DNA from: Parcubacteria group bacterium Gr01-1014_8 | Lineage (GTDB): Bacteria; Patescibacteriota; Minisyncoccia; Phycocordibacterales; UBA2100 | NCBI GenBank assembly: GCA_007376385.1 | Contig: VMGC01000001.1 | Span: forward strand, 320,001-384,000 | DNA: 64,000 bases | Reading direction: 5' to 3' | Shown here: positions 1 through 64,000 of the stretch, one piece after another | How the letters are laid out: each line of letters opens with the position of its first letter | How positions within the stretch are numbered: position 1 is the first letter of the stretch | The notes under the pieces: model-generated | What the model was told of the DNA's origin: nothing | The model's input: only the letters and a program-made list of their open reading frames with translations | Databases searched by the model: none | Program-made: the position numbers and the translations under genes

Positions 1-749
1 TCGCCTTTGCCGTACCACGCCGCGAATGCGCGGGAATCTTTGGGGAGGCAGTGCCCTCCGAATGAACGGCCATACCGAAGGTAACTGCGGCCGTCAAAAA
101 GAAAGTCGATGACACCTGCAATGCTCGCAAGCTCTTCTTTTGTCGAGGGTCTGCCTATCATATCGCCGAATTCGTTGACGAACGCGATGCGGGTCGCGTT
201 CCACAGATTGGAAAGGTATTTTATGAGCGATGCGTCATGTGGTGTACCCTCGAATGTTTTTCTGGATTTAGAACGCCACATATTGAATATCGATGGTTCG
301 GGTCGTGGATGTGGAAGAGAGCCGATTACAAGAAGATAGGGGTTGACGCACTCATCGACAGCCATTTTCTCGTGCAGAAATTCCGGCACATAGTAATCGA
401 ACTTCAGATTTTTCAATAAATCCGGAAGAATTGTCGAGCGGAGCATCACACCTCCCCGTACACCCGAAAGGGAATTGAGCGCTTTTTGGATGTTGGAGAT
501 ATCCTGGGTGCCGTCTTCGGAAACGCGATCACCAACGCACACTATGTACCACGTGTGTTCGGAATCTTTTTCTTTCAACTCCGGTAATCGCGGAATTGCA
601 TCGTATAGCGCAGTATGTCCGGTGTAATGTCGCGGCGGATTTCCCGGATCGAAATATGACACCTCATATCCGAGTATTTTCATAGCAAGAGCGTTCGCCT
701 GTCCCACCCAGCCGAAACCAACGATGACCATTTTTTCGCTCGTTGACAT
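1..749 (-). CDS. UDP-glucose/GDP-mannose 6-dehydrogenase family protein, N-terminal ~250 aa (C-terminus lies beyond window start)
   Basis: Minus-strand ORF running off the window edge; Met codon at 749..747. Translation starts MSTSEKMVIVGFGWVGQANA (Rossmann GxGxxG). It contains YVPEFLHEKMAVDECVNPYLLVIGS, which resembles the NPEFLREG motif. It also contains FGGHCLPKD, matching the catalytic-Cys motif GGSCFPKD of the UDP-Glc DH family. Confidence 0.7.
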   Translation of the reverse strand, partial: MSTSEKMVIVGFGWVGQANALAMKILGYEVSYFDPGNPPRHYTGHTALYDAIPRLPELKEKDSEHTWYIVCVGDRVSEDGTQDISNIQKALNSLSGVRGGVMLRSTILPDLLKNLKFDYYVPEFLHEKMAVDECVNPYLLVIGSLPHPRPEPSIFNMWRSKSRKTFEGTPHDASLIKYLSNLWNATRIAFVNEFGDMIGRPSTKEELASIAGVIDFLFDGRSYLRYGRSFGGHCLPKDSRAFAAWYGKG

Positions 750-796
750 AGATAAAGACGAATATAGCACGGAAGCCCAATCGACTGTATATTGCC

Positions 797-1618
797 ATGG
801 TCATGAAAAACAAACGGAAGAAGCGCGTTGTTGCGGTCTCTGGCGGATTCGACCCTTTGCACATCGGCCACGTGCGAATGTTTGAGGCGGCGCGAAAGCT
901 CGGCGACAAGCTCGTTGTGATCCTCAACAACGACAATTGGCTGAAGGATAAAAAAGGGTTTGCGTTCATGCCGGAAAAAGAGCGCAAAGAACTCATCGAG
1001 GCGTTGCCGTTTGTCGATCAGGTCGTGGTTACAGACCACAAGAAGGGAGATCCTGATCGTTCTGTCGTGCGTGCGCTCCGACACGTGAAGCCCCATATAT
1101 TCGCCAACGGCGGGGATCGTGACACAAGAGATGCGAAGAAAAAGACATCCTCACTGAACGCGGATCAGAATTTTTGCATACAGCATGGCACACGGGTGGT
1201 CTTCAATGTTGGTCGCGGAGGCAAGGTGCAATCGTCTTCGTGGATGATACAAGACGCGGCGAGGCACACGGCGCGTAGCGTTCGCCCATGGGGTGAATTT
1301 TATGGTTGGGATGCCGGGGGAAACTGGTATGTGAAGACGATCTATGTGCGTCCGAACAAAAGACTAAGTCTCCAGTATCATAACAAGCGCAGTGAATCAT
1401 GGATGCTTGTTTCAGGGGATGCAACCGCGACAATCGGCAAGAAAGGCGAAAAATTAACCCGTGTGAAGCTGAAGAGGGGCGAGGCGTTCACTGTTCCGAA
1501 GGGTTACGTTCATCGACTCGAATCAAAAAAAGGCGGTACGCTCGTTGAGATAGCGCTTGGAAGTTCGTTCAATGAGAAGGATATCGTGCGATTGCAGGAC
1601 GATTTTAAGCGTTTCTAG
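797..1618 (+). CDS. Bifunctional-looking nucleotidyltransferase (cytidylyltransferase-like, HxGH) fused to type-II phosphomannose-isomerase-like cupin domain
   Basis: N-terminus VVAVSGGFDPLHIGHVRMFEAARKLGDKLVVILNND has the HIGH nucleotidyltransferase signature (glycerol-3-P cytidylyltransferase / RfaE domain II-like). C-terminus KRLSLQYHNKRSESWMLVSGDATATIG...VPKGYVHRLE matches the SLQxHxxRxEHW cupin of GDP-mannose pyrophosphorylase/PMI type II. Confidence 0.6.
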   Translation: MVMKNKRKKRVVAVSGGFDPLHIGHVRMFEAARKLGDKLVVILNNDNWLKDKKGFAFMPEKERKELIEALPFVDQVVVTDHKKGDPDRSVVRALRHVKPHIFANGGDRDTRDAKKKTSSLNADQNFCIQHGTRVVFNVGRGGKVQSSSWMIQDAARHTARSVRPWGEFYGWDAGGNWYVKTIYVRPNKRLSLQYHNKRSESWMLVSGDATATIGKKGEKLTRVKLKRGEAFTVPKGYVHRLESKKGGTLVEIALGSSFNEKDIVRLQDDFKRF

Positions 1619-1627
1619 CGTGCTACG

Positions 1628-2059
1628 ATGCGCGAGAGTATGCAGTCACTCGTTGATTTCGTTCGCCAGCTCTACGCATCGCACGGCCGTATTGTTCGTT
1701 TTTTAGTGTCGGGCGGAACAGGGGCGACTACCAATTTTCTGACGCTCTTCATTCTGACAGAATATGCGGGAGTGTGGTATTTGCTTTCAGCCAGTATCGC
1801 GCTTGCAGTTGGATTTACCATGAGTTTTATCCTGCAGAAATTCTGGACGTTTGAGAACAGCTCGCTCGCGAGAGTGCACATTCAGGTGCCATTACACGTT
1901 ACACTCGGGCTTACTAACCTCGTTCTGAACACCATTGCTCTGTATATCCTCGTTGAATGGTTTGGACTCTGGTATATGCTGGGCCAACTTATTGCGGGCG
2001 TATTTCTCGCGTGCCTCAATTACTATACGTACCGGACGCATATTTTTAAGCCCGAATGA
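1628..2059 (+). CDS. GtrA-family membrane protein (polyprenyl-phosphate-sugar flippase-like)
   Basis: 143 aa with 4 predicted TM helices. Motifs RFLVSGGTGATTNFLTLFIL and ILQKFWTF are typical of GtrA (pfam04138). Overlaps the downstream GT2 gene by 4 nt (ATGA). Confidence 0.8.
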   Translation: MRESMQSLVDFVRQLYASHGRIVRFLVSGGTGATTNFLTLFILTEYAGVWYLLSASIALAVGFTMSFILQKFWTFENSSLARVHIQVPLHVTLGLTNLVLNTIALYILVEWFGLWYMLGQLIAGVFLACLNYYTYRTHIFKPE

Positions 2060-2739
2060 GATTATCCATTATCATACCGGCGTATAACGAGGCGAGAACA
2101 ATCGGCACGCTTATTGAGCGCGTACAGAGTGTTCAATTGGAAGGATACGAAAAGGAAATCATCGTCGTGGATGATGGCTCTAAGGATGAGACGAGTGCTA
2201 TTGCAAAACGCTCAGGCGTTATTGTTGTTGTCCATCCGAAAAATCGCGGCAAAGGTGCGGCTGTGCGGACAGGCTTTGAAAAAGCGACAGGGAAGTATGT
2301 TGTCGTTCAGGACGCAGACTTAGAGTATGACCCGAATGATTTTCGAGCGATGCTCCGGTGTGCGAAGGAAAAGGGGGCGCAGGTGATATACGGCTCAAGG
2401 CGTTTGCCGCGAGCCAACGAGAAACCAAATCGAGGAGCCTGGTATTTTTATGCAGGTGGACTTCTTCTCACGATTCTCACGAACATTCTCTATCGAACGC
2501 GAATCACCGATGAGCCGACATGTTACAAAATGATCCACCGAGATGTTTTAAAAAAGATCCGGCTTACTGCTGAAGGGTTCGAATTTTGTCCCGAAATTAC
2601 GGCGAAAATCGCACGACTCGGAATCCCTATTTATGAGGTGCCCATCAGCTACGCTCCTCGCTCGGTCGCTGAAGGAAAAAAGATCCGATTACGCGATTGG
2701 TTCATCGCGGTCTGGACGCTTTTGAAAAATAGACTGTAG
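2056..2739 (+). CDS. GT2-family glycosyltransferase (polyprenyl-phosphate sugar transferase, GtrB/DPM1-like)
   Basis: MRLSIIIPAYNEARTI...IIVVDDGSKDET...VVVQDADLEYDP (DxD) is classic GT2. Confidence 0.85.
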   Translation: MRLSIIIPAYNEARTIGTLIERVQSVQLEGYEKEIIVVDDGSKDETSAIAKRSGVIVVVHPKNRGKGAAVRTGFEKATGKYVVVQDADLEYDPNDFRAMLRCAKEKGAQVIYGSRRLPRANEKPNRGAWYFYAGGLLLTILTNILYRTRITDEPTCYKMIHRDVLKKIRLTAEGFEFCPEITAKIARLGIPIYEVPISYAPRSVAEGKKIRLRDWFIAVWTLLKNRL

Positions 2740-4053
2740 CGCGAATATCGTGAACACGAATATGAACGGGTCAATGGGCACGCGAAAGCGACCGTTTACC
2801 GCAAGTCCTATCACGATAGTTGTGGCGGCAAAGTATCCAACGAGTCCCGCGACAAACAGTAACTTAGGGGAAATACCGTTGATGAAGGTGTAACGAGTGA
2901 CTCCATAGGCAGAGAGGAGTGCTGTGATTATCCAAAACAATCTTCCGATGAGCACGAACGCCTCCGGTCTTTGCATGAGTGTGAGCGCGAAGCGCATAGC
3001 CTCGATGGGTCTGGTGAGCAGTGTTGAGATTGGCGGATGTTCAAAAGACATACGGATATCAGATCTATCCAGAATCGTTGCGTACGTGTCGTGCGTAAAG
3101 AATGCAAATATCGTCATGCCTGCCGACATCGCAAAACCTTTTTTGTGTTTTTTTAGTTCAGCAACCGCACGTTCTTTGAACACAACCGCGTTCCCGAGGT
3201 TGATGTCTTCTATGCTCCCTACATTCTCGCGCTCGAAGAATTCTTCAGCCGCCTCTTCATAGGTAATTCCTTTTTCGAAAGCTATCGTGGAGGGTACAAG
3301 ATATGCATACAGGTTGCTCACCGGCTGTACGACAAGGCTTGTTGTTCCAAACGTCGTGTAATTTCTATACATCCACGGGGAGAGAATGAGCACAAAGATT
3401 GAGGCAAAAAGAGCAGATTGAAACACGAGCGGCTTCCAGTTCTTGCCGTGTATGAGGATGAGAAGAGGGATCAAGAGAATAGGCGCGTATTGCATGGTTG
3501 GCTTGATGAGCGTTGCAATGCCCAGAAGAAGCGATGCCGTTGCAAGAGTCCAGAGCTTTTGCTGGTCGAAAAAACGAATAAGCAGCCACACGGAGGGAAA
3601 AAATAGGAACAGGAACAGTGTTTCAGTCATGACTGTGCCGGTCAAATATGCAGTAAGCGGCTCAACAGCAGAGAGGACGCCAACGATGATGCTTGCGCGC
3701 GGTGTTAAGAATTCCCGTGCGATACGCCACGCGAATATCGTGCTGATGCTTCCTAAGAGTATTTGGAGAAAGAAGATCGGTTCATAATTTCCGAATAACA
3801 GTGCGATGCCTGCGAGCAGGTATGGGTACAGAGGTGTTCGTACTGAGTCTGGAACAAAAGGAGCCTCACTGCTCCTGGTAAAACCGTTACCAGCGAGAAT
3901 GTTTTCGCTGAGTTCATAGTAACCGTCAAATGCAACAGCTTCAGGGGAAAAATGTCCTTCATCGAATATGGAAAAAGGGAGGAATGAGATGCGCACTGCA
4001 AGTGCGATCAAGAATATGATGAGAGGAATTTTCCAGTTGCCGGCAAATTGCAC
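2689..4053 (-). CDS. Polytopic membrane protein, putative GT-C-fold glycosyltransferase (ArnT/PMT-like)
   Basis: 454 aa with about 11 hydrophobic helices. Positioned between two GtrA+GT2 pairs, which is the canonical three-component lipid-linked glycosylation arrangement. N-terminal region resembles ArnT/PMT_2 topology. Function not proven by motif. Confidence 0.5.
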   Translation of the reverse strand: MQFAGNWKIPLIIFLIALAVRISFLPFSIFDEGHFSPEAVAFDGYYELSENILAGNGFTRSSEAPFVPDSVRTPLYPYLLAGIALLFGNYEPIFFLQILLGSISTIFAWRIAREFLTPRASIIVGVLSAVEPLTAYLTGTVMTETLFLFLFFPSVWLLIRFFDQQKLWTLATASLLLGIATLIKPTMQYAPILLIPLLILIHGKNWKPLVFQSALFASIFVLILSPWMYRNYTTFGTTSLVVQPVSNLYAYLVPSTIAFEKGITYEEAAEEFFERENVGSIEDINLGNAVVFKERAVAELKKHKKGFAMSAGMTIFAFFTHDTYATILDRSDIRMSFEHPPISTLLTRPIEAMRFALTLMQRPEAFVLIGRLFWIITALLSAYGVTRYTFINGISPKLLFVAGLVGYFAATTIVIGLAVNGRFRVPIDPFIFVFTIFALQSIFQKRPDRDEPIA

Positions 4054-4096
4054 ACCGCAATCGTAGCATAGCCGCTAAGGGTGCTAGCATGGGGCA

Positions 4097-4510
4097 ATGT
4101 CTTGGCTCATGTCATATATACGAACACATTTTCTTCAGCTTGTTCGTTTCGGCATATCCGGCAGTGTAGCCGCTCTTTCGGGCATCATAAGTTTGTATGT
4201 GCTCACGGACATCGTTGGAATCTGGTATGTAGCCTCCAGCGTTTTAGCGTTCTTCATAACGTTCATTATTGTATTCATTCTTCAAAAATTCTGGACGTTC
4301 AAGGAGACAAGCGTGAGTACGATTCCTCGGCAAACAGCTCAAAATTTTGCGCTCAGTATTTTCAATCTGTTTTTCAACACTGCGCTTATCTATGTGCTCG
4401 TGGATATAGCTGACCTCAACCATATACTCGCACAAGCACTCATTTACGGTCTCATTGGTGCGATAGATTTTTTCGTGTATAAGTATTGGATATTCCGCTT
4501 TGCGGACTAA
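4097..4510 (+). CDS. GtrA-family membrane protein (second copy)
   Basis: VRFGISGSVAALSGIISLYVLT...ILQKFWTFKETS, the same GtrA signature as 1628..2059. Confidence 0.8.
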   Translation: MSWLMSYIRTHFLQLVRFGISGSVAALSGIISLYVLTDIVGIWYVASSVLAFFITFIIVFILQKFWTFKETSVSTIPRQTAQNFALSIFNLFFNTALIYVLVDIADLNHILAQALIYGLIGAIDFFVYKYWIFRFAD

Positions 4511-5465
4511 CTGTATGGGCAAACCGAGAGTCTCCCTCATTGTTCCCGTGTATAACGAAGCCCTTTCGCTGCCATTGGTACATGCAGCAATTAAGGAATT
4601 GTACAAAGACTATGAAGATATGGAGACCATCTTCGTAAACGATGGTTCCAGAGACAATAGTATTGAGGTTCTGAAGAAGATTGCCGAGGGAGACAAGCGT
4701 GTCAAAGTTGTGTCGTTTTCGACGAACTATGGGCAGACTGCCGCCATCCTCGGCGGAATAGATCACGCACTGGGGGATATCATCATCCCGATGGATAGCG
4801 ATTTGGAAAATGACCCGCGAGATATTCCCAAGCTCGTTGCAGAGTTGGAAAAGGGATATGACGTTGTTTCGGGGTGGCGGCAAGATCGCTGGGGCGGCAG
4901 TTTCTTTTCGCGCAAATTGCCTTCAATCGCTGCCAACTGGCTCATTTCAGTGATAACCGGCGTCCATCTGCACGATTACGGCTGTACCTTAAAGGCATAC
5001 AGAAAAGAGGTCATCAAAGGAGTGCCGCTGTATGGCGAAATGCATCGATTCATTCCGGCATACGCCTCCTGGCAAGGAGCAAAAGTAACGGAAGTGCCTG
5101 TCCGGTATTCACCGCGCAAATTCGGCAAAAGCAATTATGGTTTCTCGCGCATACTGCGGGTTCTCCTCGACCTTCTATTGGTTCGCTTTCTCGATAGATA
5201 CATGGATAGACCGATACACTTTTTTGGAGGTCTAGGCATTTTTCTCTTCCTGCTGGGAGGGCTTGCAGGCTCGGCGGCCATCTTTTTGCGTATCTTTTAC
5301 GATTTACACATGGTACAGACGCCGCTTCCGACGCTCACAGCACTTCTTCTCATTATGGGTATGAATCTCATCATGATGGGAGTTCTCAGTGAAATGCAGA
5401 TGCGCACCTACTATGAGGCAAAAAAAGAGCGACCATATCGCATTCGAGAAACTATGAATATCTAA
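4500..5465 (+). CDS. GT2-family glycosyltransferase with C-terminal TM helices (polyprenyl-phosphate glycosyltransferase, ArnC/GtrB-like)
   Basis: VSLIVPVYNEALSL...VNDGSRDNS...IIPMDSDLENDP, followed by two C-terminal hydrophobic helices. Confidence 0.85.
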   Translation: MRTNCMGKPRVSLIVPVYNEALSLPLVHAAIKELYKDYEDMETIFVNDGSRDNSIEVLKKIAEGDKRVKVVSFSTNYGQTAAILGGIDHALGDIIIPMDSDLENDPRDIPKLVAELEKGYDVVSGWRQDRWGGSFFSRKLPSIAANWLISVITGVHLHDYGCTLKAYRKEVIKGVPLYGEMHRFIPAYASWQGAKVTEVPVRYSPRKFGKSNYGFSRILRVLLDLLLVRFLDRYMDRPIHFFGGLGIFLFLLGGLAGSAAIFLRIFYDLHMVQTPLPTLTALLLIMGMNLIMMGVLSEMQMRTYYEAKKERPYRIRETMNI

Positions 5466-5466
5466 C

Positions 5467-7320
5467 ATGTGCGGCATCGCGGGGTACGTGGGGAATGGGA
5501 CGCGAAAAGAACTCGATGCGATGTTGAAGGCGCTCGAGCATCGGGGTCCGGATGATTCCGGCATTCATATACGGGAAGATGTAGGATTTGGGCACAGGCG
5601 CCTCTCTATTATCGATACCAGTATGCGCGGTCACCAGCCCATGCTCTCGGCTGATAAGCGCGTCGTCATAATTCTGAATGGAGAGATATATAACTATCGA
5701 GAGCTGCAGAGGTCTATCAAGAACGCAGGAAGGCAGTTGATGAGCGATTCGGATACGGAAGTTCTTCTCCATTTATATGCGATGCACGGTGAGGATATGC
5801 TTCGCGACGTCGTGGGCATGTTCGCGTTCGCGCTCTATGACGAGAAGAATAAAAAGCTTATTCTTGCGAGGGACAGGATGGGTGAGAAGCCTCTTTACTG
5901 GAAACAAGACAAAGGTTGTTTGCGTTTTGCGTCTGAATTAAAAGGTCTGCTTGCTTCCGGTATAGAGAAGCGATTGAATGTAGAAGCACTGCAGCAGTAC
6001 CTATTATTTGATTTCGTGCCGACCCCGCTGTGCATAATAGAAGGTGTCAACAAACTTGAGGCCGGGACGATGCTCATTCTTGAACGAGGCACGGTATTCA
6101 TGCGTCCATTTTGGCAGCCGAAGGGGGAGAGCGATATCAGCGAAGACGATGCAGTAAAAAGACTTGATGTGCTTCTCCAAAAAAGCGTATCGCGCCAGCT
6201 CGTCGCAGATGTTCCGCTCGGGGTCTTTTTAAGCGGTGGATTGGACAGTTCGACAGTCGCGTACTATGCAAAACATGCCGTGCATTCGATTGACACTTTT
6301 TCAATCGGCTTTGATGACCCATCGTTCGATGAATCCGAGTATGCGAGAGAAGTTGCGAAGTTTCTTGGTACGAGACATCACGATAGAATAGTTTCCAGCG
6401 CTGATGCACTTGAGCTTGTGTCGAGCATAGCGGATGTATTCAGCGAGCCGGTGGCGGATGCCTCCGTGATTCCCACGATGCTTCTCTCGAAATTTGCACG
6501 TAGGTCAGTGACCGTCGCTCTCGGTGGGGATGGCAGCGATGAGTTATTCGCCGGGTACGTTACGTTTCAGGCGGATACGTTCTCGAAAATATACAGAATG
6601 ATGCCTGATGTTGTGAAAGACATCGTGGTAAGCGTGCTTGGAAGGATCCCTGCGTCGCACAAGAACTTTCCTCTTTCTTACAACCTCAAGAAATTTGTGG
6701 GCAGCACATCCGAGAACAGCGTGCACAGGCATCTTGAGTGGCTCGGCACATTTGGGAAGGACGCTCGGCGGAAAGTATCCGGCCCGCTTCTTCTCCCTCT
6801 TGTCGAAGATTCCAACGAATTCGCCATTCCCGACAGCCACGCAGACAACTTTGACGGGAGTGAACACAATAAGTTGCTCTTTACATATATGCGCATGTAT
6901 CTCATGGACCAGGTGTTGGTGAAAGTAGATAGAGCAAGCATGCACTATGCACTCGAGACGAGGGCTCCGTTTCTGGATCACACGCTTGTAGATTTTGTTT
7001 TGTCTCTGCCGTACAGCCTTAAGTACCATCGCGGAACGACGAAATATATTCTCAAGCAGCTCATGCGGGACAAATTGCCGCCCTCTATCGTGAATCGAAA
7101 AAAGAAGGGATTTGGCATACCTCTCGCGCGCTGGCTAGCTGGACCGCTTAGGCCCCTCTGCGAAGAACTGCTCTCCAAGCAATCGCTCAAAGAACATGGT
7201 CTTTTCGACGAGCGATACGTCGGTGTTCTGAAAGACATGCATATGCAGGGAAAGAGAGATAATCGCAAAGAGCTCTGGAACCTCATGGTCTTTCAGATGT
7301 GGTATCAGCGCTACATGTGA
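5467..7320 (+). CDS. asnB: Asparagine synthase (glutamine-hydrolysing)
   Basis: N-terminal nucleophile MCGIAGYVG, GHRRLSIID, the PP-loop SGGLDSS, and length 617 aa. Confidence 0.9.
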   Translation: MCGIAGYVGNGTRKELDAMLKALEHRGPDDSGIHIREDVGFGHRRLSIIDTSMRGHQPMLSADKRVVIILNGEIYNYRELQRSIKNAGRQLMSDSDTEVLLHLYAMHGEDMLRDVVGMFAFALYDEKNKKLILARDRMGEKPLYWKQDKGCLRFASELKGLLASGIEKRLNVEALQQYLLFDFVPTPLCIIEGVNKLEAGTMLILERGTVFMRPFWQPKGESDISEDDAVKRLDVLLQKSVSRQLVADVPLGVFLSGGLDSSTVAYYAKHAVHSIDTFSIGFDDPSFDESEYAREVAKFLGTRHHDRIVSSADALELVSSIADVFSEPVADASVIPTMLLSKFARRSVTVALGGDGSDELFAGYVTFQADTFSKIYRMMPDVVKDIVVSVLGRIPASHKNFPLSYNLKKFVGSTSENSVHRHLEWLGTFGKDARRKVSGPLLLPLVEDSNEFAIPDSHADNFDGSEHNKLLFTYMRMYLMDQVLVKVDRASMHYALETRAPFLDHTLVDFVLSLPYSLKYHRGTTKYILKQLMRDKLPPSIVNRKKKGFGIPLARWLAGPLRPLCEELLSKQSLKEHGLFDERYVGVLKDMHMQGKRDNRKELWNLMVFQMWYQRYM

Positions 7321-7401
7321 CCAAGCGGTGTAGAGGGGAAGTACTGAGCGCAGCAGCGTGAATGTGAGGTCAGTAGGCCGAATGTGAGGTAGAATGCCGC
7401 C

Positions 7402-7968
7402 ATGCCAAGAAAGCTTAATGTGGGTTGCGGCGGCGATAAGAAAGAGGGGTATGTAAATTTGGACTGGTTGGAGTTATTAAAACCGGATGTCGTCCACGAC
7501 TTGAATGCATTTCCGTATCCATTTAAGGATGGCTCGTTTGACTTGATCGAGGCGTATCACGCTCTCGAGCATCTAGAAAAACCATTCATGGTCATGAAAG
7601 AGATGCACAGGTTGCTAGCGAAGGGAGGCGTACTCCACGTAAAAGTCCCTCATTTTAGCCGAGGGTTTACACATGCGGAACATGAGCACGGTTTCGATGT
7701 CACATTTCCTCTCTATTTTGACAAGAAGTTTTCAGCACACGGATACTATGGCGTAGATTTTGCACTGCGATCAATGCGTCTTTCATGGCTTGCGTTCTTT
7801 CATTTGATGCCATTCATGGGATATGGTCCGATCCTCATACGGATCCTGCGAGGGGTAAATTCTGTTGTGTCAGGTCTCGCAAACCTATCGCCTGCCCTCG
7901 CGAGCCGCATCTGGTGTTTCTGGGTCGGCGGCTTTGATGAGATCGAATTCAAATTCATTAAGATATGA
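7402..7968 (+). CDS. Class I SAM-dependent methyltransferase
   Basis: LNVGCGGDKKEGYVNLD is the glycine-rich SAM-binding motif I (Methyltransf_11/23-like). Confidence 0.65.
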   Translation: MPRKLNVGCGGDKKEGYVNLDWLELLKPDVVHDLNAFPYPFKDGSFDLIEAYHALEHLEKPFMVMKEMHRLLAKGGVLHVKVPHFSRGFTHAEHEHGFDVTFPLYFDKKFSAHGYYGVDFALRSMRLSWLAFFHLMPFMGYGPILIRILRGVNSVVSGLANLSPALASRIWCFWVGGFDEIEFKFIKI

Positions 7969-8663
7969 GTGAAAAGGCTGCACTCTTTGATGTGCGGTAT
8001 TTTTTCAAACGGTGGCCGAATTTCTATTACGCCGTTGCGTACGTGTTCGGTCCGGTTCTCTTTACTGGTCTTGGTGCAAAAAAATTCTTGCGGAGATATC
8101 CGACCACTGGCTCCATTCTGAATCTAGGCAGCGGTCCGCGTATTCTGGGGAGTGGAGTAACGAACGTCGATATTGAATCGTACCCCGGTGTTTCTATACT
8201 AGCCGACGTCTGCGCGGTACCTTTGCCTGATGGAAGCGTATCGAGAATTGTCTCCGATAATGTCCTCGAACATGTTAAAGACCCGATCGCTGCCGTAAAG
8301 GAGATGGAACGATTATTAGAGTCCAACGGTCTTGCATACGTGTGCATCCCTTTCTTGTATCCGTTCCATTTTTCGCCGTATGATTATCAGCGGTGGACTG
8401 TGGGAGGATATCGAGAGCTATTCAAAAACTTTGAGATCATTGAGGTGGGCGTTCGCTCAGGTCCTTTTTCGGCGCTGTGTGCATTCCTTTGTCATTTTAC
8501 CGGCACTCTTTTTTCCTTCGGTACACCCACACTCAATTCTCTCATTACGAATGTGAGTATGTTCATCTTCTTTCCAATAAAGTATCTCGACATCGTGTTC
8601 GCGCATATACCCGAGGCGCACGCCGTTGCCGCCGTTCTGTACTGCGTTGTTCGCAAACGTTAG
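7965..8663 (+). CDS. Class I SAM-dependent methyltransferase (second, overlapping by ATGA)
   Basis: ILNLGSGPRILGSGVTNVDI...DNVLEHVKDP is the Methyltransf_11 pattern. Confidence 0.65.
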   Translation: MSEKAALFDVRYFFKRWPNFYYAVAYVFGPVLFTGLGAKKFLRRYPTTGSILNLGSGPRILGSGVTNVDIESYPGVSILADVCAVPLPDGSVSRIVSDNVLEHVKDPIAAVKEMERLLESNGLAYVCIPFLYPFHFSPYDYQRWTVGGYRELFKNFEIIEVGVRSGPFSALCAFLCHFTGTLFSFGTPTLNSLITNVSMFIFFPIKYLDIVFAHIPEAHAVAAVLYCVVRKR

Positions 8664-8667
8664 GCAT

Positions 8668-10398
8668 ATGAAAGAGTATTTGCATTCTCACGCTCTCGCG
8701 CTCGGGCTTGCGATCGTGGTTGGCATTGTGACGGTCATGCCGATGATTCTGGCGCCGATCTCCCTTGGCGCTGATTACAAGGGCATTCATTATCTTCCTC
8801 TGAATGACGAGGACATTTATCTTGCCCGCATTCACGAGATCCTCGACGGGCACTATAGCGTTACGTCACCGTTTCTGTATGACTATAAGGATGCTGCAAT
8901 GTTATGGCCTCCCATCAACGAATGGCTCTATGCTCTTCCAGCGTTCTTATTCGGGCTCTCAGCCGTCGTTGTCGCGAGCAAGTTTCTGCTCCCCGCTGGG
9001 TTGTTTTTCTTGATATACCTTTTGAGCCGGAAGCTCCTTGGTGAAGAAGACAAGTTAGCTGAAGTATGTGCGATCGCAGCGGGGCTTGTCGCAACGCTCG
9101 GTATTGTATTTGTCGATTACACATACATGGCGTGGTTTTTTGCCGGGAAAGAACACGCCCCGGTCATGTGGACGCGCCTTGTGAATCCCATAACGGGCGG
9201 TGTTGAACTCTTTGCGTTCGTCACGTTACTCTGGTTTATCTGGGAAAGAAAGCGTCCGTATGCATTCGTCGCAGCTGGTTTTCTCCTCGCGCTCATGATC
9301 GGTTACTATTTCGCGTTCGGTATGGGCCTCGCGACCCTTGGCGTGCTGTTTTTTATCGCTCTTCTTCGCAAGGAATTTGCGGTAGCGCGTGAATTTGCAT
9401 ATGTCGGGGTCATTTCCTTACTTCTTGATGCGTGGATATGGTATAACGTTCTCTTTTCGATCGGCGGCGAGGAAGGGAAGGCGCTGGCGATGCGCAACGG
9501 CATGTTTTTTACCCACGAACTTGTCCTCAACAAGGCGCTTTTTCTTGCGACTACCTTCGTCGCGCTTTGTTATCTGTACACTTACGTATATAAGAACAAT
9601 AAGCAGTTTCTGCGCAGCTGGCTCTTTATATTCGCGCTTCTTGGGGCGTCGTGGCTTGCGTTCAATCAACAAGTGATAACGGGTCGGCAGATATGGTATC
9701 ACCACTTCGTGCAATACACCGTGCCCTTATCAATGCTCTCTGTTATTGCGGCGTCATACTTTACGTTGCGCTTCAGCATGCCTCGGCTTTTGCGTTTCGG
9801 CATGCTCGGTATCATCGTTGTGAGTCTCGCCTATGGAGTCTCGTGCATAGGAAGTTATGTCAGGGATATACCGCTATGGTTTGCTGGAGACCAGCGGTAC
9901 GGGGACCTGATGGCATGGCTGAACGAGAATGCGCCGGAGGATTGCGTCGTGCTGGACGTGCAGAACGAAGAGTTTCTCGCTCGCGCAATTCCGGCGTATA
10001 CCGCGTGCAATACATATTTTTCGGCGGTAACGTATGCCGGCATCCCCGAGGAACGCCTTGTGCATAATTTTCTTCTTCGTATGGTCTTGGATGGCACACA
10101 TAAGACGCAGGCCCTCGAATACCTACGTATGCATTCCGAAGATGTGCGAGCAGATTTCTATCCGGATTGGAACGCCATGTTCGGTCACGATGCAACTCCA
10201 TGGATCGAAGGTCGCATGCAAGCGCTCGAGAGTGAATATCAAACATTTGCCGAGGTGCCGCTTAAAGAACAGATGCAAAAATATCGTGTTGACTACGTAA
10301 TTTCAACAGAGGAATTAACCCCGAAGTTGATAGGATCTCTGAATGCAACAAAGCTCGATTCAGCGGGAGTATATCGGATCTATACGCTCGAGAAATGA
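8668..10398 (+). CDS. Large polytopic membrane protein with C-terminal extracytoplasmic domain; possible GT-C/YfhO-like glycosyl- or polymer-modifying enzyme
   Basis: Start placed at MKEYLHSH (8668), just after the upstream stop. About 12 TM helices, then a ~200-aa soluble C-terminal domain. No named motif recognised. Confidence 0.45.
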   Translation: MKEYLHSHALALGLAIVVGIVTVMPMILAPISLGADYKGIHYLPLNDEDIYLARIHEILDGHYSVTSPFLYDYKDAAMLWPPINEWLYALPAFLFGLSAVVVASKFLLPAGLFFLIYLLSRKLLGEEDKLAEVCAIAAGLVATLGIVFVDYTYMAWFFAGKEHAPVMWTRLVNPITGGVELFAFVTLLWFIWERKRPYAFVAAGFLLALMIGYYFAFGMGLATLGVLFFIALLRKEFAVAREFAYVGVISLLLDAWIWYNVLFSIGGEEGKALAMRNGMFFTHELVLNKALFLATTFVALCYLYTYVYKNNKQFLRSWLFIFALLGASWLAFNQQVITGRQIWYHHFVQYTVPLSMLSVIAASYFTLRFSMPRLLRFGMLGIIVVSLAYGVSCIGSYVRDIPLWFAGDQRYGDLMAWLNENAPEDCVVLDVQNEEFLARAIPAYTACNTYFSAVTYAGIPEERLVHNFLLRMVLDGTHKTQALEYLRMHSEDVRADFYPDWNAMFGHDATPWIEGRMQALESEYQTFAEVPLKEQMQKYRVDYVISTEELTPKLIGSLNATKLDSAGVYRIYTLEK

Positions 10399-12614
10399 CA
10401 GTGTTACAATGGGCGACACCTATGACTCTCGAGAAAGTGCTACGCTGGATCGCGATCATCGGGATTTTCGCGCTACCGTTCATTGTTCTCATCGTCTCGC
10501 GCTCGCTCTTTTTTCCGTTCATCACCGGAAAAAACTTTGCATTCCGCATTATTGTCGAGATAGTCGGCGGGGCGTGGGTGGCGCTCGCGCTCGTAAACCC
10601 GCTCTATAGGCCGAGGCGCTCATGGGTCTTGCTGGCGTTTACGCTGTTTGTCGTGTTGATAGGGATCTCAGATGCATTTGGCGTCAATCCGTTCAAGAGC
10701 TTTTGGAGCAATTATGAGCGCATGGAAGGATGGGTAACGCTTGCTCATCTCCTGGTGTATCTTGTTGCGGCCGTATCAATTCTAAACACGGAGCAATTAT
10801 GGAAACGGTGGTGGCATACATCGCTCGGCGTTTCAGTTCTTGTCGCATTTCACGGACTTTTTCAGCTTTTGGGATTCATAACTATCAATCAGGGGGGTGT
10901 TCGGCTCGATGCAACTTTTGGCAATGCGACATATCTCGGCGTGTACATGCTTTTCAATGTCTTTGTTGCGGCGCTCTTTCTTTCGCGTGCATGGAACGAG
11001 CATCCCCGCGAGCGCTTCATGTACTCGTCGCTCTACGGCGCACTGATCATTCTTGATACGTTCATACTGTTTTTCACCTCGACACGCGGTGCCATCCTCG
11101 GTCTCATCGGGGGCGTCTTATTCTCAGCAGCGCTGCTTATTGTGCTTTCGCCGAAATCACGCACGGCGTGGTATGCGGGGGCAGCTATCGCGGGGCTTGT
11201 CGTCCTTGCCGGCATGTTTTTACTCGTGAAAGATCAGGCATGGGTGCAAGGGATCGAGCCGTTGCACCGCCTGGCGTCCATCGCTGACGAGGGTGTTCCC
11301 GGTGCGCGGGTCATGAACTGGGGGATGGCGATGCAGGGATTTAAAGAGAGGCCTATCTTAGGTTGGGGCCAAGAGAATTATGCGGTCGTGTTCGACAAAT
11401 ACTATGACCCGCAGATGTTCGGGCAGGAGCCATGGTTTGACCGCGTACACAATATCATTTTCGACTGGCTCATTGCTGGCGGCCTGCTTGGCCTACTTCT
11501 GTATCTTGGCATATATGTCTTCGCGCTTCTTGCCATTTGGCGTTCGGGAGGATTCGCGCAATACGAACGCGCCATTCTTACGGGGCTTTTTGCCGGGTAC
11601 TTTTTCTATCTTATTTTTACATTCGATAACATTACAAGTTATCTTATGTTTGTTTCCCTTCTCGCGTACATCACGATGCGTTCTTCTTTTGACGCGAGGC
11701 CGATCTTTGATCAGATACTTCCCAAAAACACGCTTCCTTTCTTCGCGGTGCTTGCAGTTTTTCTTGTATCAGGTCTTTCATGGTCTGTGAACGCACATGC
11801 GCTCTTGGCGAACAAGCTCATCATTCTTGCTCTCTCGCCGCATTCGGAGGGCGCTTCAAAAAATTTGGAATATTTCAAAGCATCTATCGCGTACGGAACA
11901 TATGGGACGCAAGAAGCGAGAGAGCATTTATCGCAGACAGCAGCTCAGGCCATTCAGAGCACGGGGGTTCCTCTCGATGTACGCAGGGGATTTTTAGAGA
12001 CGGCAGCAAAGGAGATGAGCACGCAGGCCGAGGACTCGCCCCTCAATGCGCGTTTTCCATTTTTTCTAGGCGTACTTCTGGACTCAGCGGGGGACTATAA
12101 CAATGCAAAGCTGGCGCTCGAAAGAGCGAGAGAACTCTCTCCCAATAAACAAGCGATACTATTTGAGCTGGGCCTCAATGCACTCGCTCGGGGTGATAAT
12201 GCGGCAGCACTCAGCATTTTTGAGAGCGCATACAAACTAGCATCGAATTTTGCGGAAGCGCGAACATTCTACACTGCTGTTGCTATCCACACGGATGATC
12301 AAGCAGTTGAAGATCAGATGATACGCGTCATGGTTGAGAATGATCAGGCATTGGAGCCGCGTATTCTCTCGGCCTATGCTTCAAAAAACAGATACGATAA
12401 GATCGCAGCGCTTGCAGCCGCCCAGATACAAATGCATCCAGACGATGTTCAAGCGCATGTGACGTACTCCGCTGCGCTTTATAAAATAGGGAATGTGGAA
12501 GACGCTGTTCGCTCCCTGGAAGAGCTGAAACGCGTCATACCAGGTGCTGCCGCACAGGCAGATTCGTTGATAGCAGATATGTTGAACGGGACGTTAAAGG
12601 TTGGTCAGCAGTAG
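10395..12614 (+). CDS. O-antigen ligase/Wzy_C-family membrane protein with C-terminal TPR repeats
   Basis: Many TM helices. HNIIFDWLIAGGLLGLLLYLGIYVFAL matches the Wzy_C core (HN-x-Y-L-x-x-L-x-E-x-G). The C-terminal ~300 aa are TPR-like, Ala/Leu-rich repeats. Confidence 0.7.
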   Translation: MTVLQWATPMTLEKVLRWIAIIGIFALPFIVLIVSRSLFFPFITGKNFAFRIIVEIVGGAWVALALVNPLYRPRRSWVLLAFTLFVVLIGISDAFGVNPFKSFWSNYERMEGWVTLAHLLVYLVAAVSILNTEQLWKRWWHTSLGVSVLVAFHGLFQLLGFITINQGGVRLDATFGNATYLGVYMLFNVFVAALFLSRAWNEHPRERFMYSSLYGALIILDTFILFFTSTRGAILGLIGGVLFSAALLIVLSPKSRTAWYAGAAIAGLVVLAGMFLLVKDQAWVQGIEPLHRLASIADEGVPGARVMNWGMAMQGFKERPILGWGQENYAVVFDKYYDPQMFGQEPWFDRVHNIIFDWLIAGGLLGLLLYLGIYVFALLAIWRSGGFAQYERAILTGLFAGYFFYLIFTFDNITSYLMFVSLLAYITMRSSFDARPIFDQILPKNTLPFFAVLAVFLVSGLSWSVNAHALLANKLIILALSPHSEGASKNLEYFKASIAYGTYGTQEAREHLSQTAAQAIQSTGVPLDVRRGFLETAAKEMSTQAEDSPLNARFPFFLGVLLDSAGDYNNAKLALERARELSPNKQAILFELGLNALARGDNAAALSIFESAYKLASNFAEARTFYTAVAIHTDDQAVEDQMIRVMVENDQALEPRILSAYASKNRYDKIAALAAAQIQMHPDDVQAHVTYSAALYKIGNVEDAVRSLEELKRVIPGAAAQADSLIADMLNGTLKVGQQ

Positions 12615-12654
12615 ACAAAGATAGAAAGATGATATAATTGCGCGGTGAGTGCCA

Positions 12655-12690
12655 TTGCCTGTCTGCGTGCAGTACGCACAGGCAGAAAAG
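12655..12690 (-). repeat. Partial inverted copy of the 3' hairpin part of intergenic repeat family R
   Basis: gcctgtctgcgtgca...cgcacaggcag matches the reverse complement of cctgcctgtgcgatgcacgcagacaggc found in the 16111..16243 and 52335..52467 copies. Confidence 0.5.
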
Positions 12691-12741
12691 ATGGCGTCTC
12701 TCTAGAAAGTCGCGTAGATTCCCCCTCCGGGGGGATTTACG

Positions 12742-12787
12742 TTTTTGTACATTGCCCGAACATTGTTCGAGTGAGGCAGTACAAAAA
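12742..12787. repeat. Nested perfect palindromes (tttttgtac/gtacaaaaa enclosing cgaacattgttcg)
   Basis: Read directly: outer 9-nt arms at 12742-12750 and 12779-12787, and an inner 13-nt palindrome at 12757-12769. The adjacent 14-nt direct repeat gatttacgtttttg occurs at 12734 and again at 12953. Confidence 0.4.
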
Positions 12788-13266
12788 GGTAGATCCGGCC
12801 GCAGCTGGGATCCCCGCGTGCGGGGAGGCGAGGCGTGCCTACGAGCGACCTAGTTTTCTTATGAGCATAGCGAATTAGAAAACTGGAAGTACTCGTAGTG
12901 GTGCACATAGTATTTTGAAGCGGCATCGCGACAAAATACTTAGTGACTCGGAGATTTACGTTTTTGGATGATACACCCCGTGAGATACAACATATATACA
13001 TTTTGCTCGTGGGTGGTTTTGTTGCTAACACCTGATTACATCGACAGTTCTAATGCGCTATCTCATGGGGTACACTATTTGCATAAGGACCCAGTGTGGA
13101 GGGCGGCGGCACTCACATAGACTTTCACTTTGGAGCTCGCACCCGCCTTCCGCATTGGGTCTTTGCAAGTTAGACATTAGATAATGGAAATTAGACAAAA
13201 GAAATTTACAAAATAATTTTTTGCTTATTAAATCTAATTTCTAACTTCCACTTTCTATATATAAAG

Positions 13267-13275
13267 TTATCCACA
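13267..13275 (+). promoter_or_regulatory. Consensus DnaA box TTATCCACA inside a ~150-bp AT-rich island
   Basis: Exact TTATCCACA lies inside 13180-13330, which is about 25% GC against about 50% GC in the flanks. Only one box was found. Confidence 0.2.
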
Positions 13276-13400
13276 GTATCGTCGAATAAAACATATTAAT
13301 CACGCAATGAGTGCAATAATAAAAAAAACGCATCTCGCGTAACTTGAATCTGCGAATGGTGCGGGTCGAATGTTTAGTCGCAGGGGCATCTAAAAAATCT

Positions 13401-13454
13401 ATGGCAAAGAAAAAGAAAGCAAAGAAAAAGGCAAAGCGATCGAAGAGACGCTAG
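13401..13454 (+). CDS. 17-codon Lys/Arg-rich micro-ORF (MAKKKKAKKKAKRSKRR) directly upstream of secA
   Basis: ATG preceded by gcagggg (SD-like) 11 nt upstream. Stop lies 6 nt before the GTG that opens the secA reading frame. Coding status unproven. Confidence 0.15.
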   Translation: MAKKKKAKKKAKRSKRR

Positions 13455-13556
13455 TCAGGCGTGCTTCGAAAGAAAAGACCCTCCATTGCGGAGGGTCTTT
13501 TCGTGCGCGACCAGAGACTGCGAAAATCAGTCATTAGTGTTAGGATGTGCCTCTGT

Positions 13557-16094
13557 ATGGCATTCTGGAAAGGGTTGTTTGGCGATACGAGTACCGCCGC
13601 TCTAAAAAGCGCGATGCCCATTGTCGCAAGTACAAATGCCCTTGAGGACGGTATTCGCGCGCTCTCTGACGATGCGCTGCGGGGTAAGACCGCAGAATTC
13701 AAATTGCGTATAGAAAAGGGCGAAACGTTGGAGGTCTTGGCGCCGGAGGCGTTTGCGGTCGTTCGTGAAGCTGCGCGCCGCACTCTCGGGCAGCGTCATT
13801 TTGATGTTCAGCTTGTGGGAGGCATGGTGTTGCACACTGGCGGCATCGCAGAGATGCGCACGGGCGAAGGAAAAACCCTAGTCGCTACATTGCCCGCATA
13901 TCTGAACGCGCTTACGGGGAGCGGTGTGCACGTCGTGACAGTCAACGATTATCTCTCCCGCCGAGACGGAGTATGGATGGGGGAGATCTATTATGCGCTC
14001 GGGATGTCAGTTGGTATTTTGAATCATGAAGCATCATACCGATACGATCCTGCACACGTGTCCAAAGATTTGATAGAGGAAGAGGATAAGGAACGTGACC
14101 AGCTAGGGAGTTTTAAAGTGATGCATGATTTTTTAGCGCCATGCACGCGTACCGAAGCGTACGCATCCGATATCACCTACGGAACCAACAACGAGTTTGG
14201 TTTCGACTATCTTCGGGACAACTTGGAATACGAGCCGGAAAAACTCCGCCAGCGGCTTCCCGATAAAGGAGGCTACAACTTCGCCATTGTCGACGAAATA
14301 GACTCCATTCTCATCGATGAAGCGCGAACACCTCTTATTATTTCTGCGCCAGTCTCGGATGCGGAGCGGCTCTATGACAGATTTGCGGCGATAGCGCGAG
14401 GGCTTGCGGCCGAAGAGGATTACACGGTTGATGAAAAACACCGCCAGATAGCTCTTACCGATGCAGGCATCGAGAAAGCCGAAAAGGCGCTCGGCGTCGA
14501 GAATATCTACACGGACGCCGGAATAAAGTTGGTGCATCACTTGGAAACAGCAGTGCGTGCTAAGGCCCTCTTCCAAAAAGATCAGGAGTATGTGGTTCGT
14601 GATGGTGAAGTCATCATTGTCGATGAATCAACTGGACGCATGCAGCCCGGCAGAAGGTGGAGTGAAGGCCTGCACCAGGCGATAGAAGCAAAGGAGGGGG
14701 TTGCAATTCAGCAAGAGTCCCGAACATTCGCTTCCATCACATTCCAAAACTACTTTCGGTTATATAAGAAGCTTGCGGGAATGACCGGAACTGCAGCAAC
14801 CTCATCGGAGGAATTCTATAAAGTATATGGTCTGAATACTGTTGCGGTGCCGACCAATGTGCCGCCAAAAAGGGAAGATCACGAGGACCTTATCGTGCAA
14901 ACCGAGAACGGCAAGATGAAAGCAATCGCCAGGCGAGTGAAAGAATTGCACGAAAAGGGCCAGCCGGTCCTTGTAGGCACTGTCTCTGTGGAAAAGAACG
15001 AGCTTCTTTCTGTTCACTTTAGGCAGGAAGGCATCCCGCACGAGCTATTGAATGCCAAGAATCACGAGAGGGAGGGAGAAATAATAGCCCAGGCCGGGCG
15101 ACGTGGTGCGGTAACCATTGCGACAAACATGGCAGGTCGAGGTGTTGACATAAAGCTCGGGGGGAATCCTGCCACGAATGAAGAGTACGAAGCCGTGAAA
15201 GAGCTTGGAGGATTGTTTGTCCTTGGAACCGAACGGCACGAGGCGCGCCGCATCGACAATCAGCTTCGGGGTCGTGCGGGGCGTCAGGGGGACCCCGGTG
15301 GGACACAGTTTTTTGTATCTTTAGAAGATTCACTCATGCGCATATTCGCCTCCGATGTCATCAAACGGGTGATGGGCACGTTCAAGATCCCTGAAGATGA
15401 ACCCATCTTCAATTCCATGATAACGAGGTCGCTTGAAAAGGCCCAGACTCGCATCGAAGAGTTGAACTTTGACGCTCGAAAGCATGTTTTGTCGTACGAT
15501 GATGTGTTGAATATTCAGCGCCAGTCGATCTACGCACGTCGTAGAGCGCTTCTGACGGGAGGGAATGACGCAGTTGACGATGAACTCGCGCGCATTGTCG
15601 AGCCCGATTCCGATGTTATGCGCGCATTGGATGAGCGGAAAAAAGAAATGGGGGAGATGTTCTACAGAGTCTCGAGGCGATTTCTCTTACAAACGGTAGA
15701 CTTTTTGTGGGTGGAGCATCTTGAAGCAATGGAGTACTTGCGCTCAAGTGTGAACTTGCGCGCATATGGGCAGCGAGATCCGCTTGTCGAATATAAGAAG
15801 GAAGGCTTGAAATTGTTCCAGACCATGGAAGGTTCCTACGACGCCAATGTTGTCCAGTCGCTCCCGAACGTCCTACAGGCACAGAAAGATGGTGCTGTGC
15901 GTCCCGCAGCTTCCAAAAGTTTCTTTGCTAAGAGTGTAAGCGCAATTACAAACACCAAGAAAGGCCATGATGAGAAGAAATACGAGCGAAACGAAAAAGT
16001 AACGATCACAAATGGTACAGAAACAAAAGAGATGAAATTTAAGAAAGCAGAGCCGCTTCTGGCAGGAGGGGAGTGGAAGATCGTACAGAAATAG
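13557..16094 (+). CDS. secA: Preprotein translocase ATPase SecA
   Basis: Start chosen at MAFWKGLFGD (13557), which is SecA-like; the tracked ORF extends upstream to the GTG at 13461. DEAD-motor motifs present: MRTGEGKTLVATLPAYLNAL, VVTVNDYLSRRD, DEIDSILIDEARTPLIIS and TNMAGRGVDI. Lacks the C-terminal Zn-finger tail. Confidence 0.9.
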   Translation: MAFWKGLFGDTSTAALKSAMPIVASTNALEDGIRALSDDALRGKTAEFKLRIEKGETLEVLAPEAFAVVREAARRTLGQRHFDVQLVGGMVLHTGGIAEMRTGEGKTLVATLPAYLNALTGSGVHVVTVNDYLSRRDGVWMGEIYYALGMSVGILNHEASYRYDPAHVSKDLIEEEDKERDQLGSFKVMHDFLAPCTRTEAYASDITYGTNNEFGFDYLRDNLEYEPEKLRQRLPDKGGYNFAIVDEIDSILIDEARTPLIISAPVSDAERLYDRFAAIARGLAAEEDYTVDEKHRQIALTDAGIEKAEKALGVENIYTDAGIKLVHHLETAVRAKALFQKDQEYVVRDGEVIIVDESTGRMQPGRRWSEGLHQAIEAKEGVAIQQESRTFASITFQNYFRLYKKLAGMTGTAATSSEEFYKVYGLNTVAVPTNVPPKREDHEDLIVQTENGKMKAIARRVKELHEKGQPVLVGTVSVEKNELLSVHFRQEGIPHELLNAKNHEREGEIIAQAGRRGAVTIATNMAGRGVDIKLGGNPATNEEYEAVKELGGLFVLGTERHEARRIDNQLRGRAGRQGDPGGTQFFVSLEDSLMRIFASDVIKRVMGTFKIPEDEPIFNSMITRSLEKAQTRIEELNFDARKHVLSYDDVLNIQRQSIYARRRALLTGGNDAVDDELARIVEPDSDVMRALDERKKEMGEMFYRVSRRFLLQTVDFLWVEHLEAMEYLRSSVNLRAYGQRDPLVEYKKEGLKLFQTMEGSYDANVVQSLPNVLQAQKDGAVRPAASKSFFAKSVSAITNTKKGHDEKKYERNEKVTITNGTETKEMKFKKAEPLLAGGEWKIVQK

Positions 16095-16110
16095 TCCCGC
16101 CGCTTAAATT

Positions 16111-16243
16111 TATCTGTCGAGGATAGCAAGCGAAATGCGAAAGCGCAGGTTTCGCATTTCCGAGCGACACAGACAGCAAAGGTTCAAAGCCCCGCGGCTT
16201 GCCTGCCTGTGCGATGCACGCAGACAGGCCGCGGAATTTGGGA
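16111..16243 (+). repeat. Intergenic repeat element R, copy A (133 nt), immediately 3' of secA
   Basis: Identical over 133 nt to 52335..52467 apart from 1 nt. Contains a perfect 11-bp hairpin gaaatgcgaaa/tttcgcatttc and the second hairpin gcctgcctgtgcg/cacgcagacaggc. Followed by ccgaggaacctttat, which precedes the copy at 52335. Confidence 0.75.
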
Positions 16244-16387
16244 CCGAGGAACCTTTATATTCCGTAAGAAAATAGTGTATGCCCCATGAGATAGATCATC
16301 TAGATCGGTGATGCATATAGTTCAGTAGTAACATATGAGATTCCTGAAAAAGTGGCGTGAATTTATCTCACGGGGTATGCTTCCGGC

Positions 16388-17833
16388 ATGTCATACAAGG
16401 CAACGATAGGGCTTGAAATTCATGCAGAATTGAAGACAAGTACAAAAATGTTTTGCTCGTCTCAGAACAACGCCGACGAAACAAGAGCGAATGTCCACGT
16501 CTGCCCCATTTGTTTGGCGCATCCGGGTACGCTGCCTGTCATCAATAGGGAAGCGGTGCGGCAGGTGCTCCGCGTCGGGGTTGCGCTTAAAGGTACGTTG
16601 GCAGATTACACGGAATTTGACCGCAAGAATTATTTTTATCCAGATCTGCCTAAGGGCTACCAATTATCACAGTATGAATTTCCCCTTGTGTCAGGCGGAA
16701 GTTTAAATGGAGTAGACATCACGCGAGTTCACTTAGAAGAGGACACAGCGAGTTCAATTCATGACGAGATGACAGGGGAAACCCTTATTGATTACAATCG
16801 CGCGGGGGTGCCTTTGATGGAACTCGTTACGGAGCCAGTGATCCATAGCGCAAAGGAAGCAGGTGATTTTGGCCGAGAATTACAATTGCTCTTACGTTAT
16901 CTAGGTGCATCAGACGCTGACATGGAAAAAGGGCGCATGCGACTTGAAGCAAATATTTCTGTCTCAAATTCCGACGAACTAGGCACGAAGGTCGAAATAA
17001 AGAATATTAACTCTTTCCGGGCTATGGAGCGCGCGGTTGAACACGAGATAGCTAGGCAGACAGATATCCTCGATATGGGGCAAAAAATAGCTCAAGAGAC
17101 TCGCGGATGGGATGACTCTAAACAAGCGACGTTCAGCCAGCGTGTGAAGGAGGGTAGTGCGGATTATCGTTACTTTCCAGATCCAGATCTGCCGAGCCTC
17201 AAACTTTCGCAGATCGAGGAATTCTCAGAAGATGCGCTTAAAAAGACCCTTCCCGAGTTGCCCAGTGAGAGACGCCAGCGGTATATACATGCAGGCATTA
17301 AAGCTGCGGATGCTGAGCAATTTGCTGCATACCCACGCCTGGCAGACTTTATGGACAAAGTGATAGTTGGGAACATCAAGGATGAGGCATTTATACAACG
17401 TGCGACTAACTACATAGTGAACGACCTCGTGAGCATTATCCGAGACATCAATAAACGAGATACGGATTTGCGAGGCGAGATACCTATCTCCTCTATGAAC
17501 TTTACAAAGATTATGCGTATGCTCGGTGATAGAAGGATCTCGTCGAGGGGTGCGAAGGACCTGCTATCCTTGGTCATAAAGGAAGGCCGCGATCCGGAAA
17601 CGGTTGCGTCGGAGCGCGGTCTTCTTATAGATGCGGCCGGACTGGACGTCGAATCTGCGGTTCACAATGTTCTCACAAGGAATAAAGAAGTAGTTGCGGA
17701 CTATTTGTCCGGGAAGCAGAATGCGCTTCAATATTTGATCGGACAATGCATGAAAGAGCTCAAAGGTGCAGTTGAACCGACGGAGCTAAGAGTGATATTG
17801 ATGCAAACAATCTCATCTCGTAGCGCTACTTAA
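16388..17833 (+). CDS. gatB: Asp-tRNA(Asn)/Glu-tRNA(Gln) amidotransferase subunit B
   Basis: MSYKATIGLEIHAELKT...VHVCPICLAHPGTLPVIN...KNYFYPDLPKGYQ are canonical GatB motifs; 481 aa. Confidence 0.9.
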   Translation: MSYKATIGLEIHAELKTSTKMFCSSQNNADETRANVHVCPICLAHPGTLPVINREAVRQVLRVGVALKGTLADYTEFDRKNYFYPDLPKGYQLSQYEFPLVSGGSLNGVDITRVHLEEDTASSIHDEMTGETLIDYNRAGVPLMELVTEPVIHSAKEAGDFGRELQLLLRYLGASDADMEKGRMRLEANISVSNSDELGTKVEIKNINSFRAMERAVEHEIARQTDILDMGQKIAQETRGWDDSKQATFSQRVKEGSADYRYFPDPDLPSLKLSQIEEFSEDALKKTLPELPSERRQRYIHAGIKAADAEQFAAYPRLADFMDKVIVGNIKDEAFIQRATNYIVNDLVSIIRDINKRDTDLRGEIPISSMNFTKIMRMLGDRRISSRGAKDLLSLVIKEGRDPETVASERGLLIDAAGLDVESAVHNVLTRNKEVVADYLSGKQNALQYLIGQCMKELKGAVEPTELRVILMQTISSRSAT

Positions 17834-18386
17834 CTTCTTATAGCTCGTTGACCGTCCGTGCTGTTGTTGCACCAATGTTTGTTTGTGTATGTATCTTCCC
17901 AACGCTGAATAAATGAATTGCCTTGATTCGTGCAACTAAGTTAGCGGCTTCTCGAACCTTGGCCGACATGAAAGACATAAGAGATAATGTGGGCCCACAC
18001 AATTCCATCACTTCACCACGCAGAAATATTCACTCTCCGTGTTTATATGTACTTATGGGGGTACATGTTGAATTGTTGGCCATGCACGAATACGGCAATA
18101 CACTTATAGCTCGCATAATTGCACTGGGGGCTTACTTAATAATATTCATGTGTAAGTCTCGTTTATCTCTGAGTTTTTCTGACGTGTTACTCGAAGCTTA
18201 AATGAATTCGGCAGGGACGTCTTTGATGCGTATTTATTCGGGCCTGGTCCATGTGCATATACGTTCTTGAAAGTCATGAAAAAGGCTGCAAAATTTACTG
18301 AAATCCTGTCATTTTGGTCGAAAATACAGCCATTTTTGACTTTTTTGACTAATTATTGCGACCCAAGGCGGGGGGAAACAGCGCTA

Positions 18387-18440
18387 ACATAGCAAGGTCG
18401 GCGGTTGTCCACGCAAGGTCGGACCTTGCTTATATCTGCG
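18387..18440 (+). repeat. REP-like hairpin repeats (caaggtcgg...ccttg) at 5' end of transposase-like gene
   Basis: acatagcaaggtcggcggttgtccacgcaaggtcggaccttgc shares the motif caaggtcggacc with the repeats flanking the second transposase-like gene at 32819-32861 and 33573-33693. Confidence 0.5.
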
Positions 18441-19130
18441 TATTATACTGATTTGGTGGCAAAACGACGAAAAGTCGCCTATATAGCACCCTTTGATAGT
18501 GATAAGTACTATCACGTGCATAACGACGGAATTGATAGGCGAATACTATTCAGCTCCAAGCAGGATTTTGACCGCTTTGAAGCATATTTGTATCTGCTGA
18601 ATTCCACTGAAAGCCCGCGTGCGGCTAATTTTTTTACAGGCAATCGCCAGAACGAAATATTTCAAACGGGGAGAGGCGATAAATTAATAGCACTCGGAGC
18701 TTATTCGATCACGCCGCATGAATTTCACTTGCTTGCTGTGCCTCTGGTCGATGGGGGGATGGGGAAATTCATGCAGAAGCTTCAGACTGGATACACGATG
18801 TACTTCAATAGCAAGTACCAGCGTATGGGACGCATATTCCAGTCCTCATATAAGGCGGAATCAGCTCGATCAGCCGAGCATCTAAAATATATGTTCTGTT
18901 ATATTCATTTAAATCCTGCGCAGATCTTTGACAAAGAATGGGATTCGACAAACGAGAGGAGCGGACTTGCAACACACATATTGAGGGCAATGAATTATCG
19001 CTACTCGAGCGCAAATGAATATACCTCTCAAAAATTTATCATCACGACGCCGCATGAATTTCCGCCCTACATCAGAAGGGTGAGAGATGCGCGCGCGTAC
19101 TTGAAACTTTGGTCAAAGTTTAAAGAATAG
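18405..19130 (+). CDS. IS200/IS605-family Y1 (HUH) transposase-like protein, RAYT-like; variant HUH motif (HEFH)
   Basis: YYHVHNDGIDRRILF is the N-terminal Y1_Tnp motif. ITPHEFHLLAV aligns to PNHFHLML of the paralog at 32875..33561. FMQKLQTGYTMYFN and FQSSYKA carry the catalytic-Tyr region. About 50% identity to the second copy. Confidence 0.7.
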   Translation: MSTQGRTLLISAYYTDLVAKRRKVAYIAPFDSDKYYHVHNDGIDRRILFSSKQDFDRFEAYLYLLNSTESPRAANFFTGNRQNEIFQTGRGDKLIALGAYSITPHEFHLLAVPLVDGGMGKFMQKLQTGYTMYFNSKYQRMGRIFQSSYKAESARSAEHLKYMFCYIHLNPAQIFDKEWDSTNERSGLATHILRAMNYRYSSANEYTSQKFIITTPHEFPPYIRRVRDARAYLKLWSKFKE

Positions 19131-19320
19131 ACGCACATGCTCATAAAATCTATGCCGGAGTGAATCTGGTACAGTAGCGTCTTGACGTATTTAGAAAGCG
19201 TTGTGTAAGACTCTGTAGGTAAAGCCGGTCGCCTTCACGGCAGTAGACTCTGAGGATATCTCCACAGAGTACGCCAGATATGGAAGACAGTAGCCGTCAG
19301 GGCTAGTATAATCTCGGCAT

Positions 19321-20274
19321 ATGGCTCATGAGATAGTTCTCGGCGATACGACATACATTTCTTCAAAGCGCGCAGCCGAGATTACTGGATATGCCCAAGA
19401 TTATATTGGCCAACTCGCGCGTGCGGGGAAGATAATTGCACGAAGAATTGGAGGCCTTTGGTATGTTCTCGAAGAGTCTTTAAACAACTATAAGGCTGTG
19501 GCAGAACTTTATGTAGCGACTCCACCTCGGATGGATGATTCATACGCTTCTGCCTCTAAGGTTGCTGACACCCTTATTTCATTTGATGGAAAAGAGTATG
19601 TTTCAGCATCAGAAGCGGCTAGGCAGACTGCATATCACCAAGACTATATCGGGCAGCTAGCACGTACCGGCAGGATTTTGTCTAAGCAAGTCGGAGCGCG
19701 TTGGTTCGTCGAATTAAAAGGTCTAAGGGCTCACAAAGCCGAAAAAGATGCTCTCTTGGCTGCGGTGCAGCGTGAATCAGTGGGCCTTGTCCGCCCTGCA
19801 AAGAGCGGTCCCGATGCCGACAACTACAAGGTGCATTTCACATATACAGCTGATGAGAGGGAACTCCTGCCGTCTCTCCTTCGCAAAGATGCCTCAGGCA
19901 GCAATATTCAGCAGGATGCGGCCGAGTTAGAGCACGTAATACCGATTCGTATTGTGCGTGTTCCTCAAAATCCGGCAACAAGCAGCTATTCAGCTCGATC
20001 TGCTACTCGCTCCGTGCGGTTGCGAGTAAGAAAACCCTTATATTATGGTAGCTTATCCGCCGTGCTGGTGACTGTAGTGATTGTCATCGCATTTCATATA
20101 AATATACTAAACGCTGTCCCGATATTCGCGAATACCAACAAGTCGGGCGTTTTAAAAAACACGGCTCTTGCGGGAATAATTATGAACGTCGCAGCGGACT
20201 TTGCGGATCTCGCTCATGAATTGTTAGGGAATAAAGTCATTTACAATCGAGGTTCATACAAGCCCGATTTCTAG
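19321..20274 (+). CDS. Tail-anchored membrane protein with two tandem HTH_17/excisionase(MerR)-like motifs
   Basis: YISSKRAAEITGYAQDYIGQLARAGKIIARRIGGLWYV and YVSASEAARQTAYHQDYIGQLARTGRILSKQVGARWFV are two copies of the same motif. A single TM helix LYYGSLSAVLVTVVIVIAFHINIL sits near the C-terminus, preceded by RLRVRKP (positive-inside). The same motif is at the N-terminus of the downstream 4051-aa protein. Confidence 0.55.
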   Translation: MAHEIVLGDTTYISSKRAAEITGYAQDYIGQLARAGKIIARRIGGLWYVLEESLNNYKAVAELYVATPPRMDDSYASASKVADTLISFDGKEYVSASEAARQTAYHQDYIGQLARTGRILSKQVGARWFVELKGLRAHKAEKDALLAAVQRESVGLVRPAKSGPDADNYKVHFTYTADERELLPSLLRKDASGSNIQQDAAELEHVIPIRIVRVPQNPATSSYSARSATRSVRLRVRKPLYYGSLSAVLVTVVIVIAFHINILNAVPIFANTNKSGVLKNTALAGIIMNVAADFADLAHELLGNKVIYNRGSYKPDF

Positions 20275-20315
20275 ATTACTGAGCCATAACCAGCGCAAAT
20301 TCCCCAAAATAGGCT

Positions 20316-20339
20316 GTGAACACGGATTATCTCGGATGT
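20316..20339. promoter_or_regulatory. Perfect 24-bp palindrome (attatctcgga tg tccgagataat) between HTH-TM gene and giant gene
   Basis: Read directly: 11-bp arms with a 2-bp spacer, 40 nt after the upstream stop, with no T-tract. It therefore looks more like an operator than an intrinsic terminator. Confidence 0.35.
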
Positions 20340-20597
20340 CCGAGATAATCGCGACATTTAAGATATTGGTTATACGATGAGTCTAAAGCAATTGAATTCA
20401 TCTAAAAATACGAATTTCTGCAGCAATTAAGTGCATAAAATGCGATGTAAAGCCATGAGAGTTAGCGCAAATACAGCCGTCGCATAAGTTCGGATCACCA
20501 AAATCGTTCGATTTTATCCCCATGGATAGTGGATATGGGTGTCTGGGTGCCCGACATCGCTATTAAAATCTAGATAAGTCGTGCGGGATGATACTCC

Positions 20598-23500
20598 ATG
20601 TCTGATGAAATCTTTTTTGATGGTGTTCGATATATTTCGGCGCAGGAAGCTGCGACGTCGTTAGGTTTTTCGCGAGATTACATTGCGAGGCTTGCTCGAA
20701 TAGGCAAAGTCAAAGGCCGACAAATAGGAAAGAATTGGTACGTCGAATTTCGCTCAGTTCAAACGTTTGTCCTTGAGCAGGAGTACTTGCAGGGAAAGCG
20801 TAGAAAGGAGCTTGCGGAGAAGCGAGTCTTCGAATACCGCAAGCAGGTTGGCAGTACGGACGAGAGATCGAGCGATATTGTTGCCCCAGTTATTTTTGCC
20901 GATGCTGTATCAGTTTCTGCAAAGCAAAACAAGAGACATGCGGCTATTAAGGCGATGCTCGCGCGTGCAATGTCTCGCCGCGCCGACTTGAAGGTTCTGG
21001 CGCATGCGAACCGCGTTCATACGCCCTCGTTTTTTTCTGTGACGCCTGCCGTTGAGTTTCTGCACAAACTCACTGCTCTCATTACAGCGTTTGTACTGAC
21101 TTTTGGCGCGTATGCTTTTGTTAATGCGGACTACGCTCATTTTGCACTCGATTCTATACGCTCTGCTTCACGGAGTGTTGTTGCTGTCCCGAAATTGGTC
21201 TGGGGAGGTGATGCAGCACGTTGGGGTTCAGATACAGGTGCGCAACTCGCAGCTGTTGCATTGCAGACAGCTCAGTCGGCAAACCAAGCTGAATCATCCA
21301 TTACTTCATTCATGTCATCTGCCGCAAGAAATTTCAACCTTCACGTTAATGACTTATTGTACGGAGTTATTTATCCGAACATTCCTGGCATGGGTTCTTT
21401 CGCGTTCTCATCTGCGCGTGGCCGCGTCGATATTCAAATTGTTCCGTATCGCAGCGATGCGCCTGCAGCAAGATCGGCACCTGCTCCCTTGATCCGAACA
21501 GCAGTGTCAGCTCCAACAACTGTCATCAATCAACCGATAGTGGAACGCATCAGAGAGACGAAGAGCGTTGTCACGCTCGGCGGGATCAGTGAAGAGCTCC
21601 TAGCATCCAAGTTGCTTGAGCTCGACACCAAACTTTCTTCTCGCATGTTGTCGCTCACCTCTTCTAACGCAACGAGCATTACCCAGGTATATAACACCGT
21701 CGGCCAAATGGGTCGTATTGAACATTTAGATGATCTTGATCTTACAAACCCAACGATTACGAGAGGCACGTTGACGAACGTGAGGATCTCATCTCTTTCA
21801 GCCCCTCTCACAATCTCTGACGGCGGCACTGGAACCTCTAGCGCTCCTACGTATGGAAAAGTTCTCTTAGGAAATTCGAGCGGTGCGTATGATCTCGTCG
21901 CGACCTCATCGCTGGGTGTCGGCGGAACACCCGGCGGCTCGAGCACGCAGGTGCAATTTAACGATAGCGGTGCTTTCGGTGCGGATTCCACATTTACTTT
22001 CAACAGCACCAGCAATCTTCTTTCTTTCTCGAGCGCGTCATCTTCGTTGCAGTCTATTTTTGATCGCCTGTATGTCGGCGGAACGGCGACGACGACCATC
22101 TTCGGCTCCGCGACTTCCACCTTCGGGGCTGGTATCGAGACAACTGCCTTGAACGTTACTTCGAATAGCGCGAGCAGCACATTCGCAAACGGTATCTCGC
22201 TCTCTGCCGGGTGTTTCCGCGACGCGAGCGGGGCATGTCTGCAGAGCGCGACATTTGCGTATCTCTTCCCATCGGACGCAACCACAACCAAACTCACGTT
22301 CTCTGGCGGTTTGATCTCGCTCGCTTCAACGACGATCGGCAATGGCACACAAGCGGGAGGACTCACGATCTCCGGCGGCGCGACGACGACAGGGAATCTC
22401 TTGGTGCAGGGCAATGCGACGACGACAAACTTGGCAGTGTCTGGCACCGCATCGTCATCTGCCCTCGTCGCATCAAATTCATTTACGTTCTCGAATATAA
22501 CAGGCTTCCTCAAGGCGACCGCCGGCGTTGTCGCAACGGCCGCCATCAATCTCGCCTCCGACATCACCGGCATTCTTCCTGCTGGAAATGGCGGCACGGG
22601 ATGGGGCAATATCGCAGCGAACACGATCGTGCTTGGGAACGGCACGGGAGCTATCGCAACGACGAGCGCCGGCACCAACGGCCAGATGCTCGCGCTTGTT
22701 TCGGGAGTGCCGACGTGGACCGCGACGACCACATTCTCAGCCCCACTTGTATTTTTCGCAGGCAATGTCTCGATCGCAGCCTCGAATGGCAGCACAGACG
22801 GCTATCTCACTTCCGCTGACTGGACGCTCTTCAACAACAAAGTCTCTTCTTCTTCGCTCTCGACATTCACGGCAGCCTTCAAAGACTGGAACATTACGAC
22901 AAACACATTCGGCCAGTCCTCTCTCGCTCCAACAACAACGCAAAACATCGCAGTCACAGGCGTCGGCACATCCACATTCGCCGGAGGATTAGAAGCGTGG
23001 AGACAAATAGGCGCTCCATACTTCAACGCTACAAGTTCATCCGCAACGTCAACCTTCGCTGGTGGATTAAATGTGCTCGCCATTAACCAAACTGGTTCTG
23101 CGACATCGACGTTTGCGAATGGTTTGCAGCTTTCGAATGGTTGTATCCGATTACCCTCAGGGAGCTGCTTGGCATCTGTCGCAAATTCTTCGATTGATGA
23201 TCTTAGCGACGTCACTATCACCGCCGCCGCATACGGCGACCTTTTGATGCACAACGGGACTGCATGGGTTGATACTGCCACTAGTTCGCTTGGAATATTC
23301 ATTTCAGACACCGTTGGGACACTTGCCGTGGGGAGAGGAGGCACGGGGCTATCATCGACACCAACGTACGGCCAACTGCTCGTCGGAAATGCTTCGAGCG
23401 GCTACACGCTTTCCGCGACATCAACGCTCGGCATCGCGCTCTCTGACACCATAGGAACGCTGGCGGCGACACGGGGTGGTACAGGACTCTCATCCATCAC

Positions 23501-26500
23501 CAACAACCAACTTCTTCTTGGCGGCGCAGGAAACACGGTCACACAGATCGCCACTTCTTCGCTAAACCTTCTCACGACCGACATAATCGAAGGTTCAAGG
23601 CTTTTCTATACGGACAACCGTGTAGACACATACATACATGGGTCAACCACAATTCCAAAGACATACACAGCAAACACGTTCACGGGGGCGAACACATTCA
23701 ACAGTACTTTTACTCTCGGCACGCTCAATGGTCCCTTGCACGCAAACGCCGGCGTCGTCGGTGCGACGACATCTGTTCTCGCGATCTACGGCGGAACCGG
23801 GCAGACCTCGTATTCAACGGGTGACATTCTCTACGCATCCGGCGCAGCCGCACTCTCGAAACTCGGGATCGGCGGTGCGGGAGAGGTTCTAAAAATATCG
23901 GGAGGTGTCCCGACGTGGGGAACTGATTTGACTTCCGGAGGTGGCGCGGATGGCACATGGTCGACGACTACCTCACAAGTCTCTGGCACGTTGATCAATT
24001 ACCCTAACAATGCATCCGACATCGTTGCCATCGGCTCCACGGCGACGACATCTGCGGAGTACTGGTTTGACCCGAATACGACGATTGCCTATCTTTCAGG
24101 AAAAGTTGGCATCAGCACCACCTCCCCCTACTCAAAGTTAACGTTGTGGGGGAGCGCCTCACTATTTGAGGCAGTGAACACATCTTCGACAACGATCTTT
24201 TCAATAGGCCAATCAGGCGCGACAACAACGAATCTCGGAATTTCGGGAATAGCAAGTTCCCTGCTCAAAACAACATCTACCGGAGGAGTGGTTGCTGCGA
24301 TACCCGACACCGATTACCTCAATACCGCAAGTTCGATCGAATTACTTGGCGACGTCGCCGCGATGACGGAGAATTACGGCGATCTCTTGTATTGGAATGG
24401 CTCCGCGTGGGCTGATCTTGCGACGTCATCGCTTGGGATTGCGATCAGTGACACCACGGGAACACTTGCAGTTGCACGAGGCGGCACTGGTCAAACCACA
24501 TTCTCCTCCTCGCAACTTCTCTACGGAAACGGAACCAACGCGCTTTCGTCTGTCGCAACCTCCTCACTCTCCGCAGGAACCGGTGTCACGTTCTCTGGAA
24601 CTGCCGGCTCTCTCGTTGGAGGCACTGCACTCACCATCAATACACCGTGGACCATCTCCGGAAACAACATCTACAACAACAACATTGCAAATGCCGCCAT
24701 CGGCACATCAACTCCCTACGCCACCACCACGATCTGGGGTAACACTGCTTCAAAGATATTTGAAGTCGTTGCAAACGCTTCATCCACCGTATTCTCTGTT
24801 GCACAAAGTGGAGCTACTACAACCAACCTCGGCATTACTGGCGTCACCAATTCGCTCTTGAAGACCACATCAACCGGTGGAGTCGTTGCAGCGGTCGCAG
24901 GCACGGATTACGCGACACTGTCACAAACATTTGGAAAAGCGTGGGAGATCGACGGTAACGGCTTTACCGGATTCCTTGCACCGACAACAACGCAGAAAGT
25001 GTGGATCGGGCAGGCGTCGTCGACGCTTCTATCGGTGAATGGCCCTGCATACTTTGGCTCAACCGCAACCTCCTCATTCTCAACCGCCGGCGTCCTCACG
25101 CTTGCCACCGATCTCGCAGTCACCGAAGGAGGCACCGGAGCTTCCACGCTCACCGGCCTTCTCCAAGGAAACGGCACGTCGGCGTTCACCGCCATCACTG
25201 ATTCATCCACGGTGGGACAGATACTCCGTGTGACTGGTGCATCAACATACGCCTGGGGAGCACTGAACCTTGCAGACACTGACGCCATCACCGGAACGCT
25301 TCCCATCTCCAACGGAGGCACCAACAACACCACCTACTCCACCAACGCGCTCCTCTACTTTGACGGAACATCCATCACTGCTACTTCCACCAGACCCCTC
25401 TACGTCGGCGCTATCAATGCCACCACAACAGCCACCTCCACTTTTGCAGGAGGCATCTCTGTTCTCAACTTCGCACAGACAGGAACAGCAACAAGCACGC
25501 TCGCAAACGGGCTCACCTTAACCGGTGGCTGTGTCATGGTGAACGGAAACTGCATCTCACCCGTTGGGAACTCCTCCATCGAAGATTTGAACGACGTTGC
25601 TGCGATGACGGAGAACTATGGAGACCTTCTTGGATGGAACGGCAGCACGTGGACTGACTTTGCCACCACCTCACTCTTCACCGGTTCCAACGGGCAGATG
25701 CTTGCATACGCGAATGGCGGGTGGACGGGAGTTGCAACAACAACAGCCGGCACTGGTCTCACATACACCGGCTCTGCGTTCAATGTTGACCTTGGTACCT
25801 CTATTAGCGCAGCTGAGATCGCAGACGGCGATCACGGCGACTTCACATACACCAGCGGTGTTGCAGCCATCGATGCAAACGCCGTCACCCTCGGCACCGA
25901 CACAACAGGGAACTACGTTGCAACACTCGCAGATTCAGGCGGAGGAACACTCACCATCTCCAACTCAGGCAGCGAGACAGCGGCAGTGACAGCCTCCCTC
26001 AACCTTGGCAACGCCAACATCTGGACTGGCAAGCAGAACTTCTTTGGTTCTGCATCGTCGACGCTGTTCTCAGCGAACTGGCTCAAAGTCGGTCAAACAG
26101 CATCAACCACATTCGATTCCGCTGGCAACGCAACCATCGGCGGCACCTTGAACGTCACCGGTCAAACTACACTTGCCACTTCACTCACTGGATTACTCAA
26201 AGCAACCGCAGGAGTTGTCTCCTCTGCAACAGAAGGCACTGACTACCTCTCCAATGCACTCCGCGATTGGTCAGTACAAGGCAACGGATACCTTGCACCA
26301 ACGACAACGAGAGGAATCATCGTTGTTGCATCATCCACCATCGGCGCGGGAGGACAAGCGACGGGGCTCACCATTTCAGGAGGCGCGACGACGACGGGGA
26401 ATGCGTATTTTGCAGGGAATGTGGGTGTTGGGACAGCTGCACCAAGTCAAAAATTGCAAGTTGTTAACGGCGCTATTGATATCAACACCGACGACCAGTT

Positions 26501-29500
26501 CTTGTACTTCGGTAGCGGGGACGCCGGCATCAGGGAAAGCGGTGCCAATTTGAAATTTGAGACGTATACGGGCGCTGCACTCACCGAAAAAATGAGAATT
26601 ACTGGCGCAGGCAACGTCGGCATCGGGACCACCACTCCCGCAACCCTCCTCTCCATCGCCGGCACGAGCGGCCTCTTTGCCTCCACGACCGCCACCTCCA
26701 CCTTCCAAGGCGGCGGGATTAACTTGCTCACGGCGGCGGGGAATACGGGATGCTTTGCGGTGAATGGGACGTGTCTTTCCAATACCGCTTCCGGCATCGT
26801 CGGAAGCGGCACCACCGGACAATTTCCGTACTATGCCGCCAACGGCACGACTTTGACGGCGACCTCGACACTTTTCGTCTCGACCGCGAGCAATGTTGGG
26901 ATCGGTGCCACCTCTCCCGCAGCAAAGTTAGACGTCGAAGGTTCCGGTGCGGTCTTGACCGACATCATGGTAGGCAACTCACAGGCCAATGCAAACTTCG
27001 GTATTTCCGCGGCAGGAGTTCCCCACCTTTGGACGAACAATGCCTCGTGGCCGCTTGTGCTCGGTGTCGGTGGCGCAGAGAAAATGAGAGTGCACACGGA
27101 TGGAAACGTAGGGATCGGAGCAGGTGCAACGGGTCCCGGGGCACTCCTCACGGTTGACTCTGGTGCAGCGTCTCTCACGGACATCTTGGTCGGCAACTCG
27201 CAAGCGAACGCGAATTTCGGAATCTCCGCAGCGGGCGTAGCCCATCTGTGGTCAAATAATTCAAGTTGGCCTCTTGCGTTCGGCATTGGAGCCGCGGAAA
27301 ATATGCGAATCCACACGAACGGCAACGTGGGGCTCGGGAACACCTCCCCCTCCTACAAACTCGACGTCGCAGGGTTCATCAACACCGACCAATTCTCCGG
27401 CTACAAGCAGAACGGCACGACCATTCTCTATTCATCTTCGACGCTTGCCACGATGTTCGGCGGCTACCAGGCCGGCAATGGTCAAGTGCAATCAGGAACC
27501 GGACTCTACAATACCGCGTTTGGCTATCAGGCGCTCTTGAGCGCCACGTCGTCTAGCAGAAGCACAGCGGTCGGCTTTTCAGCGCTCGCAAGTCAGGCGA
27601 ATGCCAATGGCAACGATGCGCGTAATACCGCAGTTGGTTCCCAAGCGCTCGGCGGCACAACGTACGGTTACTACAACACAGCTGTCGGCTCTGATGCTCT
27701 CGCTGCCAACACGACCGGATACTTCAACAGCGCATTTGGCCAGGGCGCGCTCACTGGCAATACGACCGGCCGCGATAACATTGCAATTGGCTACAATTCC
27801 GTGAGTCAAAGTACAGCCGCCCTCGAAAATATAGGTATCGGCAACTCCTCGCTTTCAGGAGCGTCGCTCACGGGGGCAGACAACATCGCTATCGGTCGGC
27901 AGGCTGGGAGCGCCATGTCGAGCGGGAGTTACAACATACTGATTGGCCAATATCTCTACAACAGCGGCACCGTCTTTACTGGCTCAAACAACATCATCAT
28001 CGGGCGCGACATCGGCTCGACCGCATCTCCCTTGGTTTCGACGACAACAAGCAACGCGCTCAACATCGGCAACTTGATTTTCGCGACCAGTCTCGGCACG
28101 GCGGACACTCTTTCGACGGGTAATGTGGGTATTGGAACAGCGGCACCGAATTATCAACTTTCAAACAACTCCGCGAGTAATAACCTGGATTCGGGTTCCA
28201 CGGGGCTCTCGACCGCAAGTAGTTTCAACTGGGCGAACAACGGCTCCGGCTACGGTGCAGGATTGTATAACGCAAGCGCCAATTCGGATGCAAACGGGCT
28301 GTTGGTAAAAATTCGCGGTACGGCCTCTACCAACAAAATTCTCTCGCTCGACACGGGCACGACGCAAGCCGGCGCGGGAACAAATGTGCTGACGGTATTA
28401 GGAAGCGGCAACGTCGGCATTGGGACGACGAGTCCGCGCAGCGCCCTCTATTTCCAGGCGAACAGTAGCGATCCATCGTTAACATCATGGACAGGCATAG
28501 GGACGATGCGCGCTAGTACTGGTGTAGAACTTGCGATGGGTGCAGACGATACGACACCTTTCGGCGCGTGGCTGCAAACGAAAGACAGCACAAATGGCGG
28601 TACATCCTATCCACTGCTCCTCAATCCTCTCGGCGGCAACGTTGGCATCGGGACGACTACGCCTCAAACGGCGTTGCATGTAAACGGTATTCTCGCGGCA
28701 ACGCCAAGCTACGGCTTTTACTGGTACAACGGGGCAACATTCAAAGGCGCACTCAAGCATAACTCATCCAACGATAACCTTGAGATATACACCGCCTCTG
28801 ATGGCAGCACGCCGCGGCTCACAGTCCAAAGTTCTTCCGGCAACGTCGGTATCGGGACGACCAGTCCCGTGTCGATACTTGCTGTTGCTGGTGCCAATCC
28901 TGTACTTACCCTCAATCAAACGAGTAGCGGTAATGTTTCTGGCTTAAAGATAACGAATGGAGTAAATACGCTAGGCACATTTACAGTAGCAATAGATACA
29001 GGCGAGGTCAGGATAGGTGGTACGTCTAGCGGCGGTTATTATGATACTTTCTACGCCGATGGTTCGGAAAGGATGAGGATTACAGCAGCAGGCAACGTCG
29101 GCATCGGGACGACGACGCCGCAGTGGCTTTTGAATCCGACTTCGGCAAGCGCATCACAACTTGCCCTTTCGGCGGGGGCGGGCATCGCGCAATGGACGTT
29201 TAGGAATGCAGGCGGGAATTTGTATCTCTCAACAACTACCGTTGCAGGAACCGCAACGACATCGATAAGCGCGCTTGAGATTGCGGGCGGAGGATTAGGA
29301 ACGACAACCGTGAGAGGGCTAAACATCAGCGCTGGCGCAACATCAACGTCTAATGTGGGCTTCTCACTCACGAGCGGATGCTTTGCAACGCCCGCGGGCT
29401 GTATCTCGGGCGTTGGCGATTCTTCCATCGAAGCATTGAACGACGTTGCTGCGATGACGAAAAACTTCGGTGACTTACTGTATTGGAATGGCACAACATG

Positions 29501-32500
29501 GACTGATCTAGCAACGTCGTCGCTTGCGGTAAATTTCTCCGACCTCATTGGTTCAGCGACAGATGCACAGGTTACGAATGCGCTCACAATTTCCGGCGGC
29601 GTGATTTCGGGGACGAACACGGTGTCGGGTACGTGGAATACGACAAACACGCTTACCATCGGGAACGGCGGCGACCGCATCGACGTCAATTCGAGCGGAT
29701 GGGATGTGACGGACAGCGTGATTTCAGGCGCAACCTATCAAGGCAACACGATTGGCACCACCTACGGAGGCACAAATGCGACAGGTTTCAGCAGCCATGC
29801 GCTTCTTGCATTTAACGGTACGAGCATCGTCGCAACGTCTACTATCGGCTTTCAGTCATTTAATGCGACATCAACCACTGCGACGTCGACCATTGCTGGC
29901 GGCCTTGCAGTCGAGACCTCCGGCCTCGTGTACGACTACTCGACCAACCGCGTCGGCATTGGGACGGCGAGCCCTTCCAACAAATTACATATTGCATCAT
30001 CCGCGAATGACTCAACGCTTTTCATACAGCAAACGTCTGGCACACAGCGAGCTGATATCCGGATCGACAACGACGGCGGCTATATGCTTATCGGCCGCGA
30101 AAACAGTGCTGGCGGATCACTTGCGGTCGGTTCGACCGGCTATTTTGGCGTCATGAATGTCAACAATGCCTACGGTCTGCAATTTGGTACCAACAACACC
30201 GTCCGAGCGACGATCGACTCCTCCGGCAACGTCGGCATCGGGACGACGAGTCCAGCGACTTCGCTTTCAGTATCGGGAAGCGGGTACCTCACTGGCGCGC
30301 TTGGCGTAGGCGCGGTCGCGACGGGCTTCACCAACCTTCTCGTCAATGACAACTCAAACACTGCGCACAATAACGATGAGGGTATTGTTGTGAAAAATAC
30401 AAACACTGGCAGTTCTGCCGGCGCTAGCATCAATCTTCGAAACGACGGCACATATCATGGATTCATGCAGATGAATTCTGGGGCAAACACATCATTGGCG
30501 GGAGCAAATAGTTTCAACATCGGTGCTGAGCACAACATTAATTTCGGATTCATCACCAATGATGCGCTTCAGATGACATTGAATACCACCGGTCTCGGCA
30601 TCGGGAACACCTCCCCCTCCTACAAACTCGATGTCGCGGGGTTCATCAACACCGACCAATTCTCCGGCTACAAGCAGGCGGGGAATACTATACTGTATGC
30701 GTCGAGCACGAATGCCACGGTATTTGGTGGACAAGGCGCAGGAAGCGCGATGCAAACGTCTGGAACCGGTGCGTACAACACCGCGTTTGGGTACGGTGCC
30801 CTTACTACAGCGACATCGTCTAGTAGAAGCACTGCAATTGGATTTAATGCACTCGCCAACCAAGCGAACAGTAACGGCAACGACGCACGCAACACGGCCG
30901 TCGGTTCCGACTCTTTGGCGGCAACTACGTACGGCTACTACAACGTCGGCGTCGGCGCCTCGGCGCTCACCGCCAACACGACAGGCGCTTTCAACGTGGC
31001 ACTTGGTGTCGGGGCTTTGCAGACGGCAACATCCACGAACAACGTGACTGCCATCGGCTACAACGCGCTCGGCGCTATGATTTGTTGCGGCCCGGCAGGG
31101 ACGACGCCGGCAAATGTCGTGGTAGGCCACCAAGTCGCTCGTCAAGCGACGACTGCCTACGGTATTACAGGAATCGGGTATGGCGCCTTGGATTCGCTCA
31201 CGACCGGACACGACATCGTGGCACTTGGATCGCAGGCAGGGCATATGGTCACGACTGGCACTAACAGTATATTCCTTGGCGATCTCTCCGGCTTCAAAGA
31301 CAGTGCCGGTGCGAACACCGCCATCACGGGCGACAACAATATCATCATCGGCAATAACCAGCTCATGATCCCGAACGCCGCCGGCTCCAATCAACTCAAC
31401 ATCGGCAACCTCATCTTCGGCACCAGCCTCTCAACCGGCGCGACAGTTTCGACCGGCAACGTCGGCATTGGGACGACGAGCCCACGTTCGATTCTCCACG
31501 CTGTGGCCGGTGCTTCGGGAGTTTTGCCCAACGCAGGCACGACCTTCACTATGGAGAGCAACACGGCCAACTACTTGAGCATGCTCACAGCGAGCAACGC
31601 CGCAAACGGAATTCTCTTTGGTACGCCGACGAGCGCAATCGATGCCGGCATTCTCTACAACAGCAACGGTTCGGCACGAGATTTGCAGTTCCGCACCGGC
31701 GTCAACAACACGCGGATGACGATTGATTCTACCGGCAACGTCGGCATCGGGACGACGACGCCGTTTCGCAAACTTTCTATCACGGATGCAGTATCGACCG
31801 CACAGCAAGCGATCGCGTACGACTCGACGCGCTGGACTGACCTCCTTACAGACTCTGTTGGGGATCTCACCATCAATCCGCAAGGCGACGATGTGTTCTT
31901 GAATGCGGACAATCTTTGGGTGTGTACCGGCGGCTCGTGTCCGAGCGGGACGCCAGCAGGGACGGGTAATTTGATCGTTGAAACGAAATTGGGCGTGGCC
32001 AGTTCGACACCGTTCGCGACGCTCGGTGTGAAGGGTTCTGCTGCATCGACGGCATATACGTTCATGACAACCAACAGTTCCGATTCTCCGACGTTCAACA
32101 TCCAAGATAACGGCAATGTGGGTATTGGTACCACGACGCCCACGAAACAATTTTCCATCTCGAGTCTCCTCTATGTCGGTGCAGGCGGTGCAACAGGAAT
32201 GGGAACAGCGACATCGACTTTCCAAGGTGACATCAAGATAATTGGTAAACTTGATGTCGGTACGATTGACCCGGTCTATACAATAGACGGCACGAAGTAT
32301 GCGACGTATGGTCATTCAACCGTTGGTATCAAAGAAGAGGTAACGGCAAAACTGGCAGTCAACGAGTATGACGAAGCTCGAGATTTGTATCGAACAACAA
32401 TTCGTTTCGATGAGTTGGAAAAGGGAAGCGACCTTTGGCTTTTCTATGAGATCACTCGATTCGGACTTGAATGGGAGCATCTCGTCGTGAACTTGACGCC

Positions 32501-32753
32501 GGCATTCGACGGCCGCGTGTTCTACGAAGAAGATATCGTCGAGAACTCTCTGACAATATACGCCGACAAGTCCGGCTTTGTTTCTGCGCGGCTCATCGCG
32601 GACAGATTCGACGCAGAAACGTGGCCGAACATTCGTCCTGACCAGGACGGAAATACCGAAGGCACGCACAATATAACTTCGAAATTGCCGGGAGGGGTGC
32701 TCCGAGCGGCAGCTACAGCAACCGAAGCCGTCTCATCGTGGTTCAATGAATAA
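20598..32753 (+). CDS. Giant (4051 aa) repetitive Gly/Thr/Ser/Ala/Asn-rich surface fibre protein. N-terminal cytoplasmic HTH_17-like motif and one TM helix (N-in), then about 3880 aa of extracellular beta-rich repeats
   Basis: Single uninterrupted 12,156-nt ORF. N-terminus YISAQEAATSLGFSRDYIARLARIGKVKGRQIGKNWYV. TM helix LTALITAFVLTFGAYAFV at about aa 163-182. GNVGIGTTSP-x-x-KL recurs more than 10 times. The module DVAAMTENYGDLL-WNG--W-DLATSSLGI-ISDT-GTLA--RGGTG occurs 4 times. NTA-G--AL / NTTG beta-roll-like repeats. Two segments have near-identical DNA (about 27340 and about 30604; NTSPSYKLDVAGFINTDQFSGYKQ). Confidence 0.8.
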   Translation: MSDEIFFDGVRYISAQEAATSLGFSRDYIARLARIGKVKGRQIGKNWYVEFRSVQTFVLEQEYLQGKRRKELAEKRVFEYRKQVGSTDERSSDIVAPVIFADAVSVSAKQNKRHAAIKAMLARAMSRRADLKVLAHANRVHTPSFFSVTPAVEFLHKLTALITAFVLTFGAYAFVNADYAHFALDSIRSASRSVVAVPKLVWGGDAARWGSDTGAQLAAVALQTAQSANQAESSITSFMSSAARNFNLHVNDLLYGVIYPNIPGMGSFAFSSARGRVDIQIVPYRSDAPAARSAPAPLIRTAVSAPTTVINQPIVERIRETKSVVTLGGISEELLASKLLELDTKLSSRMLSLTSSNATSITQVYNTVGQMGRIEHLDDLDLTNPTITRGTLTNVRISSLSAPLTISDGGTGTSSAPTYGKVLLGNSSGAYDLVATSSLGVGGTPGGSSTQVQFNDSGAFGADSTFTFNSTSNLLSFSSASSSLQSIFDRLYVGGTATTTIFGSATSTFGAGIETTALNVTSNSASSTFANGISLSAGCFRDASGACLQSATFAYLFPSDATTTKLTFSGGLISLASTTIGNGTQAGGLTISGGATTTGNLLVQGNATTTNLAVSGTASSSALVASNSFTFSNITGFLKATAGVVATAAINLASDITGILPAGNGGTGWGNIAANTIVLGNGTGAIATTSAGTNGQMLALVSGVPTWTATTTFSAPLVFFAGNVSIAASNGSTDGYLTSADWTLFNNKVSSSSLSTFTAAFKDWNITTNTFGQSSLAPTTTQNIAVTGVGTSTFAGGLEAWRQIGAPYFNATSSSATSTFAGGLNVLAINQTGSATSTFANGLQLSNGCIRLPSGSCLASVANSSIDDLSDVTITAAAYGDLLMHNGTAWVDTATSSLGIFISDTVGTLAVGRGGTGLSSTPTYGQLLVGNASSGYTLSATSTLGIALSDTIGTLAATRGGTGLSSITNNQLLLGGAGNTVTQIATSSLNLLTTDIIEGSRLFYTDNRVDTYIHGSTTIPKTYTANTFTGANTFNSTFTLGTLNGPLHANAGVVGATTSVLAIYGGTGQTSYSTGDILYASGAAALSKLGIGGAGEVLKISGGVPTWGTDLTSGGGADGTWSTTTSQVSGTLINYPNNASDIVAIGSTATTSAEYWFDPNTTIAYLSGKVGISTTSPYSKLTLWGSASLFEAVNTSSTTIFSIGQSGATTTNLGISGIASSLLKTTSTGGVVAAIPDTDYLNTASSIELLGDVAAMTENYGDLLYWNGSAWADLATSSLGIAISDTTGTLAVARGGTGQTTFSSSQLLYGNGTNALSSVATSSLSAGTGVTFSGTAGSLVGGTALTINTPWTISGNNIYNNNIANAAIGTSTPYATTTIWGNTASKIFEVVANASSTVFSVAQSGATTTNLGITGVTNSLLKTTSTGGVVAAVAGTDYATLSQTFGKAWEIDGNGFTGFLAPTTTQKVWIGQASSTLLSVNGPAYFGSTATSSFSTAGVLTLATDLAVTEGGTGASTLTGLLQGNGTSAFTAITDSSTVGQILRVTGASTYAWGALNLADTDAITGTLPISNGGTNNTTYSTNALLYFDGTSITATSTRPLYVGAINATTTATSTFAGGISVLNFAQTGTATSTLANGLTLTGGCVMVNGNCISPVGNSSIEDLNDVAAMTENYGDLLGWNGSTWTDFATTSLFTGSNGQMLAYANGGWTGVATTTAGTGLTYTGSAFNVDLGTSISAAEIADGDHGDFTYTSGVAAIDANAVTLGTDTTGNYVATLADSGGGTLTISNSGSETAAVTASLNLGNANIWTGKQNFFGSASSTLFSANWLKVGQTASTTFDSAGNATIGGTLNVTGQTTLATSLTGLLKATAGVVSSATEGTDYLSNALRDWSVQGNGYLAPTTTRGIIVVASSTIGAGGQATGLTISGGATTTGNAYFAGNVGVGTAAPSQKLQVVNGAIDINTDDQFLYFGSGDAGIRESGANLKFETYTGAALTEKMRITGAGNVGIGTTTPATLLSIAGTSGLFASTTATSTFQGGGINLLTAAGNTGCFAVNGTCLSNTASGIVGSGTTGQFPYYAANGTTLTATSTLFVSTASNVGIGATSPAAKLDVEGSGAVLTDIMVGNSQANANFGISAAGVPHLWTNNASWPLVLGVGGAEKMRVHTDGNVGIGAGATGPGALLTVDSGAASLTDILVGNSQANANFGISAAGVAHLWSNNSSWPLAFGIGAAENMRIHTNGNVGLGNTSPSYKLDVAGFINTDQFSGYKQNGTTILYSSSTLATMFGGYQAGNGQVQSGTGLYNTAFGYQALLSATSSSRSTAVGFSALASQANANGNDARNTAVGSQALGGTTYGYYNTAVGSDALAANTTGYFNSAFGQGALTGNTTGRDNIAIGYNSVSQSTAALENIGIGNSSLSGASLTGADNIAIGRQAGSAMSSGSYNILIGQYLYNSGTVFTGSNNIIIGRDIGSTASPLVSTTTSNALNIGNLIFATSLGTADTLSTGNVGIGTAAPNYQLSNNSASNNLDSGSTGLSTASSFNWANNGSGYGAGLYNASANSDANGLLVKIRGTASTNKILSLDTGTTQAGAGTNVLTVLGSGNVGIGTTSPRSALYFQANSSDPSLTSWTGIGTMRASTGVELAMGADDTTPFGAWLQTKDSTNGGTSYPLLLNPLGGNVGIGTTTPQTALHVNGILAATPSYGFYWYNGATFKGALKHNSSNDNLEIYTASDGSTPRLTVQSSSGNVGIGTTSPVSILAVAGANPVLTLNQTSSGNVSGLKITNGVNTLGTFTVAIDTGEVRIGGTSSGGYYDTFYADGSERMRITAAGNVGIGTTTPQWLLNPTSASASQLALSAGAGIAQWTFRNAGGNLYLSTTTVAGTATTSISALEIAGGGLGTTTVRGLNISAGATSTSNVGFSLTSGCFATPAGCISGVGDSSIEALNDVAAMTKNFGDLLYWNGTTWTDLATSSLAVNFSDLIGSATDAQVTNALTISGGVISGTNTVSGTWNTTNTLTIGNGGDRIDVNSSGWDVTDSVISGATYQGNTIGTTYGGTNATGFSSHALLAFNGTSIVATSTIGFQSFNATSTTATSTIAGGLAVETSGLVYDYSTNRVGIGTASPSNKLHIASSANDSTLFIQQTSGTQRADIRIDNDGGYMLIGRENSAGGSLAVGSTGYFGVMNVNNAYGLQFGTNNTVRATIDSSGNVGIGTTSPATSLSVSGSGYLTGALGVGAVATGFTNLLVNDNSNTAHNNDEGIVVKNTNTGSSAGASINLRNDGTYHGFMQMNSGANTSLAGANSFNIGAEHNINFGFITNDALQMTLNTTGLGIGNTSPSYKLDVAGFINTDQFSGYKQAGNTILYASSTNATVFGGQGAGSAMQTSGTGAYNTAFGYGALTTATSSSRSTAIGFNALANQANSNGNDARNTAVGSDSLAATTYGYYNVGVGASALTANTTGAFNVALGVGALQTATSTNNVTAIGYNALGAMICCGPAGTTPANVVVGHQVARQATTAYGITGIGYGALDSLTTGHDIVALGSQAGHMVTTGTNSIFLGDLSGFKDSAGANTAITGDNNIIIGNNQLMIPNAAGSNQLNIGNLIFGTSLSTGATVSTGNVGIGTTSPRSILHAVAGASGVLPNAGTTFTMESNTANYLSMLTASNAANGILFGTPTSAIDAGILYNSNGSARDLQFRTGVNNTRMTIDSTGNVGIGTTTPFRKLSITDAVSTAQQAIAYDSTRWTDLLTDSVGDLTINPQGDDVFLNADNLWVCTGGSCPSGTPAGTGNLIVETKLGVASSTPFATLGVKGSAASTAYTFMTTNSSDSPTFNIQDNGNVGIGTTTPTKQFSISSLLYVGAGGATGMGTATSTFQGDIKIIGKLDVGTIDPVYTIDGTKYATYGHSTVGIKEEVTAKLAVNEYDEARDLYRTTIRFDELEKGSDLWLFYEITRFGLEWEHLVVNLTPAFDGRVFYEEDIVENSLTIYADKSGFVSARLIADRFDAETWPNIRPDQDGNTEGTHNITSKLPGGVLRAAATATEAVSSWFNE

Positions 32754-32818
32754 TTATGGTGAAAAATATGTTGTTTGGGATACTCGGAAATCGTGCGCTG
32801 ACTCCGGCCGAGGTGAAG

Positions 32819-32861
32819 CATCTCAAGGTCATATCGAGGTCGATATCAAGGTCGGACCTCG
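32819..32861 (+). repeat. REP-like repeat cluster, left flank of transposase-like gene
   Basis: atctcaaggtcatatcgaggtcgatatcaaggtcggacctcg: tandem atatc-a/gagg-tcg units with the hairpin cgaggtc/gacctcg. Confidence 0.55.
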
Positions 32862-32874
32862 ATACGCTTGTGTG

Positions 32875-33561
32875 TCACGGTGCCGCCGATTCCACGCGGA
32901 AGTCGAGCCATTCCGAGACCTGCGATTTAAAGTCGAGAGGCGAATCAAAGTACTCCGACAGCGCTGCGGCGTTCACGATGCGGCTCTCCAGACGTTTCTC
33001 ACGAGTGTAATCGTGAAAGCTCGACCAACGGTATCCGTCGAGGAATTTTTCCGCCGCGCGCCGGTTTGCGATGCCGGTTTCTTTCCAAGTCGGCTCGATG
33101 AGCTTGACGGGGTTCAGATGGATATACGAAACGAGGTATTTGAAGTATCGGTCGTCTGCCACGTGCGTCGCCTTATATTTCCCCTGAAAAAGGACGCCGC
33201 TTCGTTTTTGGCGGGTGTTAAAATACATCGTATACCCGGTTTGGAGCTTCTGCATGAATCGGGAAATACCGCCGTTCCTAATCTCACGAAGCATGAGGTG
33301 GAAGTGATTCGGCATGAGGCAGTGCGCGCATATGTCCACGAGCGGTTTTCCCCGATCAAGCGAGAGAAGATGGGGAAGAGAGGTCTGGATTTCGTTGCTG
33401 ATGTGCACGGTGTTCTCGCCGTTTGCAAGAAACAAAAGCGCGAGAAAGCGCTTATGGTCGGGTACAGAGGTAAAGATTTTCCGTTTTTCAGTGCCGCGGT
33501 TGTAGACATGATACGTCTCATCGACAGTAAACGGTATGCGTCTCATCTTCTGTATTTTCAC
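32875..33561 (-). CDS. IS200/IS605-family Y1 (HUH) transposase-like protein, RAYT-like
   Basis: ETYHVYNRGTEKRKIF; HUH in CLMPNHFHLML; FMQKLQTGYTMYFN; LFQGKYKATHV (Tyr); YIHLNP. Flanked on both sides by similar ~40-nt REP-like repeats in direct orientation. Confidence 0.75.
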   Translation of the reverse strand: MKIQKMRRIPFTVDETYHVYNRGTEKRKIFTSVPDHKRFLALLFLANGENTVHISNEIQTSLPHLLSLDRGKPLVDICAHCLMPNHFHLMLREIRNGGISRFMQKLQTGYTMYFNTRQKRSGVLFQGKYKATHVADDRYFKYLVSYIHLNPVKLIEPTWKETGIANRRAAEKFLDGYRWSSFHDYTREKRLESRIVNAAALSEYFDSPLDFKSQVSEWLDFRVESAAP

Positions 33562-33572
33562 TCGCGGTGCCT

Positions 33573-33693
33573 AAATATCAAGGCCCATATCAAGGCCCGA
33601 CCTCGATGGCGACGATGGCGATGGGAATGGAGATACTGTTGCCGACCGGCAGCAATATCTCAAATATCAAGGTCATATCAAGGTCGGACCTCG
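33573..33693 (+). repeat. REP-like repeat clusters, right flank of transposase-like gene
   Basis: aaatatcaaggcccatatcaaggcccgacctcgatgg (33573-33608) and atatctcaaatatcaaggtcatatcaaggtcggacctcgg (33655-33693) are near-copies of the left-flank repeat. Confidence 0.55.
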
Positions 33694-33703
33694 GGGGTGG
33701 TGG

Positions 33704-33961
33704 TTGCGCCTCGCCGCGAGGCGCTACGACACAGAAAAGTGGCCAAATCTACGGCCGGATCAAGACGGCTATACAACGGGCACGCATGTAATTAGTTCGA
33801 AGCCAAAGGCAGGCGAGCAGGCGAGGGATGAGAGCAAAGTGTCGCATGTATCGGCTGTAGTAACTGCGACCAGCGCTATCGCGCAGATCTCGTCATTCGC
33901 GACAAGTACCATTGAATTTGCGACCAGCACATTCTTCAAACTGCTAGCATGGTTTCAGTAA
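33704..33961 (+). pseudogene. Orphan 3' fragment paralogous to the C-terminus of the giant protein
   Basis: Encodes RYDTEKWPNLRPDQDGYTTGTHVISSKPK...TATSAIAQISSF, compared with the giant end RFDAETWPNIRPDQDGNTEGTHNITSKLP...AATATEAVSSWF. DNA identity is about 70%, so it is an old paralog rather than a fresh duplication. It begins inside REP-derived sequence. Confidence 0.4.
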
Positions 33962-34040
33962 ACGATATTTAAAGTTCAAGATGATTTAAAAAATGAAAAG
34001 TCCAAAACAGAGACAGAGATGCAATTCATGAGTATACTTA

Positions 34041-34604
34041 TTGACAATGCGTAAGCGAGATTTCTTCTACATCGCACTTCTCTGCTTTCTGCCTGCAGCT
34101 GCCTTCGCGGTGACCATGACCGTAAACACTGTCGTGACGGGCAATGTAAGTGTAGTCGGAGCGCTCTCGAAGGGTTCCGGTACGTTCATGATTGATCACC
34201 CGCTTGACCCGAAAAATTCGCTCCTGTACCATTCGTTCCTCGAATCTCCTGACGTCAAGAACATCTACGACGGTGTCGCGAATCTCGACAAGAACGGAGA
34301 GGCCACGATCGCGTTACCAGGTTATTTTCTTGCACTCAACAAGGATTTCAGGTATCTCGCGACATCAATGAGCGGGCCTATGCCGAATCTGCATCTCATG
34401 CGCGGAGTTCGGAGAGAGTGGTTTGTAGGCGACCCTACATTCAGGATAGCTGGGGGCGTACCGGGCGGCACTATCTCCTGGCAGGTAACGGGTATACGCA
34501 AGGATCCTCTCATTGTCGCGAATCCTATTATAGTCGAAGTTGAAAAGGGTGCTGAAGCACTGATATTAAAGGGGGAGTGTCTCTTTGAACTCCTTTGCAG
34601 ATGA
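34041..34604 (+). CDS. Secreted protein, paralog 1 of 3 sharing an unrecognised ~140-aa C-terminal domain
   Basis: Signal peptide MTMRKRDFFYIALLCFLPAAAFA, then GSGTFMIDHPLDPKNSLLYHSFLESPDVKNIYDG...ISWQVTGIRKDP...ANPIIVEV...CLFELLC. Confidence 0.6.
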   Translation: MTMRKRDFFYIALLCFLPAAAFAVTMTVNTVVTGNVSVVGALSKGSGTFMIDHPLDPKNSLLYHSFLESPDVKNIYDGVANLDKNGEATIALPGYFLALNKDFRYLATSMSGPMPNLHLMRGVRREWFVGDPTFRIAGGVPGGTISWQVTGIRKDPLIVANPIIVEVEKGAEALILKGECLFELLCR

Positions 34605-35925
34605 ACATATAATTATCATGCACACAAAACTTTCGACATATTCGTTGTTTTGGTGGGCTCTTGCACTCATCGTCGGCATTTCTTTTTTGCTTGCGCTTCT
34701 CTTTCCTGTAGAGAGATTGTCAGCCGCGCCCACGGTAAAAATCTATCTTGATTCAGGAACATCATTCGTCATCCCCGGAGATTGGAACTCTTCAAACAAT
34801 TCTATCGAAGTTATCGGCGGCGGCGGCGGCGGCGGTACTCCAAGCGCTCTTTGTAGCGCCGGAGGAGGAGGCGGCGCATATTCAAAAGCCGCGAACGTCT
34901 CGCTTACGGCCGGTGCGTCGGTTACCTACGCTATTGGTGATCGCGGTATCGAACAGACGGCAGGGGGTGATACGTATTTTTGTAATTCGACGTTGAACTG
35001 CGCTTCCATTTCTGGTACTGCCGTGCAGGCAGGTGCGAAGGGCGGAAATGGCGCCAGCGGTGGCACTGGAGGATCTGGCGGTGCATCCGCAAGCGGCGTT
35101 GGAAGCACCAAATTTAGTGGGGGAAATGGCGCCGGAACTGGAAGCAGCACTGGCGGCGGCGGCGGAGGTGCTGCTGGACTAAATGGTGCAGGTAATAACG
35201 GCTCGGGAACAACTGGCGGTAGTGGCGATGCTGGAAACGGCGGTGCAGGTGGGACCGCAAATAATCCCGGTGGTGCGGGTACCGAATACGATTCTGTACA
35301 CGGTTCCGGCGGAGGCGGTGGCGGAGCAACGGGCGCGGGCGGTGGCGCAGCGGGAGGGAATTTTGGGGGCGCCGGCGGCGGCGGATGCGCATCTGGAGGC
35401 ATCGGTAAACGAGGGATGATTGTTCTTACGTACGTTTCGTCTGCGACTCTTACACTTTCCGGAAATGTTAAATTCGCCGGCAATTTAACCATCACTAGTA
35501 CTTTAGCAAAAAGCTCCGGCACATTTGTGATTGACCATCCGCTCACGCCGCGCACGCATCTTTTGTACCACTCATTTGTTGAATCACCGGAAGTGAAGAA
35601 TCTCTACGACGGTATTGCAAAACTTGACGCGCAGGGCGAGGTAGCAATCGAGCTTCCCGATTATTTTGAAGCACTGAACAAAGATTTCCGCTATCAATTC
35701 TTTCCTCACTTCGAAGCGATGCCTGGTCTCTATGTGAAGCAAGAAGTGAAGGACAACTCATTCATCATAGCTGGAGGAAAGCCGGGCGGAGAAATATCGT
35801 GGCAAGTCACGGGTATCCGCCACGATGCGTTTATTCTCGCAAATCCGATTATCGTTGAGGTCCCGAAAACAAACTCGACTGTCGTGCCGAGGGGTATGTG
35901 TCTGTTTGAGCCGTTATGCAAATGA
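34585..35925 (+). CDS. Secreted Gly-rich protein, paralog 2 of 3 (same C-terminal domain)
   Basis: N-terminal TM/signal. About 230 aa of extreme Gly-rich low complexity (VIGGGGGGGTPS...GGGGGGAAGLNGAGNNGSG...). The C-terminus SSGTFVIDHPLTPRTHLLYHSFVESPEVKNLYDG...ISWQVTGIRHDA...CLFEPLC is shared with the neighbours. Confidence 0.6.
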   Translation: MNSFADEHIIIMHTKLSTYSLFWWALALIVGISFLLALLFPVERLSAAPTVKIYLDSGTSFVIPGDWNSSNNSIEVIGGGGGGGTPSALCSAGGGGGAYSKAANVSLTAGASVTYAIGDRGIEQTAGGDTYFCNSTLNCASISGTAVQAGAKGGNGASGGTGGSGGASASGVGSTKFSGGNGAGTGSSTGGGGGGAAGLNGAGNNGSGTTGGSGDAGNGGAGGTANNPGGAGTEYDSVHGSGGGGGGATGAGGGAAGGNFGGAGGGGCASGGIGKRGMIVLTYVSSATLTLSGNVKFAGNLTITSTLAKSSGTFVIDHPLTPRTHLLYHSFVESPEVKNLYDGIAKLDAQGEVAIELPDYFEALNKDFRYQFFPHFEAMPGLYVKQEVKDNSFIIAGGKPGGEISWQVTGIRHDAFILANPIIVEVPKTNSTVVPRGMCLFEPLCK

Positions 35926-36647
35926 GCGCTGTTCAGAGTGCGACGGTGTGTGGCGTATTGTCACTTGTGTTGGCGATTCTTTTCCCCATGCGAACTTTCG
36001 CGGGCTACGCTGAAAGTGCGTATTACTCGCAGTCGACCTACTACTCGCAGTCGACCTACTACTCGCAGTCGACCTACTATTCACAGGGAACATATGTGAC
36101 GACGTTTAGCAATAACGCGACGGCGGGAACTAATTTCACCGTCGCGGGCACGATTAATAAAGGTTCCGGTTCATTCGTCATCGACCATCCGCTCGATCCA
36201 AAAAATAAGCTGCTCTATCACTCGTTCGTTGAATCTCCTGACGTGAAGAATTTCTACGACGGTATAGCAACGCTCGACACAAAGGGCGAAGCAGTCATTC
36301 GGCTTCCCGCGTATTTTATGGCACTCAACAAAGAATTTCGGTACCAACTAAAACCCATTGGCGGGCCGCAGCCTGATCTGCACATTAAGGATGAAATCTC
36401 AGGAAATCGCTTTACGATTGCGGGTGGCGGGCCACGCGGGCGCGTATCGTGGCAGGTCACGGGGATCCGTCATGATCCGTACATCGAAGCGAATCCTATC
36501 GAGGTCGAGGTAAAAAAAGGTACAGATCCCGAGAAAAGCGTCTTCGTGCTCTATGGAGGGTTTTTGCACGAGGACATTTATCCGCAGACGATCCAACCCG
36601 CGATATCTACATATATGAGAAAGATACTTAGTTTGTTCGGCAATTGA
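35916..36647 (+). CDS. Secreted protein, paralog 3 of 3 with (STYYSQ)x4 tandem repeat and shared C-terminal domain
   Basis: Signal peptide. AYYSQSTYYSQSTYYSQSTYYSQGTY is a perfect 18-nt tandem repeat at 36031-36084. The C-terminus is GSGSFVIDHPLDPKNKLLYHSFVESPDVKNFYDG...VSWQVTGIRHDP. Confidence 0.6.
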   Translation: MQMSAVQSATVCGVLSLVLAILFPMRTFAGYAESAYYSQSTYYSQSTYYSQSTYYSQGTYVTTFSNNATAGTNFTVAGTINKGSGSFVIDHPLDPKNKLLYHSFVESPDVKNFYDGIATLDTKGEAVIRLPAYFMALNKEFRYQLKPIGGPQPDLHIKDEISGNRFTIAGGGPRGRVSWQVTGIRHDPYIEANPIEVEVKKGTDPEKSVFVLYGGFLHEDIYPQTIQPAISTYMRKILSLFGN

Positions 36648-36697
36648 CAGACGACTTATGTAGACATAGAGGAGATGTTATTGCATAGTAGCGCGAT

Positions 36698-37888
36698 ATG
36701 AAAAGGTCCACAGTGCTTTACGCCGTGTCCGCTCTTGTTATTGGAGGTTTTCTTGCGTACTGGTTTGTTCCTCTCGGGCCTGCATATTCTGAAGCAAATA
36801 CCATCGCGGATGGAGCATCAAATTTTAAAGAGCTCGCGGCGCGCTTCGGCGATCTCGCTCGCGAAAAGGGAGGAGCATATGCATTCGAGGTGTTGAAACG
36901 CGCTGAATTGCCGCCGAATACTGACCTGCATTTGTTGGGACATGAGGTCGGAAACATTCTATACGAACAGAAAGGTGTCGATGGTATTGCGGATTGCACG
37001 CAGGATTTTAGAAACGCCTGCTCGCATGCAATTGTTATCGGCGCTTTGAATGAGTTCGGCGGTGAGGCTGCATTACCTCTCATAAGCGATGCGTGCAAAA
37101 AGGCTCCAGGCGGAAGCGGAGCGTACACGATGTGTTATCACGGACTTGGCCATGGCGTGTTCGCGTTCTACAGCTATGACCTTTCAAAAACCGCTGAATT
37201 TTGCAGAAAGACCGGGACTCCCGAATACCACGAACGAGAATATGTTGAATGCGTCGGAGGTTCGGTGATGGAATTGATGGGAGGAGGCGGGCATGATAGG
37301 GAGGCGTGGCTTGCGGCGAGGGAGAAATATCTCGACCCGCATTCACCGCTCTCGCCGTGTATGGACAGCGCTGTGCCGGAAAGAGCGAAAATAATGTGCC
37401 TTACATATCTGACACCTCGTCTGTGGGAATTAGCAGGTATTGATATGGGAAACCCCTCACCTCATATGTTTGCAACTGCGTTCTCGTATTGCGATGCGAT
37501 CCCTCGCTCTCGCCCAGAACTTCGCGGTGCCTGCTACGGAGGGTTTGGCAAAGAATTCTTTCCGCTCGTAGCCTCGCGCGATATTCGCGATGATGTATCG
37601 TATTCAGACAGGCAACTCTCTACCGTCATCGATTGGTGCAGTTTTGCAGGGGATGTCGAAGGAACGTATGCGTGTGTGGGGGATGCGGTTGCGTCCGCAT
37701 TCTGGGGTGGGGAGAAAGATCCGAAAACAGCGTTTAGGCTCTGCGGCGCAGCAGATGGAACGTTGCAAGATGCATGTTTCGAACGACTCGCCGATGAAGT
37801 GACGATGTATATGCGAGGAGCAGAGAAAGATGAGCTATGCGCGCAGATCCCCGCACGTCTCGAGACCAAATGTTCAAAAAGTAGTTAG
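36698..37888 (+). CDS. Exported Cys/His-rich protein, family member P1 (unrecognised family)
   Basis: N-terminal TM anchor. Motifs DCTQDFRNACSHAIVIG, MCYHGLGHGV, ECVGGSVMELMGG and more than 14 Cys. Paralogous to 8 other genes in 37.9-55.2 kb. Confidence 0.65.
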   Translation: MKRSTVLYAVSALVIGGFLAYWFVPLGPAYSEANTIADGASNFKELAARFGDLAREKGGAYAFEVLKRAELPPNTDLHLLGHEVGNILYEQKGVDGIADCTQDFRNACSHAIVIGALNEFGGEAALPLISDACKKAPGGSGAYTMCYHGLGHGVFAFYSYDLSKTAEFCRKTGTPEYHEREYVECVGGSVMELMGGGGHDREAWLAAREKYLDPHSPLSPCMDSAVPERAKIMCLTYLTPRLWELAGIDMGNPSPHMFATAFSYCDAIPRSRPELRGACYGGFGKEFFPLVASRDIRDDVSYSDRQLSTVIDWCSFAGDVEGTYACVGDAVASAFWGGEKDPKTAFRLCGAADGTLQDACFERLADEVTMYMRGAEKDELCAQIPARLETKCSKSS

Positions 37889-37889
37889 T

Positions 37890-38933
37890 ATGCGGTTTCT
37901 GATGTGGATGGGCGGAGGAGTGCTTGCCGCTCTTTTTTCGTTTTTCCTGTTCCATTCATTGTATGCTGGGGGCGATCTATTCGTGCCGCATGAGTACGCA
38001 CCATTCGAAGAACAACGTGCGTATTGGCAACATCTCATCGAAAAAGAAGGTGCCGAAAACGCTCTCACTGCATTTTCTGTCCGAGTCGGATCATTATCTC
38101 TGAATACGCAGCATCAATTGGCTCACTCGTTCGGCGCTGCGCTTTTCCAGGCGGAAGGTATTGGTGGCATTTTCATATGCGATGCGCGATATTCGTTTGG
38201 TTGTTTCCATCAGTTCTTAGGAGATGCGATACAGGCGCTTGGTATCGAGCGTGTTCCGGATCTGAACACACGTTGCTTTGATGCGTCATCCGTAAGTCCC
38301 ATTTCTTGTACGCACGGCATTGGTCACGGGGTCCTCGCCTCGCTTGGGTATGATGATATAGCTCTCCAAAAAGGGCTCGAGATATGCAAAGGTCTGCCGG
38401 GAACGGAGCCCATTGGAGGATGTTATGGAGGCATTTTTATGGAATACAACGTACGCACAATGCTCGCAGAGCAGGCGACGGTACGAGAGTACGAAGGAAA
38501 TGTGTATGCGCCATGCGATTCGCTTGCGGCTGAATTTGTTCAAGGTTGCATATATTGGCAGCCACAATGGTGGCTTGTGACAGTGCTTGATGGGGTCTCT
38601 TCGGAAAAAGCGTATGCGAAAATGGGTTCATATTGCCGAGAATTCGCAAAAACACCGGAGTTATTGCGTGCATGTTTTGAAGGCTTGGGAAATATTGTCG
38701 AAGATGAGGCGGAGTATGAGCCATTGCAGGCGCGGAGGCTTTGTGACGCCGCAGGCGCGGGTACTCTGAGCAGCGTATATTGTCGCTCCGTCGGCGCGAA
38801 TCATTTTGGCATTGATGGCGGGGAAGATCAGGCTGTGTTGGTGTGCGAAGATCTTCAAGGAGACAAGAGAGCATATTGTATGGCGTATGCAAAAAATGAG
38901 ATAGGCCTCGCGCCGGAATTACGTGAATTATGA
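37890..38933 (+). CDS. Exported Cys/His-rich protein, family member P2
   Basis: Start placed at MRFLMWMGGG, right after the P1 stop. Motifs CFHQFLGDA, SCTHGIGHGV and GCYGGIFMEYN. Confidence 0.6.
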   Translation: MRFLMWMGGGVLAALFSFFLFHSLYAGGDLFVPHEYAPFEEQRAYWQHLIEKEGAENALTAFSVRVGSLSLNTQHQLAHSFGAALFQAEGIGGIFICDARYSFGCFHQFLGDAIQALGIERVPDLNTRCFDASSVSPISCTHGIGHGVLASLGYDDIALQKGLEICKGLPGTEPIGGCYGGIFMEYNVRTMLAEQATVREYEGNVYAPCDSLAAEFVQGCIYWQPQWWLVTVLDGVSSEKAYAKMGSYCREFAKTPELLRACFEGLGNIVEDEAEYEPLQARRLCDAAGAGTLSSVYCRSVGANHFGIDGGEDQAVLVCEDLQGDKRAYCMAYAKNEIGLAPELREL

Positions 38934-40063
38934 ACCGTTTATTTCTCGTAGTAATTGTGTTTATAGCGTTCGCTTTTATGGGATGGCAGGTGTGGGGCGA
39001 TGTGGACCCATTTGCTGAGTGTACCGGAGTCCATCGCAACGAATGTCTGGGCGCTGTCCTCAAAGAGATGGCAGATGTGCAGGGGATCGCGGCTGCGTTC
39101 GAGTCATTTACAGAACTTTACGACGAGCCGGATTTCACGAAAGATTGCCATCCAATAGTGCACGAAATGGGAAAAGGCGCATATGAGCGGTACAAACGAG
39201 GAAAACCACTCGAGGCGGTTCATGAACTTTCCTATTGCAGCTACGGTTTTTATCACGGATTTTTGGAAGCCATGGTACCGGATACTGGAGACCCCAAAAA
39301 GGCTCGTGAGTTGTGCGATAAGTTACAAGATGGCGTGACGGACGGCAGATCAGTTATCGGTCCTTGTCTTCATGGTTTTGGTCATGGGGTGACAGACGGC
39401 ACGAGGCCAGAGCGTTGGGGGAGTTTTGAGACCATGTCTGAGCCTTCGCTCGAGATATGTTCGTCTATCGCGCGACGTGATGATGAAAAAATGCTCTGTG
39501 CAGGCGGAGTTTTCAACGCGATCTCTATCATGTCGCTTTACAAGAAAAATGGGCTTGTCATTGATAAGGTGCATCCATACGCTCCGTGCGAGAAGCAAAC
39601 AGATGTGCGTGTCCGTGAGGCTTGCTTTCGGAATTTTCACCCGACAGTTTCTCATATAAATCATGAGCATTTTTTGCTTGCAGCGCACCAGGTTGAGGCA
39701 TTAGAGAAGGATGCGGATGCAATTCCCGCGATGGAGAACCTTGCGATCTATCAGTCAAGGAGGATGACCGAAGAATACACGGACCCATATATCGCTGCCT
39801 TTTGTCATCGAGTCCAGCCGCGGTTGCAGAACATGTGCGTAGAAGGTTTCGCGGTAGGTTTTCTTATCTTTGGCACACCAGGCGAAGAATATGAACGCGC
39901 TCTCACGTTCTGTCAGAATACCGAACTTCGCGGTGAACACGAGGAGCATTGCCTCAGACGAGTCATACAGTCTTCGAAGCAGCAATATTCAAGGGACGTG
40001 TATAAAAAAGTATGCATGAAAGTTCCGAGAGCGTTTCAGTACCTTTGCGAAGAACCCGCGTAA
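38930..40063 (+). CDS. Exported Cys/His-rich protein, family member P3
   Basis: Motifs DCHPIVHEMG, YCSYGFYHGF, PCLHGFGHGV and LCAGGVFNA. ATGA overlap with P2. Confidence 0.65.
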   Translation: MNRLFLVVIVFIAFAFMGWQVWGDVDPFAECTGVHRNECLGAVLKEMADVQGIAAAFESFTELYDEPDFTKDCHPIVHEMGKGAYERYKRGKPLEAVHELSYCSYGFYHGFLEAMVPDTGDPKKARELCDKLQDGVTDGRSVIGPCLHGFGHGVTDGTRPERWGSFETMSEPSLEICSSIARRDDEKMLCAGGVFNAISIMSLYKKNGLVIDKVHPYAPCEKQTDVRVREACFRNFHPTVSHINHEHFLLAAHQVEALEKDADAIPAMENLAIYQSRRMTEEYTDPYIAAFCHRVQPRLQNMCVEGFAVGFLIFGTPGEEYERALTFCQNTELRGEHEEHCLRRVIQSSKQQYSRDVYKKVCMKVPRAFQYLCEEPA

Positions 40064-40127
40064 AGAACCCTGCGACAGAAAGCGTGGGGCGTTCTCGGCG
40101 AGTCCGGTAAAGTACGTTCATTCATTT

Positions 40128-41636
40128 TCATCGGACTTCCAACAACCATGACAGTGCGTTATTCGCGTACGCGTCGCATGCGTCTAGCTCTTCGAATCCA
40201 AGAGCCTTGCAAATGACGTCGTTCTTGAAGCCCGCAAATTCACGCCAGTGTGTCGCACGCATAAAAAGAGCTCCTAGAAGGCAATTTTGTTGGTCGTTCG
40301 ATCCTGGGCCCATCTGACATTTTTCTACTACTTCTGAGTCAGTGAGATTCAGCCATGGGAGAGCGGTGTTGAATCCGATGCCAGTGAAGCACTTATCCCT
40401 GAATCGTGATGGGGCGCGGAGGCATCCCTTGATCGACTCTTCGCTGAAATAACCAGGGCTCCAAACGGTGGATTGATTCAAGTAACAGATCTCAAGCATT
40501 GGATCGTCTCCAGCAAGTTCGAGGGCATCGCACGGAAAATCAGGCCGTGTTTTATCGAGCCATGTTGTCGTATGTCCGCGTACGCCGAATCCAAGGGTGA
40601 CGAATACATTTTCCATGAATGCGCCGTGATAGCACATCTTTTTCCCACGTTCGTACGTGACAAGATCGCGGCACTTTTGCAGCGACAAGGGAAGGTCATA
40701 ATTGTGATACACCATGAGCCCATGGCCGATGACGTGCTCGCAGAAGATGCCTCGCAGCGAGTCAGCATTCTCTTTTAAACACCCCGCCGCATACTTTTTT
40801 ACGGTCTCATCGTCTCCGACATTTCCAAGTGATGATTCGATGACACCGTGGTAAAAACCGAATTGGCATCTTGTGTCTATCATCTGTTCATCGAGTATTG
40901 AGAGGCCGTTCAGCGCGTATGCGATACGGCCTAAAAAGTGTGCCTCCGAATGACACTCTCCCACCGCTACCTGCGAACCTGGATTATCCGGACGCTGTGA
41001 AGGATCCATCGAATCCTTGACCAGTTCATCGAGCATTTTTTCGTATCCGAACACGCGCATCCAATATTCGAGTTCAGCGTCAGTCCTGCTCACCTCTATC
41101 ATATTCAATTTTTCCAACACCGATACTCCAGATCTCGGAAAAAATCTGAAATAGAAATGCATCAGCGACGCATGAAATTTTCGAGCAGGAGATAGCGCCC
41201 CATAACGAGGCAGCTCGGATGGATCTCCGCTCCCCGAATCCTTGACTAGTACCGTACCTGAACGTTCCGGGTCCATGTGGTCATGAAAATTCCACGTTCC
41301 TGCTTGTTTGAATTTAAAGCGGAATGATGCGTCTTGCAGCAGTTCGTGGCAAGAATCGAATCCTTTATACGCGTCAGTGCCGCACTCACGGATATCCGAC
41401 CCGGGATATTGTGTATGCGTGGGATGTACGTCAGATGCAATCCAATGAGGTTCGGTGTCTTCATTCACGAAAAGGACGCTTTCTCCTTGGACTATCTCAA
41501 CCTGCGACGGTTCAAAACCGCTCGCCGTCATGCGAATCGTAGTGTATGTAGTTTCTGCCGAGAGTGTCTGCGGCAGTGCGCAAAGAATTGATAGCAGGAC
41601 GAGAGATGCGTTGGAAGCTGCTGTTTTTTTTGTCAT
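40128..41636 (-). CDS. Exported Cys/His-rich family member P4 with N-terminal His-rich cupredoxin-like domain
   Basis: Signal peptide. N-terminal domain TIRMTASGFEPSQVEIVQGESVLFVNED...WNFHDHMDPERSGTVLV, then the family motifs ECHSEAHFLG, RCQFGFYHGV, FCEHVIGHGL and MCYHGAFMEN. Confidence 0.65.
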   Translation of the reverse strand: MTKKTAASNASLVLLSILCALPQTLSAETTYTTIRMTASGFEPSQVEIVQGESVLFVNEDTEPHWIASDVHPTHTQYPGSDIRECGTDAYKGFDSCHELLQDASFRFKFKQAGTWNFHDHMDPERSGTVLVKDSGSGDPSELPRYGALSPARKFHASLMHFYFRFFPRSGVSVLEKLNMIEVSRTDAELEYWMRVFGYEKMLDELVKDSMDPSQRPDNPGSQVAVGECHSEAHFLGRIAYALNGLSILDEQMIDTRCQFGFYHGVIESSLGNVGDDETVKKYAAGCLKENADSLRGIFCEHVIGHGLMVYHNYDLPLSLQKCRDLVTYERGKKMCYHGAFMENVFVTLGFGVRGHTTTWLDKTRPDFPCDALELAGDDPMLEICYLNQSTVWSPGYFSEESIKGCLRAPSRFRDKCFTGIGFNTALPWLNLTDSEVVEKCQMGPGSNDQQNCLLGALFMRATHWREFAGFKNDVICKALGFEELDACDAYANNALSWLLEVR

Positions 41637-41664
41637 CGAACCCTAGTATAGCGGAAGAAGTTTT

Positions 41665-43245
41665 TCAGGCTACTTCGCGTTTTCTGATGATGAGGAACAC
41701 GATCGAGAGGATGGGAAGTATGAGCACATATTCTCCTAGAAGTGAGTACAGGGTTTTCGTGTCTTTGAGCGGCACTGATGCTGCGAGTATAGAAGGAGCT
41801 GAGTCAGAGCGCATCTCCACTTTTCCGCGGTTTGTGACGATGGAAGATGCCAGCCCGTTTCCTGCGATAGCTATGTAGCGATCATTTTCGACCGCACGTA
41901 CCTTTCCTAGGGAAAGTACGAGGTTGTCTACCAGATGCGATCCATGGAACCACGCCTGTCCGGCTGGATTTACGAATACCCGTGCTCCGCCCTGGGCAAG
42001 TTTCTGGTACAGATTTGGCGAGAGAATATCCGAACAGAAAAGCGCTCCGACTTCTGTTCCGTTGATATGTGCAGGGAACAGTTTTGTTCCTGAAGCAACG
42101 GAACGTTCCCTCATTGTGCTCTGCTCTGCATCAGACACACCAATAAGGCGGAGCAGCATGGCAAAGAGCCAGGGCGTATATTCTCCCTGTGGCACCAAGA
42201 ATATCTTCCGGTATGTTTCAGGCATCAAGGTGCCGTTTTCGTACATACGCATCTGGACGTATCTTTCAGAACCCGTTCTCACCGGACCTGAGTCAATGAA
42301 TGTAACGGCGTGATCGGGAAAAACTAACTTCGCGAATTCAGTCGGGTCTTCGTTACTATGAACGAAAAAATCTGTCGCTTCCGGAAAGACAATGATATCC
42401 GGCGGCTCATTTTCTTTTGCCCATATTCGTATGTATTCTGCGACTTCGCGTGCATGTTTTCGCTTGACCTCTAACGAATACAGCGAGGTGACAGGCATGC
42501 TTGTTGAAACGAGTGCGACACGCACCGATCCAGATTCATTTTGAAAAGTCCAACTCGGAAGAGAATAGGCTCTATCAAGAGCCGCAAGAGTCAACGCTCC
42601 GGAGAGGATAAGTGCGAACACGAGCCCTCGTTTTCTCGCGTTTTCATACTGAAAAATTACGTGATACAGAGAAAAGCCGAGAAAGACCGCAAGAAAGGTC
42701 AGTATGTATATGCCGCCAATGGAAGCGGATCGAAGAAAAGGAGAAAAATTAGTAAGAGAATATCCGAGCATCGTAGGTGAGAAGTGCGGGCCGGAAAATG
42801 AAAGGTCGCGTGCTGTGAGTATGGCAAATCCCCACATTTGCGCGTATTGCAATACTGTCCAAAGAGAAGCGGCAAGCAGTGCGGCATAGAAACCTGAGCG
42901 CTTGGATCGGACAAAGCCAGCCGCAAAGAGTGAGAAAAAGACGGCGAGGACGAGAGTGACCATGAGCCATGAGAACCCTACGAATATGATCCCTTTCCAC
43001 GGAGGAGAACCAGTCCAGTCGAGTGGCAACACGTCCCAGAACCATGCTATGGCAGTACCGCTGTAGGCAAAGCCAAAGAGAAGTCCAAGTATTGACGCAT
43101 CTCGGTATTGTTTCTCTTGCAGGCGGTGCAATACGTGAGCGAAGGGAATGAGTCCGAATACGGATACCAGCCATATGGACGGGAACAGTATTCCCGATGC
43201 AGCGATAACGCCTGAGAATATTGCAAGCAAACCAAAGACTACCAT
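41665..43245 (-). CDS. lnt: Apolipoprotein N-acyltransferase
   Basis: About 7 N-terminal TM helices, a C-terminal CN-hydrolase domain with FPEA (Glu), Lys, and GALFCSDI (catalytic Cys), then a terminal TM helix; 526 aa. Confidence 0.7.
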   Translation of the reverse strand: MVVFGLLAIFSGVIAASGILFPSIWLVSVFGLIPFAHVLHRLQEKQYRDASILGLLFGFAYSGTAIAWFWDVLPLDWTGSPPWKGIIFVGFSWLMVTLVLAVFFSLFAAGFVRSKRSGFYAALLAASLWTVLQYAQMWGFAILTARDLSFSGPHFSPTMLGYSLTNFSPFLRSASIGGIYILTFLAVFLGFSLYHVIFQYENARKRGLVFALILSGALTLAALDRAYSLPSWTFQNESGSVRVALVSTSMPVTSLYSLEVKRKHAREVAEYIRIWAKENEPPDIIVFPEATDFFVHSNEDPTEFAKLVFPDHAVTFIDSGPVRTGSERYVQMRMYENGTLMPETYRKIFLVPQGEYTPWLFAMLLRLIGVSDAEQSTMRERSVASGTKLFPAHINGTEVGALFCSDILSPNLYQKLAQGGARVFVNPAGQAWFHGSHLVDNLVLSLGKVRAVENDRYIAIAGNGLASSIVTNRGKVEMRSDSAPSILAASVPLKDTKTLYSLLGEYVLILPILSIVFLIIRKREVA

Positions 43246-44114
43246 CGTAAAGATCCGCGATAATCAGCGAGTCGGATGGAAAAGACGATATGCAGGATCG
43301 CCCAGATATAAAAGAAGAGCGGAGGGAATACATACGCGAGTACGATAGAACCCCACGCGGTATATGCAAATAGCGCATACAGAGCAAAAACAATGGCATG
43401 GATCGCAAGCATATCCTTCACATATGCACTTTGACGGTCAGGCTTGCTTCCGAATCGAAAATAAAAGTGCACGTACCAGCATACGTAATGCAGCAGAATG
43501 ACCGAGCCGGTGAGTTTTGTCGATGAAACTTGAATGTCAAAAAACCACAACGCAAATAGTCCTGCGGTGATAAGCAAAAGATACGCACTCAGTGCATCAG
43601 GACGGTATGTTCCGATCGCAATGCTCGCGACATAGGGAACTAGCAACACGATCGCGAGCATGACAAGAGACGAAGAGAATGTGGCTCCCAACATATATCT
43701 TGAGATAAGAGCTGTGAAAAGAAGCACTGGCGGCAACTGTTCAAGAGCGCGAGAGAGAGAACGTTCCTTCCCGAAGAGCGTCACTTCATCCTGAAAATGA
43801 TGTATGAAAAACACTACAGAAGCGACGAGAGCAAACCATGCTACTTGATCCGTTAGAATGGCAAGTGTGAACAGTGCAGTTGTAAGAGTAACGAATGCAG
43901 CGACCCACGTCATCGTCATCTTACCGGCTTTCCATTGGTAGTAGTATGCCCCGAGAAAATGACCTTGGCCGAAGATACTGAATGCGAGTCCGACCTGCAG
44001 GGGAGAAAGGTAGTAAACCGCAAGCGCGACAATGGCGAGGCCAAGCGATTTTTGTATGACCAATTCACGTGTCATAGTAGAAGTATGGTAGCACATACTG
44101 GCATATGAAATCAC
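43239..44114 (-). CDS. Polytopic membrane protein of unknown function (~8 TM)
   Basis: 291-aa hydrophobic ORF overlapping the lnt start by 7 nt. No motif recognised. Confidence 0.45.
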   Translation of the reverse strand: MISYASMCYHTSTMTRELVIQKSLGLAIVALAVYYLSPLQVGLAFSIFGQGHFLGAYYYQWKAGKMTMTWVAAFVTLTTALFTLAILTDQVAWFALVASVVFFIHHFQDEVTLFGKERSLSRALEQLPPVLLFTALISRYMLGATFSSSLVMLAIVLLVPYVASIAIGTYRPDALSAYLLLITAGLFALWFFDIQVSSTKLTGSVILLHYVCWYVHFYFRFGSKPDRQSAYVKDMLAIHAIVFALYALFAYTAWGSIVLAYVFPPLFFYIWAILHIVFSIRLADYRGSLRW

Positions 44115-45304
44115 ATCTTATTTTGATCGTGGGAGGCATAGGGCTATTTTTGCTTGGTATTTTTTTCATAGTCTCTATGCCAGTAGGTGCAATCGTCGTC
44201 GAAGACGTCGTTGAAGATCTAGGGGAATGTCTCCACGAGAATCAGGCAGAATTAGAGAGTTTTCCATGCGTGAGGGAGAAAATACAGTCGCTTCTTCTCG
44301 AATTGCCTGCGCATGAGATCATGCGTGCGGTTGAAGCGTCGTTTCCATATCAGTGTCATGCTGTTGGTCATATTCTCGGGCAAGAAACGTACAAGATGCT
44401 CGGCTCAGTGGAAAGCGCCTTCGGAGCATGCTCTCCTGCCTCGTGCGTTCACGCGTGCACACACGGAGTTGTCGGGGAAGTCTTTCTCTCTACACCCGGG
44501 ATAGGAGGATTGCCAGAAGAATGGAGGCATCCGAACATCGACTTGATACGCTCGGAAGGCTCTTTGCTTTGCAGGGATAGAACGACATGTCATGCGGTCG
44601 GTCATGTACTTTTTTTACTTTTTTTTGAGGACCTCTCAGGTGCGCTTTCTATGTGTGATGAAATCGCAGGAGATGAGGCATTTACATGTCACAGCGGCAT
44701 ATTTATGGAGAATGGTGGCGGGACATTTGCGCGCACGATCCCTGGCTTAGATGTTGAGCGGGAAGAGTATCGTGACCCCACTGATCTTCTTTCTCCCTGC
44801 AATACGGTCGCTGACCGCTACAAAAAGGCATGCTTTAGATTCTTGTATATAAATCAATATGACTATTTTAAGGATCACGGCATTACTGATCCGCATACGA
44901 TCTTCAACACGCAGACGGATGCCTGCGGTATTGTCACGGATCGTTTGCAGCGCAGAGCATGTTTCAGAAGCGTGGGCTGGTCTCTCCAGGGGATGCGCCG
45001 ACCGCTTCTTTCCGCGCACGTGCTCTGCAACTCGCTGACTGTCATAGAGGATCGCAGTGCATGTCTTTTTGGCGTGAGCGATTCATTCACGGATCAGGGT
45101 ATGAGCATCTCGGAAACCGGAGGGGCGTGCAGAGCAGTAAACAATGAGCAAGGCAAACGCGCATGTTATGGAGGAATTTTCATGGCACTTTCAGACAGAG
45201 AACCTGGTCTTCTCCCAAGCGTGTGCGATGGCGCTTCTGACAGCGCATGTCAAATGTCGTTGCAGGAATTTTTAGCGAATCCAGACAGTCGTGATTCTAT
45301 TTAG
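44105..45304 (+). CDS. Exported Cys/His-rich protein, family member P5
   Basis: TM anchor. Motifs YQCHAVGHILG, SCVHACTHGVVGE, TCHAVGHVLF and TCHSGIFMENGG. Confidence 0.6.
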   Translation: MKSHLILIVGGIGLFLLGIFFIVSMPVGAIVVEDVVEDLGECLHENQAELESFPCVREKIQSLLLELPAHEIMRAVEASFPYQCHAVGHILGQETYKMLGSVESAFGACSPASCVHACTHGVVGEVFLSTPGIGGLPEEWRHPNIDLIRSEGSLLCRDRTTCHAVGHVLFLLFFEDLSGALSMCDEIAGDEAFTCHSGIFMENGGGTFARTIPGLDVEREEYRDPTDLLSPCNTVADRYKKACFRFLYINQYDYFKDHGITDPHTIFNTQTDACGIVTDRLQRRACFRSVGWSLQGMRRPLLSAHVLCNSLTVIEDRSACLFGVSDSFTDQGMSISETGGACRAVNNEQGKRACYGGIFMALSDREPGLLPSVCDGASDSACQMSLQEFLANPDSRDSI

Positions 45305-45330
45305 ACACTATTTACTCAATTGTTGGCACA

Positions 45331-46446
45331 ATGAGTCACATGATACAGCGTCTCACAGTGGGTGTGCTCGTGGCTGTTCTATCAGCGTTAGGAAGTGTCT
45401 TCTGGTTTCTGTACAACGAACCCCCTCATCATTGTCTGAAAGAAGAAAACGTACGGTGGTGCTTCATACACGAGGCGCAAGCTATTGCCGCAATAGAGGG
45501 AGCACAGAAGGCATATTCATATGTGCACGATGTCATTAAAAAATATAGCGATTATAAGACCGAACACCTGGCACTTCATTATGTTGGTATGAAGGCATAT
45601 GACGAAGCGGGATCAGTAGACAAGGCTTTTACGCTCATCTATGGGGAAGATCAGATGGCTGATGATTCGATATATTACAGCGGTTTTCAACACGGGCTCT
45701 TCGAGCGATATTTTGAGGTGAATGGAGCACAGACACCGACTGTGCTCGGGAATGAGACGTGTCACACATATGCTTCATCGGAGTCCCTCGATGAGTTCAC
45801 CAGTACCCGCACGCGAGTGCTCGCAGCGGAATGCTATCACGCGATCGGTCACGCGATAATGTTCATATCTGACAATAATGTTGAGGCATCACTTTCGGCA
45901 TGTGACGCGTTCCCTCATCAATGGGAGCAACGGTGGTGTTACCATGGAGTGTTCATGGAGAATTATTATCTACACATTCCCGAATATCATCTCGGCGTCG
46001 CACGGCCGGATGCCGAAGGGCTTTCTGTAGTCGAGCTTTGCATGCGCGTTGGGGAAAAATATCGGGGAGAGTGCAGTTATTTCGTGGGCTGGGTGTATAT
46101 GCAAATGCATCCAAACGACTTTGCCGGAGCATTTTCCGAATGCGCGATGTTTCCGCAGAGTGATGCAAGGATATGTATCGCACGCGTGGGACGTTTTTTT
46201 GTAGCCGCATCGTCCGCAGGCGATCTCTCGGGCATGATCGCAACGTGTGAGAAGGCGCACCCATTCCTGCGTGAATGTTTGTACGGAACAGCCATCGGAT
46301 TGAACCAGGGAGTGGGTTTGTTTGAATATGTCAATAAAGGCAAAGGGCTATGTGATGTTCTTGAGGACGATATGCACGCGGATTGTGAAAACGCCCTGAC
46401 ACGGTCTCATGAAAGTCTTGCGCGGAAAGTAATAACCGAACTCTGA
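45331..46446 (+). CDS. Exported Cys/His-rich protein, family member P6
   Basis: TM anchor. Motifs ECYHAIGHAIMF and WCYHGVFMENYY. Confidence 0.6.
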   Translation: MSHMIQRLTVGVLVAVLSALGSVFWFLYNEPPHHCLKEENVRWCFIHEAQAIAAIEGAQKAYSYVHDVIKKYSDYKTEHLALHYVGMKAYDEAGSVDKAFTLIYGEDQMADDSIYYSGFQHGLFERYFEVNGAQTPTVLGNETCHTYASSESLDEFTSTRTRVLAAECYHAIGHAIMFISDNNVEASLSACDAFPHQWEQRWCYHGVFMENYYLHIPEYHLGVARPDAEGLSVVELCMRVGEKYRGECSYFVGWVYMQMHPNDFAGAFSECAMFPQSDARICIARVGRFFVAASSAGDLSGMIATCEKAHPFLRECLYGTAIGLNQGVGLFEYVNKGKGLCDVLEDDMHADCENALTRSHESLARKVITEL

Positions 46447-46460
46447 CTGGAGGGTCCCTT

Positions 46461-46901
46461 TTAGGGTCGTGGGAACGGCTCACCGATAAGGAGGTAGGAG
46501 AGCACCAATTGTCCTTGTGGGTTGATATATACAGAACCGTATCCATGTGTACCCGGGACGACGTCGTCAATCGTAGCCGGGGTTGTCGAACTAGTGCCAA
46601 CGACCGCGCCGTTCTCGATTATCACATCCCTGCGTTCTACGAAGAAGTCAGGGGCGAGGGAATACAAAGTCGGGACATCCAGGTTAACGCTGGGTATCCG
46701 CGTAATCCCTACCAATTTCCGATGCTCGAGGTCTATAGAGTACACGGTGAGAAATTCCGAGAATGCTAAAAAGCCGAAGATCTTCTCTGGCGCTGTCATG
46801 GCGCTAAGACGTTCGCGATAAACATAGAGTTCTTCGCCGGCGATGATGGTCGCGGATAGGACAAGGGATAGACAGCCGAGAATGATTGGAAGTCTGTTCA
46901 T
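46461..46901 (-). CDS. Small secreted protein of unknown function
   Basis: Signal peptide MNRLPIILGCLSLVLSATIIA plus about 125 aa. ATGA overlap with the upstream gene. Confidence 0.4.
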   Translation of the reverse strand: MNRLPIILGCLSLVLSATIIAGEELYVYRERLSAMTAPEKIFGFLAFSEFLTVYSIDLEHRKLVGITRIPSVNLDVPTLYSLAPDFFVERRDVIIENGAVVGTSSTTPATIDDVVPGTHGYGSVYINPQGQLVLSYLLIGEPFPRP

Positions 46902-47320
46902 GATCCTATACGTTTGGTGATGGTTATGTCCGTAGCGCGGAGCGTCCCCATTGTCTGCAGGTCTCTATTCACGCGTACGGTTGCTCCGGGCGGTAAGGGG
47001 ATCATTTTTCCTATTATGAATCTCTTCTCTTCCATGATACCCGCTCTGAACACATATTCTACAGATGACCACCTCGTGGCGTCATCGTATACGAATTCTA
47101 CTGTAACTCGCGGTTCTGCAATCGAGTAGCTACTCAGAGTTGAAACACGAAGCACGTGATCGGCGAGACGGTGATCAGTTACGATCCCATAATATGTACG
47201 CTCAGCATGCATTCCGTCTCGTGGTAGTGTAGGCATGAAAACATTAACGCCGAAAGACAATACGTATCCGCAGGCTCCCCCAAGAATTATCGGCAGCGCG
47301 TATCTTAGGGCGATATGCAT
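46898..47320 (-). CDS. Small signal-anchored protein of unknown function
   Basis: Start set at MHIALRYALPIILGG (47320). The longer tracked ORF (to 47515) would read through an intergenic repeat copy. Confidence 0.4.
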   Translation of the reverse strand: MHIALRYALPIILGGACGYVLSFGVNVFMPTLPRDGMHAERTYYGIVTDHRLADHVLRVSTLSSYSIAEPRVTVEFVYDDATRWSSVEYVFRAGIMEEKRFIIGKMIPLPPGATVRVNRDLQTMGTLRATDITITKRIGS

Positions 47321-47342
47321 CGAGTAATTATAGCTCGTAGTA

Positions 47343-47450
47343 AAGGTTCCTCGGAGCAAGCTCCGAGGTATTATGGAGCTCGCTTCGCTCGCGCAGTCTC
47401 GCAGCAGAGCTGCGAGATATTGAACCTGTGTTTGCTCCTCGGCTCGGAAA
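47343..47450 (-). repeat. Intergenic repeat family, L-part copy C (inverted, with 46-nt internal insertion)
   Basis: The reverse complement gives atttccgagccgaggagcaaacacaggttcaata[46-nt insert]cctcggagcttgctccgaggaaccttt, matching 52281-52334. Contains the perfect hairpin cctcggagc-ttg-ctccgagg. Confidence 0.6.
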
Positions 47451-47571
47451 TGCAAAAGTGCTCTTTTGCGTTTCTCTCGCAACGCTCGCAAATAAAGCGC
47501 ATGAGGGCGACCCATTTATGCGTATCGTTCTTCGCATCGTATTTGCTTGACATAGGCGTGCAGAATATGAT

Positions 47572-49182
47572 GTGCACAACATGCAACGCATCAGTGCTTT
47601 ATTGCTGGTACTTGTACTCGGCTCTTATGCAATGTATTACGCCATTCCGGAGGACGTATCCAACGTATCATGTGATAACTGCAATCTTGTGATCATCACG
47701 TTGGATAGCGTGAGGTTGGATCACATGGCTTTGTATGGTTATGAACGCTCGACAACCCCGAACATCGACAACTTCGGACAGGGCGCGTTGGTATTCACTA
47801 ATTATTTTTCGACGAGTTATTTGACGCCTGTTAGTGCATTTTCAATGCTCACTGGCAGATATCCTTTCAGCAATGGCGTCGTCAGTTTTTATTCATATTT
47901 GCGCGACGATGTTACTTCACTTGCGGAGACCCTACAGGCGGAGGGGTATCGTGCTGCGGCGTTCGGTTCTTCTCCAGAGTACGAACTCTTTCCTTCACTC
48001 AAAGAAAGCGGGATGCGAGGTTTCGATGTGTATAAAACTTTTACGTCTGATGATCCAGATATATTGCCCAGTCGTTCGCAGGTTCCAGTAGAGGAAGCAA
48101 TTGCCTGGGCCGAAGATTCTTCGCAGCCGTTTTTTTTATGGATGCCGATCGGCGCTGCGCACTGGCCATATGATCCATTTGAAGAACGAACTTTTACCGA
48201 TGCAGGTTACGACGGGTTTCTGCGGAATTTACCTTCCGGTTTTAAGACCTATAGTCAGATATATAAGGGGACATATTATCCGATACGTGAGGGGACAATG
48301 CCGAATGTCCGCCAGTCTCTGCATCTGCCGGAATATTCTTCCCGACATACCGAAGAGGTCGATCTGCTCCTTGAGTGGGGACCATCTGCAACTACCTCAT
48401 TGAATGCGGAGGACCTTGAATACGTTCGAGGTCGCTACGACGACGGACTGCTATTCATGGATCGCATCGTCGGCGACATAATTGCAACTCTCGAAGAAAA
48501 ACATTTGGATCGGGATACCATCATAATTATTGAATCGGTGCATGGTGAAGAATTGGGCGAGCGCGGTGTCATTGGGCACTATGATATTGATGAAGCAACG
48601 ATACGAAGTCCGTTGATGATCAAGGTGCCTGGAGCGCGTTCGCGCCGCATCGACGCTCTTATCTCTGGAGTCGACATCTATCCGACCGCGCTAAGTATGT
48701 TGGGAATCGATATGGCTATGCGCGATGGGATAGACTTTGTACCATTTCTTTCCGGAGTGACCTCAACAGAACCTCGGCAAGAAGTATTCCTTACGCGCAC
48801 GCCACTTTTCGAGACGCTCTATACGGTCGAAGGGGATAGCATGACATCTGCTCGTTACGAGCGATTGCGCTCTGAGGATGCGCGCATGCATTATCACGAT
48901 AGCGCGATCCGTACGAACGAATGGAAGCTCATTCATCGCACTAGCAGAGTGGCGTTGTCACGTTATTCATGGTGGCAGTATCTCACTGGGAATATTGAAA
49001 ATATCCCAGAATACGAGCTGTATTTTCTTCTTGACGATCCTCTTGAGACAACGAATCTGTATAACGAGCGTCCTGACATTGCGACGCCATTGCAGGAGCG
49101 CTTGAGCGCGTGGGAGAATACGCAGGCGAGTGATCGCAATCTATTAAAAATGCAAGATACGATACGGCAGGAATACTTTTAA
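47572..49182 (+). CDS. Sulfatase-family (alkaline-phosphatase superfamily) enzyme with Thr at nucleophile position; membrane-anchored
   Basis: N-terminal TM. LVIITLDSVRLDH (metal-binding Asp), SYLTPVSAFSMLTGRYP in place of C/S-x-P-x-R, FFLWMPIGAAHWPY and ESVHGEELGE. Confidence 0.65.
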   Translation: MHNMQRISALLLVLVLGSYAMYYAIPEDVSNVSCDNCNLVIITLDSVRLDHMALYGYERSTTPNIDNFGQGALVFTNYFSTSYLTPVSAFSMLTGRYPFSNGVVSFYSYLRDDVTSLAETLQAEGYRAAAFGSSPEYELFPSLKESGMRGFDVYKTFTSDDPDILPSRSQVPVEEAIAWAEDSSQPFFLWMPIGAAHWPYDPFEERTFTDAGYDGFLRNLPSGFKTYSQIYKGTYYPIREGTMPNVRQSLHLPEYSSRHTEEVDLLLEWGPSATTSLNAEDLEYVRGRYDDGLLFMDRIVGDIIATLEEKHLDRDTIIIIESVHGEELGERGVIGHYDIDEATIRSPLMIKVPGARSRRIDALISGVDIYPTALSMLGIDMAMRDGIDFVPFLSGVTSTEPRQEVFLTRTPLFETLYTVEGDSMTSARYERLRSEDARMHYHDSAIRTNEWKLIHRTSRVALSRYSWWQYLTGNIENIPEYELYFLLDDPLETTNLYNERPDIATPLQERLSAWENTQASDRNLLKMQDTIRQEYF

Positions 49183-49190
49183 ATGATCTT

Positions 49191-50612
49191 ATGATGTTGC
49201 TCTTTCCATCTAAAAAACATGCATTTGTTGTGGTGGGGTGTATCGTGATGCTCGCGGTCGCGACATTTTTCATACTTCGAGGAGGAGACGATCTCTCGTG
49301 CAGAGAGTGTAATGTAATTATCATTGGCGTCGACACACTCCGGGCGGACGCGTTGCATAGTCTTGGATATGAGCGTGAGACCACTCCGACCCTTGATGCG
49401 CTCGCCAATAAAGGTGTCATTTTCTCACAGGCAATCTCTGCATCGAGCTGGACGGTGCCATCATTCATGTCGATCTTTACGGGTATGTATCCCTCGGCGC
49501 ACAAGGTGACAAATAAATTCGTAAAATTTTCAAAAGACGCGAAGATACTCACAAATCTTAAAGATATTGATCCTGAGATCGAAACGTTCGCGATGATCAT
49601 GAAGAACGCAGGCTACGCAACCGGAGGCTTTACGGGGGATGCAGGAGTCTCAGCACAGTTCGGATACGGACAGGGGTATGATATATATACCGACGAAAAA
49701 ACCTTCGGCGGATTTGAGAATAGCGAGCAACATGCCTTGAAATGGCTGGATACTCTGGACTCCAAACAAAAGTTCTTTATGTTCTTCCATGGTTATGATC
49801 TGCATGGGCAACATGATCTAGATGACGATTCGTCCAGGGAATTTGTTCCTGAATATTCAGGGACGTACAAAGGCACGAAAGAAGAAGAGGCAATTATCCG
49901 TGAACAGCAACTGGAATGGGGAGGATTGTCACTCACGCCGGGGGACGTAGCATTCTGGCGGGGCATATATGACAGCAAGATCAAAGACGCAGATACGCGG
50001 CTTGCCAGTTTTATCGCGGAACTCGAAAAGAGGGGTCTTCTCAAAAATACGGTCATAGTTTTAGTGTCTGACCACGGAGAAGAGTTTTATGAACATAAAG
50101 GCATTGATCACGGACACTCTTTATATGATGAACAGGTTCATGTGCCTTTGATACTCATCGTTCCGGGTATGACCGGCGGAAGAAGGGTCGATGCGCAAGT
50201 AAGTACAATGGATATCGCTCCTTCAATTCTCGATATCCTCAACATCGCACCGAGCGCAGCTTTCGAAGAACAAACCGCTTTGAGACGCAGTCTTGTGCCG
50301 TATATTCTTGGATTGGAATTTCGCGGGTACGATATTTTTACCGAGACGGATTATCGCAACTCACGGCATCTTCGTTCAGTGCGTACCGCAGACGGGTGGA
50401 AGTACATACTCGATCTCGAAAGTAAACACGAAGAGCTTTATGACCTTCGCAATGATCCAGGTGAGTTAAAGGATTTAGCATCGAGCGAGGTAAAAAAGCG
50501 TGACGAGACTAGAAGAAGACTTCTCACTCACATGCGGGATGAACTTCATCAGACTTTGGATCAAGAAATACGCACTGATTGTCTCCCGGTATATGTTGGA
50601 GAGTGCGAGTAG
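49191..50612 (+). CDS. Sulfatase-family (alkaline-phosphatase superfamily) enzyme, second copy, Thr at nucleophile position
   Basis: N-terminal TM. IIIGVDTLRAD, SSWTVPSFMSIFTGMYP, VSDHGEEFYEHKGIDHGHSLYDEQVHVPLILIVPG. Confidence 0.65.
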   Translation: MMLLFPSKKHAFVVVGCIVMLAVATFFILRGGDDLSCRECNVIIIGVDTLRADALHSLGYERETTPTLDALANKGVIFSQAISASSWTVPSFMSIFTGMYPSAHKVTNKFVKFSKDAKILTNLKDIDPEIETFAMIMKNAGYATGGFTGDAGVSAQFGYGQGYDIYTDEKTFGGFENSEQHALKWLDTLDSKQKFFMFFHGYDLHGQHDLDDDSSREFVPEYSGTYKGTKEEEAIIREQQLEWGGLSLTPGDVAFWRGIYDSKIKDADTRLASFIAELEKRGLLKNTVIVLVSDHGEEFYEHKGIDHGHSLYDEQVHVPLILIVPGMTGGRRVDAQVSTMDIAPSILDILNIAPSAAFEEQTALRRSLVPYILGLEFRGYDIFTETDYRNSRHLRSVRTADGWKYILDLESKHEELYDLRNDPGELKDLASSEVKKRDETRRRLLTHMRDELHQTLDQEIRTDCLPVYVGECE

Positions 50613-50665
50613 TACTATCGATAGGGAAAATATATCTATTATCTGACAGATGATACTATGCGTTC

Positions 50666-51058
50666 ATGCGAGGGACGCAGGTTTTCGATAATATGTCGCT
50701 GACATATATTCTTGTTTCCGTACTCCTCTTTGTATTGGTAGTAACTTCTGTTCTGTATCTAAAGAAAGGGGATGTCCAGGATGTAAGGAAGCAAATTATT
50801 CTTGAGCAACAAGGATTTCAGCCGAGTGAGCTCACTGTCAAAAAAGGAAGCACGGTAACATTCACTACGACCGCCGCGCGACAGTTCTGGCCGGCTTCAA
50901 ATTTGCATCCAAGTCATGACATCTATCCTGATTTTGACGCGAAGCGGCCTCTTGAGAGCGATGAAGTATGGAGCTTCACTTTCAATACAGCAGGCGATTG
51001 GCCATTTCATGATCACATCCGATCATACTATGTTGGTGTCGTACACGTAATCGAGTAA
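50666..51058 (+). CDS. Membrane-anchored standalone cupredoxin-like His-rich domain protein
   Basis: TM anchor, then QGFQPSELTVKKGSTVTFTTT...WPASNLHPSHDIYPDFD...WSFTFNTAGDWPFHDHIRSYYVGVVHV. Same domain as the N-termini of P4 and P8. Confidence 0.55.
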   Translation: MRGTQVFDNMSLTYILVSVLLFVLVVTSVLYLKKGDVQDVRKQIILEQQGFQPSELTVKKGSTVTFTTTAARQFWPASNLHPSHDIYPDFDAKRPLESDEVWSFTFNTAGDWPFHDHIRSYYVGVVHVIE

Positions 51059-51072
51059 AGTGGAAGCTGTAT

Positions 51073-52272
51073 ATGCGTTTGTATATGAAGATAAGTGTCC
51101 TCTCAGCATTCTTGTTTGTGGGGCTCGCAGTGTTTTTCTTTATGCCGGGTACTCGGATGGCGCGCGCGGCAGAGGCCTGTTCCACCGGGCACGAAAAACA
51201 AGATGAGCAGATACAATGCTGGCTCGATATCATGCGTGCGGAAATGAGAGATGATGGAATAGGAGCCGCAATGAAGGTCTTTTCGTACGTATACAACACG
51301 TACCCCACATTCTCAGCTACAGGCTGTCATGTGCACGCGCATCGCGTGGGCGATATGGCGTATTATGAATTTTATCTTGCGAATCCTGATCTTGATGCTC
51401 TGGAATTTCCGCAAGAGACGGCAAGTTGCGGGTATGGCTTCTATCACGGCTTTTTCGAGCATCTTATTCAGGATAATCCCGATCCGTCATACATAACGTC
51501 CACATGCACATATTTTCATGAGCGGCTCGGGCACATGCTCGGCGACATGAGACAGATCTGCTATCACGGGAGCGGGCATGGACTTATGCTTGCGAGAACA
51601 GAAGAAGTAACGAACGATGATTGGGGGAATGCACAGGCGTTCGCAACAAAGCCGCTCGAACAGTGCGAGAAACTTTCTGAGGCGACAGTGCGTGAAAAAG
51701 AAGAATGTCGTGAGGGGATCTATAATGTGCTTGTTGATTGGATGGAGGGGAAAGAGTATGGATTTGTCTACAACGACATCCACCCGTTCGCAGTTTGCGA
51801 TGAGCTTCAAAATTACGATTGGAAAAAGGCATGTTACTACGAAATGTCCCAGAAATTGGACCGAGTATCGGCACGTGACCCTGTGCAGCTTGTCAAAATT
51901 ATTGCTCCGATACAGGACCCGAAATTACAACGCACCGCATTGTTGGTAGGTATCGCGGGAATGATGCAGTCAGTTGCAAACACCAATGCGTACGAATCCT
52001 TCATGCGTACGTGTGCGCAATTGGGCGAGAAGTCCAGGAACGACTGTGCCATCGGCGTCATTTCCGGGCTCTTCGAGCACGGGCTTCCTCAGGAAGAGTA
52101 TGTGAATGCCATACGCGCATGTCGTCTCGAGGAAATTGGATCATCCGGGATGGCTGCTTCGTGCTGGAAAGAGGTTTCGAATAAATTAATACGTTTTTAT
52201 ACCCCCCAGCGTGTGCAAGAGATCTGTCCAGAATTTCCAGAGGAATACCGATCTCTGTGCAGCAAGAAATGA
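51073..52272 (+). CDS. Exported Cys/His-rich protein, family member P7
   Basis: Motifs GCHVHAHRVG, SCGYGFYHGFFEH, ICYHGSGHGLML and ECREGIYNVL. Confidence 0.65.
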   Translation: MRLYMKISVLSAFLFVGLAVFFFMPGTRMARAAEACSTGHEKQDEQIQCWLDIMRAEMRDDGIGAAMKVFSYVYNTYPTFSATGCHVHAHRVGDMAYYEFYLANPDLDALEFPQETASCGYGFYHGFFEHLIQDNPDPSYITSTCTYFHERLGHMLGDMRQICYHGSGHGLMLARTEEVTNDDWGNAQAFATKPLEQCEKLSEATVREKEECREGIYNVLVDWMEGKEYGFVYNDIHPFAVCDELQNYDWKKACYYEMSQKLDRVSARDPVQLVKIIAPIQDPKLQRTALLVGIAGMMQSVANTNAYESFMRTCAQLGEKSRNDCAIGVISGLFEHGLPQEEYVNAIRACRLEEIGSSGMAASCWKEVSNKLIRFYTPQRVQEICPEFPEEYRSLCSKK

Positions 52273-52280
52273 AGAGCCTC

Positions 52281-52467
52281 TTTTATTTCCGAGCCGAGGA
52301 GCAAACACAGGTTCAATACCTCGGAGCTTGCTCCGAGGAACCTTTATCTGTCGAGGATAGCAAGCGAAATGCGAAAGTGCAGGTTTCGCATTTCCGAGCG
52401 ACACAGACAGCAAAGGTTCAAAGCCCCGCGGCTTGCCTGCCTGTGCGATGCACGCAGACAGGCCGCG
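52281..52467 (+). repeat. Intergenic repeat element, most complete copy B (L-part 52281-52334 + R 52335-52467)
   Basis: R is identical to 16111-16243 apart from 1 nt. The L-part matches the inverted copy at 47343-47450. R overlaps the last 41 codons of the minus-strand gene P8. Confidence 0.75.
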
Positions 52468-53894
52468 GAATTTGGGACGCATAACCCTTCAACAAGCTGC
52501 GGGTCGGATGCCTTTGCAAATACGAGCACGATCTTTTGGCACTGCAGAAGCTCTTGCTCTAACGTAAATTGGCCGCAAAATGCAATGGAGTGCCGTGCGC
52601 CCTTTTCAGGTGTCTCACGATGGAAGAAACCCGACACAACGCCGAGAATGCATGCTGCCCATTCTTCTTGATCCATGAGTTGACTGCACTCTTTTGCCAG
52701 ATGCGTGAATTCTGGCTCACCGACGCGGCGCCGTACCTCGTCATTTATAAGCGCTTGCATTGATTCGAGCCGTGCTGCCTTTACGGGTATCTGTCTTAGT
52801 AACGAGAAACCGTCTTCAAGTGAGTATTTGTTGTGGCGGATGTATCCGACACCGATCTCTATGGCGCATCCCGTCCAATATTCTGGCACTGCCCTGCAAA
52901 CACCGAGGGGATCGTCATGCCTGAACGAGATCCCGTATTCACCGGAACCAAGAGCTATTGAGAGCGAATTGAATACGCCGGAAGCACACCGTGTTCTTTC
53001 CCACTCTGGTTGAATTGCGCTCTCGCATGAGAGGAGTGCGCTTTTCGCCATTTTGTATTCGTCACCCCACTTGGTTGAATCAATAGAGTCGAACAGTGCA
53101 TGTCCGATGCCGTGATAACACGCGCCGACAGCATTGTGCCGTGATGTTGGCGTTCCTAGATGTGTGCTATCTCGCATCTTTTCGCAGTAGGCAACGGTTT
53201 GAGCGACTCCCTCATCTCCTGTGTCGCGAAGGGCTTGTTCCATGAATCCATGATAGAAACCGAAATTGCAATACGTGGTTTCTATCCTGTCAGCGACAGC
53301 GCCTCCGGCTTTGTATAGTTGATATGTCTGTATGCCGATATAGTGCGAAACGTCGTGACAATTTCTCTGAAATAACGGATCCTCAGCATTCCACTTTTCG
53401 AAAGCGTCGAACACTGCGTCGAGTCCTCCTTTCTTAAGAATACGGTCTATTTCACCGTCCCAGCAGTAGGCTTTTATTGTGTCGGTCGAGGAGTCGAGAC
53501 ATGCTTCGACACTTTCTCCTTCATATCCTAGGACGATAATTCTTCCCTGCACCATTGGGTGCATATGATCGTGGAATGGCCAGACCCCTGCACGCGAAAA
53601 AGTAAATTCCCATGGATCACCGGGCTGAATCGCGTGTGTTGGGTCGAAATCCGAATAGCGTCCATGGGACGGATGAGAATCCGACGCAGGCCACGAATCT
53701 GATATCGATGAATTAACGAAGATGACCGTGTCACCTTTGTTGATAGTAAGCCTCTCAGGCGAGAATCCGGTATTGGTTCTTGTGATGGTGTATGTCTGCG
53801 GAGAAAGATATGCGTATGCCATTCCTGCAAGAACCGCGACAGCAAGAAAAATAACTGCCAAAAGCTTAACAGAAAGAGAAAAATGCGCGCGCAT
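52344..53894 (-). CDS. Exported Cys/His-rich family member P8 with N-terminal cupredoxin-like domain; C-terminal 41 aa encoded by repeat element R
   Basis: N-terminal domain TYTITRTNTGFSPERLTINKGDTVIFVNSS...WPASDSHPSHGRYSDFD...VWPFHDHMHPMVQGRIIV. Family motifs NCHDVSHYIG, YCNFGFYHGF, ACYHGIGHAL and RCASGVFNS. The stop codon lies inside R copy B. Confidence 0.65.
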   Translation of the reverse strand: MRAHFSLSVKLLAVIFLAVAVLAGMAYAYLSPQTYTITRTNTGFSPERLTINKGDTVIFVNSSISDSWPASDSHPSHGRYSDFDPTHAIQPGDPWEFTFSRAGVWPFHDHMHPMVQGRIIVLGYEGESVEACLDSSTDTIKAYCWDGEIDRILKKGGLDAVFDAFEKWNAEDPLFQRNCHDVSHYIGIQTYQLYKAGGAVADRIETTYCNFGFYHGFMEQALRDTGDEGVAQTVAYCEKMRDSTHLGTPTSRHNAVGACYHGIGHALFDSIDSTKWGDEYKMAKSALLSCESAIQPEWERTRCASGVFNSLSIALGSGEYGISFRHDDPLGVCRAVPEYWTGCAIEIGVGYIRHNKYSLEDGFSLLRQIPVKAARLESMQALINDEVRRRVGEPEFTHLAKECSQLMDQEEWAACILGVVSGFFHRETPEKGARHSIAFCGQFTLEQELLQCQKIVLVFAKASDPQLVEGLCVPNSAACLRASHRQASRGALNLCCLCRSEMRNLHFRISLAILDR

Positions 53895-53982
53895 ATGCCC
53901 CTAGTATACGATGCCCGTTCAGGTTGTTTTTTAACGACTCTTGGGGCAGAATGGCATCCTCGTGGGGTAGCGCCCTTGCTTT

Positions 53983-55158
53983 ATGAAGTTCAGACTGAGT
54001 GTCTATATATGGCCTATTATCGCTGCGGCAGCGTTGCTCGGGGGCGCCTTTTTCTACGTTAATTTTTCCTCGCGTGCTGAAGCTGCAGCCATAGTCGAAA
54101 CATGTAAAAAGGAGCCAGACAACATGTTCTGTTACGAACGCGAAGTGCCGAAGCTGTATTCTTCTTACTCGATCCCGGAACTATTTGAATTCATCCGCGA
54201 GATCCGTCGTCTCGATCCGTCGTATCAGTTTTGCCATGTACTTGCGCATAAGCTCGGCGAAGAGGCCGTTGCAGAAGACCCGTCGCGCTGGCTGGATATG
54301 ATCCCTCTGAACCCGCGTGATGGAATGTGCAGCAACGGATTCATTCATGGCGTCATCGTAGGCAGGTTTCGCAATGACACGCTCGACAAGGAAACGCTCG
54401 AGAAAACGATACCTGATCTTGCGAGGGCGTGCGAACCGCGGGCGAACTGGTCTCCCAGTTCGTTGGACCAAGCGATTTGCTATCACGGCATGGGCCACCT
54501 TTTTATGTTCATAACGAACGCTGACATGCGGCTCTCGCTGGATACGTGCGCACGCATATCGCGAAGTGCAACTGGGGATTTTATGCGCGTCTGCCGAGAA
54601 GGCGTATTCATGCAAACATATCAGCCGCTTGAGCCGGACGATTTTGCTCTGCTAGAATTACTTCCTGAAAAACCGACGAAAGAAAATTACCGGCGCTTAT
54701 GCGCAGCGTACGCGAACGATCCAGAAGAAGGAGCGTGTCTTCGGGAAGCGTGGCCGTTCTTCCGCACCGACATTCTTAAAGGAACTGGTGCCATCAGTTT
54801 TTGCTCAGGACAACCAACCAAGGAGGAGGAAGAGATGTGCTACGAATCGGCTTCAACTATCATAGGAAGACAGCTTCTCGGGAACGATGAAAAAGCAAGT
54901 GCGGCGTGTGATGCTCTTCCTCAGAAATGGCAGAGCATATGCTACATTGCGGCTGCTCAAGCACTGCTGGAAGAAGATAGGGCGACGGGGAAGGCTGCAA
55001 TTTCTCTCTGCGAGAGAGGAAAGAATGGTGTTGCTGATACCTGCTTAAAGACACTTGCGATGCGAGCAAACTGGATATTTTCAAGCGGTGCAGCGGAAAA
55101 GGACGCATTTTGCGAGGCATTGCCGCGATTCAAGGAGGAGTGCGATCGGCGGCGCTAA
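53983..55158 (+). CDS. Exported Cys/His-rich protein, family member P9
   Basis: Motifs FCHVLAHKLG, MCSNGFIHGV, ICYHGMGHLF and VCREGVFMQT. Confidence 0.65.
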   Translation: MKFRLSVYIWPIIAAAALLGGAFFYVNFSSRAEAAAIVETCKKEPDNMFCYEREVPKLYSSYSIPELFEFIREIRRLDPSYQFCHVLAHKLGEEAVAEDPSRWLDMIPLNPRDGMCSNGFIHGVIVGRFRNDTLDKETLEKTIPDLARACEPRANWSPSSLDQAICYHGMGHLFMFITNADMRLSLDTCARISRSATGDFMRVCREGVFMQTYQPLEPDDFALLELLPEKPTKENYRRLCAAYANDPEEGACLREAWPFFRTDILKGTGAISFCSGQPTKEEEEMCYESASTIIGRQLLGNDEKASAACDALPQKWQSICYIAAAQALLEEDRATGKAAISLCERGKNGVADTCLKTLAMRANWIFSSGAAEKDAFCEALPRFKEECDRRR

Positions 55159-55183
55159 ATTCCGCGTATAGTATAATCTACCC

Positions 55184-56233
55184 ATGCAGCGTCTGTTGCA
55201 TTTTCTTTCCTACAACAACGCGGTCCCGATAGCTGTCTCCATAGTCTTCTTAGGAGGCACCGCGACGTTTGCCGCAACTAATCCGGAAGCCATCTTTGAT
55301 TCGGAGCAGTCTGTTCTCTCGATTGACAATACGTACATCGCAAATAAGGATCTTTCGGGTTATACGCCCACGATAGAGATACTTGGTGTCACCGAAGACT
55401 CGGAGAAATACTATGTCTCATACCGTTTGACGACCATTGATGTCGTAGACGCAATGTGGCGCGATGTTACAGAAAATGGGGTTCTCGAAGTCGCAAAGCC
55501 TGTTCTCGGACAATATGGCGATTTGGGTTTATATGCCACCGAACAATTCAAGCAATTAGTTGACCATGAGATAGCATACCTAAAAGAGGTCCAAGAAATA
55601 GAAAGAAAACAAGTTACTCCGAAAATTGTTGCAACAAGTTATAGCGGGTTGGTAGGGAAGTTGCTCGATGATAAAACTGAAACTCTGCCGGGATACACTC
55701 CGGTAGTGACGCCGCCTCCTATTGTTGTCGAGAACGTCTCTGCACCGGATACGAGCGGTCAAGTTGCAGGCGCATCAACGTCAGCAGTACCAACTTTAAG
55801 CATGCCGGTTATACAGATACTTGGGCCCAATCCGCATGAAATACCTGTCGGAGCAAATTTTGCCGATCTTGGCGTTGTTGTGAGCGATGACTCCGGATAT
55901 ATTCCCACCGTAAAGACGTTTGTGGATGGAACATTGTACGAGAGATCTCCTGTCACGGTTGATACGTCAAAGCCGCGCGAGTGGCACATACGGTACGAAG
56001 CGACTGACACAGATGGCAATATCGCGACTGCCGAGCGTCTCGTCATCGTTAAAGATCCCTTTGTTTCTCAGTCTGCACCGGAGTCTTCTGTCGCTTCGAG
56101 TACCTCGACGACGACTGAACCAACCGCCGCGAGCGAACCTCCTCCAGGATCTATTCCGATCTCTCCACCCGAATCGGCTCCAGATGCAGGGCAGACTTCT
56201 GCGACGACAACAACCGCGACCACAACGCCATGA
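55184..56233 (+). CDS. Secreted protein with DUF5011-like bacterial Ig-like domain and Ser/Thr/Pro-rich C-terminal tail
   Basis: Signal-like N-terminus. MPVIQILGPNPHEIPVGANFADLGVVVSDDSGYIPTVKTFVDGTL...YEATDTDGNIATAERLVIV matches the DUF5011 pattern (P-I-L-G-N, V-G-Y-D-G-A-D, T-D-GN). Tail SSTSTTTEPTAASEPPPGS...TTTATTTP. Confidence 0.55.
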   Translation: MQRLLHFLSYNNAVPIAVSIVFLGGTATFAATNPEAIFDSEQSVLSIDNTYIANKDLSGYTPTIEILGVTEDSEKYYVSYRLTTIDVVDAMWRDVTENGVLEVAKPVLGQYGDLGLYATEQFKQLVDHEIAYLKEVQEIERKQVTPKIVATSYSGLVGKLLDDKTETLPGYTPVVTPPPIVVENVSAPDTSGQVAGASTSAVPTLSMPVIQILGPNPHEIPVGANFADLGVVVSDDSGYIPTVKTFVDGTLYERSPVTVDTSKPREWHIRYEATDTDGNIATAERLVIVKDPFVSQSAPESSVASSTSTTTEPTAASEPPPGSIPISPPESAPDAGQTSATTTTATTTP

Positions 56234-56283
56234 CCGATACTTATCCCCTGTAATAATATTTCTTCCGTGGTATTCTCATCGCC

Positions 56284-56370
56284 ATGTCAGTAAAAATTGC
56301 CATTAATGGATTTAGAAGGACCCCAAAGGAAAGCGTAGCTTCCTACGGGGCGGGACTCATTTCAAATTAA
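56284..56370 (+). other. 28-codon mini-ORF mimicking the GAPDH N-terminus (MSVKIAINGFRRT...), 20 nt upstream of gap
   Basis: aaaattgccattaatggatttagaagga compared with the gap start aaaatagcgattaatggttttggaaggatagg. Contains the hairpin cgtag-cttc-ctacg. Confidence 0.2.
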
Positions 56371-56390
56371 CGAATTACAAATTTTAAAAT

Positions 56391-57398
56391 ATGGCAGCCA
56401 AAATAGCGATTAATGGTTTTGGAAGGATAGGAAGAGGTTTTTTAAGAGCGGTGCACGGTCGTCCTGAAATGGAAGTAATTGCCATTAATGACCTGGGGAC
56501 GCCGGAAAATCTGGCATATCTTTTGAAATATGACAGTGTCTACGGTCGCGCCAAATTTGAAGTGAAAGCGGGGGAAAAGGCGATCATCGTAGATGGTAAA
56601 TCGATTCCGGTGATCGGAGAAAGGGAGGTAGCGAATTTACCCTGGAAAAGCATGGGTATTGATATTGTCGTTGAATCAACGGGTCTTTTTACTGAAGCAG
56701 AAAAAGCAAAAATGCATCTCTCTGCCGGTGCGAAGCGCGTAGTCATCAGCGCTCCAGGCAAAGGAGAGGGTATTGATACGATACTCATCGGCGCGAATGA
56801 GGAGAAGTTTGGCAAGTCCGAAATCACATCCAACGCCTCATGTACGACGAACGCTGCGTCGCCTCTCATAGGAGTTCTTCTCGAATCTATCGGCATTGAA
56901 CGCGCGGTTTTGAATACGACGCATGCATACACGGCAAGTCAAAGTCTCGTCGATGGCGGCAAAGCCAAGGATATGCGCGAGCAGCGTGCTGCGGCGCAGA
57001 ACATGGTACCGACATCGACCGGTGCCGCAAAAGCAACGGCGCTCGCATATCCCTCTCTCAAAAATAAATTTGACGGTATTTCGGTGCGCGTTCCAGTGCC
57101 TGCTGGTTCAATAGTCGACGTGACGTTCGTACCGACGCGTCCTACAACGACCGACGAGGTGAATGATATTCTTAAAAAGGCTGCTGCGAGCGATCGCTGG
57201 AAGCGCGTCTTTGCTGTAAGCGAGGAGCCACTTGTCTCATCTGACATTCTCGGACTCCCGTACGGTGCTATAGCAGATCTAAGTATGACGCGTGTTGTTG
57301 ACGGGACGCTCGTAAAAGTAATGGCTTGGTACGACAACGAAATGGGATATTGCTACACGCTTGTGGAGCATGTCGCCGAAGTCGCGAAGCACTTGTAG
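56391..57398 (+). CDS. gap: Glyceraldehyde-3-phosphate dehydrogenase (type I)
   Basis: MAAKIAINGFGRIGRGFLRA, the catalytic SNASCTTNA and WYDNEMGY; 335 aa. Confidence 0.9.
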   Translation: MAAKIAINGFGRIGRGFLRAVHGRPEMEVIAINDLGTPENLAYLLKYDSVYGRAKFEVKAGEKAIIVDGKSIPVIGEREVANLPWKSMGIDIVVESTGLFTEAEKAKMHLSAGAKRVVISAPGKGEGIDTILIGANEEKFGKSEITSNASCTTNAASPLIGVLLESIGIERAVLNTTHAYTASQSLVDGGKAKDMREQRAAAQNMVPTSTGAAKATALAYPSLKNKFDGISVRVPVPAGSIVDVTFVPTRPTTTDEVNDILKKAAASDRWKRVFAVSEEPLVSSDILGLPYGAIADLSMTRVVDGTLVKVMAWYDNEMGYCYTLVEHVAEVAKHL

Positions 57399-57399
57399 C

Positions 57400-57891
57400 A
57401 TGCGTGTTTATCTCGCCACAGATCACGGCGGATTTGAACTCAAAAATAAACTTGTAGAGTTTATTACAACCCTCGGTCATGAGGCGGAGGATTGCGGCGC
57501 GTTTGTGAACGATCCGCATGACGACTATCCGGCGCTTATCGCCGCGGCTGCAAAAAAACTCAGAGACGACGTCGCAAAAAACATTGATAGCCGTGCAATC
57601 GTGATCGGGGGCTCGGGACAGGGGGAGGCGATCGTCGCCAATCGGTTCAAGGGAGTTCGTTGCGCACTCTACTATGGACCTGCGCAACGCGCGCAAACAG
57701 ATATGAGCGGGAAAGAGTTGGATATGCTCACATCAACTCGGGAGCACAACAACGCGAACGCTCTCTCTATTGGGGCGCGATTTCTTTCCGAACAGGAAGT
57801 AAAGGCCGCTGTTCTGAAATGGCTCTCGACGCCGTTTCCGGGAGAAGAACGTCATGTGCGCCGCGTAAAGCAAATTGATGAACAAAATTGA
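57400..57891 (+). CDS. rpiB: Ribose-5-phosphate isomerase B (RpiB/LacAB family)
   Basis: Start at MRVYLATDHGGFELK, 1 nt after the gap stop. Motifs GGSGQGEAIVANRFKGVRCAL. Confidence 0.8.
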   Translation: MRVYLATDHGGFELKNKLVEFITTLGHEAEDCGAFVNDPHDDYPALIAAAAKKLRDDVAKNIDSRAIVIGGSGQGEAIVANRFKGVRCALYYGPAQRAQTDMSGKELDMLTSTREHNNANALSIGARFLSEQEVKAAVLKWLSTPFPGEERHVRRVKQIDEQN

Positions 57892-57927
57892 CCTCGTGAG
57901 AAAAACACATGAACGTCGGCGCAACAT

Positions 57928-58638
57928 ATGAATAAGCCGAAAAAACAAAGCTCGCAAGAAAAATCGGGGCTATTTTCTCATGGGGTTGAGATCATCCCAA
58001 CCGTTGTTCCTGCGTCACTCGATGATGTTGTGAACGCTCGCGCAAAAAATCACTTTGCGTCCGGTCTTCATATCGATGCGGCTGACGGCTCGTTTGCGCC
58101 GAACACGACCTGGGTACCGAATCCAGAAGAAAAGATCCCCGACGCTGGTACTTCCGTGTATGAAGCGCACCTTATGGTTGATAACCCGTTGTCCACCGGT
58201 CTCGCCTTTGTTCGCGCTGGTGTAAAGCGCATCATCGGGCACGTCGAGGCGTTTTCAAACGCCGAATCGGCGCGCGAGGCTCTCCACATGTGGAAAAAAG
58301 CAGGGGCGAGTGAAGCGGGACTCGGTGTCTTATTGGATACGCCGCTCGATTCCCTTGAACCGTATCTCGAGTTTTGCGACGTGGTTCTTTTTATGTCTAT
58401 CGCAACAATAGGCGTACAGGGCATTCCATTTGACGAGAGAGGAATAGGGCGGGTCAAAGAATTCCACAAAAAGAATCCGCGCATCACTATTGCGGTAGAC
58501 GGAGGCGTCTCCGAAAAGAATATAAAAAAGTTCGCTCGCGCGGGCGCTACACGTTTTTCTGTCGGCTCTGCCCTCGTAAAGAGCGAAGATCCTGTTGGGA
58601 TGTATAACAAGCTGCACCATCTCGTCGGTACACAGTAA
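57928..58638 (+). CDS. rpe: Ribulose-phosphate 3-epimerase
   Basis: LHIDAADGSFAPNTTW and AVDGGVS are the Rpe signature; TIM-barrel size. Confidence 0.8.
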   Translation: MNKPKKQSSQEKSGLFSHGVEIIPTVVPASLDDVVNARAKNHFASGLHIDAADGSFAPNTTWVPNPEEKIPDAGTSVYEAHLMVDNPLSTGLAFVRAGVKRIIGHVEAFSNAESAREALHMWKKAGASEAGLGVLLDTPLDSLEPYLEFCDVVLFMSIATIGVQGIPFDERGIGRVKEFHKKNPRITIAVDGGVSEKNIKKFARAGATRFSVGSALVKSEDPVGMYNKLHHLVGTQ

Positions 58639-58775
58639 CCCGTTGACAATTCATACATGGCGCAGTAGCCTTGCACTATCATGGTTCGAGGCGCACTAAA
58701 TTTCTTTGGTTTTTGGTTTTATGAGCTCTCACTCGAGAGTTCGTTTGCGCGATCGTAAAAAAGATACGATACCGA

Positions 58776-58803
58776 AAACGAGCCCTCGAGAGAGGGCTCG
58801 TTT
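58776..58803 (+). terminator. Candidate intrinsic terminator after rpe (12-bp perfect stem aaacgagccctc/gagggctcgttt, weak T-tail)
   Basis: Read directly. The stem is GC-rich, and the 3' side ends in cgttt and is followed by agc. Confidence 0.35.
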
Positions 58804-58825
58804 AGCAAGAGCATAACCATAACCC

Positions 58826-59266
58826 ATGAACTTACTTCTTATCCATGGACCTAATCTGAATCGTTTTGGAGAGCGTGATGCGGCGCAATACGGTTCTGTT
58901 ACATTCGCACAAATCGAATCTCTTGTCGTTGATGAGACGAAGAAGCTGGGACACGGCGTAAAGAAATTTCAGTCAAATCACGAAGGTGCTCTCATTGATT
59001 TTCTGCAAGCAGAAAGCAAGAATGCGCACGGAATCATCATTAATCCGGGCGCTCTCTCCCACTACAGTTACGCTCTGTACGATGCGCTTGTCGATACGAA
59101 ATTGCCGGTCGTTGAGGTACACCTCTCAGACATCAAATCCCGGGAAGCGTGGAGACGAATCTCCGTAACTGCTCCTGCCTGCATCGCTCAAATTTCGGGA
59201 AAAAAGGAAGCGGGGTACAGCGAAGCTGTAGCGGTCTTGCATCAGCACCTTTCAAAACAAGTATGA
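58826..59266 (+). CDS. aroQ: 3-dehydroquinate dehydratase, type II
   Basis: LLLIHGPNLNRFGERDAAQYG...QSNHEGALIDFLQ...IIINPGALSHYSYALYDA. Confidence 0.85.
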   Translation: MNLLLIHGPNLNRFGERDAAQYGSVTFAQIESLVVDETKKLGHGVKKFQSNHEGALIDFLQAESKNAHGIIINPGALSHYSYALYDALVDTKLPVVEVHLSDIKSREAWRRISVTAPACIAQISGKKEAGYSEAVAVLHQHLSKQV

Positions 59267-60078
59267 CGGAAACAAAGAAACGAACCGCTGTTGTAGGGCA
59301 TCCAATTGCCCATAGTCTCAGTCCGCTCCTGCATAATGCAATTTATGAACGAGAACGAATTGATGCGGAAATGTTTCGCTACGACGAGACCGATATTGTT
59401 TCCTTTGTTTCTACGGTACGCGAAGAGCCGCTTCATTTGGTCGCAGTAACTCTTCCTCATAAACAAAGTGTCATTCCGCTTCTTGACGAGGTAGACCATG
59501 TTGCCTCGGAAATTGGTTCTGTAAATACCATCATAAATCGAGAGGGTATGTTGAAAGGGTCAAATACTGACTTCCTCGGAATTGCAACGTCGCTGGAAGA
59601 TCTCCCGCTCGAACACAAGAATGTACTTGTTCTCGGTGCAGGAGGCGCGGCACAACCAGTCGCGTATTATCTGCGTCAACAAAAAGCAGATCTGTATTGT
59701 TTCAACAGGGATGTTGAAAAGGCGCGAGAACTTTGCGAACGATTTGGCGGTACGCCAGTTGTGAATATAGATGATGTGAAAAATGTGGAATTTCGGCTCA
59801 TCATCAACGCGACGCCGCTTGGACTCAATAGCAGCGATACTTTGCCGATCCCTGAAGAGTTTTTGCACCCAGGCATGACTGTGTTTGATCTCATCTACAC
59901 ACCCACGAAATTGCAGGATATCGCAAAACGAAAAGGAGCGAATGTCATTTCAGGGTTAGGGATGTTTGTTGCGCAAGGCTTAGAGCAAGAGAAGCGCTGG
60001 CTCGGTAGAGAAATTGTCGATCCTGGGTATACTGCGCTACTTCGGGCGGAACTTGAGAAAAATAATGCACTAAATTAA
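59263..60078 (+). CDS. aroE: Shikimate dehydrogenase
   Basis: Start at MTETKKRTAVVGHPIAHSLSP (ATGA overlap with aroQ). Motifs SPLLHNA, VTLPHKQ, NTI and the NAD site GAGGAA. Confidence 0.8.
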   Translation: MTETKKRTAVVGHPIAHSLSPLLHNAIYERERIDAEMFRYDETDIVSFVSTVREEPLHLVAVTLPHKQSVIPLLDEVDHVASEIGSVNTIINREGMLKGSNTDFLGIATSLEDLPLEHKNVLVLGAGGAAQPVAYYLRQQKADLYCFNRDVEKARELCERFGGTPVVNIDDVKNVEFRLIINATPLGLNSSDTLPIPEEFLHPGMTVFDLIYTPTKLQDIAKRKGANVISGLGMFVAQGLEQEKRWLGREIVDPGYTALLRAELEKNNALN

Positions 60079-60082
60079 TAAT

Positions 60083-61141
60083 ATGACAACGGAAGAAACA
60101 ATGAACGTACGCGTCATCAAAAAGATGCCCTCGGCAGATGAGATGATCGCAGCGCATCCCATTTCAGATAAGGGGTTAGCTCGCGTTGAACAAGACCGAA
60201 AAGAAATAGCAGATATTCTTTCTGGGCGCGACAGCAGACTTCTTTTTATTGTCGGTCCATGTTCTGCCTGGCCGGAGGGGGCAGTCATCGAATATGCAAA
60301 GAGGCTCAAGAAACTTTCCGACAAAGTTAGAGATAAACTTAAACTCGTGATGCGTGTGTACATTCAAAAGCCTCGCACTATTCGTGGTTGGCTGGGGCCG
60401 GTAAATCAAGTTGATCCATACACGGAACCGGACATCGCGCTTGGCGCCGCGTATTGCAGAGATATGATGGTACAGATAGTAGAGATGGGGCTTCCCGTAG
60501 CGGATGAAGCGCTGTTTACTCACAACGCGAGGGGATTTGCAGAACTATTGTCGTGGATGGCTATCGGGGCTCGTAGCGTCGAGGATCAAGAACACCGCAT
60601 CTTTGCCTCCGGCGCACGTTGTCCTGTCGGCATGAAAAACAACACATCCGGCTCCATAGAGGTAGCAGTGAACGGTATCGTCGCCGCGCAACACCCGCAT
60701 CACGCTGTCGTTGATGGATATCAGGTAGAGACGAAGGGAAATGCCCTTGCGCATCTCGTATTGCGAGGAGGAGAAAAGGGTTCAAATTACGGCCCGGAGC
60801 ATATTCAAGAGGCAAACGCGCTCCTAAAGAAGCACAAAGTGAAGAATCCCTCCATCATCATTGATGTAAGCCATGAGAACTGCCGCGTGAACGGCGTAAA
60901 GGAGCCTACAAGACAGGGACAGGTCGTAAAAGAAGTTCTCTCCATCATGCGCGTCAATCCAGAATATAAGGCTTTGGTGAAGGGGTTCATGATGGAGAGT
61001 TTTATCAAAGAGGGATGTCAAAAGATCGAAAGTAAAACTGCCGAAACGATCGATAAAAGCGGACTTTCAATAACCGACCCTTGCGTCGGATGGGACGCAA
61101 CAGAAAAACTACTGTGCGAGGTGGCAAAAGAATATGTCTAA
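60083..61141 (+). CDS. 3-deoxy-7-phosphoheptulonate (DAHP) synthase, class I
   Basis: LLFIVGPCSAWPEGAVIEYAKRL...LVMRVYIQKPRTIRGWLG...IIDVSHENC. Confidence 0.85.
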   Translation: MTTEETMNVRVIKKMPSADEMIAAHPISDKGLARVEQDRKEIADILSGRDSRLLFIVGPCSAWPEGAVIEYAKRLKKLSDKVRDKLKLVMRVYIQKPRTIRGWLGPVNQVDPYTEPDIALGAAYCRDMMVQIVEMGLPVADEALFTHNARGFAELLSWMAIGARSVEDQEHRIFASGARCPVGMKNNTSGSIEVAVNGIVAAQHPHHAVVDGYQVETKGNALAHLVLRGGEKGSNYGPEHIQEANALLKKHKVKNPSIIIDVSHENCRVNGVKEPTRQGQVVKEVLSIMRVNPEYKALVKGFMMESFIKEGCQKIESKTAETIDKSGLSITDPCVGWDATEKLLCEVAKEYV

Positions 61142-62240
61142 ACGCATACAGCGAATTCAGGTGAAAACCGCTTACGCTTCGTATCCAATAGTAATTGGAA
61201 TGAATATCGAGCGGGAATTGGTGAATGTAGTAAAAAAAGAGGGAGCAAATCGCCGTGTAGCAGTCATTTCGGATGGTACGGTTGCGCGGCTCATCGCTAC
61301 GCGGATTGTTTCAGTTCTGAAAAAGAATGGTCTTAAAACAGAGCTCTTTACGTTTCCTGCGGGTGAAAAAAACAAAAACCAGCAGATTGTTACAAAGCTT
61401 CAGCACGCAATGCTGAAAAGAAAATATGGTCGAGACTCTCTTATTGTTGCGCTTGGCGGAGGAGTTACGGGTGACATGGCAGGATTCGTCGCTGCCACAT
61501 ACATGCGCGGTATTCCGTACATTCAAGTACCGACGACACTGCTTGCGATGGTAGATAGTTCCGTCGGAGGAAAGGTAGGCATTGATACGCCATTTGGGAA
61601 AAACACGGTGGGAGCTTTTTGGCAGCCGAAGGCAGTCATTGCGGACGCTGCGCACTTACGGCATCTGTCTCGAAAAGAATTAATAAGCGGATTGATAGAG
61701 GCAGTCAAGACGTTCTTTACTTCGGACAGACACATGCTTGCTGTCGCACAAAGGTTGGATCTGGATGATCCGTTCAGAACAGCAAACGAGCTTCAAGCGA
61801 TCATTTATCGGTCGATTTCAATCAAAGCTGCCATTATAGGTCGTGATGAACGCGAGTCAGCGGAGCGTCTTGTTGTTAATTTCGGGCACACGATCGGACA
61901 TGCGATTGAACTTCTGTCTGAATTCCGTATGCCGCATGGATATGCTGTCGGGTACGGCATTCTTGTAGAGAGCAAAATTGCAGAACTTCTCGGAACGATC
62001 TCATCCGATGAATATGTAAGTATCCGTGATCATTTAAAGCGTTTCGGTATCACGAAAGCGCCTCTTTCAAAATTTTCCATCGCGCGCGTATTGCATGTTG
62101 CTAAGACAGATAAGAAGAGTAAAAGCGGCGTTCCACACTATGTTCTTCTCTCGTCCATTGGCTCGGTGTATACAAAAGGAGGAGTGTACGCGTACCCCGT
62201 GAAGGAATCTATCGTTAGGAAGGCATATAGAACTGTATGA
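61134..62240 (+). CDS. aroB: 3-dehydroquinate synthase
   Basis: LIVALGGGVTGDMAGFVAATYMRGIPYIQVPTTLLAMVDSSVGGK...NFGHTIGHAIE. Confidence 0.85.
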   Translation: MSKRIQRIQVKTAYASYPIVIGMNIERELVNVVKKEGANRRVAVISDGTVARLIATRIVSVLKKNGLKTELFTFPAGEKNKNQQIVTKLQHAMLKRKYGRDSLIVALGGGVTGDMAGFVAATYMRGIPYIQVPTTLLAMVDSSVGGKVGIDTPFGKNTVGAFWQPKAVIADAAHLRHLSRKELISGLIEAVKTFFTSDRHMLAVAQRLDLDDPFRTANELQAIIYRSISIKAAIIGRDERESAERLVVNFGHTIGHAIELLSEFRMPHGYAVGYGILVESKIAELLGTISSDEYVSIRDHLKRFGITKAPLSKFSIARVLHVAKTDKKSKSGVPHYVLLSSIGSVYTKGGVYAYPVKESIVRKAYRTV

Positions 62241-62674
62241 AAGAGCGCGAGGTAACAGAGCGAGGCCAATATGTATTGCGTCTCATCAAGGATGAGGACG
62301 TTTTGCTGACGCTCGAGGATTTCTGCGCGCGAAAAGGGATTTTGTCTGGTTCTTTTAGGGCGATAGGTGCTGTGAAAGAGGCGAAGATAGGATACTACGA
62401 CCTGGCGTCAAAAAAGTACGGCTCAAAAGTGTATCTAGACGAAATGGAAGTTGCTTCAATGACGGGTAACGTCGCACAGGTCGACGGTAAACCATTCATA
62501 CATGTTCACGCGGTACTCTCCGGCATGAAGCCAGGCTCGGAGAATCAGCCGGTCGCCGGGCATGTTTTCGAAGCGATTGTAGCTGTAACGCTTGAAGTGC
62601 AGCTAACCGCGTTCAATGAGAATATCTCACGCGAATTTGACGATGATATAGGTCTCAAGTTGCTTAATATATAA
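62237..62674 (+). CDS. PPC/DUF296-domain protein (PD1-like putative DNA-binding)
   Basis: GYYDL...EVASMTGNVA...GKPFIHVHAVL...AGHVFEAIVAVTLEVQL matches the PCC/PPC domain pattern. Confidence 0.6.
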   Translation: MKEREVTERGQYVLRLIKDEDVLLTLEDFCARKGILSGSFRAIGAVKEAKIGYYDLASKKYGSKVYLDEMEVASMTGNVAQVDGKPFIHVHAVLSGMKPGSENQPVAGHVFEAIVAVTLEVQLTAFNENISREFDDDIGLKLLNI

Positions 62675-62725
62675 CGTCAGTCTTTTTCCATCGGGGGCAT
62701 TGGGAATATACTATATACTGCTTCA

Positions 62726-62977
62726 ATGTATCCTGATCCAAGTCCTGTATCTTTACAGTCCGTGCTTGCGATGCCAGCGCGTAGTCTCGTTAAATTGGGA
62801 ATTGCGGGGAGTGAGAAAACGGCGTATATACTTATCGTTTTTGTTGTCAGTGCGGCGCTTTTTTTGTTCATTTTTGTCCATAAGAAACCCGATGTACCTT
62901 CAGTCCCGAACCTTGTAAGCGAGCGAGCGCCGCAGCTTCCCGCGCCCATAAAAAAAGCAGGCACGCAAGCCAATTAA
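62726..62977 (+). CDS. Small single-TM protein of unknown function
   Basis: 83-aa ORF with the TM helix ILIVFVVSAALFLFIFV, directly upstream of the pseudopilin gene. Not homology-supported. Confidence 0.3.
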   Translation: MYPDPSPVSLQSVLAMPARSLVKLGIAGSEKTAYILIVFVVSAALFLFIFVHKKPDVPSVPNLVSERAPQLPAPIKKAGTQAN

Positions 62978-62984
62978 CCATGCG

Positions 62985-63527
62985 ATGAAAACTTCACGAG
63001 GGTTCACTCTTATCGAATTGCTAGTGGTCATTGCAATTATCGGGATCCTTTCTTCTGTCGTACTCGCGGCTCTGAACCAGGCACGTATTAAGGCTCGGAA
63101 TGCCCGTCGTGCTTCTGATCTCAAGCAATTACAGACAGCTCTTGAGTTGTATAATTCAGACAATAGCCACTACCCGTTCACTTCGGCGTCCGCGTATGAA
63201 TATCGAAGCACATGCTCAGGTCAAAGCTGGTGGGGAGGCTCATATGCACCGCAAGATGTCATTCCAGGCCTTGTCCCTGTCTACATCCCGGCAATGCCGC
63301 TTGAGCCTTCTGGCGGTATCGGTTCAAGCTGTTGTTATATCTACGGTGTTGCACCTGGCGGTACTGATTATAAACTGCTCGATTTCAATTGCGCCGAGAT
63401 CGATTACATGGGCTACCCAGGTCTTGTCGACGTGAATAGAGACGGAGGACCAAATACCTGTATCCTTGACGGGTCCGCACCGTGGGCGTGGGCTGTTTAT
63501 TCGGGGGAGGGATCGAAATGCATGTGA
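62985..63527 (+). CDS. Type IV pilin-like protein (prepilin N-terminal cleavage/methylation domain)
   Basis: MKTSRGFTLIELLVVIAIIGILSSVVLAAL is the classic class-III signal (G|FTLIE). Confidence 0.85.
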   Translation: MKTSRGFTLIELLVVIAIIGILSSVVLAALNQARIKARNARRASDLKQLQTALELYNSDNSHYPFTSASAYEYRSTCSGQSWWGGSYAPQDVIPGLVPVYIPAMPLEPSGGIGSSCCYIYGVAPGGTDYKLLDFNCAEIDYMGYPGLVDVNRDGGPNTCILDGSAPWAWAVYSGEGSKCM

Positions 63528-63607
63528 ATCACCGTTGACTCGAAGTTTCGATGACATCGGTATGAGCTTTTCTCCATGCCCATAAAGCGTTAGAATGGCG
63601 CATTGCT

Positions 63608-64000
63608 ATGGTGATAACAGACGCTGAAGTAAAAAACATCGAAGAGAAGGCGCTGGCAATTCGCAAGACCATCGTCGAAATGTTGGAGGCTGCTAAATCG
63701 GGACACTTGGCTGGACCGCTTGGCATGACTGATATTTTTGCCGCGCTGTATTTTCACGTACTCAAACACAACCCAAAAGATCCTGCGTGGGCGGAGCGGG
63801 ATAGATTATTCCTCTCGAACGGACATATTTGTCCAGTGCGATATTCCGCGATGGCTCATGCGGGATATTTTCCCGTAGAAGAATGTATGACGCTTCGCAA
63901 ATTCGGCTCTCGCCTGCAAGGGCATCCGGAGCGTGACATGCTTCCGGGTGTTGAGACCACATCAGGCCCGCTTGGCTCGGGTCTTTCGCAAGCATCAGGG
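63608..64000 (+). CDS. Transketolase, N-terminal subunit (partial; continues beyond window end)
   Basis: AKSGHLAGPLGMTDIFAALYFHVLKHNPKDPAWAERDRLFLSNGH...GHPE...ETTSGPLGSG is the TPP-binding N-terminal signature. Confidence 0.8.
   Translation, partial: MVITDAEVKNIEEKALAIRKTIVEMLEAAKSGHLAGPLGMTDIFAALYFHVLKHNPKDPAWAERDRLFLSNGHICPVRYSAMAHAGYFPVEECMTLRKFGSRLQGHPERDMLPGVETTSGPLGSGLSQASG

Follow-up and report, generated by a model that had tools for sequence, protein, structure and literature searches.

Repeat blocks flanking secA in a Parcubacteria genome as the probable ends of a ~95-bp miniature transposon that shares its arms with a GIY-YIG nuclease gene

The window analysed here is a 64,000-nt stretch of contig VMGC01000001.1 from Parcubacteria group bacterium Gr01-1014_8, in which secA, an essential single-copy gene, is followed by gatB, and rpiB and rpe adjoin further along. 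Four short repeat blocks, two on each side of secA, are found (Table 1), at the places given by an earlier note on this sequence and with the similar spacing reported there (the arms are 84 nt apart upstream of secA and 83 nt apart downstream). The 13-mer occurs seven times in the window with up to two mismatches (1.68 expected), a count that none of 100 shuffles reached. In the pairwise check of the two sides, local alignment of 13039-13089 against 16313-16261 gives 80% identity over 54 nt (E 2e-5), and an exact 13-mer is common, in inverted orientation, to 12975-87 and 16364-76. The longer match extends 19 nt beyond the element, and these 19 nt (TACACTATTTGCATAAGGA) are identical at 16 of 19 positions to the reverse complement of 16261-16279. 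A third likeness common to both sides of secA is a hairpin of another repeat family (12657-12690 against 16229-16198, 85% over 34 nt).

On each side of secA the two blocks are inverted repeats of one another, and each pair therefore constitutes a single element. Its plan comprises two 12-bp inverted arms (CCCCRTGAGATA / TATCTCAYGGGG), an unconserved interior of ~71 bp, and a 4-bp direct repeat on each side, which amounts to ~95 bp, or ~103 bp including the flanking repeats, without coding capacity. The interiors of copies 1 and 2 are unrelated, and the two copies therefore stem from separate insertions rather than a duplication. The proposal that the blocks are remnants of the same element inserted twice is thus borne out, both sites being occupied by members of a dispersed family, each with inverted ends of its own and a flanking direct repeat of 4 bp. 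The mutual inversion of the blocks on each side had been missed in the earlier note, as had a third, degenerate copy at 57891-57986.

Copy 1 has an orthologue with identical TACA flanks in a Kaiserbacteria genome (L007). The arms are intact in both, and the two interiors align in neither orientation, which gives no indication of an inversion of copy 1 between the window and L007. Copy 2, which is identical in two samples (L001 and L002), belongs to the gatB promoter because its right arm stops 12 nt short of the gatB ATG; relatives have TAGAGT-N6-ATG or TACAGT-N6-ATG at the equivalent position. Copy 3 is older than copies 1 and 2, and the present rpe start codon (ATG 57928) lies within its interior.

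Table 1. Positions of the repeat features in the 64,000-nt window.
Feature	Position	Strand	Description
Block 1, ACCCCGTGAGATA	12975-12987	+	plus-strand reading
Block 2, TATCTCATGGGGT	13059-13071	+	plus-strand reading
Block 3, GCCCCATGAGATA	16281-16293	+	plus-strand reading
Block 4, TATCTCACGGGGT	16364-16376	+	plus-strand reading
Copy 1	12972..13074	no strand	arm pair with flanking direct repeats; orthologous copy in L007: TACA 12972-12975; left arm CCCCGTGAGATA 12976-12987; 71-bp interior; right arm TATCTCATGGGG 13059-13070; TACA 13071-13074
-10-like hexamer TACACT	13071..13076	+	made by the right flank of copy 1; read from sequence and family promoter geometry
Stretch matching the other side of secA	13039..13089	no strand	inverted match to 16261-16313; one arm and 19 nt beyond the element
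Copy 2	16278..16379	no strand	directly before the gatB ATG; arm pair with flanking direct repeats: TATG 16278-16281; left arm CCCCATGAGATA 16282-16293; 70-bp interior; right arm TATCTCACGGGG 16364-16375; TATG 16376-16379
TATGCT, N6, gatB ATG (16388)	16376..16390	+	-10 box and leaderless-start layout typical of CPR copies
Copy 3, degenerate	57888..57989	no strand	rpiB/rpe junction; empty sites in L119 and L121, filled in L120: TTGA 57888-57891; left arm CCTCGTGAGAAA 57892-57903; interior; right arm TTTCTCATGGGG 57974-57985; TTGA 57986-57989
Hairpin module	12657..12690	no strand	other repeat family; again within repeat R (16198-16229) and at 52432-52463
Structured repeat R, 147 nt	16109..16255	no strand	most of the remaining secA-gatB spacer; separate from the element

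Repeat R is present a second time, in direct orientation, at 52343-52489, and a related copy in inverted orientation lies at 47341-47496. In a relative (L128) the secA-gatB spacer is 24 nt long and contains neither the element nor repeat R. The 36 kb that separate the two 147-nt repeats were considered as an integrated mobile element, a reading that was rejected, as no integrase was found and the secA-gatB order is ancestral. A replication origin at the one perfect DnaA box (13267) was likewise rejected, the box counts equalling chance expectation and the GC skew being without a switch. The N-terminal extensions of GatB homologues were considered as traces of the element, and none contains arm-encoded peptides. 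A tRNA/tmRNA search found none.

The family was defined by a two-arm search pattern for which, by our own calculation, less than one chance match is expected in 596 Gb. It matches at more than 115 loci, comprising 130 elements, in Patescibacteria (CPR), Planctomycetota, Verrucomicrobiota, Omnitrophota, Bacteroidota/Ignavibacteria, and KSB1. The total length peaks at 95-96 bp and is 93-99 bp in most of the 130 copies, while the apparent conservation of the arms is inflated because the pattern demanded perfect arms. The arms are flanked by TWTA or TRAA. The interiors are unconserved and unstructured (folding median z near 0), and identical interiors are found at unrelated sites of one genome (two copies in L067; likewise L037/L076/L016). 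Tandem arrays in which neighbouring elements share 4 nt exist, as do copies within coding regions, namely rpe, integrases, and RHS genes. A phage origin was not indicated, with no matches in viral contigs, and no recurrent transposase or integrase was found among 825 ORFs flanking the CPR copies. A search for a conventional insertion sequence enclosed by long-range arm pairs gave only two weak pairs, around ordinary genes.

Signs of mobility are observed at the flanks and at unoccupied sites. Among CPR copies, non-palindromic 4-mer flanks are identical in direct orientation in 16 cases (permutation mean 1.3, maximum 6 in 5000), and no matches were found between these flanks in inverted orientation. 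When copy 3 and one TTGA are removed, the predicted N-terminus of Rpe becomes MNKIEIIPTVVPASLDDV, and the nearest homologue (P0002) begins exactly so. The overlap of rpiB and rpe is uninterrupted in two relatives (L119 and L121), and a third (L120) has an element where copy 3 lies, again with TTGA flanks. The distribution of filled and empty rpe sites is at odds with the Rpe similarity tree, and therefore requires repeated insertion at one point or precise loss. The conserved 12-bp ends, free interior, 4-bp direct repeat per insertion, and presence/absence differences between relatives together amount to transposon-like behaviour, and make a non-autonomous transposon the likeliest identity of the element. 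No flanking duplication was seen in the non-CPR copies, including those of PVC, and the full-length copies within integrase genes have the form arm...arm+TRAA, again without duplication. Lineages may thus differ in how the element inserts, or something other than a staggered cut may produce the 4-bp repeat.

CPR copies are inserted at tetranucleotides resembling TATA, and in most cases these four bases begin a sigma-70-type -10 hexamer. A TAnnnT hexamer adjoins 48 of 65 CPR elements, and in 26 of the 65 a start codon opening at least 80 codons follows the hexamer after 5-8 nt, versus 0 of 26 in PVC/FCB. For the 74 arms that directly adjoin a TNNANT hexamer, a TTG is found within the element at a distance of exactly 17 bp upstream (T.55, T.58, G.42), and A/T/G is seen at +12 to +14. 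In the far flank, a stranded TTG is seen 17 bp outside the second copy of the 4-bp repeat (T.43, T.54, G.38), along with a G at -14 (frequency.62); at L013 and L036 the far side reads TTGCGT or TTGCAT, N17, TACA|CC. After insertion, the gene-proximal flank would still make a -10 box, the arm would provide the 12 promoter-proximal bases of the spacer (including G at -14 and -13), and the TTG within the element would act as the -35, the old -35 being stranded past the far arm. Promoter rebuilding, with the -10 regenerated and a -35 supplied, could thus make insertions directly before gatB and other essential genes tolerable. Judged from sequence, the CPR copies may be active as promoters. In the window, the hexamer of copy 1 has a predicted transcript start at ~13083 with no start codon after it, copy 1 fails a strict sigma-70 scan, and the window copies generally have weak -35 matches and no strict promoter pass.

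This geometry could also be expected if a conserved transcription factor of the host used the arms as operators and the unit were a vertically inherited promoter module rather than mobile DNA. In those same 48 CPR copies the promoter spacer contains an arm that adjoins the -10 box, the arm-to-arm distance of 83-84 bp corresponds to about eight helical turns, and at the site shared with L007 the arms are intact though the interior has diverged beyond alignment. A vertically inherited module is, however, difficult to reconcile with flanking 4-mers that match directly and not as part of a palindrome, with orthologous sites that are both empty and filled, or with a second -35 stranded outside the unit. 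The copies in coding regions, the tandem arrays, and the identical interiors at unrelated sites also count against it, as do non-CPR arms that lack a promoter context yet bound a nuclease gene. An operator function in place of mobility is accordingly improbable.

The nuclease gene in question is enclosed by the same arms in units of ~280 bp and encodes an 86-aa single-domain GIY-YIG protein (L072, L115, L122, L123, and L125). Its 3′-end is itself the right arm, which comprises the last four codons (YLTG) and the stop codon, and a C-terminal NYLTG is kept in 24 of 26 homologues. The protein matches Pfam PF01541 (E 5e-17), the sole domain match in its 86 aa, and the closest solved structures are the UPF0213 small GIY-YIG proteins (E about 1e-6). 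Genes found between arms are GIY-YIG only, with no HUH/Y1 protein among them. Arm variants change in both arms together (about half of the variant positions are matched), and one variant is common to short copies and a full-length copy (L069, L076, and L105). No GIY-YIG gene of this clade was found in the 64-kb window, and in the CPR loci examined (up to 8 kb each) the sole GIY-YIG gene, in L112, is divergent and accompanied by other repeats. In parallel with the relation of Ssn nucleases to their hairpin repeats and of RAYT transposases to REP elements, this nuclease, or a relative supplied in trans, would recognise the arms and mobilise the short copies, although we know of no case in which a GIY-YIG nuclease carries out strand transfer.

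The matched arm variants could alternatively reflect pairing of the arms in the transcript, as a hairpin RNA with a conserved function (a small RNA, a processing site, or a terminator/insulator). The arms make a 12-16-bp stem, which is present in the minimum-energy fold of each window copy, and the R/Y position is G-C or G-T, never A-T, in the 130 elements. Matched variants are, however, equally expected for paired transposon ends or a DNA hairpin, and the strand compatible with G-U pairing agrees with the direction of the flanking gene in 15 cases and disagrees in 16. The interior is without excess structure, whole-copy folding energies are ordinary (z -0.5 to -2.2), and the window of 64 kb gave no Rfam match at gathering score and none over the arms at E up to 10. 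The gene-side arm of CPR copies would in addition lie outside that transcript because it is upstream of the predicted start. Conservation for an RNA function is on these grounds highly improbable.

The idea, raised in the earlier note, that the repeats mediate an inversion of secA, or a composite mobilisation of its segment, is scarcely credible: the outermost arms (12976-87 and 16364-75) are correctly inverted around 3.4 kb with secA, as in a composite transposon, but the copies share only 12-13 bp exactly or 54 nt at 80%, presumably not enough for homologous recombination, the gene order with gatB after secA is ancestral, secA is essential and single-copy, no orientation variant relative to the neighbouring genes occurs in the independent contig (L003) or in L128, and no invertase was seen. 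The bracketing of secA by copies 1 and 2 is incidental and not a switch, as follows from the place of copy 2 in the gatB promoter and from the element-free 24-nt spacer of L128.

The blocks around secA are thus probably terminal inverted repeats, belonging to two independent copies of a miniature non-autonomous transposon of ~95 bp, with a third, older copy in the window. In CPR this element would preserve the promoters that it enters, and it shares its arms with a nuclease gene. More tentatively, the family may represent a new and very small type of transposon, present in at least six phyla, in which the sole gene is the 86-aa GIY-YIG gene, its last four codons doubling as a terminal repeat, and from which ORF-less derivatives of ~95 bp land in CPR -10 boxes and rebuild the promoter. 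If so, GIY-YIG (Ssn-like) nucleases would have to be added to the mobility enzymes as a new class, and the element would be a natural promoter-preserving insertion.

As far as the window is concerned the result is modest, the secA repeats being incidental copies of a dispersed element. The wider interest of the family lies in sequence-level evidence of movement for repeats linked to small GIY-YIG genes, for which the Ssn study raised only a resemblance to insertion sequences, and in a suggested way for a selfish element to sit before essential genes in compact genomes without silencing them. The copies also provide dozens of aligned examples of CPR promoters, many apparently leaderless, for a group in which transcription signals have been little mapped. 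As an annotation marker the strict 12-bp arms are easy to use, and they help to explain assembly breaks and spurious N-terminal extensions (e.g., rpe here).

Among known systems, integron attC sites were rejected: the core sites RYYYAAC ... GTTRRRY are absent, there is no integrase near the window copies, and the full-length units sit inside integrase genes and not as cassettes beside them. The arm may resemble the ends of piggyBac / IS1380 elements, with their 4-bp duplication, and this candidate was rejected as no such transposase was found. Some insertion sequences make hybrid promoters through an outward-facing -35 in their end, and here too the element end provides a -35 and spacer while the flank provides the -10. 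Unlike these, the present element lies within the -10 hexamer, and the duplication regenerates the -10, so that a promoter is restored rather than created. REP/REPIN-RAYT (IS200/IS605-like) systems similarly consist of dispersed palindromic units, sometimes in arrays, with a cognate enzyme gene flanked by the same repeats, and both are thought to act on DNA hairpins. REP sequences are lineage-specific, whereas the arm sequence here is conserved across phyla, no HUH (Y1) transposase is involved, and the CPR copies have 4-bp flanking repeats.

The element resembles bacterial MITEs in being short and non-coding, with terminal inverted repeats, short flanking direct repeats (a target-site duplication in CPR, not in PVC), several copies per genome, presence/absence differences (the empty sites at rpiB/rpe), and ends shared with a longer relative that bears a gene. 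It differs in that interiors are mostly unrelated between copies while the ends are identical across phyla, in that the gene-bearing relative encodes an 86-aa GIY-YIG protein and not a DDE, serine, tyrosine, or HUH transposase, and in that non-CPR copies lack a visible target duplication.

A literature search on the arm 12-mers, CPR MITEs, and GIY-YIG transposons found only the Ssn paper, which describes the closest published system: single-domain GIY-YIG nucleases (CDD cd10448) with NTS / Ssn-related-motif (SRM) hairpin repeats, whose repeat-gene-repeat layout was noted by its authors to resemble an insertion sequence (Chenal et al., 2025; PMC11893778). In both systems, a tiny single-domain GIY-YIG gene is flanked on both sides by an inverted-repeat motif (here in the full-length units listed above and not in the window), the motif is also dispersed in many ORF-less copies, and repeat variants pair with nuclease variants. 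As a regular expression, the SRM consensus HGTCWY..YYVSBRH..WNVSBRG..RNCYNB matches 0 of the 130 elements and nothing in the window. Ssn repeats are hairpins of 20-50 nt, whereas the repeat halves here are usually ~71 bp or a whole gene apart, and the nuclease gene has one of the arms as its coding end. The 4-bp flanking direct repeats, empty sites, and promoter targeting seen here are absent from the Ssn description (PMC11893778).

The secA gene (ATG at 13557; product of 845 aa) is bracketed by two pairs of short repeat blocks, and reading of the window sequence placed all four where the earlier note had reported them. The blocks on each side of secA are inverted repeats of each other, 83-84 nt apart, so that each pair forms one unit: copy 1 upstream of secA and copy 2 downstream. 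This pairing had been overlooked, as had a third, degenerate unit between rpiB and rpe (copy 3). With up to 2 mismatches, the window contains the 13-mer 7 times, where 1.68 occurrences would be expected; 0 of 100 shuffles attained this number. Local alignment of the intergenic regions on either side of secA, as had been proposed, pairs 13039-13089 with 16313-16261 (80% over 54 nt), and also returns an exact 13-mer and a third hairpin common to both regions (12657-12690 and 16229-16198). One of the explanations first offered, that the same element was inserted twice, is correct. On one side, the similarity of copies 1 and 2 runs 19 nt past the element (13071-13089 and 16261-16279; 16/19 identical, TACACTATTT.C.TA.GGA), which suggests that both insertions adjoin related promoter-like sequences.

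Repeat blocks and neighbouring features of the window
Feature	Position	Strand	Sequence or remark
Block, copy 1, left	12975-12987	+	ACCCCGTGAGATA
Block, copy 1, right	13059-13071	+	TATCTCATGGGGT
Block, copy 2, left	16281-16293	+	GCCCCATGAGATA
Block, copy 2, right	16364-16376	+	TATCTCACGGGGT
Copy 3, degenerate unit	57891-57986		
147-nt multi-hairpin repeat R	16109-16255, 52343-52489; 47341-47496		last one inverted
82-nt hairpin	13084-13165	+	just 3' of copy 1; RNA fold -50.3 kcal/mol, z -7.5
Mini-ORF and following hairpin	13403-13507		mini-ORF encodes MAKKKKAKKKAKRSKRR
Strong hairpin after mini-ORF	13467-13507		immediately 5' of secA start
Hairpin chain	12711-12818, 12839-12898, 12904-12945, 13171-13257		
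Perfect DnaA box	13267-13275		
Motif GATTTACGTTTTTG	12734-12747, 12953-12966		each just 5' of TACAYT hexamer
4051-aa ORF	20598-32753		many internal repeats (GNVGIGTTTP-like units)

The family was sought in bacterial and archaeal genomes, one for each species, with the pattern CCCCRTGAGATA-N55-85-TATCTCAYGGGG, which has a chance expectation <1 (calculated for 596 Gb from 22 fixed positions, 2 two-fold ones and 31 possible gap lengths). More than 115 loci were found, holding 130 elements among the matches listed, in which arm conservation is overstated because the scan demanded perfect arms. The sources among these matches are Kaiserbacteria, Saccharibacteria, Nomurabacteria, Yonathbacteria and Paceibacterota within the CPR, and Planctomycetota, Verrucomicrobiota, Omnitrophota, Bacteroidota/Ignavibacteria, KSB1 and a few others outside it; the viral contigs scanned gave 0 matches. 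Total length peaks at 95-96 bp in the 130 listed elements. Among the matches listed, the interiors have no common sequence and show no more structure than their shuffled counterparts (median z near 0); no alignment, in either orientation, was obtained between those of the window's three copies. Within some genomes, near-identical interiors are found at sites with unrelated flanks (two copies in L067; L037, L076 and L016). Tandem arrays of the element have a 4-nt linker in common. The R/Y arm position is G..C in 52, G..T in 42, A..C in 36 and A..T in 0 of the 130 elements listed (loci L004-L118 and the window); the T variant is never on both arms of one element, and among the matches listed it is commoner on the promoter-side arm (46% vs 24%). 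In an Omnitrophota ATP-synthase operon (L011, 2138-4325), the arms form short intergenic hairpins with loops of about 10-30 nt, so arm spacings besides ~71 bp exist, in classes near 20, 47-50 and 83 nt.

The conserved signal reaches four bases outward of each arm, with TWTA adjoining the arm's CCCC among the matches listed. CPR flanks in this set match in direct orientation and not as an extension of the palindrome: 16 non-palindromic flank pairs are identical, where 5000 permutations averaged 1.3 and gave 6 at most (examples are TGTA/TGTA, TACA/TACA, TCTA/TCTA and TAGA/TAGA), and none of the CPR pairs listed match in inverted orientation. The window copies obey the same rule (TACA...TACA, TATG...TATG and TTGA...TTGA). 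The listed Planctomycetota and Verrucomicrobiota flanks are inverted instead (TTYA...TRAA), with no duplication visible beyond them.

Filled and empty states of the same site can be compared at rpe. Once copy 3 and one of its TTGA repeats are deleted, the junction reads gATGAACAAAATTGAgatcatccc; rpe then starts with MNKIEIIPTVVPASLDDV, overlapping the stop codon of rpiB. Exactly this restored N-terminus is found in P0002, the closest homologue of Rpe (76% identical). In the contig of this homologue (L119) and in L121, rpiB and rpe overlap by 14 nt and the element is absent, while in L120 an element with TTGA flanks occupies this very position. The arm variant GAGAAA/TTTCTC is common to L120 and copy 3, and their interiors are significantly similar (score 7 vs -10.3 +/- 4.0; 0/1000 shuffles as high). 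Since filled and empty states do not track Rpe similarity groups, either the site has been hit repeatedly or copies have been lost precisely. In the present-day window, rpe starts at an ATG within copy 3 and the right arm is translated (..FSHGV-EIIPT), which accounts for the 17-aa N-terminal extension of its product. In the relative L128 (GatB 71% identical), secA and gatB are only 24 nt apart, and the sequence upstream of gatB reads TTGAGA-N17-TAGAGT-N6-ATG; the 293-nt spacer of the window thus represents inserted repeats, namely repeat R and copy 2. A Kaiserbacteria locus (L007) has an element at the place orthologous to copy 1, with identical TACA flanks and an interior that cannot be aligned with that of copy 1 in either orientation.

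Among the matches listed, 74 CPR arms have the outer flank TNNANT, with the consensus TAtAcT. Inside the element, a TTG is located exactly 17 bp 5' of this hexamer (T.55, T.58, G.42), and 7-9 nt past it there is an excess of A, T and G. On the far side of these elements, a second TTG precedes the other 4-bp repeat by 17 bp (T.43, T.54, G.38), with a G at -14 (.62). The simplest reading of these sequences is that the element sits between positions 4 and 5 of a pre-existing -10 hexamer. The old -35 would be stranded beside a crippled TATACC, the gene would still have a -10 box because 4 bp are repeated, and the element would provide the spacer (its own arm, ending GGGG) and a new -35. Loci L013 and L036 display this arrangement plainly: the far side reads TTGCGT or TTGCAT, N17, then TACA and the CC of the arm, and on the gene side GGGG is followed by TACACT-N10-ATG. 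In L064 and L112 the element is missing from the homologous genes, whose promoters are ordinary. A TAnnnT hexamer adjoins one side in 48/65 CPR elements listed, and in 26 of the 65 it is followed 5-8 nt on by a start codon opening at least 80 codons, an arrangement found in 0/26 listed copies from the PVC/FCB phyla. Copy 2 reads TATGCT-N6-ATG into gatB, and in copy 1 TACACT precedes the 82-nt hairpin, which folds strongly, and no ORF follows. Neither passes a strict sigma-70 scan, so promoter activity is inferred for the family as a whole and is no more than predicted for these two copies.

The units are very probably members of a family of non-autonomous mobile elements. The arms could possibly be sites of a host regulator, but this accounts for less than a mobile element does. 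The same holds for a possible reading of the arms as RNA hairpins. At gathering score Rfam matched no part of the window, and with E relaxed to 10 none of its models overlapped the arms; a tRNA search of the window found none. The inversion of secA first envisaged is without support, as exact identity between the copies spans only 12-13 bp, secA has the same orientation in L128 and in L003 (a contig assembled from a metagenome of this population), and copy 2 is part of the predicted gatB promoter.

Repeat R bounds a 36-kb stretch, and the first 135 nt of its direct copies are identical bar one base. L003 joins secA and R directly to 52478 onward, with 223 nt at the junction that are absent from the window, and L001, a 36,210-bp contig, holds the 36-kb stretch with 52347 joined to 16259; these junctions reflect structural variation or else an ambiguity of the assembly at R. 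Between the Wzy_C/TPR gene and secA, 12615-13556 comprises about 940 nt without a convincing ORF, with a chain of long hairpins and an A+T-rich part that holds the one perfect DnaA box; such boxes are not enriched. The loop of the 82-nt hairpin (GCACTCACATAGAyTTT..TTGGAGCTCGCACCCG) is kept in L007 with compensatory stem changes, and the hairpin, which has no Rfam match, is a candidate for a small RNA or for a leader element of secA. The hexamers following GATTTACGTTTTTG are TACATT at 12748 and the sequence beginning with the TACA flank of copy 1, and GATTTACGTTTTTG may be a local promoter-associated motif. A 4145-aa homologue of the 4051-aa ORF adjoins gatB on the opposite strand in a relative (L127).

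Several loci outside the CPR have the same arms at a spacing of 264-282 bp, around an 83-87-aa ORF. The unit in L072 has TTCA outside the arm, then CCCCGTGAGATA-11 nt-ATG...AAT TAT CTC ACG GGG TAA, so the right arm supplies the codons Y-L-T-G and the stop comes from the flank TRAA. The ORF is a GIY-YIG domain alone (PF01541, E 5e-17), and its nearest solved structures are small UPF0213 proteins. At E below 1e-5 the NYLTG clade numbers 1543 clusters, whose proteins are all about 86 aa long with 67-86% identity, and 24/26 members sampled retain ..KNRLKNYLTG; profile search extends the family to 3097 representatives at E up to 1e-10. Arm variants covary between the two arms, and the variant CCCCGTTAGAGA / TCTCTAACGGGG is common to short copies in L069 and L076 and a full-length copy in L105, whose protein ends in FLSLTG. 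Full-length units are found at differing positions within tyrosine-recombinase genes of four unrelated genomes: L072 (2296-2650) and three members obtained by protein identity (L122, L123/L124 and L125/L126). The host genes in L122, L123 and L125 have the integron-integrase motifs DPRS..RRHH, HTLRHSFATHLL and GYDIRTVQELLGH..TTMIYTHV, and the insert in the integrase cases is arm...arm+TRAA, with no duplication. Further copies are located in RHS/YD-repeat genes. No NYLTG-type GIY-YIG gene is present in the 64-kb window, and the sole GIY-YIG gene in the CPR loci examined is a divergent one in L112 with its own, different repeats.

That the GIY-YIG nuclease mobilises the element would be an evenly balanced proposal. 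The shared and covarying arms and the analogy with the Ssn nucleases argue for it; it is weakened by the lack of such a gene in the CPR data, by the different flank pattern outside the CPR, and by the GIY-YIG fold itself, for which we know of no strand-transfer activity.

The Ssn proteins are single-domain GIY-YIG proteins (cd10448) that act as site-specific single-stranded-DNA nucleases (Chenal et al. 2025, PMC11893778). Hairpin repeats (NTS/SRM) lie on both sides of the genes for these proteins and are also present elsewhere, at hundreds of copies per genome, and the repeat-gene-repeat layout has been likened to an insertion sequence and to REP/RAYT pairing (PMC11893778). A literature search on the arm sequence, CPR MITEs and GIY-YIG transposons found nothing relevant beyond this paper. 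The present family follows the same logic of a nuclease gene with dispersed repeats. Flanking repeats, empty sites and promoter targeting belong to the present family and are absent from the Ssn paper (PMC11893778). The two systems also differ in the repeats themselves: 0/130 elements among the matches listed have arms matching the SRM consensus, the halves of the present repeat are usually separated by ~71 bp or by the gene, and, unlike in Ssn, one arm is coding sequence.

Follow-up and report, generated by a model that had tools for sequence, protein, structure and literature searches.

A hairpin-rich repeat family of Patescibacteria, uncatalogued so far, with a rearranged pair of copies around a 36-kb block and a possible link to Y1 transposase-like proteins

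Short dispersed repeats with hairpin structure have been described in several bacterial groups. REP elements are imperfect palindromes of 20 to 40 nt and REPINs are inverted doublets of them; together with RAYT genes they are known mainly from Proteobacteria, and a RAYT gene flanked by the dispersed repeat is the defining criterion of REP/RAYT systems. Insertion sequences of the IS200/IS605 group typically exhibit an orientation bias associated with the lagging-strand template. The CPR (Patescibacteria) have tiny, gene-dense genomes, and no description of repeat elements from this group was found in the literature searched. A preliminary description of the stretch of CPR DNA analysed here (the window, 64,000 nt) reported a novel intergenic repeat, R, together with an adjacent L-part. 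Comparison across genomes places R and the L-part as copies of one uncatalogued hairpin-rich family that is widespread in Patescibacteria. The claim of novelty held insofar as the family is genuine, structured, multi-copy and absent from Rfam 15 and from the literature searched, but R proved not to be an independent unit.

The family resembles REP and REPIN sequences in consisting of short, multi-copy, extragenic hairpin elements, in the likeness of copies within one genome, in a GTAG motif 5′ of a hairpin (within GACGTAGAGCGAG) and in its old and persistent appearance. It differs in its unit, which has a length of 110 to 200 nt, two unlike domains and an invariant unpaired core, and in its CPR host. 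The canonical unit comprises TTTAT, a stem S1 enclosing a variable hairpin (P1), a stem S2 (AGGTTC/GAACCT) enclosing one or more hairpins, and a closing TTTAT. Its sequence runs from TTTAT through TAGCGACGTAGAGCGAG(A/T)GAAA, the variable hairpin, TTTCCGAGCCGAGGAGCTAATAC, AGGTTCAATAC, an optional module (...GCGAGCGAAGCGAGCTCC...AATAC) and CCTCGGAGC-loop-GCTCCGAGG to AACCTTTAT. S1 is TTAGC/GCTAA or a compensated variant of this stem, and encloses the conserved unpaired strands GACGTAGAGCGAG and CCGAGCCGAGGAG in addition to P1.

The distribution of the family was examined with a strict 18-base pattern corresponding to the linker common to L and R, TTTCCGAGC-N12-ANAGGTTCAA. A scan of one genome per GTDB species yielded 28 matches, 18 of them with the full architecture, and most of these full copies were located in MAGs labelled Kaiser-, Doudna-, Sacchari- or Komeilibacteria, Paceibacterota, Parcubacteria or Patescibacteria. 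The other 10 matches were bare patterns in other phyla, a number close to chance expectation. In the JGI metagenomes 66 contigs matched and 38 of these carried a full copy, while viral contigs, phages and plasmids gave no match to the element. An alignment of eight short-form copies was folded with RNAalifold and used to build a covariance model, R1, by which the family totals 62 copies, 51 of them distinct. Multi-copy genomes were represented by loci L012, L013 and L018, by L010 and L017, and by L016 and L019; copies within one genome shared private variants, as in the near-identical P1 hairpins of L010 and L017.

RNAalifold resolved two domains, one with S1 (TATTAGC/GCTAATA) around the unpaired strands and P1 and the other with S2 (AGGTTC/GAACCT) around a further hairpin, P3. 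Across the 51 distinct copies, in an alignment that was itself fitted to the model, 94.7% of structure cells were paired as compared to 37 to 49% when the partners were slid. In the same model-fitted alignment both sides had changed in 25 of 37 pairs, and the observed values were reached by none of 500 shuffles. Approximately 70 core nucleotides were nearly invariant across CPR phyla and included conserved unpaired strands. TTTAT preceded nearly all of the 51 distinct copies, and conservation ended sharply, exactly at TTTAT, on both sides. Rfam 15 at its gathering score gave no match in the window, and a search of five loci with canonical copies against 4,227 Rfam families at E ≤ 1 detected nothing for the element; nor was a description of such an element found in the literature searched. 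An element of this kind, conserved, multi-copy, shared by several CPR phyla and backed by covariation, is new to catalogues of RNAs and repeats. ARAGORN detected no tRNA or tmRNA in the window, and the GGTTCAA "T-loop-like" motif has no tRNA context. Domain 5 of group II introns and small ribozymes were also considered and rejected, as their lengths and cores do not fit and Rfam was silent.

Within the window, R was near-identical at two loci, as originally reported: positions 16109-16244 match 52343-52478 over 136 nt at an offset of 36,234, with a single mismatch (16144 C, 52378 T). The second copy had been placed at 52335-52467, about 10 nt too low. R itself occurs twice rather than at the four or more loci proposed, and the family is represented in the window by four copies at three loci (16105-16263; 52245-52352 followed by 52348-52478; and 47335-47501 on the minus strand) and by one isolated hairpin. 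Copy A of R (16109..16243, plus strand) scored 49.7 bits with R1 over 16105-16263, that is, R plus the adjoining 15-mer. A target-like TTTAT at 16109-16113 precedes the element body, which begins at 16114 with S1 (CTGTC/GACAG) around P1 (gaaatgcgaaa/tttcgcatttc), followed by the 5′ strand of S2 (AAAGGTTC) and a long GC-rich hairpin. The CTGTC/GACAG form of S1 is characteristic of R-type elements; the P1 stem is altered yet kept, and R fits R1 through compensatory changes. Copy B (52348..52478, plus strand) lies directly 3′ of the TTTAT closing the L copy, so that its body begins exactly after this pentanucleotide and L and R share a single TTTAT. Both stems noted previously, that of P1 and cctcggagc/gctccgagg of the L-part, were present, and the regions folded better than shuffled sequences (z = −3.65 for the region of copy A and z = −5.30 for L plus copy B).

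Copies A and B terminate at the same truncation point, ...GGAATTTGGGA, and this identical internal stop point indicates that they are copies of each other rather than independent insertions. The 15-mer CCGAGGAACCTTTAT occurs at 16244..16258 (plus strand), 3′ of copy A, and again at 52333-52347, 5′ of copy B. Its position on opposite sides of R was thus confirmed, whereas its interpretation as a terminal direct repeat was not: the 15-mer corresponds to the conserved 3′ terminus of canonical elements, made up of the 3′ arm of the terminal hairpin, the 3′ strand of S2 (GAACCT) and TTTAT. Fused to truncated copy A, it supplies a substitute 3′ strand for S2, and the product is a chimeric but complete two-domain copy; copy B has no such substitute strand. 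The R that follows secA in ENA assembly ERZ27284378, another assembly of the same strain, is 66 nt longer and continues through two more hairpins up to TTGAAACCTTTCAT, with S2 closed. The full R-type element so formed (L031:12553-12759) spans about 200 nt and exhibits the same two-domain fold (z = −5.45), and a second R-type copy, from an unrelated metagenome (L040:416-511), ends in AAAGGTTCAAACCTTTCAT. Judged from these sequences, R is the first 136 nt of an R-type element of about 200 nt and a divergent member of the family of the L-part, not a self-contained unit; that R belongs to this family is very probable.

The L-part is a short-form canonical copy (52245..52347, plus strand; R1 53.5 bits over 52245-52352) ending in GGAACCTTTAT. 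Its recognisable stretch is 52266-52347; the degenerate 5′ half extends over the stop codon, at 52270-52272, of the gene at 51073-52272. The inverted recurrence of the L-part with an insertion of some 46 nt was borne out: 52285-52346 is repeated in inverted orientation at 47341-47458 as two blocks (44 nt at 95% and 32 nt at 100% identity) with an additional module of about 46 nt between them. This second locus carries a full-length, long-form canonical copy (47340..47496, minus strand; R1 80.7 bits over 47335-47501), situated between divergent genes and containing the optional internal module GCGAGCGAAGCGAGCTCC. Both canonical window copies have the S1 variant TTTGC/GCAAA, which is specific to this genome. 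The inverted fragment of the 3′ hairpin of R was likewise recovered, at 12657-12685, with a 15-nt exact match plus an 11-mer; it forms an isolated hairpin (12657..12690) about 40 nt past the stop codon of the ORF at 10395-12614. In its modular construction, a scaffold with optional hairpin modules giving short and long forms and an isolated hairpin such as this one, the family resembles the BIMEs of Escherichia coli and the pneumococcal BOX elements; it bears no sequence relation to either, and is distinguished by a covariation-backed scaffold of two stems and a fixed TTTAT boundary.

R had been suggested to be a MITE-like element. Like MITEs such as Correia, ERIC and RUP, the present elements are small dispersed sequences without coding capacity that can extend over the ends of genes and provide stop codons. 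Of 23 copies, 6 had the TAA stop codon of a convergent gene inside their terminal TTTAT, as would be expected if the target had overlapped the stop codon and the end of the element itself restored it, and one further ORF reads 36 nt into an element. The comparison with MITEs fails on the termini: the reverse-complemented 3′ end (GGTTCCTCGGAGC) bore no resemblance to the 5′ end (TAGCGACGTAGAG), so there are no terminal inverted repeats, and R-type copies (L031 and L040) are preceded by TTTAT but themselves finish in TTTCAT. The constant TTTAT flank leaves no room for a variable target duplication. A classical MITE of the DDE type was rejected on these two grounds. Also rejected was the template and variable repeat pair of a diversity-generating retroelement, because the direction of the single mismatch is not the adenine-specific one that such a pair requires, and because the element is conserved across the CPR.

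The closest structural parallel is with PATEs, which derive from IS200/IS605 elements. The present family shares with them subterminal hairpins, the absence of inverted termini and of target duplication, a location 3′ of a fixed pentanucleotide (TTTAT) together with an end in TTTAT, the insertion site being seen only as filled, and tandem insertion right after the end of another copy, as at the L/R junction. Unlike PATEs, the elements have dissimilar left and right hairpins and no adjacent TnpA or TnpB gene; no full-length insertion sequence with matching ends was found, and the Y1 genes of the window carry AAGGTCGGACCT palindromes, which have the AGGT/ACCT core alone in common with the element. 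No strand or replication bias was detected: local GC skew, taken on the strand of the element, had a sign ratio of 30:21 (p = 0.26, with short flanks). A search for empty sites through homologues of the flanking sulfatase, the nearest relative being 51% identical, gave no clean pair of empty and filled orthologous sites, and the elements were absent from the syntenic gatB-RAYT1 neighbourhood of three relatives.

The preliminary description also raised a role as an sRNA or as a terminator or attenuator. The family could indeed be a functional structured RNA, either a multi-copy small RNA or a cis-acting 5′ or 3′ UTR module for processing, stability or termination, with the likeness among copies kept by selection on a fold and loops that bind a conserved CPR protein. 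The strong covariation behind the two-domain fold and the near invariance of the unpaired strands across phyla are in keeping with this, as are the resemblance of S2 followed by UUUAUU to a terminator stem and U-tract and the retention of S2 in R through G-U pairs (AGGUUC/GAAUUU). If the family were a functional RNA, it would rank among the most widespread unnamed RNA motifs of the CPR radiation. Against this, none of the 4,227 Rfam families matched even at E ≤ 1, and at the three element loci of the window there was neither a sigma-70-like promoter site nor a terminator-like site (a GC-rich stem followed by a T-run) at the elements. Orientation relative to neighbouring genes was about 50:50, and no recurrent neighbour protein emerged when all ORFs lying within 3 kb of the 51 distinct copies were compared with one another. 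Mismatches in the stems were about equally G-T (56) and A-C (41), similarly in S1, P1 and S2, indicating that complementarity has been kept on both strands; G-U pairs were not in excess over A-C. Conservation, moreover, stops sharply at TTTAT with no conserved promoter upstream, and copies overlap gene ends or are truncated or nested. On balance, an RNA function appears unlikely.

The lack of inverted termini, of a recurrent neighbour and of any asymmetry in orientation or wobble pairs, together with the position of the elements after TTTAT, favours a non-autonomous DNA element over an RNA gene, and a mobile-DNA nature for the family is probable. Such elements would spread as single-stranded hairpin DNA and would insert 3′ of TTTAT without inverted termini or target duplication, by analogy with IS200/IS605-derived and REP/REPIN elements; mobilisation might be provided in trans by transposase-like proteins of the Y1 (HUH tyrosine) type. 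This mechanism in full, with the Y1 link, has at best about an even chance of being correct. The near identity of a core of approximately 70 nt across CPR phyla counts against it: selfish DNA is not usually so uniform, and either a functional RNA or a binding site for a host protein would fit as well.

Two Y1-like genes are present in the window. RAYT2 (32875..33561, minus strand) encodes an IS200-like protein matching Pfam Y1_Tnp at 35.7 bits (cut-off 23), with the HUH motif NHFHL and the tyrosine motif YIHLNP; its best NCBIfam match was REP_Tyr_transpos at 43.6 bits, below the cut-off of 80. Homologues numbered 7,306 at E ≤ 1e-10, and those with a source name were from CPR groups. RAYT1 (18456..19130, plus strand) is 35% identical to RAYT2 and scored lower, at 18 bits. 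The first histidine of its HUH motif is replaced (HEFHL), and the synteny of gatB, RAYT1, an HTH_17 gene and a giant protein is conserved in three relatives (L107, L109 and L110); on these two counts RAYT1 looks domesticated rather than mobile. Palindromes AAGGTCGGACCT flank RAYT2 at 32848, 33592 and 33680, and GCAAGGTCGGACCTTGC lies upstream of RAYT1 at 18413-18429. Genes of both RAYT families have flanking palindromes of the form NN-AAGGT-NNN-ACCTT-NN (window sites 18415, 32848, 33592 and 33680). AAGGT-NNN-ACCTT palindromes were also located beside Y1 genes in L099, L103, L104, L105, L109 and L110 and beside an unrelated RAYT gene in L016. In the 743 kb examined, AAGGT-N(2-8)-ACCTT occurred at 44 sites, clustered at Y1 genes, compared with about 5 in shuffled sequence.

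The presence of low-copy Y1 HUH genes flanked by small palindromes is a further likeness to REP/RAYT systems. The difference is that the flanking repeat is AAGGT-NNN-ACCTT and not the element, with which it shares the S2 core alone. The top of the palindrome, AGGT/ACCT, equals this core, an overlap of 4 to 5 bp that was noticed after the fact. The minimal R-type end AAAGGTTCAAACCTTTCAT, AAAGGT-TCAA-ACCTTT-CAT, is like the palindrome with a cleavage-like tail added. No canonical element (R1 match) was detected within 10 kb of four RAYT2 and three RAYT1 homologues, so it is only the small palindromes, and not the element, that flank Y1 genes as the repeat does in REP/RAYT systems. A Y1 gene was present at only 1 of the 18 element loci from GTDB genomes (L016), which the metagenome locus L074 matches. 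The case for Y1 proteins as the mobilising enzyme of the family is suggestive but unproven, and the element offers a testable candidate substrate for a very large IS200-like family (more than 7,000 homologues at E ≤ 1e-10). A wider reading supposes an ancient, phylum-spanning partnership of domesticated Y1 proteins with the two-domain repeat, a REPIN-like "replicator" outside Proteobacteria, in which the TTTAT ends would also be cut sites releasing and re-inserting large blocks, here a 36-kb circle with gatB and both Y1 genes; this is rather unlikely.

The near identity of the two R copies had been taken as a sign of recent mobility or strong selection. The two copies and the two 15-mers bracket a block of 36,089 nt (16259..52347, plus strand) that corresponds to a circular contig in ERZ27284378. 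This contig, k139_22030 (36,210 nt), equals window positions 16259-52347 with 100% identical DNA, and its first and last 139 nt are identical, an overlap equal to k that identifies it as a closed circle in the assembly graph. Its junction reads ...L...GGAACCTTTAT|attccg...gatB, and a Logan contig from run SRR8863434 has the same circular junction. A second contig of the same assembly, k139_338890 (258 kb), carries secA, a full R-type element, 223 nt missing from the window, and then the sequence from window position 52478 onward; the 223 nt include the native end of a cupredoxin-like gene. The shared truncation point, the bracketed circular block and the single, longer R found elsewhere argue that the near identity reflects one rearrangement and not two transpositions. 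On the preferred reading, a single rearrangement at the elements would have duplicated R, the near-identical copies being the two junctions of the 36-kb block. The chromosome predicted after release of the block (R, 15-mer, R) differs from that of the other assembly. The two arrangements are separated by one more event at the least, the loss of 223 nt, and a single event does not explain this deletion. The element marks rearrangement hot spots, as seen in a 36-kb block with two alternative arrangements and in a gene with a replaced 3′ end.

The arrangement invites comparison with the attL and attR sites of integrative elements, for which the 3′ ends of tRNA genes serve as targets: direct repeats bracket a segment that is also seen, at the assembly level, as a circle with the predicted junction. 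By this account the elements, or at least their 3′ end CCGAGGAACCTTTAT, would be attachment or recombination sites of an excisable block with site-specific integration, and R would have been duplicated along with the junctions. Recombination or cleavage at the two TTTAT-terminated 15-mers (16244-16258 and 52333-52347) would yield exactly the circular contig, with its junction ...GGAACCTTTAT|attccg, its end overlap of exactly k = 139 and the agreement of the SRR8863434 contig. The block also contains, besides gatB, the two Y1 genes and an HTH_17 protein with an excisionase-like fold. However, Pfam and PHROGs searches of 20 block ORFs (the 4,051-aa ORF left out) detected only Y1_Tnp and HTH_17, with no tyrosine or serine recombinase and no phage genes, and the conservation of gene order around gatB in three relatives makes the block look chromosomal rather than foreign. 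Furthermore, excision from the window's arrangement would not be expected to leave the "empty" chromosome of the other assembly (secA, full R, 223 nt, cupredoxin gene), and the dispersed copies in other phyla would be left unexplained. A role as attachment sites is, on balance, distinctly unlikely.

The remaining alternative to one rearrangement at the elements is that R is truly single copy in this region, its second copy and the junctions there being an artefact, or a rare haplotype, produced by a chimeric join or by collapsed strain variation at repeats of the metagenome-assembled genome. Two independent assemblies of 100% identical DNA do differ exactly at the elements, and contigs of other assemblies end within them. 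An exact-protein look-up of the chimeric 516-aa ORF ending in R also returned no record from the gene index. In this ORF, at 52344-53894 (minus strand), the reverse complement of copy B provides the last ~44 codons and the stop codon, replacing the native 3′ end of the gene; the corresponding protein in the other assembly (L031) has 490 aa and its own C terminus. On the other hand, the junctions GGGA|CCGAGG, TTTAT|CTGTC and GGGA|CGCATAACC have no k-mer in common of a length that could lead a de Bruijn assembler astray, so the window-specific junctions should come from real reads. We consider an artefact very unlikely, and the reality of the family is unaffected by this question. Elements of this kind do account for contig breaks, and possibly for mis-joins, in CPR assemblies. 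The single R of the other assembly has the sequence of copy B, and the one base by which the two window copies differ is peculiar to copy A.

The 36.1-kb block at window positions 16259-52347, which contains gatB, both Y1 genes, the gene for the 4,051-aa protein, Lnt and two sulfatases, was also found as a closed circular contig of identical DNA in a second assembly (ENA ERZ27284378 k139_22030; loci L029 and L032). The ends of this contig overlapped exactly over 139 nt. The circle had a length of 36,071 nt versus 36,089 nt for the window segment, making it shorter by 18 nt. An 18-nt tandem repeat, TAYTACTCGCAGTCGACC, with at least three units, is located inside a coding region at 36021-36086 and is a plausible site of this length difference between the two assemblies.

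Paralogous cupredoxin-like proteins are encoded at 52344-53894 (-), 51073-52272, 50666-51058 and 40128-41636 (-). In the first of these, ~44 residues read off the reverse strand of R replace the native C terminus, which is intact at L031, a locus of the second assembly carrying a full R-type element.

The gene order gatB, (23S_rRNA_IVP protein), RAYT1-like, HTH_17 protein and giant protein, present at 16388-20274, was retained in three other genomes (L107, L109 and L110), and RAYT1 no longer has the His that opens its HUH motif. RAYT1 thus appears to be a Y1 protein that has been domesticated and kept in synteny. Genes of the RAYT2 family adjoin, in convergent orientation, genes for giant surface proteins of 1,600 to 4,900 aa, several of which carry a Peptidase_S74 domain. 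This pairing is conserved, being present in the window (20598-32753, +, with 32875-33561, -) and in three other CPR genomes (L099, L103 and L105). Over 22000-32200, the 4,051-aa open reading frame (ORF) is composed of many diverged repeats carrying the DNA motif GGCAACGTCGGCATCGGGACGACG, in about ten copies, and this region has a higher GC content (0.54 to 0.56) than the remaining window (0.46 to 0.51).

Palindromes of the form AAGGT-NNN-ACCTT were detected around RAYT2 homologues in numbers of up to 7 per 20 kb (L103, L104 and L105 regions), including one copy within the Y1 coding region, ~160 nt from its start (L103:10164, L104:10158 and L105:10161). Their behavior is that of a small REP-like family. 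Direct adjacency of a REP-like palindrome and the canonical element was observed in a single case, in which TACAAGGTCGAACCTTGTA lies ~20 nt past the end of the element in one Patescibacteria genome (L021:7105, L075:1756 and L083:363).

Upstream of secA, 846 nt without genes (12615-13460) contain several strong hairpins, and no Rfam match was obtained in this interval. Two copies of the motif GATTTACGTTTTTG lie here, near 12733 and 12953, together with a very short ORF rich in Lys/Arg codons at 13402-13455.

Follow-up and report, generated by a model that had tools for sequence, protein, structure and literature searches.

The window, by which the whole 64-kb stretch of DNA analysed is meant, contains two genes for IS200/RAYT-like proteins. 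They are its sole matches of this kind in tblastn searches, and both the ORF list and tblastn place them where they had been predicted. Copy 1 (18456..19130, + strand) encodes a RAYT-like Y1/HUH protein of 224 aa, and copy 2 (32875..33561, - strand) a RAYT-like protein of 228 aa (223 aa in the deposited call). Between them, as predicted, lie an HTH gene and a giant gene. The HTH gene (19321..20274, + strand) is the conserved downstream neighbour of copy 1, and its 317-aa product has two HTH_17-like domains (Pfam HTH_17 at 29.6 bits). The giant gene (20598..32753, + strand), the third member of the conserved neighbourhood, encodes a 4051-aa protein with an N-terminal HTH_17-like domain, which is a weak match. 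The two copies had been described as divergent; with copy 1 on the plus strand and copy 2 following on the minus strand, they are in fact convergent. PADLOC matched neither Y1 protein to a defence system, and for the 317-aa protein it returned no more than a weak match to an HTH model (mad1). Literature searches for a Parcubacteria giant protein with an HTH domain found nothing relevant.

Copy 1 had been taken to begin at the TTG at 18405. This start was rejected, as the 17 additional codons are not covered by homologues and the stretch 18405-18455 is noncoding, being occupied by a hairpin (18413-18429) and a TATACT box (18444-18449). The start is most likely the GTG at 18456, and the deposited protein likewise has 224 aa.

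Both ORFs encode genuine Y1/HUH proteins belonging to the RAYT (TnpA_REP) type. The HuH and Y motifs are common to all TnpA_Y1 sequences analysed in PMC6006769. According to the same paper, IS200-type enzymes have a Y-x3-Q catalytic context, and the Y-x3-N-P context, the Asn of which is a metal ligand, is specific to class 2 (TnpA_REP-like). Both copies carry Y-I-H-L-N-P and thus the Y-x3-N-P context; the Y-x3-Q of IS200/IS605 is absent. An AlphaFold2 model of copy 1 (pLDDT 92.3) finds as its top Foldseek match in the PDB 4er8_A, the E. coli RAYT (REP-associated transposase) bound to a REP hairpin, followed by the TnpA proteins of IS608, ISDra2, and IS200. The RAYT-like nature suggested for both copies is thus supported by the class-2 signature and by the best structural match. 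Profile scores are low: for Pfam Y1_Tnp (PF01797, cut-off 23 bits), copy 2 lies above the threshold with 35.7 bits and copy 1 below it with 18.0 bits, and both fail NCBIfam REP_Tyr_transpos (NF047646, cut-off 80 bits) with 43.6 and 21.7 bits, respectively. PDB sequence searches with copy 2 alone and with a 43-sequence profile returned nothing relevant, so the family is recognised in the PDB by fold comparison only.

The two copies are less alike than the roughly 50% identity first stated. BLASTP gives 37% identity over 196 aa, and global alignment 35% at the amino-acid and 45.6% at the nucleotide level, the longest exact stretch common to both being 15 bp. Each protein forms a 90% cluster with one member from one contig, and the closest database relative of either is at most 64% identical. 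As the only two copies in the window are just 35% identical to each other, it holds no near-identical duplicates. These values support the view that they are old paralogues rather than recently multiplied IS copies.

The main difference between the copies concerns the catalytic residues. At the HUH position, copy 2 reads P-N-H-F-H and copy 1 P-H-E-F-H. The motif letters H-E-F-H and H-F-H had been read correctly, but no Glu is inserted: the alignment is ungapped here, so that Glu takes the place of the first His, and one His sits a residue earlier. The catalytic Tyr is that of S/C-Y-I-H-L-N-P, namely Y149 in copy 1 (with numbering from the start at 18456) and Y146 in copy 2. Copy 1 therefore has the tetrad E89-H91-Y149-N153, with the first His lost, and copy 2 the intact tetrad H86-H88-Y146-N150. 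The claim that the catalytic-Tyr region is conserved holds insofar as the true Tyr and the Asn are kept in both copies; the Tyr of F-Q-x-x-Y-K-A is not catalytic. Among the 120 closest relatives of copy 2, 92 have Phe at that position, while the Tyr of Y-I-H-L-N-P is invariant; all four tetrad residues are invariant in 120/120.

Across the related genomic loci, the HHYN tetrad is present in all 80 copy-2-type genes vs only 4 of 15 copy-1-type genes. The remaining 11 are not intact, and some lack all four catalytic residues. The syntenic orthologues of copy 1 span HHYN, EHYN (the window), EHYH, EHEN, EHDQ, ERRG, SLRA, RYRH, RFSH, NHLA, and RDKM. In a simple neighbour-joining tree, copy 1 falls within a clade of 88 leaves, four of which are intact. 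Its nearest 44 relatives include no intact member; an intact triad occurs in 0/44, and the Tyr is kept in only five. The outgroup of this tree was a sequence that we take to be E. coli RayT. Its Y115 and N119 agree with the positions given in PMC6006769. The commonest replacement of the first His is Glu or Asp, seen in 28 and 7 of the 88 clade members, respectively, or 35 in all. Roughly half of the remaining invariant residues survive this erosion. The intact clade has 67 positions with at least 95% invariance; in the copy-1 clade, conservation is 80% or more at 32 of these and under 50% at 28, the latter including the tetrad and the motif residues adjoining it. Across 43 sequences, 15 columns are invariant and about 40 nearly so. 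Copy 1 itself retains H91, Y149, N153, and Q129. Besides the Glu at the first metal ligand, it has changed at four positions that are invariant in the intact clade (Y20 to H, R22 to D, N85 to H, and K153 to Q), the Tyr-to-His and Arg-to-Asp changes being in the N-terminal strand motif. Copy 1 represents an early stage of the catalytic decay of its clade. It may keep a weak nuclease activity, since Glu can ligate a metal.

Copy 1 occupies a conserved place. The order secA-gatB-[Y1]-HTH-giant gene recurs in at least 12 other genomes; among the GTDB genomes, eight (including L001 and L002) show the canonical order, with the HTH protein downstream of the Y1 gene in each, and the syntenic loci have the N-terminus of the giant protein downstream. 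When copy-1 relatives (43-52% identity) were looked up in metagenomes, five of five cases revealed GatB-Y1-HTH_17-large protein, with Wzy_C/TPR and SecA upstream in three of these. In three further loci, the Y1 gene is flipped and lies on the other side of gatB. All syntenic genomes examined have a full-length Y1 ORF, with identities of 43-72%, and across ten genomes the pairwise identities of Y1 and GatB correlate (Mantel r = 0.545, p = 0.001). Synteny, co-divergence with GatB, and the loss of catalytic residues in the clade bear out the proposal that copy 1 is probably domesticated, and in a stronger sense than was meant. In three loci, however, the interval between gatB and the HTH gene is occupied by intact copy-2-type genes that point the other way. 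Some of the synteny could therefore be due to a favoured insertion site and not purely to vertical descent. The 620-bp spacer between gatB and copy 1 showed no conservation and no hidden gene or RNA when compared with related loci by blastn and tblastx, and an Rfam scan of 17.7-20.7 kb at E values up to 1 found no RNA family.

Upstream of copy 1, on the plus strand, lies the palindrome GCAAGGTC-G-GACCTTGC (18413..18429) with an 8-bp stem, which is the cognate palindrome of the gene. The REP-like motif that had been predicted for the 5' end of copy 1 is indeed present: the 12-mer CAAGGTCGGACC occurs exactly within this palindrome at 18414. The same type of palindrome precedes the orthologues in four related loci, among them L001 and L002. 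It is itself preceded by the half-site ATAGCAAGGTC (18389..18399, + strand), which corresponds to GACCTTGATAT on the minus strand with one mismatch; an equivalent half-site stands before the palindrome in four related loci, again including L001 and L002. A TATACT box resembling a -10 element (18444..18449, + strand), read from the sequence, follows the hairpin at a distance of 14 nt and is separated from the GTG by 6 nt. This layout of hairpin, about 12-14 nt, TA(T/C)ACT, 6-10 nt, and start codon recurs in six related loci. The box would be a promoter giving rise to a near-leaderless mRNA. Copy 1 has no hairpin downstream, and genes of its type retain at most the upstream one, having lost the downstream and internal hairpins.

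These observations bear on whether copy 1 could still be an active nuclease or transposase with a variant metal site (Glu-x-His plus Asn), i.e. an unusual functional RAYT. The retained H91, Y149, N153, and Q129, the prevalence of Glu and Asp as replacements of the first His, a metal-coordinating capacity of Glu, and the intact cognate hairpin upstream all fit such an enzyme. It is nevertheless unlikely. The four further changes at intact-clade invariant positions and the missing downstream hairpin do not fit it, nor does the state of the nearest 44 relatives. Moreover, syntenic orthologues are taken to function without any of the four residues.

The opposite reading, that copy 1 is a functionless relic, decaying slowly as a pseudogene in a region that is rarely deleted, is very improbable. 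It would account for the eroding catalytic residues and for the scores below the Pfam and NCBIfam cut-offs. It does not account for ORFs that are full-length in all syntenic genomes examined, for the many invariant columns, for the 32 of 67 core positions that are kept, or for the confident structure model. Patescibacteria genomes are small and presumably compact, so a dead gene of 0.7 kb would not be expected to last in them.

The surroundings of copy 2 are richer in hairpins, all on the minus strand. Downstream, in the interval separating copy 2 from the convergent giant gene, is TATCGAGGTC-C-GACCTTGATA (32844-32864), followed by direct repeats of GACCTYGATAT (32820-32853), so the whole element covers 32820..32864. 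Upstream, a proximal element (33575..33607) consists of the hairpin ATCGAGGTC-G-GGCCTTGAT (33587-33607) and one GGCCTTGATAT repeat. A distal element (33664..33693) combines the hairpin CGAGGTC-C-GACCTTG (33679-33693) with GACCTTGATAT repeats and marks the outer boundary of the inserted copy 2 unit. The resulting layout of hairpin, gene, and hairpin resembles a REPtron. Besides the site at copy 1, the 12-mer has exactly two plus-strand sites in the window, at 32847 and 33679, both in the flanks of copy 2. With up to one mismatch, GACCTTGATAT has eight sites in the 64-kb window vs 0.86 expected, all beside the two genes. A dispersed hairpin population was not found in the window, where the motif occurs only next to the two genes.

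In related DNA, copy-2-type genes carry a locus-specific palindrome with the core (C/G)(A/G)AGG-N5-CCT(T/C)(G/C) upstream and often downstream, and the two flanks match each other. Outside the core, Watson-Crick pairing at the stem positions amounts to 63-83%, with each of the four pair types represented, vs 36-48% away from Y1 genes. Many intact ORFs carry a third, in-frame copy of the hairpin, read as Q-G-x-T-L. Up to 300 bp from Y1 genes, the palindrome is enriched about 30-fold (142 near vs 44 far, in 1.4 Mb). Solo hairpins nevertheless exist in related loci: 44 were counted in about 1.27 Mb vs an estimated expectation of roughly six, including six in a single locus, and in 10 of 12 metagenome contigs a solo hairpin occurs without a detected Y1 gene. 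By visual inspection of 160 aligned hairpin flanks, no GT[AG]G guide tetranucleotide is conserved 5' of the stem. The "REP-like motif" is the cognate hairpin of the family, and its stems covary.

That the palindromes are instead ordinary transcription signals, i.e. terminators or operators of other regulators unrelated to the Y1 proteins, can hardly be maintained. The hairpin at 18413-18429 with its T-rich tail is flagged by a terminator scan, and it overlaps the -35 region of the putative promoter; the downstream hairpin of copy 2 sits between two convergent genes. Such signals would not be concentrated around Y1 genes as described, nor would their stems be locus-specific and matched between both flanks of one gene, and many ORFs would not hold a third copy in frame. 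An apical core conserved throughout the family is, by analogy with RAYT and REP, characteristic of a protein and its cognate hairpin.

Copy 2, with its catalytic residues intact, is a distinct member of the Patescibacteria-wide family that also includes copy 1, and a later-inserted relative of the latter. Its unit is a lineage-specific insertion of 1.26 kb. L001 represents the empty site: there, 27 bp downstream of the giant gene, comes the orthologue of the window gene 34041-34604, without a copy 2. The GC3 of copy 2 is 65% vs 44-59% in its neighbours. Just outside its outer hairpin lies an orphan relic of the 3' end of the giant gene (33707..33814, + strand; 36 codons), which is 64% identical to residues 3998-4033 of the giant protein (E = 2e-10) and has further matches at the C-terminal ends of the giant genes in the syntenic loci of L001 and L002. 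The idea of a recombination hotspot generating surface-protein variation receives a weak hint from this relic, which records one past rearrangement and not ongoing variation.

The original prediction also proposed that the two copies delimit an invertible or mobilisable unit. In such a composite unit, they would form the ends that enable inversion, excision, or mobilisation of the 14-kb module of HTH and giant genes. The genes are indeed inverted relative to each other around the module, the 12-mer core is present at 18414 and also, with the strand unchanged, at 32847, so that both would in principle be open to a Y1 enzyme with intact catalysis, like copy 2, and the orphan fragment of the giant gene reveals a past rearrangement at copy 2. 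The proposal is not supported, however, and has very little chance of being right. Nucleotide identity and the longest match of 15 bp are judged too little for homologous inversion, and homologous recombination between the copies was ruled out on the latter value. The module has the same place by gatB in at least 12 other genomes, its downstream partner is absent in L001 and L002, and relatives of copy 1 lack catalytic residues and the 3' hairpin.

Taken together, copy 1 is probably a locus-fixed descendant of a RAYT that is losing catalysis, and copy 2 an intact insertion, the two not forming a functional pair. Copy 1 would be derived by vertical inheritance from a RAYT-type Y1/HUH single-strand DNA nuclease, and its conserved function would no longer need DNA cleavage. 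This retained function would most likely be the binding of the cognate palindrome 14 nt upstream of its own -10 box. Copy 1 may thus regulate its own gene or serve as a hairpin-binding factor, and possibly compete with active paralogues, a regulatory role that we purely infer. Copy 2 would have inserted at the 3' end of the giant gene in the lineage of the window, leaving behind a duplicated 3' gene fragment. The copies presumably adjoin because such genes often settle beside the gatB locus and giant genes, and not as a functional inverted-repeat pair.

A more specific version is tentative and rather doubtful. According to it, a RAYT nuclease has been exapted within a single Patescibacteria lineage as a non-catalytic hairpin binder tied permanently to the gatB-HTH-giant locus, where it would act as an autoregulator, an insulator, or a decoy against copy 2. 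As a decoy, copy 1 would shield this locus from copy 2 and other active paralogues. The hairpins of the family, both the flanking ones and the in-frame Q-G-x-T-L copy, would be homogenised at each locus by the cut-and-paste activity of the enzyme itself. If true, this would be a self-targeting feedback circuit, which has not been described for RAYTs.

The RAYT kind itself is known; what is new here is that Patescibacteria have a RAYT-like lineage, one branch of which is fixed at its locus and undergoing catalytic decay. [quoted passage not shown] At one orthologous position, the locus offers a natural series from the intact tetrad through partial loss (the window) to complete loss, with other parts of the protein conserved. 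Such a series separates a non-catalytic function, presumably hairpin binding, from cleavage, and the locus supplies concrete proteins and a 17-nt DNA target. It also adds the Candidate Phyla Radiation, with its small genomes, to the range of RAYT/REP-like systems; literature searches on RAYTs in Patescibacteria and on HUH/IS200 in the Candidate Phyla Radiation revealed no earlier account of such systems there. The recurrent position beside giant surface-protein genes may be relevant to the way in which these genes change, as may the scar that a rearrangement has left at copy 2.

Compared with known systems, the TnpA proteins of IS200/IS605 elements (IS200, IS608, ISDra2) share with the window genes the fold, Pfam Y1_Tnp, and a small hairpin-bounded unit of about 0.75-0.9 kb. 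IS copies are multiple and near-identical (PMC5581495), whereas each window gene is unique within the 64 kb and in its 90% cluster, copy 1 is positionally fixed, and no tnpB gene is present. The flanking hairpins of the window genes are furthermore one palindrome, in contrast to the distinct left and right ends of an IS. TnpA_Y1 subclass 2.6 and class 3 have atypical flanking secondary structures without the GT[AG]G consensus (PMC6006769, Quentin et al. 2018). By this description, they resemble the window genes, the flanking structures of which also lack GT[AG]G; subclass 2.6, however, is described mostly from Bacteroidetes, and the window genes come from Patescibacteria.

The closest resemblance in fold is to RAYT/TnpA_REP proteins such as E. 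coli RayT/YafM (PDB 4ER8), which have the Y1/HUH fold and the class-2 Y-x3-N-P in common with both copies. The C-terminal W/Y-x-x-S-S motif of the window family presumably corresponds to the similar W-P-F-S-T of E. coli. Differences from RAYTs are the scores of both copies far under the NCBIfam REP_Tyr_transpos cut-off, several divergent paralogues per genome, the in-frame hairpin inside the ORF of many members, and the loss of catalytic residues in the copy-1 clade. RAYTs are characterised by low copy number, the absence of near-identical duplicates, and a vertical inheritance like that of housekeeping genes (PMC5581495). The window family is likewise of low copy and free of near-identical duplicates, with housekeeping-like vertical inheritance for copy 1. 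As with RAYTs, cognate hairpins that covary in sequence with the gene flank copy 2 on both sides and copy 1 on the upstream side only, and some solo hairpins and inverted doublets occur at other sites in related DNA.

The source of the window, Parcubacteria group bacterium Gr01-1014_8, carries two Y1 genes of the IS200/RAYT type there: copy 1 on the plus strand (ORF 18405/18456-19130) and copy 2 on the minus strand (32875-33561). No third copy was found by tblastn in the 64-kb window. The copy 1 protein as deposited (P0001, 224 aa; contig of 407,897 bp) matches the query at 100% identity. The copies had been thought to be about 50% identical, but their real divergence is considerably greater: 37% identity over 196 residues (BLASTP), 35% amino-acid and 45.6% nucleotide identity in global alignment, and a longest exact nucleotide match of 15 bp. 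With Pfam Y1_Tnp, copy 2 scores above the cut-off of 23 (35.7 bits) and copy 1 below it (18 bits); both are far under the 80-bit cut-off of the NCBIfam RAYT equivalog model (43.6 and 21.7 bits).

Among the 120 relatives closest to copy 2, four residues never vary: the two His of P-N-H-F-H and, in S-Y-I-H-L-N-P, the Tyr and Asn. The Tyr within F-Q-G-K-Y-K-A was ruled out as the catalytic residue, being Phe in 92 of these 120 relatives. The catalytic Tyr is therefore the one of S-Y-I-H-L-N-P, numbered Y146 (copy 2) or Y149 (copy 1). According to Quentin et al., Y-x3-N-P is the class-2 (TnpA_REP-like) signature and its Asn (N119 in E. coli) a metal ligand, whereas IS200-type enzymes have Y-x3-Q (PMC6006769). 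Both copies have the Y-x3-N-P context and thus resemble the class-2 proteins, unlike the IS200 type. The tetrad of copy 2 is intact. In copy 1, the ungapped alignment gives P-H-E-F-H, in which Glu replaces the first HUH His; the second His, Tyr and Asn are retained (EHYN). Searches of the PDB by sequence alone found nothing for the Y1 proteins. The confident AlphaFold2 model of copy 1 (pLDDT 92.3) has as its top fold match 4er8_A, the E. coli REP-associated transposase with a bound REP hairpin; IS608, ISDra2 and IS200 TnpA rank behind. The predicted structure of copy 1 thus shows a RAYT fold.

Loss of the active site extends well beyond copy 1. Its best 120 homologues all come from Patescibacteria metagenomes or MAGs; the taxonomy given for some MAGs ("Saccharibacteria" TPA assemblies) is probably not to be trusted. 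Across copy 1 and these homologues, the first HUH His is present in 55/121, the second in 88/121 and the catalytic Tyr in 51/121; N23, G25, F32, F90, H151 and P154 are nearly invariant among the homologues. A simple neighbour-joining distance tree was built from 240 relatives, with the E. coli sequence as outgroup. An intact His-His-Tyr triad occurs in four of the 88 leaves of the copy 1 clade and in none of the 44 nearest neighbours of copy 1; every member of the copy 2 clade is intact. At 67 core positions, invariance in the intact clade is at least 95%. The copy 1 clade still conserves 32 of them at 80% or more, among others the F-M-Q-K-L-Q-T-x-Y-T-M-Y-F-N helix, D-x-x-R-F and a C-terminal Y-x-x-S-S plus W, and 28 fall below 50%: the tetrad and its motif neighbours Y20, R22, T24, K26, C81-M83, N85, Q126, G127, Y139 and K153. 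Such a pattern would be expected if catalysis had been abandoned and the fold, together with some other activity, kept. Copy 1, with its Glu-x-His, Tyr and Asn, might still keep some nuclease activity, though this is judged unlikely.

Copy 1 occupies a fixed locus. Upstream lie genes for a Wzy_C/TPR protein, SecA and GatB; the two copies enclose those for a 317-aa protein, which has two HTH_17-like domains, and for a giant protein of 4051 aa. The five copy 1 relatives looked up on long metagenome contigs, at 43-52% identity, all show one order of GatB, Y1-like protein, HTH_17 protein (304-334 aa) and very large protein, and three of the five also have Wzy_C/TPR and SecA upstream. A scan of GTDB species-representative genomes yielded 80 loci (numbered with the prefix L), in which all copy-1-type genes with a degenerate tetrad lie at the gatB-HTH-giant locus. 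The canonical order accompanies a degenerate tetrad in L001, L002, L006, L007, L012, L014 and L021, and an intact one (HHYN) in L003. In L016, L019 and L017 (tetrad intact in L017), the Y1 gene lies inverted on the opposite side of gatB; in L013 (HHYD), it directly precedes an HTH-fronted giant gene. Tetrads at the orthologous site run from HHYN (L003, L017) over EHYN (window), EHYH, EHEN and EHDQ to ERRG, SLRA, RYRH, RFSH, NHLA and RDKM. In a set of ten genomes, the pairwise divergences of Y1 and GatB are correlated (Mantel r = 0.545, p = 0.001). Copy 1 thus combines a fixed locus with co-divergence with GatB. As a caveat, the interval between gatB and the HTH gene is also a favoured landing place, since intact copy-2-type genes sit there in opposite orientation in L024, L038 and L041. 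The original proposal of old, RAYT-like and probably domesticated paralogues is supported, and for copy 1 far more strongly than could be foreseen when it was made.

In the 317-aa protein (19321-20274), the two HTH_17/excisionase-like domains stand in tandem; after them, near the C-terminal third, comes a segment that looks hydrophobic by eye. A related HTH_17-like domain forms the N-terminus of the giant protein (20598-20800), and the pairing of the two proteins is conserved across syntenic loci. It is odd to find putative DNA-binding domains N-terminally in what appear to be membrane or surface proteins. The spacer from gatB to the copy 1 hairpin region (17834-18388, ~555 bp) has 42.6% GC against a window mean of 50.2%; no convincing ORF, Rfam match or similarity to corresponding spacers of related genomes was found in it. 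The L001 counterpart contains a 23S_rRNA_IVP-family gene and that of L002 small ORFs. A short motif, TCCACAG(A/G)G, lies in the Y1-HTH_17 spacer (~19262-19272, TCTCCACAGAG); it is conserved among several syntenic genomes, with L001, L002 and L003 having it at the corresponding place.

Copy 2 is intact and was inserted later. It has hairpins downstream (32844-32864) and upstream (33587-33607 and 33679-33693), and its GC3 is 65% against 44-59% for neighbouring genes. In L001, a gap of 27 bp separates the orthologous giant gene from the next gene, which is orthologous to the window gene 34041-34604; the window therefore has ~1.26 kb of additional DNA at that site. About 10 nt outside the outer hairpin lies an orphan giant-gene C-terminus of 36 codons (33707-33814, plus strand, inside ORF 33704-33961; RLAARRYDTEKWPNLRPDQDG...). 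It shares 64% identity with giant protein residues 3998-4033, and homology with the C-termini of the giant proteins at the syntenic L001 and L002 loci. This relic is a scar left by a single past rearrangement at the 3' end of the giant gene. Together with the empty L001 site, it marks copy 2 plus the relic as an insertion, or a rearrangement scar, of ~1.26 kb. L008 and L011 likewise have copy-2-type genes in convergent orientation to giant genes. The idea of a recombination hotspot has this single scar in its favour and nothing else. An invertible or mobilisable unit is not supported, given the lack of usable identity between the copies, the fixed module position and the lineage-specific downstream partner. 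Downstream of the giant gene, at 34041-36647, lies a small family of paralogous genes of 187, 446 and 243 aa with a common C-terminal domain of ~150 aa, in which the 187-aa member has an I-D-H-P-L-D-P-x-N motif; the 446-aa member weakly matches Gly_rich_2. Tandem arrays of this family also occur at L001:16210-17332 and L078:7378-11382.

The 12-mer CAAGGTCGGACC occurs exactly three times in the window (18414, 32847 and 33679), and the unit GACCTTGATAT eight times with at most one mismatch (0.86 expected); all occurrences lie beside copy 1 or copy 2. What had been called a REP-like motif is the cognate hairpin of the Y1 family. At the loci examined, a palindrome whose apical core (C/G)(A/G)AGG-N5-CCT(T/C)(G/C) is conserved lies just upstream of the copy-2-type ORFs and often just downstream (68/80 and 40/80 by the criteria of one scan). 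The lower stem varies by locus, yet both flanks of one gene match, mostly inverted. When sequences were chosen on the core AGG-N5-CCT alone, the five stem positions outside it were Watson-Crick paired in 63-83% near Y1 genes versus 36-48% elsewhere, with all four pair types present near Y1 genes. Strict family-type palindromes number 142 at ≤300 bp from a Y1 gene versus 44 in the remaining ~1.27 Mb, and six solo hairpins occur in L008. Inside the ORF of 18 of the 80 copy-2-type genes, ~125-180 nt from the start, lies a third copy of the locus-specific hairpin (e.g., L010:10150-10178, L028:3388-3416, L065:10147-10175, L078:10123-10151 and L029:10141-10169), whose in-frame translation is Q-G-x-T-L (CAA GGT nnn ACC TTG). 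The stem agrees with those of the hairpins that flank the ORF at that locus, so coding sequence and flanks appear to evolve in concert. The position is degenerate in the window (copy 2, I-Q-T-S-L-P-H-L-L; copy 1, R-Q-N-E-I-F-Q). Copy-1-type genes keep at most the upstream hairpin, having lost the downstream and internal ones.

Some 12-14 nt beyond an upstream hairpin comes TA(T/C)ACT, often with a preceding TG, and 6-10 nt further the start codon; for copy 1, the hairpin lies at 18413-18429, TATACT at 18444-18449 and GTG at 18456 (plus strand). This layout suggests a hairpin-overlapped, near-leaderless promoter ahead of Y1 genes. Such -10-like boxes (TATACT/TACACT/TATAAT, often TG-preceded, ~6-10 nt ahead of start codons) were seen at 18444-18458, upstream of Y1 in L002, L006, L007, L008, L010 and L011, and upstream of the HTH gene (19307-19323). 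They suggest leaderless or near-leaderless transcripts of the Y1 and HTH genes.

In the copy 1 clade, active-site residues and the 3' hairpin have been lost, and the ORF and about half of the core have been retained. The function kept may be recognition of the palindrome still present on its own promoter, which would lead to autoregulation or hairpin occupancy. Copy 1 might also compete with active paralogues that share its target core, copy 2 being the one in the window.

Twelve metagenome contigs contain an exact 18-mer from the window hairpin; on ten, no Y1 gene was detected, and two carry the 18-mer as an inverted doublet. On the metagenome contigs L097 (1102-1140) and L099 (1230-1268), two inverted hairpin copies are adjacent (e.g., GAGGTCCGACCTTGATATATCAAGGTCGGACCTTGC), in stretches where no Y1 gene was detected. 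A REPtron logic has been described for RAYTs (PMC6006769, PMC5581495). Here, dispersed hairpins are few and the GT[AG]G foot is not evident, but the logic of gene and hairpin is the same, and the adjacent inverted hairpins of L097 and L099 resemble REPIN-like doublets.
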